In this document: piece after piece, positions 1-24,000 of the stretch
Layout: every line of letters begins with the position of its first letter
Numbering within the stretch: the stretch's first letter is position 1
Source: Candidatus Woesearchaeota archaeon
GTDB taxonomy: Archaea > Nanobdellota > Nanobdellia > Pacearchaeales > GW2011-AR1
NCBI GenBank assembly: GCA_964503975.1
Contig: CAZDCI010000009.1
Span: 1-24,000, forward strand
DNA: 24,000 bases
Direction: 5' to 3'
Position numbers and translations under genes: made by a program
Notes under the pieces: model-generated
What the model was told of the DNA's origin: nothing
What the model saw: only the letters and a program-made list of their open reading frames with translations
The model's database searches: none

Positions 1-149
1 AAAACAATCTTCCCTTTCTCTGACTTTACCTCGACTTCATCACCGTATTTTATTCCGGCTTCCTTGAGAATCATCGGAGGAATATTCACTATGAACTTAT
101 AATAATCTTTGTCCTTGTACTTCCTGAGAAATCTTTTTTGTATCTTCAT
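1..149 (-). CDS. AbrB/SpoVT-type (swapped-hairpin) DNA-binding protein; C-terminal part lies beyond the window start
   Basis: Reverse-strand translation from the ATG at complement 147-149 gives MKIQKRFLRKYKDKDYYKFIVNIPPMILKEAGIKYGDEVEVKSEKGKIV... The IPxxhhKxxGhKxGDxVxV pattern is typical of AbrB/MazE-like domains. The ORF is open to the window edge, so it is absent from the ORF track. Confidence 0.5.
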   Translation of the reverse strand, partial: MKIQKRFLRKYKDKDYYKFIVNIPPMILKEAGIKYGDEVEVKSEKGKIV

Positions 150-225
150 GCACTCTAATAGACAATTTTATATATAAATCTTTAGGCACCGCAAGGTTTA
201 AATATATGAGGCACCTAAAATCAAT

Positions 226-483
226 ATGAAGGAGGGGGATTTAAAATTATTAATGATTGCAACATTTAGATATAGTTTAGGAAGAAGAACATATGTGCCT
301 TCTTTTATAGTTGATTTAATAATGAAAAATCATGAAATGTTTAATGAATCTGACTGGAAGAGGTTTGTTAAAGAGGTGAATGAAGAAAGCGACTTAGGAG
401 ATTCAATTGATATGATGACATGGAATAAGCTCATTCACTTCTGTGAGGATAAAATTGCTGGTTTTAGGGGATCTAAAAAATGA
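226..483 (+). CDS. Small hypothetical protein with an FRYSLGRRTY motif
   Basis: 85-aa ORF with protein-like composition and TATA-like AT boxes upstream. From memory, the RY-x-LGR-x-TY motif followed by a conserved W occurs in uncharacterised phage/prophage proteins. This was not verified. Confidence 0.45.
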   Translation: MKEGDLKLLMIATFRYSLGRRTYVPSFIVDLIMKNHEMFNESDWKRFVKEVNEESDLGDSIDMMTWNKLIHFCEDKIAGFRGSKK

Positions 484-677
484 AAATGAGATTTCTTGGA
501 ATTGGATGGAAAAGTAAGATAATTTTCAAAAGAAAAACCGCTTACATTTCAATAAATAATCTGGTTGTTGAAGGCTGTAATTTGGAAAAAGGGAAGAAAA
601 TTCATTCTTATTTGGCTGAAGATAATAAAAGAAGAAAAATAATTATTGTTTATCTGGATGGGAAAAAGAAAAAGTGA
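480..677 (+). CDS. Small basic hypothetical protein, translationally coupled to the upstream ORF
   Basis: ATGA start/stop overlap with the 226-483 ORF. The 65-aa product is K/R-rich. A weak AbrB-like pattern (NLEKGKKIHSYL...IIIVYLDG) is present. Confidence 0.3.
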   Translation: MKMRFLGIGWKSKIIFKRKTAYISINNLVVEGCNLEKGKKIHSYLAEDNKRRKIIIVYLDGKKKK

Positions 678-701
678 ATCTTAATAGAAAGATATTTAAA
701 T

Positions 702-725
702 CCATTATCTTTTAAAAGATAATGG
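702..725. promoter_or_regulatory. Perfect 24-bp palindrome (ccattatcttttaaaagataatgg) overlapping the start codon of the wHTH gene
   Basis: Read directly: 702-713 is the exact reverse complement of 714-725. The ATG at 722 lies inside the right arm. Candidate autoregulatory operator. Confidence 0.5.
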
Positions 726-1375
726 GAATATTCAATGAAATTACAATGGAAATAGTAAGAAACGCTAGAGATAGAGAAAGTATTCATAGTTTAGCTAATA
801 GAATTGGTTTTGCGTATTCTGCAGTTTACAAGTGGGTATTAGAGTTGGAAAAATACGGGGTTATAAGTTTAATTAGAAAAGGGAATAAAAATGCAATAAT
901 AATTAATAAAAATGAAATATATCAAAAATTTAAGCAATTAGGCAGAGCAATTTCTGTTGTTGAAAAAGACAATATTTTCTGGAATTTGATTAAAAAATCT
1001 AGATTAAAGGTAAGGTTTGTCAAAGGAACCGCTGCAACTATCTGGACAAGAGGAAGTTTTATCACGGGAGATTTTTATGATAGGATTTATTTTTTAGAAG
1101 TTGAAAAAACAGACAAAGAAAAATTAAAAAAAATATTAAGGCAAAATGGAATCAGTTTCACAGAAGAAAAGCAAATTGATGAAAGACCATTAATCCATAT
1201 AACCGAAAAAGAAAAATTAAATATAGAAAAAGAACAAGGGTTGCCAATAATGCCTTTGAAAGAATTAGTCAAATGGGCAAAGGGGTTACAATTAGAAAAC
1301 ATTTTAGAGCATTTAGATAATATGCATAATTTGGGATTGCAGATAAAATATTCGGAGGTTTCAAAAAATGTCTAA
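722..1375 (+). CDS. Winged-helix transcriptional regulator, AbiEi-like antitoxin candidate
   Basis: The N-terminal segment SIHSLANRIGFAYSAVYKWVLELEKYGVISLIRKG is a classic wHTH. The gene overlaps the downstream nucleotidyltransferase gene by 8 nt. Confidence 0.55.
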   Translation: MGIFNEITMEIVRNARDRESIHSLANRIGFAYSAVYKWVLELEKYGVISLIRKGNKNAIIINKNEIYQKFKQLGRAISVVEKDNIFWNLIKKSRLKVRFVKGTAATIWTRGSFITGDFYDRIYFLEVEKTDKEKLKKILRQNGISFTEEKQIDERPLIHITEKEKLNIEKEQGLPIMPLKELVKWAKGLQLENILEHLDNMHNLGLQIKYSEVSKNV

Positions 1376-2060
1376 ACACGACTCAAGAATCGGATTGTTG
1401 GAAAGAGAGCAAGAAATTATGAGAATTATTAATGTCTTTCTGGATAATAAATTGGAATTTGTGGTTGTGGGGGGTTATGCGGTTTCTACATACAAAAAAA
1501 GGTTTTCAATTGATCTGGATATTGTAATCAGTGAAAAGAATTTGGAAAAATTTGAGAAAATTCTTGAAAAAGAAGGGTATACTTTGAGTTATGAAAAGAA
1601 AATTGGGTTAATTTATGGGGAAAATTTTAAGAGATTTAGGAAGATCATAAAACAATTTCCGGCAGATATTGATTTACTAATCAACGGTCTTGCATCCAGG
1701 GCGACAGACACGGTTTGGGGGCGGGATTATATAAAAGAACATTCTATAAAAAGAAAAATCGAAAACACAGAATTTTTTATTCCAAAAAAAGAATTATTAA
1801 TTGCGATGAAGTTTCATAGTGGAAGATTATCTGATATTAGAGATGTTGTTGCATTAATGCCATGCAATTTTGAATTAACCAAAAAACATCTGAAAAGGGG
1901 AAGTATTGACAAGCTTAAAAATTCTATGAAGAATCAATTAAATTTCCTTAACAAACCCCAGTTTAAGGATAGTTTCAAAGGAATTTTTGGACCCTATTCT
2001 TTCAATGAAAAAAATTTAGAAATTACAAAAGATTTCATGGAAAATTTTTTGCATAATTAA
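1368..2060 (+). CDS. Pol-beta-superfamily nucleotidyltransferase, AbiEii-like toxin candidate
   Basis: LEFVVVGGYAVSTYKKRFSIDLDIVI matches the hGG-x(n)-R-x-S-x-D-h-D NTase motif. The gene is paired and overlapping with the upstream wHTH gene. Confidence 0.55.
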   Translation: MSKHDSRIGLLEREQEIMRIINVFLDNKLEFVVVGGYAVSTYKKRFSIDLDIVISEKNLEKFEKILEKEGYTLSYEKKIGLIYGENFKRFRKIIKQFPADIDLLINGLASRATDTVWGRDYIKEHSIKRKIENTEFFIPKKELLIAMKFHSGRLSDIRDVVALMPCNFELTKKHLKRGSIDKLKNSMKNQLNFLNKPQFKDSFKGIFGPYSFNEKNLEITKDFMENFLHN

Positions 2061-2124
2061 ATCTATATGTCTAAAAAGGTCGTAACAAAGACCAACTAAA
2101 AATTAAACAGTTAAAAGTTATTTC

Positions 2125-2238
2125 CTAAATGGGTAAACTTTTTTGTGATTTTCTAAGGCCCAATCTATCATACCCTTTCTGGCAATAAGGACATTTATAT
2201 CTGTTTCTTAATTGTTTGCAGTTCTCATTGTGTGTCAT
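2125..2238 (-). CDS. Possible 37-aa cysteine-containing (zinc-ribbon-like) micro-ORF
   Basis: My own translation gives MTHNENCKQLRNRYKCPYCQKGYDRLGLRKSQKSLPI*, with C-x9-C-x2-C spacing. It is below the track length cutoff and there is no other support. Confidence 0.2.
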   Translation of the reverse strand: MTHNENCKQLRNRYKCPYCQKGYDRLGLRKSQKSLPI

Positions 2239-2328
2239 TATAAAAAAGATTTCTTAGAATTTATATCAGGTGTGTTTACGCCAAAACTCCCACACAAATT
2301 ATATAATTTATTTTAACCAAAGTAAAGC

Positions 2329-2676
2329 ATGGCAGAAAGTCAATCAAGATATAGTATCGTAGAGAGATTAACCCGGAAAAAATTAGGGGTTATGAATTCT
2401 AAATCCAAGCTTAAAGAAGATGTTAAAAGAAAGGATCAAAAAATAGGAAAATTGAAAAAGGATTTGGAAAACTGGAAGAAAGATATCCAAGAAGACATAA
2501 AAAGAGAAGAAAGAAAAAAAGAGATTGAAATTGAAAGAGCAAGGCAGGAATTTGAGAATTCAAAGGCACAAATGAATGACAAAGAAAGAGTTTTTGATGA
2601 ACAAATCGAAGCAATTGAGGACGCATTAAAATCTATTGAAGAAATTTCAAAAACAATTCCTAACATTCAATCTTAA
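2329..2676 (+). CDS. Coiled-coil hypothetical protein
   Basis: 115-aa K/E-rich heptad-like sequence with a TATA-like ttatataat upstream. The antisense ORFs here are low-complexity F/L/S artefacts. Confidence 0.5.
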   Translation: MAESQSRYSIVERLTRKKLGVMNSKSKLKEDVKRKDQKIGKLKKDLENWKKDIQEDIKREERKKEIEIERARQEFENSKAQMNDKERVFDEQIEAIEDALKSIEEISKTIPNIQS

Positions 2677-2820
2677 TTATTAGAATAAAAAAGGGGTTTT
2701 TGGATCAATAGAAGTCTGCAGAAAAAAATTGATGCCATGTGCGCAAAGCAGACTCAATAATGGAAAAATAAACCAATGCCATGCTGCTGGTTCATTTATT
2801 GGAGGCTTTTTACCTCCGGA

Positions 2821-3486
2821 TTAATTTTTATTCTCCCGCCAACTCCACCAACCATCATTCCCAATAATAACATGGTCAAGGACTTTTATGTCAACCTGTT
2901 TTCCAACTTCTATTAGTTTTTTCGTAATTTCTAAATCCTCTGGGCTTGGCTGTGAATTTCCGCTTGGATGATTATGGATGAGAATTATTTTTGCGCATGA
3001 ATTCTTAATCGCGGATTTGAAAACTTCACGTGGATGAAGAATTGAAGCATCTAGAACGCCTTTTGAGATAAGTTCTTCTTTGACTATGTGGTTTTGATTA
3101 TTTAGAAGAAGGACATAAAAATGTTCTTGCTTTTTATCCTTTAATTTTTTGTGAAATAATTTGAAAACGTCTTCTGCCTTAGTTATTTTATTTATAGAAT
3201 TCTTTTCATCATCATATCTTTTCCCTAATTCGGCAATAGCCAGAATCTGCATGGCTTTGCTTGGGCCAATGCCCTTAATACTTTGAAGCTCCTTTAAAGA
3301 ACAATCAAACAGGTTAGAAAGACCGAATTTGCTTATCAGTCTATTAGAAACTTCCATAATATTTTCCTTAGCCGTACCTGTCCTAAGAATTATCGCAAAA
3401 AGCTCTGCATCGCTTAAAACCTCAGGACCGTGTTTAAGGAATCTTTCCCTTGGCTTTGAAGAATCTGGGAGGTCTTTGATTTTCAT
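2821..3486 (-). CDS. radC: RadC-family JAB/MPN domain protein
   Basis: Helix-hairpin-helix region LKELQSIKGIGPSKAMQILAIAELGKR, plus the JAMM motif ILIHNHPSGNSQPSPEDLEITKKL. Confidence 0.9.
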   Translation of the reverse strand: MKIKDLPDSSKPRERFLKHGPEVLSDAELFAIILRTGTAKENIMEVSNRLISKFGLSNLFDCSLKELQSIKGIGPSKAMQILAIAELGKRYDDEKNSINKITKAEDVFKLFHKKLKDKKQEHFYVLLLNNQNHIVKEELISKGVLDASILHPREVFKSAIKNSCAKIILIHNHPSGNSQPSPEDLEITKKLIEVGKQVDIKVLDHVIIGNDGWWSWRENKN

Positions 3487-3684
3487 TTTAATATAAGTTT
3501 TTTATTTTATAAAAATATATCTAAAATTTTAATTTCCTTTCAACCAACCCCTTCAAAAACCCCAAAATCTCCTCTCCAAAAAACTCTTCTATAACAACTA
3601 CCAAAAACATACTCAACGCGCCTAAAAAGAAGGCTTGAAAACATATTTGGAAAAGTCTAAAAATAATGTATTCTTTACAAAAAA

Positions 3685-4995
3685 ATGAATGATATGATAA
3701 CATATGTAAATGATTTTGTGAAGAGTATAAGACCTCATGAAACAATTGCTTCCTTTGTAAGAGAAAAAACAAAAAACTCTTCTATTGGTGAGGGCAGACC
3801 TTCCGAATATTTTTACTTGAGAGAGCTTTGTAATCCCATACAAAGTTATTACACACGTATAGGAAAAAGTATTCCTCCTTCTCTTGAATCTAAGAAAAAA
3901 ATGGCTTATGGAAATAAATTACATAGGTTAGCAAATATTTGGTTTAGAGATATTCCAGGATATATTGTAGATGAAGGTGTCGTAGATGGGGCATTGGTAA
4001 ATGTGAAAGGAGTCAGAGGAAAAATAGATGCTCTTATGGGGGAAAATATTTTGGAAATTAAAACGAAAGAAAATCTTCCTGGAAAAGATCCTTCTGAAAT
4101 AATTGAAAACTATCTACAAGACGTAGAACAACTTGTTTTTTACTCTGTGTTGTATAAAAAACCAAAAGAAATAAATTATTTAATTTTTATCTCTCAAAAA
4201 CATCCTCACGATCTTCTTTCTTTCAAAATAAAAGTAAAAAACCCTCATTTAATAAAAGAAGTAATAAGAAGCCGTATAAAGAGATTGGAAAAGGCTATTG
4301 GGGACAAAAATCCTTCTTCTCTACCAAAATGTAAGTATCATGAAGTAGGCTGCCATTTAAAGGATCTTTGCTCTTGTGAAGATCTAAAAGATTTTGCTGA
4401 TAAAAAAGTTCTTGAAAATATAGAAATTTTTTATGATGGAGAATTTAGTGAAAAATTAAGGAAATTTAAAGAAAATTCGCAAGGTTTTCTTAAAGAAGAG
4501 GATGTTTTTACCACTCATGATATTCTTTTTCCTAGGAATTACAGGGTAGAAGAAGAATATGCTCCTGATGAAGAAAAGGATCAACTCAAAAATTATCTTG
4601 AAGGTTTAGTAAGAAAAATACATGAATTCAGGATACTTCCTTCTGGAAATGAATTTATTAAAAAATCTCTAAAAGAACCCAAAATGGCAATAAAGCACCG
4701 GTGGATAAGAATTCCTTCTTCAAACACTAAAACAGATTATTTTCCTTACATTGTAACTATGAATAAAACAGGTTCTGCGAGGCCCCACGAATATCATACT
4801 GCTGCTCTGGGACTTATCTGTGCATTATATGGAAAAAATAAAGGGGTGATTTTTGAAATCACTCCTGACGAGAAAATTAGAGTTTTTGATGTGGAATATA
4901 GAAATACTTCAAAAATTCTAAATAGAATCAAAGAAATTATAAAAAACATTCAGGAAGAGAAAATAGAAGAGTTGCCTCCGAACCATTGGAATTAA
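3685..4995 (+). CDS. Cas4/RecB-like PD-(D/E)XK nuclease with Fe-S cysteines, followed by about 200 aa of uncharacterised C-terminal extension
   Basis: N-terminal Cys context YLRELCNPIQSYY. GNKLH. D-x(n)-E-x-K core GKIDALMGENILEIKTK. QxxxY motif EQLVFYSVLY. C-terminal cysteine cluster CKYHEVGCHLKDLCSC. No cas1/cas2 genes or CRISPR array are present in the window. Confidence 0.65.
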   Translation: MNDMITYVNDFVKSIRPHETIASFVREKTKNSSIGEGRPSEYFYLRELCNPIQSYYTRIGKSIPPSLESKKKMAYGNKLHRLANIWFRDIPGYIVDEGVVDGALVNVKGVRGKIDALMGENILEIKTKENLPGKDPSEIIENYLQDVEQLVFYSVLYKKPKEINYLIFISQKHPHDLLSFKIKVKNPHLIKEVIRSRIKRLEKAIGDKNPSSLPKCKYHEVGCHLKDLCSCEDLKDFADKKVLENIEIFYDGEFSEKLRKFKENSQGFLKEEDVFTTHDILFPRNYRVEEEYAPDEEKDQLKNYLEGLVRKIHEFRILPSGNEFIKKSLKEPKMAIKHRWIRIPSSNTKTDYFPYIVTMNKTGSARPHEYHTAALGLICALYGKNKGVIFEITPDEKIRVFDVEYRNTSKILNRIKEIIKNIQEEKIEELPPNHWN

Positions 4996-5059
4996 AAATG
5001 AAAAAACCAATTAAACACAAATCACCTTATTGGGATATGGAGAGGAAGAGGAAACAATA

Positions 5060-5377
5060 ATGGAAAAAATAACTCAGGAAGAACTCGAAGAACTTAGAGA
5101 ATTTTTTAACGAGGAATTTTGGCCTAAAATGAAAAACGAGTTAAAAGATATGTCAAAAAAAGAAGCCTGTTTTTCTTGTTTTCTTGCAGGGTCGGATATG
5201 ATGAGATACTCTATAGAAAAAGAATTTGTAGAGACAGAAAAGATGATTTCAAAAATGAGTGAAGAAGAAATTATAAAAACCATCCGCGAGGGAAATGAAA
5301 ACACTCTTTGGGAAGATAAAACCAAAATAAATGGGGTTTGGGTTGACGATAAAACAGGAAAGGTTTTGGAGGAGTGA
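5060..5377 (+). CDS. Small acidic hypothetical protein
   Basis: The ORF track starts at a TTG at 5030. An ATG at 5060 preceded by a purine-rich ggagaggaagagga is the more plausible start. The sequence is E-rich and helical-looking. Confidence 0.45.
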   Translation: MEKITQEELEELREFFNEEFWPKMKNELKDMSKKEACFSCFLAGSDMMRYSIEKEFVETEKMISKMSEEEIIKTIREGNENTLWEDKTKINGVWVDDKTGKVLEE

Positions 5378-5399
5378 CATATCTCATGAGCCGATACAC

Positions 5400-5430
5400 A
5401 TACCCTCTATACTAACATCATATAGGGTAT
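5400..5430. promoter_or_regulatory. Imperfect inverted repeat (ataccctctata-N9-tatagggtat) upstream of the 5497 wHTH gene
   Basis: Read directly. The arms match except for one extra C in the left arm. It lies within an AT-rich, TATA-like region about 70 nt upstream of the ATG. Confidence 0.35.
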
Positions 5431-5496
5431 ATACAAATATTTATAAACATATATACATTGTTTCTTGCATGAAAGGAAAATGGAGGAGTTTTTATC

Positions 5497-6567
5497 ATGG
5501 CGGCAAAGCAAATTAGAAAAACATCTCAAAAAATTAAAGATAAAATTCTTTCTCAACTTAAGGAAGGGCCGTTTTCCATAAAAAGGTTAAGTGAAAAAAT
5601 AGGTTCTAACTGGTCTACTGTTAAAGAGTATTTGAAAGAATTGGAAGATGAAGGGAAGGTTAGAGAAATGACTTCTTTGGACAGCGGAAGATACTACGTG
5701 AGATCGGATTATCCGACTTTTTACGGGCTTCCTTTAGATAGTGAAAAACTTAAAAAATCATTATATCTGCTTTCAAAAATCACTGAAAGATGGAATGTTC
5801 ATAAAAAAAATGAAGGGCCCATAGCAAAAACACCCTTACAAAAAATTGCTGTTGATTTAATACAAAAAAATAAGCTTGACATTCCAGTGGTTAGGTTTCA
5901 TTATGGAAAAGTCTTGGTTACTCGTTTTGAGCCTGAAAAATCTCAAGAAATAATCTCCATATATGGATATACTGATGTTGAAATATCGGATAGGGAAATA
6001 GATAAAGAAATAAGAAACAGGTCTAATCTTGCTTGGAAAGAAAAAAAGAAACAGTATGAAACCCATCCTGACATGAAGATATTTAATTTGAGCGATGAAA
6101 TTTATTATACTCTTTCTAAAAATAAGACAAGTAACCCTGAGAAAATTTTAGATATGTTCTATGAATTGTTGTTAGAATTTCCTGTACAGAAAGAATATTC
6201 TATTTTATTCTCTAAGTATTATGACCTTTTAGGTGCAATAAAGTTAATCTCCAACTCCGAAGAATTTGGGGATAAAGAAAATAGAAGGAATTTTCTAAAA
6301 GAAATTTTAGAAACTTTTGATTCTATATGGCAAGCGCTAACTACTGAATTCTTTTTTCAAGATGTAAAGCCTTTCATAAGCAAAGAATTTGTGGATTTAT
6401 TTGAATTTATTAAGGAATCAAAAACCCAATCTTATTATGTTGAAGTTGAGGAAAGACTGAACAATCTTCTTGACTACAAGATGTCCCTTGCAATAAAAGA
6501 AATCAAACTAGATGAAACTGAGGAAAAAATGCTTAATATATTTCTGGAAGGTGCAGATGAAGAATGA
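5497..6567 (+). CDS. wHTH DNA-binding protein with a large uncharacterised C-terminal region
   Basis: The N-terminal segment KDKILSQLKEGPFSIKRLSEKIGSNWSTVKEYLKELEDEGKVRE is a wHTH. A GGAGGAG motif sits 8 nt upstream of the ATG. The stop overlaps the next gene (ATGA). Confidence 0.6.
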   Translation: MAAKQIRKTSQKIKDKILSQLKEGPFSIKRLSEKIGSNWSTVKEYLKELEDEGKVREMTSLDSGRYYVRSDYPTFYGLPLDSEKLKKSLYLLSKITERWNVHKKNEGPIAKTPLQKIAVDLIQKNKLDIPVVRFHYGKVLVTRFEPEKSQEIISIYGYTDVEISDREIDKEIRNRSNLAWKEKKKQYETHPDMKIFNLSDEIYYTLSKNKTSNPEKILDMFYELLLEFPVQKEYSILFSKYYDLLGAIKLISNSEEFGDKENRRNFLKEILETFDSIWQALTTEFFFQDVKPFISKEFVDLFEFIKESKTQSYYVEVEERLNNLLDYKMSLAIKEIKLDETEEKMLNIFLEGADEE

Positions 6568-7214
6568 GATGGTTTTTGGATATGAACATAGTTCTATTTT
6601 ATGCTGGAGAAGGCAACAGGTCTGATTTAGAAAAAAAGACTAAAAAATTTGTCTTGGAAAAAAACGACGGAAAATTCCTATTATGTTATTACATAAGAGA
6701 TGTGGATTTGCCCAAATGGCTTGACAGGCAAAAAATTATTTTAAAAGAAATAGTTAGAAAATTTAAAGATGATTCTTATAATCTTTATAGTTCTCAAGAG
6801 TCTTCCAAGCTTACTGATAGGGACAAAAAGAAATTAATTAAATTTATAGTTTTGGCTAAAAATCTTTCTGATTCCGATGAAAAAATTGAGAAAATCACAA
6901 AAGCATTTTCGGAGCTAGAAAGGAGGATAAACAAATTCCTCCAGGATTTTATTGATGAATTCGTTATTCCTATTAATGGAATAGATAAAGAACTTGTTTC
7001 TCATCTGAATAGCTTTATTGGTTTAGGCGAATCCAGGCTAAATATTTCAGATGTAAAAACACTAGCTTCCAGCATACAAGAACATAATAATAAAAAACTT
7101 ACATTGATTACTGCAGACAGAAAAGATTGGACAAAAGATTTTTTAGAAGAAGTGCAATATCATTATTCATTAAAAAAGAAGTATCCTTCACTTCCAAAAA
7201 TACAATATCTTTAA
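6564..7214 (+). CDS. PIN-like nuclease domain protein with a long internal insertion
   Basis: The N-terminal FLDMNIVLFY and the C-terminal ISDVKTLASS...LTLITADRKDW resemble the first and last acidic PIN motifs (hhDTN..., sD..ha.a...lhT.D.dF). The middle roughly 130 aa are unassigned. Confidence 0.45.
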   Translation: MRWFLDMNIVLFYAGEGNRSDLEKKTKKFVLEKNDGKFLLCYYIRDVDLPKWLDRQKIILKEIVRKFKDDSYNLYSSQESSKLTDRDKKKLIKFIVLAKNLSDSDEKIEKITKAFSELERRINKFLQDFIDEFVIPINGIDKELVSHLNSFIGLGESRLNISDVKTLASSIQEHNNKKLTLITADRKDWTKDFLEEVQYHYSLKKKYPSLPKIQYL

Positions 7215-7311
7215 GATTTTTGAATCATCCGCATTTAACTAAGGGGAATTTCAACAATTTTAGAAAAACCAATCTCAAAAAATTTAAGTAATGCTTATTC
7301 TTAAATGATTT

Positions 7312-7605
7312 ATGAAAAAACCCCTAATAATCTCAATAATAATCCTCGTGCTTTTAATACTCGGAGTACTTGCGTTTTTTATAATAACTGGAAGTAATGG
7401 GGAAGAAACAAGCGCTAACAATTCTGATATTGGAGAAGGAGACGCGCCCGCATATATTTGTGGAAACGACCATTATAATTGTGAAGATTTCGAGACTCAA
7501 TTTGAGGCCCAAAAGGCTTACAATACTTGCTTTTCTTTAGGCTTCGGAGACATTCATGGTTTGGACAACGACGGCGATGGAGAGGTTTGTGAGGGGTTGA
7601 GTTAA
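7312..7605 (+). CDS. Membrane-anchored or secreted Excalibur calcium-binding domain protein
   Basis: N-terminal hydrophobic helix [25 protein letters not shown]-terminal [16 protein letters not shown]...[16 protein letters not shown] matches the DxDxDGxxCE Excalibur motif. Confidence 0.75.
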
Positions 7606-7606
7606 G

Positions 7607-8125
7607 ATGGAAAAAGTAATTCTTGTAGATGAAAATAATAATGAGATAGGGGAAGAAGAAAAAATAAAAGCTCACAAAGAAGGTAAACTTCACAGAGCTT
7701 TCTCTATCTTTGTTTTTAATTCTAAAAGAAAATTGCTACTCCAACAAAGAGCAAAAACGAAATATCACTCAGGAGGATTTTGGTCTAATACTGTTTGCGG
7801 ACATCCAAGACCTAATGAAAATTATCAGCAAGCAACACACAGAAGGCTCAAAGAAGAAATGGGTTTTGATTGTGAATTGGAAAAATTATTTTGTTTTATA
7901 TATAAGACAGATTTTAAAAATGGGTTGATTGAAAATGAATATGGTTGTGTTTTTATCGGAAAGTTTGATGGGAATCCTATACCTGACCCTGAAGAAGCCA
8001 TAGATTATAAATGGATTTCTTTAGAAGATTTGAAAAAAGATATTGAGAAAAATCCTGAGAAATATACAGAATGGTTAAAGATAATCTTAAAAAGAATAAA
8101 GCTTTCTAAAATTGAGAGGAAATAA
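7607..8125 (+). CDS. idi: Isopentenyl-diphosphate delta-isomerase, type 1 (Nudix fold)
   Basis: Collinear with E. coli Idi as I recall it: LHRAFSIFVFN, LLLQQRA..K, WSNTVCGHP, RRLKEEMGF, ENEYGCVF, and a DYKW...L tail. Confidence 0.88.
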   Translation: MEKVILVDENNNEIGEEEKIKAHKEGKLHRAFSIFVFNSKRKLLLQQRAKTKYHSGGFWSNTVCGHPRPNENYQQATHRRLKEEMGFDCELEKLFCFIYKTDFKNGLIENEYGCVFIGKFDGNPIPDPEEAIDYKWISLEDLKKDIEKNPEKYTEWLKIILKRIKLSKIERK

Positions 8126-8189
8126 AATGACTTTATTCAATCCTTTGATAATTCTTTACGTGATGTTTTTTGGTATGGTGGTGAAGATA

Positions 8190-8400
8190 ACGGGCCTTTT
8201 AGACATGGGTTAAACAACCCGAAGGGCTCAAGCGGAACGAAGTGACTTCGAGAGTTTTTCCAAAGGAAAAATTTGGAAAAACTCTGCAAAGATTTTTTGT
8301 TTAAGCCTTGTTATGTCTTCCGAGGACTTTAGCCCGAGAGCCTGTAAGGGTGTTACCGAAAAAATCTTTGATTTTTCGAGAAATTATGACGGCCAAATTT
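8190..8400. ncRNA. Candidate structured non-coding RNA of unknown class, in a locally GC-enriched intergenic region
   Basis: No ORF. Perfect 14-bp hairpin: 8251-8264 pairs with 8272-8285, loop ggaaaaa. Small hairpins gggtt-aaac-aaccc and cgaag-tga-cttcg. Long-range 8-of-9 pairing of gggctcaag (8224-8232) with ctttagccc (8327-8335). GC is clearly above the flanks by eye. Strand undetermined. Confidence 0.3.
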
Positions 8401-8462
8401 AAGGTTGAGGAAAGATGTGGTTAATAGAAAATTATAAAAGTATTTAAAATCTTTTAATTGAA

Positions 8463-9188
8463 ATGGTTCAGGAATATTCAGTAAAAAATAAAGAATTTCT
8501 TAAGAATAGGACATACTATGAAAAAATACCGAAACATGTTCTTCTTTTGCCTGATGGTGGGAGAAGATTTGGTTATAAAAGAAAATTAAGTGACATGGAA
8601 ATTTATGACATTGGACAAAAAATCTGTCAAGATTTTGTAGAAGTTTGCTTAAATGAATTTCAAATGAAACTTGCCACAATCTTCTTCTTAAGACCTTCTT
8701 CTTTTAATATGCAAAGAAGAACTGAAGGCAATCTTAAGGCAATTTTAATCGCAATAAATAAATTTGCGAAAAATCTTTTAGAGGGTAAAACAGAAATTGA
8801 TTTATCAAAGGTAGGAGTAGATACAATATCTTTGGCGGGTGAAGAATGGATGGCTAAACCTTCCAGAATAAAAGAATCGGAAGAACTTTCAAAGCTATGG
8901 GAGGGTTTAAAAGCAACTATGACAAAATTAAAAGAAAAGGGCAGGAAAAAACAAAATATAATATTCTTATTAAATTATTCTGGGAAAAAGGAATTGGATA
9001 AAGATTTGAAAAATGGGAAAATTCAAATTCCTGAACAAATTGGTTTAGCCATCAGAACAGGAGATGGGATGCGATTGAGTGATTGTCCTTTGTATGCCTT
9101 ATCTCATACTCATTTTTGCTTAATTAAAAAATTCTTGCCGGAAGTTACAAAAGAAGATTTTAGGAATTCTATCTCAAAATATTATTAA
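8463..9188 (+). CDS. Divergent cis-prenyltransferase (UppS/DHDDS fold)
   Basis: Collinear with UppS motifs: KHVLLLPDGGRRFG (vs HVAIIMDGNGRWA), PSSFNMQRR (vs FSSENWNRP), NYSGKKEL (vs NYGGRWDI), IRTGDGMRLSD (vs IRTGGEHRISN). Several catalytic positions are substituted. Confidence 0.7.
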   Translation: MVQEYSVKNKEFLKNRTYYEKIPKHVLLLPDGGRRFGYKRKLSDMEIYDIGQKICQDFVEVCLNEFQMKLATIFFLRPSSFNMQRRTEGNLKAILIAINKFAKNLLEGKTEIDLSKVGVDTISLAGEEWMAKPSRIKESEELSKLWEGLKATMTKLKEKGRKKQNIIFLLNYSGKKELDKDLKNGKIQIPEQIGLAIRTGDGMRLSDCPLYALSHTHFCLIKKFLPEVTKEDFRNSISKYY

Positions 9189-9272
9189 TTACCTCTTTGG
9201 ACGAGGGTTAATAAATAAGTCATCATAATTCGACTTAATATTGGTTAAAATCCTCAGTTTTTTATCCTTTCC

Positions 9273-10217
9273 TCATACGACTTGTTCTAGACTTTTGGCT
9301 TTTAACATGAATAAATAATCTAACAATGGGGAGCCAAAATATAAGTTCCCTCTTCTCCTTCTAAATAAAGCGTGCATTTTGTCAGAATCCTCAAGGTGTT
9401 GTAATTGTTCTCTTGAAGGTGTTTCCCCTAAGTTTCTTAGAGATAAAAGGTTTAAGGATGCTTCAAGTGAGTTTTTTGGTTTTAAAATGTGCGCTTTTTC
9501 TTTAACTCTGTCAATAGTCTCCCCATCAAAATACCCTTTAACTTTTTGAATTGTTGAGAAAGGATATGAAAAAGAGCTTCTGTACAGATAGTACCTAGAC
9601 ACATCTTCAATTGGTTTGTCAAACAAATCCGAATTCACAAACCTTTCCAGTGTTTTTGCTAATAAATGTTCGTTTTTAGTATCTCTACAAAGGGCCAGTG
9701 TCTGAAGAGCATTCACATTTACTACAAAATCTATTGAGTTTCCACCGCCCCTGTTCATAAACGTTGGAAGGATGGTTTCTCCCTCGGAAACCCATACACC
9801 ATAATATTTCGCAAGGTTAGAGTAATTTCTTTTTAATTCTCCCGACGAATCTCTATTACTTATTACTAAGGCCCTTACAGCTACCGCTGTGTCATCAAAA
9901 TCAGGAGGGTATTGAAAATCATTAAAAGGTGGGACAAACCTCCACACTTGAAAACCTTCATATTTCTCCCCTAAATTTAACAACGCCTTCTTGGCCAGTT
10001 CCGCTCTTTTTTGTATTAAGGGTTCGTCAAAACCATAAAGTTGTTCTAGGATAAGGGAATGGATGAAAGGGCTTTCTATGTTTCCTTCGGGTTTAATTTC
10101 TAAATTCCCCGACGGATGTGTGGAATAGTAACTTCTAAAAAGGCCACCCTCTGACTGGTTTTCTTCTATAAGTCGTCTAAGCTTTCTTTGATCTACCATA
10201 TAAATTTCCCAAAGCAT
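9273..10217 (-). CDS. Squalene-hopene-cyclase-like class II terpene cyclase homologue, single alpha/alpha-toroid domain (314 aa)
   Basis: GFQVWRFVPPFNDFQYPPDFDDTAVAVRAL aligns with Alicyclobacillus SHC GGFAFQFDNVYYPDVDDTAVVVWAL, which contains the catalytic DxDDTA. Upstream, SPFIHSLILEQL resembles SPVWDTGLAVLAL. The start could instead be the second Met (MVDQRK). Confidence 0.6.
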   Translation of the reverse strand: MLWEIYMVDQRKLRRLIEENQSEGGLFRSYYSTHPSGNLEIKPEGNIESPFIHSLILEQLYGFDEPLIQKRAELAKKALLNLGEKYEGFQVWRFVPPFNDFQYPPDFDDTAVAVRALVISNRDSSGELKRNYSNLAKYYGVWVSEGETILPTFMNRGGGNSIDFVVNVNALQTLALCRDTKNEHLLAKTLERFVNSDLFDKPIEDVSRYYLYRSSFSYPFSTIQKVKGYFDGETIDRVKEKAHILKPKNSLEASLNLLSLRNLGETPSREQLQHLEDSDKMHALFRRRRGNLYFGSPLLDYLFMLKAKSLEQVV

Positions 10218-10257
10218 AAACTTTTAAAGCTAAGTTGTTAGTTAAACTTACAACAAA

Positions 10258-10971
10258 ATGGAACTATTAAATAAACTTGGGAAAGCTGGTTTAACGGGGA
10301 ATGAAGCTAAACTTTATCTTGGATTGTTGAAAAAAGGTCAATGTTCTGCAAATGAATTATCTAAGCTTGCGAGCATGGACAGAACATTAACTTATCAGGT
10401 ATTAGACAATCTTAAAGAAAAAGGGCTTGTTTCTTACATTATTAAAAACAATAAAAAATATTTCAAAGCTTCTGCACCGAAAACATTACTTAATCCTGTG
10501 AAAGAGAAAGAGAGATTTGTTGGCTCTCTTGTTTCTGAACTGGAAAATGTTGAAAAAACTGAAAAAACAGACCAGGAAATCAGGGTTTACGAAGGAAAAC
10601 ATGGTCTAAAGGTATTTTTTGAAGAGATAATAAGTAAAAAAGGTGTTTTAATTTTTGGTGCTACTGGTAAAAGTTACGATATCCTAAAGTTTGAGTTGCC
10701 TCACTTAATTGAAAAGGCTAAAAAGTTAGGTATGAAAGGAAAAATGATTACAAGTAAAAAACTGAAAGGTCATGAAATGACTAAAATATCTGGATTGGAA
10801 ATACGTTATCTTGAAGAAGTCGGAAGCCCTTCTACAACGACTATTTATGGGAATAAGGTGGGTATACATGTTCCTACTGATAAGCCCACAATAATCATCA
10901 TTAGAAACAAGGACATCGCTCAAAGTTACAGGGAATATTTTGATGTTCTGTGGTGTGCTGCAAAAAAATAA
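10258..10971 (+). CDS. TrmB-family transcriptional regulator
   Basis: The N-terminal LGKAGLTGNEAKLYLGLLKKGQCSANELSKLASMDRTLTYQVLDNLKEKGLV is the TrmB wHTH signature. A coiled linker and C-terminal effector-like domain follow. Confidence 0.8.
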   Translation: MELLNKLGKAGLTGNEAKLYLGLLKKGQCSANELSKLASMDRTLTYQVLDNLKEKGLVSYIIKNNKKYFKASAPKTLLNPVKEKERFVGSLVSELENVEKTEKTDQEIRVYEGKHGLKVFFEEIISKKGVLIFGATGKSYDILKFELPHLIEKAKKLGMKGKMITSKKLKGHEMTKISGLEIRYLEEVGSPSTTTIYGNKVGIHVPTDKPTIIIIRNKDIAQSYREYFDVLWCAAKK

Positions 10972-11031
10972 AAGAGGGGGTTTGTGAAAGCCTTCCGTGA
11001 GGTTTAAAACCTTTATTTGTTTTCTGAATAA

Positions 11032-11982
11032 ATGAAACACTTAACTAAAAAAGAGTTGAAAATTTTAAGTGAAAGGTATTGTTTAGATAAAATAAAAAGT
11101 TGGAAATATCTAAAATCCGGGAGAATTAATTATCTTTTTGAAATCAAAACAAGGAAAAATGTTTATATTGTTAAAAAACTGGGTTACGGCTTGGGAAGCT
11201 GGCAAATGAATAAAAAAGGTATGGAGTTTGGAGTCCTTGACCATTTAACAAAAAAAGAGTACCCTTATCGCACACCGAATTTTTTGAAAAATAAATATGG
11301 AAATAGGGTTTCTAAAATAGGTAAAAATCACTTTGAGGTATATGAAAAAATTCCTGGAAAAACAATTAAAGATTTAGGTGAAAAACAATTAAAAAAACTG
11401 GTTAAAGCCATAGCCCTTTACCATGAAGCTGTTAGAGATTACAAAATACCTAAAAAATTTTCATGGGTTGACGACTTTTCTTGGATGAAAAGCCCCTACA
11501 AAAAATTAAAAAAAGTAAAACCTAAAACAAAAACAGATTGCTTAGTGGTGGACAATTTGGATTTTTTTGAAAGATTATTTGAAGAATTGTTAAAGACAAA
11601 TATTGTGGAAGATCCTTTAATGACTCATGGGGATTTCAACAAAGAGAACTTACTTTGGGAAGATGATGGATTAATTGGGATTCTTGATTTTGAAAACATC
11701 TCTTACAGGCCAAAGCTTTTTGATTTGGCTTATGTTTGGAAAGGCGATAAAAAACAGAGAAAAATAATCCTTAGTGAATATAAAAAGCACGGCACATTGT
11801 CAAAAAAAGAGGAAGAAAATTTGATTGTATTCAGACTTTTTCAGTATTGTAGCCAGTTTTGGTGGAGATATCTTGGATTAGAAAAACGGCCCGATTTAAA
11901 ATACAAGGACCTTTCAAGAGCAATAAAGAAAGCAAAAAAACTTGCAAAAGCCTGGGAAAAAAGCTTCAAATGTTTGCCTTAA
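11032..11982 (+). CDS. Aminoglycoside/choline-kinase-family (APH fold) small-molecule kinase
   Basis: The catalytic loop HGDFNKENLLW (HxDxxxxN) and metal-binding IGILDFENISY are characteristic of the phosphotransferase enzyme family. Confidence 0.75.
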   Translation: MKHLTKKELKILSERYCLDKIKSWKYLKSGRINYLFEIKTRKNVYIVKKLGYGLGSWQMNKKGMEFGVLDHLTKKEYPYRTPNFLKNKYGNRVSKIGKNHFEVYEKIPGKTIKDLGEKQLKKLVKAIALYHEAVRDYKIPKKFSWVDDFSWMKSPYKKLKKVKPKTKTDCLVVDNLDFFERLFEELLKTNIVEDPLMTHGDFNKENLLWEDDGLIGILDFENISYRPKLFDLAYVWKGDKKQRKIILSEYKKHGTLSKKEEENLIVFRLFQYCSQFWWRYLGLEKRPDLKYKDLSRAIKKAKKLAKAWEKSFKCLP

Positions 11983-12108
11983 AGAACAACATTTATTCTC
12001 AAAACACCGAATACAGCTAACGTACATTAACTAAATCCCCAATTATGTTGTAACTTTATAGTAACATAGAATAGAAATATTTATAAGTGATAAAACCACT
12101 TTATTTAT

Positions 12109-12378
12109 ATGGATAATAGAGATTATTTTGCGTTGGGATTTGAAATGGGGAGAAATTTAGGAATGTCTGAAGGAAACAGAGAGCCAACAGCTTCAGATTT
12201 AGAGGATTTAAAATATAGTATTCTAAGAGAACCGGGAGAAGAGGTAGCATTTCACTACCTTCCGGGCAAACATTCAAATATGGAATGGTTTGAGATTATT
12301 AAAATGCCTGAAGGAGAAGGTAATTTTAGAGTTGGAAAAATAAATTCTGACGGAGCAGGGTTTAGAGGGATTCATTAA
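12109..12378 (+). CDS. Hypothetical protein
   Basis: 89-aa ORF with balanced composition. It is followed 1 nt later by the next ORF, suggesting co-transcription. Confidence 0.4.
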   Translation: MDNRDYFALGFEMGRNLGMSEGNREPTASDLEDLKYSILREPGEEVAFHYLPGKHSNMEWFEIIKMPEGEGNFRVGKINSDGAGFRGIH

Positions 12379-12379
12379 A

Positions 12380-12664
12380 ATGGATGAAGGATACAAAGAT
12401 TTCTTGAGAGAAGCCGCTTATTTTGGTTTGAATTCTGAAGAAAGGTTCATGGCAGATAATTTTTATGAAAGAATAAAAGATAAGTCTCCGGAAGTTATTG
12501 AAAGATATGAAAGAAGATTCTTGACTCCAAAAAACTTTTTTGGAAAATTAATGTTTTATTTTAATCAAAAGGCCAGGGTTAAATCTCATGCTGTATCAAA
12601 ATTTAAAACGGAAAATTTTATCAGGAACCAGGAAAGGAGAACGAGTGAAGCAAAAGAAATTTAA
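12380..12664 (+). CDS. Hypothetical protein
   Basis: 94-aa ORF tightly coupled to 12109-12378. No recognisable motif. Confidence 0.4.
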   Translation: MDEGYKDFLREAAYFGLNSEERFMADNFYERIKDKSPEVIERYERRFLTPKNFFGKLMFYFNQKARVKSHAVSKFKTENFIRNQERRTSEAKEI

Positions 12665-12903
12665 GGGCAAGGTTTAGCAGACGTCGTTTCGGGCTGAGAG
12701 AACGCCAAAAACACCGACTACCGGTAATATACCTTATACGAACCTTTTACGTGTAAAATTACCTTTTCAGGTAAATTAGCGTTTTTTCAGCGTGTTTTTT
12801 GAATTTCATAGGGTTTACCCTTAAGGATTTTTGTAAAATTTTTTGACGAAACCCAGATTTTTGATTTTGTTGTTCACTAAGATTAGCTTTGTTTTAGCTT
12901 TGT

Positions 12904-13086
12904 TCAAATAAGGGTGAGCTCGCTCATTTTCGTGTTTGGGTCTAAAAATTTGAGTTCAAGGGTTCCTTGTCTGATTTCTTTTCCTGAAAGATTTTCTATT
13001 TTGTTTTCAGAAACAAAATAAAGCTCTCCTGTTTGCTTGTCTCTGTAAAAACCTTGCTCTGGGGTCCCGTCAGATAAAGCCACCAC
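12904..13086 (-). CDS. Hypothetical 60-aa ORF, possibly a gene fragment
   Basis: The composition is protein-like (GTPEQGFYRDKQTGELYFVSENK), but the only available start is a GTG immediately after an in-frame stop. Confidence 0.2.
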   Translation of the reverse strand: MVALSDGTPEQGFYRDKQTGELYFVSENKIENLSGKEIRQGTLELKFLDPNTKMSELTLI

Positions 13087-13180
13087 ATGCCCCCATACCT
13101 AATTACCGAAACAATCATTTCTAGAAAAAACTGATTTTGTTTTTATTAATTTAGAATTACTTTTGAATGAATCAAAAATA

Positions 13181-13462
13181 TTAATAATTTTCAGGACTGT
13201 CTTTCAGAAAGTGTGAAATAAGGTAAACTAAGAGCACGCTCAAAATTGTGATAAATAATGAAGTGAGTATACTTAAGGTTGTGGAGCTTTCAACATGCAC
13301 AAAAAACCGCACTAAAGATTTCGAGGCATCAAATATTGTTTGTCTCCAAGTGAAAGCAATCGTGAACCCCAAAGTAACTATTATTAGTAAGCGTATTTCT
13401 CTTCGGAACTCTTTCCTAAATCTGTTTCCCTCACGTATTGAGCGTTTAATCTTCTTTTTCAT
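13181..13462 (-). CDS. Small two-helix membrane protein
   Basis: A basic N-terminus is followed by two hydrophobic segments, LLIIVTLGFTIAFTW and TLSILTSLFITILSVLLVYLI. A 7-bp inverted repeat atttccg-N10-cggaaat (13495-13518) lies upstream. Confidence 0.6.
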   Translation of the reverse strand: MKKKIKRSIREGNRFRKEFRREIRLLIIVTLGFTIAFTWRQTIFDASKSLVRFFVHVESSTTLSILTSLFITILSVLLVYLISHFLKDSPENY

Positions 13463-13566
13463 TAAAATGGATTAAAGATGTTTGATTTATAAAGATTTCC
13501 GGAAAACTTCACGGAAATTTTTTGTATTAATTTAGTTTTTAGCGGGGATTGTGCACTAAGATAACC

Positions 13567-13770
13567 TTAGTTAAAGAGGTTGTTTGTGTGTTTGCCGGGT
13601 GTTTGCTGGGTGTTTGTTGGGTGTTTGGCTGTCCAAAAAACAAACAGGCTGTTTGTGGCTGTCCAAACAGGCTGTTTTTGCTGTTTGTTTGGTGTTTTTC
13701 GACACGTTTTTGGGTATTTTTTGTGCTGAAAGAGGTATCTCTTTGATTTTTGTCTTTTTTCCTTTTTTTG
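13567..13770 (-). pseudogene. Probable remnant of a third paralogue of the coiled-coil/wHTH family (linker portion only)
   Basis: The reverse frame reads ...QKKEKRQKSKRYLFQHKKYPKTCRKTPNKQQKQPVWTATN... This parallels EKKEKNIQKHPNKQQKQPVWTST in the 14717-15466 protein. There is no wHTH portion, and it overlaps the promoter and 5' region of the plus-strand gene. Confidence 0.35.
13597..13699. repeat. GT-rich repeat block: three tandem 11-12-nt gggtgtttgNt units (13597-13630), palindromes caaacaggctgtttg (13641-13655) and caaacaggctgtttt (13664-13678), and copy 1 of a 39/40-nt direct repeat (13661-13699)
   Basis: Read directly from the sequence. Copy 2 of the direct repeat is at 15270-15309: 32 identical nt, a one-G indel, then 7 identical nt. 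Confidence 0.8.
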
Positions 13771-13825
13771 CAAATTGTCGTCGGAAAACACAAAGTATTT
13801 AAACTTGAAAAAACAAAATAATAGT

Positions 13826-14443
13826 ATGTTTTGGCTGTTTACCGGAAAAAAAGAAGTAAAGAAATTAAAAGAGGACACAAAAAAAGGTTTTGAGGGTGTC
13901 AAAAAAGATATTAATTCTATTGGGGAGTGGATTAAACACCTTGATTCTGAAAAAGAATTGCATAAAGAAGATATTTCTGAGTTAAAAGACACTTTATCGA
14001 CGATAAATGATGAATTAGAAAATCTAAAAAATGTTGTCACAATGATGAATGAGCTCAAACCCAAACAGGCTGTCCAAACAGCCAACAGGCTGTCCAAAAA
14101 ACAAACACCTGTTTATGCTGTCCAAACAGCTGTCCAAACAGCTGTCCAAACACCAAATTTTGACCAATTTTCAACAACTGAAAAAGCGGTGCTTTGGATT
14201 CTGCTAAACTCTGACATAAAATTGAGTTATGATGATCTTGCGGCTATGCTGGGAAAAGAGAGGTCTACAATAAGGGGACAAGTAAACTCAATAAGACAAA
14301 AAAGTGAGGGACTTATTGATGAAGTGATGGAAGAAAATGGTCGGAAAAGACTCTTCGTTCCTGAAGAAATTAAAGAAAAGCTGATGAAAAAGGCGAAAGT
14401 GGGTGTTAACAAGAGTAAAAAGAATAAAAAACGTAAGAAATAA
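13826..14443 (+). CDS. Coiled-coil, repeat linker, C-terminal wHTH protein (paralogue A)
   Basis: ATG at 13826 with a TATA-like aaagtatttaaac about 25-30 nt upstream; the track start at 13775 is a TTG. The N-terminal FEGVKKDINSIGEWIKHL parallels FGKIKEDMNSLNTEVKIL of paralogue B. The C-terminal TEKAVLWILL...SYDDLAAMLGKERSTIRGQVNSIRQK is a wHTH. Confidence 0.65.
   Translation: MFWLFTGKKEVKKLKEDTKKGFEGVKKDINSIGEWIKHLDSEKELHKEDISELKDTLSTINDELENLKNVVTMMNELKPKQAVQTANRLSKKQTPVYAVQTAVQTAVQTPNFDQFSTTEKAVLWILLNSDIKLSYDDLAAMLGKERSTIRGQVNSIRQKSEGLIDEVMEENGRKRLFVPEEIKEKLMKKAKVGVNKSKKNKKRKK
14117..14152 (+). repeat. Perfect 3x 12-nt tandem repeat gctgtccaaaca (encodes AVQT x3), with degenerate copies back to 14062
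   Basis: Read directly. Junctions between units create the 8-bp palindrome acagctgt. Confidence 0.9.
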
Positions 14444-14707
14444 AGGATTTTTCGCTTGTAAAAAACACGAAAGTGAGAGTTAACACTTGTGTATTTTTCA
14501 GAATTTTTGGATGTTTTTAAAAGAATTTAGAAAAAAGTGAGGTAAAAAGAGTTTTTTATAAAAAATAACACGAAAACTAGAAAAGTGAGGTTAACAAAAT
14601 ACTCTTTTTTAGGGCTTTAAAAAGGTGAAAATGGGGTTTTCGGATTTTGGTGCTGAAAAAGGACATCTAAAAAAACATTTTTAAAAAGATATTCGGTGAG
14701 GAGAAAA
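14396..14707. repeat. Iteron-like dispersed repeats AAAGTGRG(N)GTTAACA between the convergent paralogues
   Basis: Copies at 14396-14413 (aaagtgggtgttaacaag, at the end of the CDS), 14470-14485, 14534-14547 (variant), 14582-14596, and a weak one at 14694-14707. Units at 14464-14485 and 14567-14596 share the prefix aacacgaaa and differ by an 8-nt insertion. A separate motif gtgctgaaaRaggWNatct occurs at 13723-13740 and 14650-14668. Confidence 0.7.
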
Positions 14708-14716
14708 ACCTATAAA

Positions 14717-15466
<750 letters not shown>

Positions 15467-15524
15467 ATCTTAAAAATAAGAGTGTAAGTATAAAAGGTTT
15501 GATGTGATTTAATATGTGTTTTAT

Positions 15525-15794
15525 TTAGTAGTTATGTTGTTTATAGGCTTTGTAAGCTTCTTTGGTTAGCTGCCATCTGACCCTTCTAGAGTATTCAATC
15601 CCTTTAGGGTTTTTGCGCACGTCTTTGACGAGAAACTTTTTTTTCAAATCCAAAAGAAGTTTTTTTGTAAATTCTTCGTCTCTTGCTATTTCTTGAGCTA
15701 TGTGAGAAGTGAATTTTGTTTGGGGAGATACTGAAAAAAGGTACGCAAGAATCTGTTCGTATATCTTCTCTTTTTTTTTGTCTGAAATGCGCAT
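15525..15794 (-). CDS. Small winged-helix DNA-binding protein
   Basis: 89 aa. FTSHIAQEIARDEEFTKKLLLDLKKKFLVKDV followed by the wing KGIEYSRRVRWQLT is a wHTH layout. Confidence 0.55.
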   Translation of the reverse strand: MRISDKKKEKIYEQILAYLFSVSPQTKFTSHIAQEIARDEEFTKKLLLDLKKKFLVKDVRKNPKGIEYSRRVRWQLTKEAYKAYKQHNY

Positions 15795-15846
15795 TAAAAG
15801 AAGAGGTTATTTGATTTTAAAATACTTACTGACTTACCTATCATTG

Positions 15847-16251
15847 TTATTTCTTTTTGAAAGAAGGCATAGGAATATGGAAGGGTAAATTAAGTTCGTC
15901 TTCAAGTTCAAGGGCTTTAAGTGAAGATTTTTTAAGAATGATATTGAAAACCGATAACCTGAATTCTTCTGAAAGTTTTTTCTTCTTCCAGTCTTTGAGG
16001 ATTTGTTTGGCTTTTTTTTGTTCTGTCTGAAAGATTATTGCTCCTTCTATTTTAATTTTAGCAAAATCGGGTTTATAATCTACATTATAAACAAAACGCA
16101 CCTCAAGAACTTCGTCTTTCCCTTTGAAAAGATCCGTATCTAATTTCTTTATGTTTGAAACGTCCATTTCAGTATTTATTTTTAAATCCTTGCCTTTGCT
16201 TTCTAATTTTTCTGCGCTGATTTTATTGAAATTAAACCCTATTGCTTTCAT
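15847..16251 (-). CDS. Hypothetical protein
   Basis: 134-aa ORF with balanced composition, on the same strand as its neighbours. No motif that I can name with confidence. Confidence 0.45.
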   Translation of the reverse strand: MKAIGFNFNKISAEKLESKGKDLKINTEMDVSNIKKLDTDLFKGKDEVLEVRFVYNVDYKPDFAKIKIEGAIIFQTEQKKAKQILKDWKKKKLSEEFRLSVFNIILKKSSLKALELEDELNLPFHIPMPSFKKK

Positions 16252-16332
16252 ATTAAATAAATAAATAAAACAGTTTTTAAAGTTTTGGTGTGGAGAAAAT
16301 AAATATGTTTTTACTGATTTTACTGATTAAAA

Positions 16333-16593
16333 TTAAATCAGGTCTTCTTCAGAAACAATTACAAAATCTCCTATTGCTATGATTGCACTGTAAGGAATTA
16401 AAAGTTCTTTGCTTCCTGTCCTCTCTAAATTAAGGTTTTTTGTGTAAGGTGTTGAGTCTTTAACAACTATACTAATAAGTTCTCCTGAACGGGTTTCAAA
16501 AGTAATGTCTTTAACAAAACCCAAACGTTTTCCTTCTTTGGTCACTATCATTTTTCCAAGAAGGGCGCTAAAAGGATTCTTACTCTGTTGCAT
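16333..16593 (-). CDS. PRC-barrel domain protein
   Basis: LLGKMIVTKEGKRLGFVKDITFETRSGELISIVV...IPYSAIIAIGDFVIV is the typical archaeal PRC-barrel pattern. Confidence 0.7.
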   Translation of the reverse strand: MQQSKNPFSALLGKMIVTKEGKRLGFVKDITFETRSGELISIVVKDSTPYTKNLNLERTGSKELLIPYSAIIAIGDFVIVSEEDLI

Positions 16594-16668
16594 ACCATAC
16601 CGAAATGAAAATGATATATAAAGTTTTCTGTGAAATTATATAGATGTATGAGTATATAGGAGTTCTTT

Positions 16669-16976
16669 GAAACCCCCTCACCCCTGCGTTTCGTCTGGAA
16701 AGGTTTTTAAACGGTTTTTAAATTTTTTATTTTTATTTTTTATTTATAAATTTTTATATTATATATTATATATATTATAAATTAAAATAGTAAGTAAAAG
16801 TAATCAAAAAGTTTTTTAGAAAAAAGAAGAGAAGCAAAAAAAGTGGACTTTTCCATCCGAAATAAAGGTGTTTTTCTTTTTTAGTAGTCATAATCTTTTA
16901 TATAATCAAACCATTTTGTCTCGTTAGTGTTTGGCAGCTAAGTAAGAAGTTCCATCCGAAATAAAGGTGTGGGGTT
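16669..16976. other. Chromosomal replication origin (oriC): inverted ORB boxes flanking an AT-rich unwinding element
   Basis: Left box at 16669-16703 on the minus sense (reverse complement TTCCAGACGAAACGCAGGGGTGAGGGGGTTTC). Almost pure A/T stretch at about 16704-16810. Two identical 21-nt boxes ttccatccgaaataaaggtgt at 16851-16871 and 16950-16970, the second followed by a GGGG string. Lies immediately upstream of cdc6/orc1. Confidence 0.85.
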
Positions 16977-16999
16977 TTAACGTTTTTGGAAAAAGTAAA

Positions 17000-18211
17000 A
17001 TGAAATCAGATTTAGACAAGATATTTGAAAACTTTGACGGGAACAGGATCTTTAAAAACAAGTCTATTTTACAAACAAACCACAAACCAGAGGAAATTCT
17101 TCATAGAAGCGAACAAATAAAACAAATGGCCTCAATCCTCGCGCCCGTTTTAAGGGGCGAAAGGACAAGCAACTTGTTTCTTTACGGAAAAACAGGAACA
17201 GGAAAAACGCTTTCTATCTCACACATAAAGGAAGAGCTTTTGAAAAGGAAGAAAAAAGAATCCGGATTTAAACTAAAAATAGAGTACCTTAATTGTAAGC
17301 TTCGCAAAATTTCAGACACGGAATACCGGATTCTTGCGGAACTCATAAGGAAGCTGGGAGGAAGCGTCCCGGAAACAGGGCTTCCAACAGAAACCGTTTA
17401 CAACAGGTTTATTGAATTAATCGACTCTGAGAAACAGTTTTTAGTTTTAATTCTTGATGAAATAGACCAGGCCGTTAAAAAAATTTCTAGCGACTTTCTT
17501 TATAATCTTACACGCTTAAACTCAGAGTTAGCAAAAACCCAGATAGCTATTGTGGGAATAAGCAATGATTTAACTTTTCTTGATGGTTTGGATCCGAGGG
17601 TAAGAAGTTCTTTGTCTGAAGAAGAGGTGGTTTTTCCACCTTACAATGCCTTACAGCTTCAAGAAATTTTAAGTAAGAGGTCGGAGAGCGCCTTCAAAGA
17701 AAACGTTTTAGAAGAAGGGGTGGTTTCAAAATGTGCTGCCTTTGCCGCGCGAGAACACGGGGATGCGAGAAGAGCCCTTGATTTGTTAAGGATTGCAGGA
17801 GAGCTAGCCGAAAGAGATGGAAACAAAAAAATACTTTTGAAATATATAGATGAAGCAAACACAAAAATAGAAAGGGATAAAATTTTAGATGTGATACGTA
17901 CCGAACCAAAACAATTCCAATATGTTTTACATTCAATAATAGGCTTACTAGAAAAAAACAATGGAGAACCGGTCTTTACAGGAGATGTTTATAATTTATA
18001 TCAGGAGGTTTGTTTGAGAAACAAAGAGTCCCCGCTAACCCAAAGGCGAGTAGGAGATATAATACAAGAGTTTGATATGCTTGGGATAATTAATGTAAGG
18101 GTTGTTTCAAAAGGAAGGGGTGGAAGGATGAGGGAAATAAAGCTAGCCATAGCAAAATCTGTTGTAGAAAAAGCGAAAGAAATAATAAAAGAATCAATAA
18201 CATATAAATGA
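17000..18211 (+). CDS. cdc6: Cdc6/Orc1 replication initiator
   Basis: Walker A LYGKTGTGKT, Walker B LVLILDEID, sensor 2 GDARRALDLLR, and a C-terminal winged helix. The track start at 16967 is a GTG inside the ORB box, so the ATG at 17000 (MKSDLDKIF) is preferred. Confidence 0.92.
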   Translation: MKSDLDKIFENFDGNRIFKNKSILQTNHKPEEILHRSEQIKQMASILAPVLRGERTSNLFLYGKTGTGKTLSISHIKEELLKRKKKESGFKLKIEYLNCKLRKISDTEYRILAELIRKLGGSVPETGLPTETVYNRFIELIDSEKQFLVLILDEIDQAVKKISSDFLYNLTRLNSELAKTQIAIVGISNDLTFLDGLDPRVRSSLSEEEVVFPPYNALQLQEILSKRSESAFKENVLEEGVVSKCAAFAAREHGDARRALDLLRIAGELAERDGNKKILLKYIDEANTKIERDKILDVIRTEPKQFQYVLHSIIGLLEKNNGEPVFTGDVYNLYQEVCLRNKESPLTQRRVGDIIQEFDMLGIINVRVVSKGRGGRMREIKLAIAKSVVEKAKEIIKESITYK

Positions 18212-18232
18212 TGTCAAAGCAGTTTAATATTC

Positions 18233-19801
18233 ATGGACCAAAAAGAAATTCTTAATCTTTGTTTGAAAGAAGGTGTTCTGTTAGATTCTGAAATACTTAA
18301 TTTATTTAGTGAGGAAAGCGAAGACCTTGAAGCAGTTAAATTAGTTTTGGAAAAAATAAAACAACATACCTCTGCAAGAGTTATCACTAAAAGTGTTCTG
18401 AAGGAACACAAAGAAGAAACGAACCGGGTTTTCACTACACTACCAGAAGACAAACAAAAAAAACTTGAGAAATTGAAGATAAAACTTGGTTTGCAGATAG
18501 AAATTTCTAAAGAAGTCATGTCTAAAGAAGCAGACAGGAGAAAAAATGAGACGGATGAAACATTTGTTAAGGTTCTTTCTAAACCACCCCTGACTAAAGA
18601 AAAAATTGAAGTGGGACATTTTATAAAAACCATGAGAGATAGGTTTTTGAGACTGAAAAACATCCTTCAGGAAAGACACGGGCTTGATGATTTAATTTCT
18701 ATAAACCGCCTGTCAAACCAAAGAAAAAAGGTTTCTATTTTAGGAATGGTTTCTGACAAAAGAACAACTAAAAACAAAAACTTGCTTCTTGAAGTTGAAG
18801 ATTTGACCGGAAGAGTGAGGATTTTAATAAACAACAATAAACCAGAGCTGTTTGAGCAAGGAGAAGAACTTCCTTTGGATGCTGTTGTGGGGTTTAGCGG
18901 GTTTGGGGACAGAGAAATACTTTTTGCGAATAAAGTGGTTTTACCTGAAGCCCGTTTGCATGAAAGAAAAAAAAGCCCCGCAGATGAAGCAGTTTTATTC
19001 ATTGGAGATTTGCATTTTGGAAGCAAACTTTTTATGAAAGAAAATTTCATGAAGTTTATAGATTATCTTAACGGGAAAACGAATGCACCCAAGGAGGAAG
19101 TGGAGAATATAAAGTATTTGTTTATTGTAGGGGACGCAATTTCTGGTGTCGGGGTTTATCCCGGACAGGACAAGGATTTGGAGACAATAGATATAGAAGA
19201 ACAGTATCAAAAGCTTGCGGAAATTTTAGGGAAGATACGTAAAGACATAAAGATAATTATTTCTCCCGGGAATCATGATGGGGTTCGTTTGATGGAACCC
19301 CAACCAATGCTTGATGAAAAATATGCGTGGCCCCTTTATAATATGGAAAATGTTATCCTCACAGCAAACCCCTCATACGTAAACATTGGTGCAAAAAAAG
19401 AAAAAAACTTTGAAGGCTTCAATGTTTTAACCTATCATGGTTTCTCTTATCCTTATTACGGGAATAACATCCCTTCCTTGGTTTCTTCCGGTTTTAACGC
19501 CCCCGAAAAAATAATGACATATCTTTTAAAGCACCGTCATTTGGCTCCGAGTTTCGGTTCAAATCAAACCCTGCCTTTAGGAAAAGATAACATGATTATA
19601 GACAAGATACCTGATGTTTTAGTTTCGGGACACTCACACAAATGCGCGATTACACACCATAATAATATATTAATTGTATCCGGAAGCTCGTGGGAAGAAG
19701 AAAGCGAGTATCAAAAACGCAAGGGAAACCAGCCTGACTTTTGCAAGGTACCGATGCTCAATTTAAAAACACGGGAGGTAAAACTTTTGGATTTTGAGTG
19801 A
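18233..19801 (+). CDS. polB: DNA polymerase II (family D) small subunit DP1
   Basis: Calcineurin-like phosphoesterase motifs GDLHFGS, GDAISG, GNHD and GHSH, with an N-terminal helical domain. Located between cdc6 and DP2, as in Euryarchaeota. Confidence 0.92.
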   Translation: MDQKEILNLCLKEGVLLDSEILNLFSEESEDLEAVKLVLEKIKQHTSARVITKSVLKEHKEETNRVFTTLPEDKQKKLEKLKIKLGLQIEISKEVMSKEADRRKNETDETFVKVLSKPPLTKEKIEVGHFIKTMRDRFLRLKNILQERHGLDDLISINRLSNQRKKVSILGMVSDKRTTKNKNLLLEVEDLTGRVRILINNNKPELFEQGEELPLDAVVGFSGFGDREILFANKVVLPEARLHERKKSPADEAVLFIGDLHFGSKLFMKENFMKFIDYLNGKTNAPKEEVENIKYLFIVGDAISGVGVYPGQDKDLETIDIEEQYQKLAEILGKIRKDIKIIISPGNHDGVRLMEPQPMLDEKYAWPLYNMENVILTANPSYVNIGAKKEKNFEGFNVLTYHGFSYPYYGNNIPSLVSSGFNAPEKIMTYLLKHRHLAPSFGSNQTLPLGKDNMIIDKIPDVLVSGHSHKCAITHHNNILIVSGSSWEEESEYQKRKGNQPDFCKVPMLNLKTREVKLLDFE

Positions 19802-19802
19802 A

Positions 19803-20405
19803 ATGGAAGTAAAAACTAAATCAATAGAAGCAGGAGAAAATAACATAGGAATAGAAATCATGAATTTTGTAGAAAAAGAATCTTTTAGACGAGATAAAGG
19901 GTTTCATAAGGAATGGATGAAACATTTAAGAGATGTGGCTGAAAATTCTTTGGAGATGGCTGAAAAACTAAATGCAGACAAAGAGGCACTCTTTTTATCT
20001 GCTTGGCTACATGATGTAGGGAATATTTTTTATCACAGGAAGGAAGACCACCACATAACGGGAGCTAAGATAGCAGAGAAGAAACTAAGAGAACTGGGTT
20101 ATCCTGAAGAAAAAGTACAGGAAGTGAAACATTGTATTTATAGTCACAGGGCCTCAAAAAAAATTCTCCGGGAGAGCAAAGAAGCACAAATTCTTGCTGA
20201 CGCAGATTCCTTGGCACACTTCGTAGAGTATGAGATGCTTGTTAAAGCAGAACATGTTTTAGGACACGAACGGGATGAGGAAAAAGCAAGAAAGAATGTA
20301 GAGGCGAAGATGGTTCGTTCTTGGAATCGTTTATCTGATGAAGGAAAAAACTTCGCCAAAGAAAAATATCCTAAAATATTAAACAGGCTAGAGATATTAA
20401 AATGA
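19803..20405 (+). CDS. HD-domain phosphohydrolase
   Basis: AWLHDVGN (HD motif) plus downstream His/Asp residues (HCIYSH, DADSLAH). ATG at 19803, 2 nt after the DP1 stop. The stop overlaps the DP2 start (ATGA). Confidence 0.8.
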   Translation: MEVKTKSIEAGENNIGIEIMNFVEKESFRRDKGFHKEWMKHLRDVAENSLEMAEKLNADKEALFLSAWLHDVGNIFYHRKEDHHITGAKIAEKKLRELGYPEEKVQEVKHCIYSHRASKKILRESKEAQILADADSLAHFVEYEMLVKAEHVLGHERDEEKARKNVEAKMVRSWNRLSDEGKNFAKEKYPKILNRLEILK

Positions 20406-23400
20406 ACACTAAAAATTATTTTAAAGAGATTGAAAAAGAAACAAATAAAGTTTACAATGTTGCGAGAAAAGCCCGTGCGCTTGGACTTGATCCTGTGGAT
20501 AAAGTTGAGATTCCTTTAGCAAGGAGCCTTGCAGAAAAAGTCGTGAGTTTGATAGCTGCGGTATATCCTCAGATGGAAGGCTCAGGAATAGTAAAAAGGA
20601 TTCTTGAACTTGAAAAAAAATATGGGAAGTTAGACACGACGATAGCTTTTGTCATTGCTGAAGAAGTCGCAAAACAAAAATACTGCAAGTTTTCTTCGTT
20701 GTTGGAGGCAATTGAAGCGGGAACAAGGATAGGTTTTGCTTACATAACCTTGGGAGTGGTTTCTTCGCCAATAGAAGGCTTTACTCGTTTGGAGATAAAA
20801 AAAACACGTCAGGGAAAGGAGTATCTTGAAGCTTTTTTTTCAGGACCTATAAGGAGCGCGGGAACGACTGCGAGCTGTGTCGCTTTAATGTTAATAGATT
20901 ATTTGAGAGAGGTTTTTGGGTACGTGAAATACGATCCTACAGAAGAAGAAATAAAAAGATATTGGGTTGAAAATCTTGATTATCATGACCGCATAACAAA
21001 CTTACAGTATATGCCTACTGAAGAAGAGGTTTTGTTCCTTGCAAAAAATCTCCCCATACAAATTTCAGGAGAGCCCACAACAAAGAAAGAAGTTTCAAAC
21101 TATAAAAATCTTGAAAGGGTTGAAACAGATTACATTAGAGGAGGAATGTGCCTTATTTTCTCCGAAGGGTTGGCACAGAAAGCCGCAAAAGGTTTCCGTT
21201 TGCTGAACAAGGCAAAAAAAGACGGAATCAAATCAAGCGGGTTTGATTTTTTGAAAGAGTATATTGAGCTGCATGAAAAAAGAGAGAAAGGAAAAACAGA
21301 CAGTTCCCCAACATACATAAAAGACTTGGTTGCAGGGAGGCCTGTTTTCGGGCATCCGGGAGAATCGGGGGCTTTTAGGTTTAGATACGGACGTTCCAGA
21401 GTGAGCGGGTTTAGCGCTTTTTCGTTACATCCTGCAACAATGGCGATTACAGACAGCTTCATTGCAACAGGCACTCAGTTAAAAATTGAAAAGCCCACAA
21501 AAGGAGGGGTGGCAACCGCATGCGATAGTATTGATGGGCCTATTGTTAAACTTTTTAATGGAAGCGTAGTTAAAGTTAAAGATGAAAAACACGCCAAAGA
21601 GATTTATCCTGATGTTGAAGAAATAATCTATCTTGGAGACATCTTGTTTCCTTTAAGCGATATAATAAACCGTAATGCTAAACTCATCAAACCAGGATAT
21701 GTTGAAGAAATCTGGAAACTTGAGCTAAGAGAAAAATCCCCTGAACGGGAAAAACAGACGGACGCTTTTAGTGTTGATTTTGAAGAAGCAGTAAAGATTT
21801 CCAGAGAAAAGCGTGTTTCCTTACATCCAAAATATATATTTTACTGGAACCAAATTTCAAAAGAACAATTTTTGAATTTTTTGGAATGGCTCAAAAAGGC
21901 AAAAACAGAGAAAAAACTAATTTTTCCTTACACAAAAAAAGAACAGGAAAAATTTTCTAAAGGAAAAAGGGCCCTGGAACTTCTTGGAGTGGAGCACAGA
22001 GTGGCGATTGAACATGTGGTTATCAATGAAGAAGATAGCAAAGCATTGCTGGCCAATTTGGGATTGGACTGGAAGCTCCTTGAAGGAGAGAATTTGAAAG
22101 AAAAATTAGAAAAACTGAATCTTGAAAAGGAAGATGTTTTGCAGATAGTTAATTCAAACTCTGAGTTTGAGATACGTGATAAAGCAGGAGAATTTATTGG
22201 TACGAGAATGGGGCGTCCGGAAAAAGGAAAGTTGAGAAAGCTTACAGGAAGCCCGAATACTCTTTTTGTTGTTGGGAAAGAAGGAGGGAGGATGAGAAGT
22301 GTTAATGATGCCTGCGAAAGAGGCACGGTTACGGGAGAGTTTCCGGTGTTTTATTGTGAAAAGTGCAAAGAAGAAAAAATTTATCCTCGTTGCGAAACTT
22401 GTGGTGAAAAAACAAAAAAGATGTTTTATTGCAGACAATGCAGAGAGACACACGATAAAAAATGTGAAAAACATCCTGAAAAATCAACCCCTCATCATTA
22501 CAGGAAGCTTTCTATTAAAAAGTATTTTGACAAGGCTGTTGAAAGGCTTGGTTTGATAAATCATGAAATCCCGCAATTAGTTAAGGGAGTGAGAGGAACA
22601 AGCTCAGATAGCCATGTTGTTGAAAATCTGGCTAAAGGAATATTACGCTCGGCTTTTGATTTGCAAGTCAATAAAGACGGAACCATTAGGTTTGATGCTA
22701 CCGAGTTACCCTTCGTTTCTTTCAAACCAAAAGAGGTTTCTGTTAGTATAGAAAAACTAAAAGAGCTGGGATATGACAAAGATATCCATGGGAAAGAGCT
22801 TAAAGACGAAGAGCAAATTCTTGAGTTGATGCCCCATGATGTTATTTTACCAAGCCCTTCAGAGATTCCTGAAGCTCGAGCAGATAAAATATTTATGAAT
22901 GTCTCGAGTTTTGTAGATGAGCTTTTAACAAGATTTTACAAACTTCCGGGTTTTTACAACGCGAAAAAAAGAGAAGATCTTGTTGGACATTTAGGAGTGT
23001 GTATGGCACCTCACAATTGTGCAGGAGTAATCTGCCGTATAATTGGTTTCTCTGAGGTTCTTGGATTATTTGCGAGTCCTTACATGCACGCTGCAATAAG
23101 AAGAGACTGTGTGCATCCAAAAACGAAATTTTTCTACTTCAACGAAGATACTAATGAGATATTTTATAATAATATAGGAGAGTATGTTGAAGGTTTAATT
23201 GAGAAAGGGGCAAAAACAAAAATAATTGATTCCCATGGAACAATATCCGTAGAAAACAAAGAGAACATATTCGCAGTGGGCATTGATCCTGAGACGCACG
23301 ATCTTAAGAAAAAAAGAATAAAATATTTTGTCAAAGGACCTAAAAAAGCAGAATGGGTCAGAATAACTACTGCAACAAACAGAGAATACATAATGACCCC

Positions 23401-24000
23401 CACCCACAAATTTATGCATATTGAAGATGGAGATTTTAAATTTAAAGATGCAAAAGAAATTAGGGTTGATGACAAGCTTCCTGTTTTAGAAAAGATGAAT
23501 ATTGAAACAGGGTTGGAGGAAATTAATCTTGTTCAATTATTTAAAAATAACCTGTCAGAAAAACAACAAAAAAATATCTTGGTTTTGAAAGAGGGAAATG
23601 AAACCGAATTAACAGATTTTAACGAAGCAGGAACTAACGAAAACGTTTGCCTGAGACACAAATTTTCAAAACATATTTTACAGGCAAACTTCAAAATAAC
23701 CCCTGAATTTGTAAGACTTCTTGGATATTATGCTGCAGAAGGACACTCTAGGAGAAACGGGCGGGTAAGCCAAGTAAGCTTTAGAATTTGTGACAAAAAT
23801 ATGCAAAACCATGTTATAGATCTGATAGAAGAAGTTTTTATGAAATCTCCAAACCTTGCAGAAGACAATAGCAAGATAACTATTTGCAGCAAAATTGTTT
23901 ATTATCTTTTTAGTGCACTTGGGTGTGGAAAAGGAGCGTATAAAAAAAGAGTCCCTCTTTTTGTTTTTGGCTTAAAAAAGGAACAAGCAAAAGAATTCAT
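20402..24000 (+). CDS. polC: DNA polymerase II (family D) large subunit DP2, intein-containing, 3' end beyond the window
   Basis: Not in the ORF track because it is open-ended. My translation from the ATG at 20402 gives MNTKNYFKEIEKETNKVYNVARKARALGLDP...GRPVFGHPGESGAFRFRYGRSR...RMGRPEKG..., then a Cys-rich zinc module and ...CMAPHNCAGVICRIIGF...PYMHAAIRRD. No in-frame stop up to 24000. Confidence 0.92.
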   Translation, partial: MNTKNYFKEIEKETNKVYNVARKARALGLDPVDKVEIPLARSLAEKVVSLIAAVYPQMEGSGIVKRILELEKKYGKLDTTIAFVIAEEVAKQKYCKFSSLLEAIEAGTRIGFAYITLGVVSSPIEGFTRLEIKKTRQGKEYLEAFFSGPIRSAGTTASCVALMLIDYLREVFGYVKYDPTEEEIKRYWVENLDYHDRITNLQYMPTEEEVLFLAKNLPIQISGEPTTKKEVSNYKNLERVETDYIRGGMCLIFSEGLAQKAAKGFRLLNKAKKDGIKSSGFDFLKEYIELHEKREKGKTDSSPTYIKDLVAGRPVFGHPGESGAFRFRYGRSRVSGFSAFSLHPATMAITDSFIATGTQLKIEKPTKGGVATACDSIDGPIVKLFNGSVVKVKDEKHAKEIYPDVEEIIYLGDILFPLSDIINRNAKLIKPGYVEEIWKLELREKSPEREKQTDAFSVDFEEAVKISREKRVSLHPKYIFYWNQISKEQFLNFLEWLKKAKTEKKLIFPYTKKEQEKFSKGKRALELLGVEHRVAIEHVVINEEDSKALLANLGLDWKLLEGENLKEKLEKLNLEKEDVLQIVNSNSEFEIRDKAGEFIGTRMGRPEKGKLRKLTGSPNTLFVVGKEGGRMRSVNDACERGTVTGEFPVFYCEKCKEEKIYPRCETCGEKTKKMFYCRQCRETHDKKCEKHPEKSTPHHYRKLSIKKYFDKAVERLGLINHEIPQLVKGVRGTSSDSHVVENLAKGILRSAFDLQVNKDGTIRFDATELPFVSFKPKEVSVSIEKLKELGYDKDIHGKELKDEEQILELMPHDVILPSPSEIPEARADKIFMNVSSFVDELLTRFYKLPGFYNAKKREDLVGHLGVCMAPHNCAGVICRIIGFSEVLGLFASPYMHAAIRRDCVHPKTKFFYFNEDTNEIFYNNIGEYVEGLIEKGAKTKIIDSHGTISVENKENIFAVGIDPETHDLKKKRIKYFVKGPKKAEWVRITTATNREYIMTPTHKFMHIEDGDFKFKDAKEIRVDDKLPVLEKMNIETGLEEINLVQLFKNNLSEKQQKNILVLKEGNETELTDFNEAGTNENVCLRHKFSKHILQANFKITPEFVRLLGYYAAEGHSRRNGRVSQVSFRICDKNMQNHVIDLIEEVFMKSPNLAEDNSKITICSKIVYYLFSALGCGKGAYKKRVPLFVFGLKKEQAKEF
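23108..24000 (+). mobile_element. Intein with LAGLIDADG homing-endonuclease domain inserted in DP2 (continues beyond the window)
   Basis: The extein sequence HAAIRRD is followed by Cys (23108) instead of the conserved CDGDED continuation. Intein block A is CVHPKTKFFYF. Block B is MTPTHKF. The LAGLIDADG motif is FVRLLGYYAAEGHS (about 23711-23750). Confidence 0.85.

Follow-up and report, generated by a model that had tools for sequence, protein, structure and literature searches.

A predicted free-standing TC-β class II terpene cyclase from an archaeon, related to the TC-β domains of AsDMS and AstC

A gene on the minus strand of the window (the whole 24,000-nt stretch of DNA that was analyzed) is predicted, from its sequence and a structural model, to encode a free-standing TC-β class II terpene cyclase that is probably catalytically competent. 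By sequence and modeled fold, its nearest known relatives are the TC-β domains of two HAD-fused drimenol or drimenyl-diphosphate synthases, AsDMS from Aquimarina spongiae (PDB-IDs: 9MHS, 9MLO, 9M7D-F) and the fungal AstC (PDB-IDs: 22TY, 22TZ), and it represents an archaeal, stand-alone branch within the AstC/AsDMS lineage. The host is archaeal, as stated in the preliminary description of this DNA: the window encodes Cdc6/Orc1 and the small subunit of PolD as well as an open frame of 1199 aa that resembles the PolD large subunit. No tRNA or Rfam matches were found in the 24,000 nt.

Gene and protein family

9273..10217, minus strand: coding sequence of the predicted stand-alone TC-β class II terpene cyclase, 314 aa from Met1, uninterrupted open reading frame

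The codon of Met1 (10215-10217) begins 4 nt past a conserved TATA element. Because the start codons of the orthologues align with Met7 (codon 10197-10199), the real start is probably Met7 at position 10199, which would give a protein of 308 aa instead of 314. The gene is under purifying selection (dN/dS = 0.18 at a dS of 0.78 for one pair of orthologues), and single-domain size is a trait of the whole family, in which all full-length members comprise 274-362 aa. The truncated pseudogene that the preliminary description named as an alternative is excluded by this dN/dS and by the family-wide conservation of length.

Searched alone, the cyclase has no Pfam match at E ≤ 1 and matches no NCBIfam model, so that the comparison with the SQHop_cyclase profiles, proposed earlier as a check, came back empty for this protein. 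Pfam SQHop_cyclase_C is matched by three distant family members. A precomputed match to PF28380 (AstC-like_C) is present in one distant member and absent for the window cyclase, and single members show weak matches to Pec_lyase, TED_complement, and Glyco_hydro_88. A single-sequence search of the PDB returned spurious armadillo-repeat matches only, and a BLASTP comparison of the single sequence with AsDMS gave a weak match confined to the C-terminal 160 residues (E 1e-4).

Relatives were recovered by an exhaustive HMMER search, while word-index searches gave 2-5. The family alignment holds 18 sequences that are 20-53% identical to the window cyclase, and a rough NJ tree places the archaeal sequences on a separate, deep branch. 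The family is rare. A first scan of GTDB genomes and a scan of JGI metagenomes found no relatives, and a second GTDB scan found one cyclase locus, from an "uncultured archaeon". The literature search found nothing on stand-alone AstC-like cyclases or on terpene cyclases in DPANN-type archaea.

Relationship to AsDMS and AstC and predicted fold

The family profile aligns with the AsDMS TC-β domain over positions 43-313 (E 1.3e-25) and with fungal AstC at E 8e-12. An archaeal-only profile compared with AsDMS TC-β by hhalign gives a probability of 92.6% and an E-value of 4.5e-7 over 237 columns.

The AlphaFold (AF2) model is confident (pLDDT 91.3, pTM 0.91) and takes on 12 main helices, which corresponds to the (α/α)6 double-barrel β-domain fold of class II terpene cyclases. 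The best Foldseek matches in the PDB are all AsDMS TC-β (E 6.5e-10, TM 0.77), followed by cyclases of monodomain size (8pak, 8paj, MstE) and then by SHC, Tpn2, and SsDMS. The best 22 PDB matches are class II cyclases with the exception of 6ij1, an unannotated protein from Actinoplanes. GH76, GH8, and GH88 hydrolases and epimerases appear as weaker matches (E about 1e-3, TM 0.55-0.63). The free-standing single α/α toroid of the preliminary description is thus borne out, as the 314 aa form one 12-helix barrel and the homologues are all of similar size.

The accompanying label of a "mini" squalene-hopene cyclase does not hold, since the TC-β domains of AsDMS and AstC are closer by both profile and fold, and SHC is distant. 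The likeness to SHC that had been noted by eye is genuine around the motif, where profile positions 94-115 align with SHC residues 368-389, but it is confined to this region and reaches only E = 0.19. Superposition of the model on SHC (3sqc), also proposed earlier, confirms a shared β-domain fold at a TM of 0.58, with AsDMS remaining the better match. MstE matches the fold at a TM of 0.64-0.67 with 9-10% identity in the structural alignment, and it is absent from the matches of the family profile against the PDB even at E = 10.

Active site

9885..9902, minus strand: DFDDTA, class II general-acid motif (D106-x-D108-D109-T-A, residues 106-111), from the translation and the HMM-anchored residue map
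9588..9599, minus strand: S207-R208-Y209-Y210, from the translation; maps to AsDMS R415/Y416/Y417
9351..9362, minus strand: R286-R289, basic RRRR hairpin located at the mouth of the pocket and preceding a conserved NLYFGS, from translation, alignment, and model

Residues were mapped between AsDMS and the cyclase through an HMM-anchored alignment; an alignment made with MAFFT --add was 2 residues out of register at the motif and was set aside. The motif reads PPDFDDTA and lies within QYPPDFDDTAVAVRAL. The DxDDTA protonation motif is intact, as described before, and its likeness to DxDD is not coincidental: D106 and D108 are two of just five invariant columns in the 18-sequence alignment. A comparison of 33 family and reference sequences shows the first motif Asp in every one and Asp at the middle position in 31; the exceptions at the latter are P0026 (Glu) and the AstC fragment (Asn). 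This fragment was taken from a PDB record and is probably an engineered mutant, analogous to the D333N crystal form of AsDMS.

D108 aligns with the general acid of AsDMS, D323 (D333 in the numbering of the other paper), and D106 aligns with D321 (D331 in that numbering). Mutation of the motif Asp equivalents abolishes the activity of AsDMS (PMC12365925, PMC9128629), and the variants D331A, D331N, D333N, and Y427F are all inactive (PMC12365925). In the cyclase, S207 is invariant and Y210 nearly so among the 18 sequences. Y210 occupies the position of AsDMS Y417, the Tyr hydrogen-bonded to the general acid, and R208 and Y209 occupy those of R415 and Y416, the phosphate-binding Arg and Tyr. The roles of these Arg/Tyr/Tyr residues in AsDMS have been described (PMC12232559, PMC12365925), and phosphate recognition requires Y426 (PMC12365925).

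The aromatic pocket can be mapped as well. F285 and F294 align with the cation-π residues F499 and F508 of AsDMS, and AsDMS F308 and F318 correspond to F94 and Y103. A β-hairpin is modeled at residues 282-295 with a pLDDT of about 92, and R289 in it aligns with AsDMS R503. Other phosphate-binding residues of AsDMS are replaced in the cyclase (Y363 by F153, R368 by G159, and R370 by S161); the R368A variant of AsDMS loses 96% of its activity. R156 and R286-288 are further basic residues conserved close by in the cyclase. The basic and Tyr residues conserved at the mouth of the pocket thus coincide in part, at R208, Y209, and R289, with positions that bind the diphosphate in AsDMS. An N-terminal QW-type motif (Q22-x3-G-x-F27) is present and conserved. 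Distant members and AsDMS retain the C-terminal QW motif (QxxDGGW), which reads QHLEDSDK in the window cyclase and has decayed across the archaeal subgroup.

Regulator, candidate operator, and putative promoter

10258..10971, plus strand: TrmB-family regulator of TrmBL2-like architecture, 237 aa (Pfam TrmB, 2.4e-13), divergent from the cyclase gene
10234..10254, unstranded: candidate operator, palindrome GTTGTAA-N7-TAACAAC, between the divergent regulator and cyclase genes
10222..10228, minus strand: TTTAAAA, element resembling a TATA box, 6 nt downstream of the palindrome and 22 nt upstream of the Met7 ATG

The regulator is the only conserved neighbor of the cyclase gene, and the divergent pairing is found in every archaeal locus with enough flanking sequence. 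Its orthologues, which share 45-49% identity, adjoin the cyclase in L001, L004, L009, L010, and L013. TrmB-family regulators are classically tied to sugar metabolism. The profile of this regulator covers TrmBL2 over its full length, but only the N-terminal 130 residues of the sugar-binding TrmB.

The palindrome has a single match in the window, where 0.01 are expected by chance. It lies at the same position in L001-L004, L009, L010, L011, and L013, whose proteins have diverged to 28-53% identity, and follows the consensus GTTGT(T/A)A-N7-TAACAAC with GTTGTTA-N7-TAACAAC as the main form. The adjoining TTTAAAA is taken from its position and consensus as a putative archaeal promoter element, and TTA-N2-TTTAAA is kept in all aligned loci. 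A regulator and operator of its own indicate that the cyclase is a real enzyme rather than a broken squalene-hopene cyclase.

Other neighbors

7607..8125, plus strand: type-1 isopentenyl-diphosphate isomerase, idi (NCBIfam NF002995, 163.9 bits, cutoff 127)
8463..9188, plus strand: highly divergent protein of the cis-prenyltransferase fold (Pfam PF01255, 52 bits), tail-to-tail with the cyclase gene

The protein at 8463..9188 finds cis-prenyltransferases as its best PDB matches (E about 1e-7) and carries the motifs DGGRRF and RTGDGMRLS. It adjoins the cyclase in this window only and in none of the other archaeal loci. The isomerase gene, likewise, is a neighbor in this window and absent near the homologous cyclase loci; its association with the cyclase is possible. 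A conserved isoprenoid operon composed of idi, the cis-prenyltransferase-like gene, and the cyclase gene was considered by analogy with Rv3377c/Rv3378c and rejected as a general feature because the adjacency is confined to this window. Next to the archaeal cyclase genes there is no conserved gene for a phosphatase or another tailoring enzyme.

More distant bacterial members are found among other genes. A P450 gene stands beside three of them (directly downstream in two of the three), and a metallophosphoesterase occurs in the clusters of the same three. Two of these three clusters also contain EryCIII-like glycosyltransferases and a carbamoyltransferase. One family member is followed by a polyprenyl synthase gene.

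Proposed mechanism

In the proposed reaction, the 12-helix α/α barrel would take up an isoprenoid with an anionic head group into its central pocket. The likeliest substrate would be an all-trans prenyl diphosphate, either FPP or GGPP. At the pocket entrance, R208, Y209, the R286-R289 hairpin, and a basic residue close to R156 would bind its head group, with no Mg2+ involved. Since the acid pair, the pocket, and part of the Arg/Tyr clamp align with those of AsDMS, Mg-independent binding of the head group by arginines is the likely mode in the cyclase (PMC12232559, PMC12365925). D108, lying between D106 and D109 and polarized by Y210, would then protonate the terminal C=C bond, and the ensuing carbocation cascade would be stabilized by F94, Y103, F285, and F294.

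The expected product is a bicyclic prenyl diphosphate of the drimenyl or labdane type. AsDMS and AstC carry a phosphatase domain that the cyclase lacks, so its product would either stay phosphorylated or be processed by a separate enzyme. Transcription of the gene would be controlled by the TrmBL2-like regulator through the GTTGTTA-N7-TAACAAC operator, which abuts the TATA box.

Alternative explanations

The identity of the substrate leaves room for a different class II cyclase reaction, in which the Arg-rich mouth binds the polar head of an archaeal-specific or meroterpenoid-type substrate such as geranylgeranylglyceryl phosphate, a polyprenyl phosphate, or an isoprenoid with a decorated head group like that of MstE. 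The main isoprenoids of an archaeal host would be ether-lipid precursors, and the cis-prenyltransferase-like gene adjoins the cyclase in the window. The loss of R368, R370, and Y363 and the conservation of a different, unusually basic RRRR hairpin also point in this direction, and the monodomain MstE recognizes a hydrophilic head that is not a diphosphate (PMC12365925, PMC12414744). R208, Y209, and R289, however, still match phosphate-binding positions of AsDMS, and the archaeal cyclase genes have no conserved neighbor for lipid synthesis, which leaves this substrate class unlikely next to a prenyl diphosphate.

A departure from cyclase chemistry altogether is improbable. The protein would then be an (α/α)6 carbohydrate-active enzyme or epimerase that uses an Asp pair under a sugar-sensing TrmB, or else a prenyl-binding or scaffold protein. 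This reading draws on a conserved neighbor from a family named for sugar-specific regulators, on the glycosidases and epimerases among the weaker fold matches, and on the weak Pfam matches of single members. In the fold search, though, every glycosidase is outranked by class II cyclases by several orders of magnitude, and the profile homology extends over the whole domain of a proven cyclase. The conserved set consists of the Asp pair, Tyr partner, and aromatic cation-π residues of a cyclase, the regulator has the TrmBL2 architecture without the sugar-binding domain, and a P450 or polyprenyl synthase gene stands beside bacterial relatives. The idea that a two-domain cyclase, SHC-like or HAD-fused, has decayed or been truncated here to a non-functional remnant is effectively refuted: although the protein is half the length of SHC, lacks a Pfam match, and has a decayed C-terminal QW motif, the family aligns over its full length at a uniform size, dN/dS is low, its catalytic residues do not vary, the predicted barrel is complete and confident, and promoter, operator, and regulator are conserved. 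A functional TC-β class II cyclase thus remains the preferred reading.

Evolutionary significance

Current understanding is not overturned by this protein. Monodomain class II cyclases are already established, and since MstE has been known since 2020, the cyclase is not the first of its architecture. Recent work has not settled whether a monodomain enzyme stood at the root of the superfamily or how the γ-less DMS-1 lineage (AsDMS) arose. One suggestion is that a HAD domain took the place of the γ domain, without any stage at which the β domain stood alone and exposed to water (PMC12414744); another proposal is that the HAD domain fused with a stand-alone TC-β enzyme (PMC12365925). A family of free-standing AsDMS-like β domains, conserved and under selection in archaea and uncultivated bacteria, is the intermediate type that the fusion model needs (PMC12365925), and it offers test proteins for the experiments on a "basal monodomain cyclase" that have been called for (PMC12414744).

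More speculatively, and with a low expectation that all of it is correct, the archaeal clade may be a surviving, possibly ancestral-form, free-standing TC-β lineage that was later fused to HAD in AsDMS and AstC. It might cyclize GGPP or GGGP to a cyclic isoprenoid new to archaea, switched by the TrmBL2-like protein acting as repressor at its operator. If true, class II cyclases made of a lone β domain would be viable in both domains of prokaryotes and might represent the ancestral form.

The presence in small-genome archaea of a class II cyclase that has a dedicated regulator would point to cyclic terpenoids in organisms that are not known to produce them, and a soluble enzyme of roughly 35 kDa, predicted to be probably Mg-independent, would be attractive for biocatalysis.

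Comparison with known systems

SHC from Alicyclobacillus (PDB-IDs: 1GSZ, 3SQC) shares the DxDDTA motif, and the flanking residues of the cyclase are nearly identical to the SHC sequence quoted for this region in the preliminary description. It is a 631-aa βγ-didomain protein with its active site at the domain interface, whereas the cyclase is one barrel. Squalene has no anionic head, whereas the cyclase retains a basic pocket mouth; by this analogy, squalene is an unlikely substrate.

The earlier statement that known class II cyclases are two-domain proteins is outdated, as AsDMS works with a lone β domain (PMC12232559) and MstE is a solved monodomain class II cyclase (PDB-ID: 6SBB; PMC12414744). 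MstE, the merosterolic acid synthase from Scytonema (PDB-IDs: 6SBB-6SBG), is the founding monodomain class II terpene cyclase. Like the window cyclase, it is a β-only stand-alone protein of about 300-350 aa with an Asp-based protonation motif. It differs in its DxD motif and its aryl-carboxylate meroterpenoid substrate, and archaeal sequences of its clade have already been noted (PMC12414744).

Stand-alone AstC-like_C proteins of uncultivated bacteria (such as P0025 from a Zixibacteria MAG and MCP5516356.1 from a Verrucomicrobiales MAG) belong to the same family. They comprise 280-349 aa with a PDxD(D/S)T motif, share 20-27% identity with the window cyclase, and are annotated only as hypothetical. 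Their loci are biosynthetic contexts without the TrmB-like regulator/operator module.

AsDMS and AstC are the closest known systems. Both differ from the cyclase by an N-terminal HAD phosphatase domain, which was not found in the window cyclase by the Pfam scan. The cyclase begins where the β domain of AsDMS begins (the profile alignment starts at residue 43 of the cyclase and residue 269 of AsDMS), and with the start of the divergent regulator gene 40 bp away, no coding space is left upstream. The motif is DxDDTA in the cyclase and DxDTT in AsDMS and AstC, the RRRR hairpin is found in place of R368, R370, and Y363 of AsDMS, and the cyclase is set apart by its dedicated TrmB-like regulator. 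Its host is archaeal, whereas the DMS-1 clade has been reported from Actinomycetota, FCB bacteria, and fungi only (PMC12414744). Common to the cyclase, AsDMS, and AstC is a lone 12-helix β domain without a γ domain, and with AsDMS the cyclase shares the DxD acid pair with the associated Tyr, the aromatic residues of the pocket, and some of the Arg/Tyr residues that clamp the phosphate.

Identity and integrity of the cyclase gene

The cyclase is encoded by an unbroken ORF of 314 codons at 9273-10217 (-), from whose Met1 residues are numbered. Codons 9885-9902 (-), within QYPPDFDDTAVAVRAL, encode the DFDDTA motif. Because the first ATG (10215-10217) lies just 4 nt past a conserved TATA-like element and the start codons of orthologues align at Met7 (10197-10199), the protein probably starts at Met7 and is 308 aa long.

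Scanned alone against Pfam and NCBIfam, the cyclase has no match at E <= 1, so that the SQHop_cyclase profiles named in the preliminary description do not recover it in the Pfam scan; a PDB sequence search with the cyclase alone gives nothing meaningful. A word-indexed search of 5.8 billion proteins returns two relatives only (~53% identity). When 1.84 billion cluster representatives are searched exhaustively with an HMMER profile, 18 proteins emerge, of which the full-length ones all have 274-362 aa. The 18-sequence family alignment has just five invariant columns, among them D106 and D108 of the PPDxDDT motif; S207 and S296 are also invariant, and W92, T152, and Y210 nearly so. Run against all PDB sequences, its profile matches the C-terminal cyclase domain of the Aquimarina spongiae drimenol synthase AsDMS (9MHS, 9M7D) at E = 1.3e-25, over profile positions 43-313 and AsDMS residues 269-523, and the fungal AstC at about 1e-11. 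SHC, of which the preliminary description had called the protein a 'mini' homologue, reaches E = 0.19 at the motif region only (SHC residues 368-389), and the protein is not an SHC derivative. Restricted to the six closest archaeal sequences, the profile still aligns with AsDMS TC-beta, across 237 columns (hhalign probability 92.6%, E 4.5e-7).

P0012, a distant member, has a precomputed match to PF28380 ('AstC-like_C'), a more recent Pfam family. A search seeded with it yields ten further stand-alone proteins (280-348 aa), eight with PF28380 as sole domain; the only one named in its source is annotated 'hypothetical protein'. A neighbour-joining tree calculated from a MAFFT alignment after trimming, without support values and therefore indicative only, has three groups: (i) an archaeal-type clade that holds every member with a TrmB-like neighbour; (ii) PF28380-positive stand-alone bacterial proteins, beside which the AsDMS and AstC beta domains branch; and (iii) proteins from P450/glycosyltransferase clusters with a DxDS motif. 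Nearly all tree sequences keep the PDxD(D/S/T)T motif.

Between the orthologues of two archaeal loci, L001 and L004, dN/dS is 0.18 at dS 0.78; for the window gene against either it is 0.13-0.20, at saturated dS. The gene is not a pseudogene or fragment: the truncation that the preliminary description had considered is ruled out by the family-wide single-domain length, the complete barrel model, and the dN/dS of 0.18.

Predicted structure

The AlphaFold2 model from the 18-sequence alignment (pLDDT 91.3, pTM 0.91) consists of 12 main helices with short beta-hairpins between them, which matches the '12 alpha-helix bundle' of the AsDMS beta domain (PMC12232559). In a Foldseek search of the PDB (TM values query-normalised), ranks 1-10 are AsDMS chains (E 6.5e-10 to 3e-9, TM 0.72-0.77). 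They are followed by 8PAK, 8PAJ, and 6IJ1 (E 3.7e-6 to 2.2e-5, TM 0.63-0.66), the first two being ~345 aa long and entered in the PDB under the name 'squalene-hopene cyclase', and by MstE (6SBB-G, E 1.6e-4 to 1.1e-3, TM 0.64-0.67). SHC, on which the preliminary description had proposed to superpose a predicted structure, follows as 3SQC at E 8.5e-4 and TM 0.58. Tpn2 and SsDMS come next (E about 1e-3, TM 0.52-0.56), and below the cyclases stand (alpha/alpha)6 glycosidases and epimerases (E at or above 1e-3, TM 0.37-0.63). Judged from the model and this ranking, the cyclase is a beta domain of the class II terpene cyclase type that stands alone, nearest to the beta domain of HAD-fused drimenol synthases.

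Active site and proposed mechanism

AsDMS residues 269-523 were rebuilt from HMMER output, with identities that agree with the published numbering, and the fragment was aligned to the family HMM.

AsDMS residues (PNAS numbering; numbers in the Chem Sci paper are 10 higher), their roles, cyclase counterparts, and state in the family
D321, catalytic: D106; invariant
D323, general acid: D108; invariant
T324, motif position: D109; D in 14/18, else N, T, or S
Y417, H-bond partner of the acid: Y210; nearly invariant
F308, cation-pi: F94; F or W
F318, cation-pi: Y103; mostly Y or F
F499, cation-pi: F285; F or Y
F508, cation-pi: F294; F or Y
R415, phosphate binding: R208; mostly K or R
Y416, phosphate binding, essential: Y209; Y or F
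R503, phosphate binding: R289; mostly R or K
Y363, phosphate binding, essential: F153; F, Y, or W
R368, phosphate binding: G159; variable
R370, phosphate binding: S161; variable

The AsDMS variants D331A, D331N, D333N, and Y427F are dead, as are Y373A and Y426A, and 96% of the activity is lost in R378A (PMC12365925; PMC9128629). Y363, R368, and R370 are not conserved in the cyclase in this HMM-anchored alignment. In nearly all members, however, a basic residue stands 2-4 positions past the conserved T152-F153 (R156 in the cyclase), and R286-R288 make the hairpin at the predicted pocket mouth more positively charged. By this residue map, the catalytic machinery and most of the Arg/Tyr clamp that would hold an anionic head group appear to be present, the clamp being somewhat differently built. 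AsDMS binds its substrate independently of Mg2+ (PMC12232559, PMC12365925), and by homology the cyclase would do likewise.

Alongside the fold, homology, residue conservation, purifying selection, and regulator with operator observed here, the following mechanism can be proposed. A prenyl diphosphate (FPP or GGPP) would be clamped at its diphosphate by R208, Y209, R286-289, and R156, with its tail in the aromatic pocket; an archaeal lipid precursor may be the substrate instead. On a prenyl diphosphate, D108, polarised by Y210, would protonate the terminal double bond, and cyclisation would give a bicyclic prenyl diphosphate, presumably released as the diphosphate since no phosphatase is fused. 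Transcription would be gated by a TrmBL2-like protein bound at the palindrome described below.

Genomic context

The window DNA is archaeal, encoding Cdc6/Orc1 and the PolD small subunit at a G+C content of about 30-38%.

Features of the window
7312-7605 (+), 97-aa protein, hydrophobic in a segment at its N-terminus, that weakly matches the Excalibur calcium-binding domain (E 9e-4)
7607-8125 (+), genuine type-1 (Nudix-type) IPP isomerase (NF002995, 163.9 bits, cutoff 127)
8463-9188 (+), very divergent cis-prenyltransferase-fold gene (PF01255, 52 bits)
10234-10254, candidate operator palindrome
10258-10971 (+), TrmB-family regulator
11032-11982 (+), APH/choline-kinase-family phosphotransferase (PF01636, 4.4e-18), 61 bp past the regulator on the same strand; not beside the regulator in other archaeal loci
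16967-18211 (+), Cdc6/Orc1
18233-19801 (+), PolD small subunit
19794-20405 (+), HD-domain protein
20402 to window end (+), PolD-large-subunit-like frame of at least 1199 aa that runs off; probably the PolD large subunit

The replication-gene block spans 16967-24000 (+). For ORFs of 436, 115, 89, 94, 89, and 134 aa, within 3685-4995 (+), 5030-5377 (+), 12109-12664 (+), and 15525-16251 (-), Pfam gives nothing at E <= 0.01.

The cyclase gene lies tail-to-tail with the cis-prenyltransferase-fold gene, which the isomerase gene precedes. The cis-prenyltransferase-fold protein keeps its DGGRRF and RTGDGMRLS motifs and has a degenerate central region. The arrangement recalls mycobacteria, where Rv3377c, a class II cyclase, is paired with Rv3378c, an enzyme of the cis-PT fold. 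It is suggestive, but the other archaeal loci do not share this adjacency. Since archaea usually use the type-2 isomerase, the type-1 gene was possibly acquired horizontally.

Archaeal relatives with flanking DNA are found at loci L001-L003 (P0002), L004 (P0003), L009 (P0004), L010 (P0008, just 28% identical to the cyclase), and L013 (an 'uncultured archaeon' bin). Wherever the flank suffices, the cyclase gene forms a divergent pair with the gene of a TrmB-family regulator of roughly 235 aa; in L003 the truncated contig ends inside the neighbouring gene, which carries no annotation. Other neighbours are unrelated housekeeping genes, including MCM, TBP, TFIIE-alpha, eIF-1A, eIF-2-beta, deoxyhypusine synthase, and aminoacyl-tRNA synthetases. 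The linked regulators are orthologous (45-49% identity). A profile built from them spans the whole of TrmBL2 but matches the sugar-binding TrmB over its N-terminal 130 residues only, so they lack the sugar-binding domain. L009 (4516-7114), on a 206-kb archaeal contig, has a second, paralogous TrmB-like regulator ~1.2 kb from the linked one, with 35% identity to the window's regulator.

The intergenic region holds a conserved palindrome, GTTGT(T/A)A-N7-TAACAAC, followed by TTA(G/A)N and TTTAAA. It occurs once per locus in 8/8 archaeal loci, including L011, whose regulator is off the contig, and the window copy is the only match in 24 kb (0.01 expected by chance). As this non-coding element is conserved while the proteins have diverged to 28-53% identity, it is the predicted operator of the adjacent regulator, abutting the cyclase promoter.

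The distant bacterial members have an independent functional context. P0021 (from a Verrucomicrobiales MAG), P0016, and P0022 all have a cytochrome P450 gene as neighbour, which for P0021 and P0016 is the next gene downstream, and all three clusters contain a metallophosphoesterase; those of P0021 and P0022 add several EryCIII-like glycosyltransferases and a carbamoyltransferase. This layout fits a terpenoid pathway that cyclises, dephosphorylates, oxidises, and glycosylates, in which the separate phosphoesterase would replace the fused HAD domain of AsDMS. P0012 is directly followed by a polyprenyl diphosphate synthase gene.

At locus level, the bacterial clusters L005 (5400-15000), L006, L007, and L008, which come from a Verrucomicrobiales MAG and from metagenomes, each hold a stand-alone DxDS cyclase, P450, and metallophosphoesterase. 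L005, L006, and L008 have a carbamoyltransferase and between two and five EryCIII-like glycosyltransferases as well; the products of such clusters would seem to be glycosylated, carbamoylated terpenoids. Upstream of P0015 (23% identity; L015 4561-8110) are a 541-aa radical-SAM/SPASM protein and a 310-aa protein that has no annotation, a context with no obvious fit to terpenoid biosynthesis. HicA/HicB toxin-antitoxin pairs adjoin the cyclase gene in two unrelated loci (L004 3699-4173, L015 8510-8945), probably by coincidence.

Comparison with known systems

The window gene is a real, selected gene for a stand-alone TC-beta class II terpene cyclase that is very probably catalytic. The single-toroid cyclase with an intact protonation motif that the preliminary description saw in an archaeon holds up in the DFDDTA motif, the 12-helix model, and the archaeal window. 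Its premise that class II cyclases always have two domains fails, as MstE (PDB 6SBB) and the lone AsDMS beta domain were already established (PMC12414744, PMC12232559), and the cyclase is not categorically new. MstE-clade homologues have been noted in archaea, for example in Methanosarcina acetivorans (PMC12414744).

What appears to be new is the existence of free-standing relatives of the AsDMS/AstC beta domain, their distinct archaeal clade, whereas DMS-1 is reported from Actinomycetota, FCB bacteria, and fungi only (PMC12414744), and a dedicated regulator/operator module with the archaeal genes. In a literature coverage that is incomplete, no paper was found on any of the three.

These findings bear on archaeal isoprenoid chemistry and on the evolution of cyclase domain architecture. 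A stand-alone TC-beta has been postulated as the fusion partner at the origin of HAD-TC-beta enzymes (PMC12365925), and a scenario without any lone beta intermediate has also been discussed (PMC12414744). The existence of free-standing AsDMS/AstC-type beta domains argues against the view that such an intermediate never existed.
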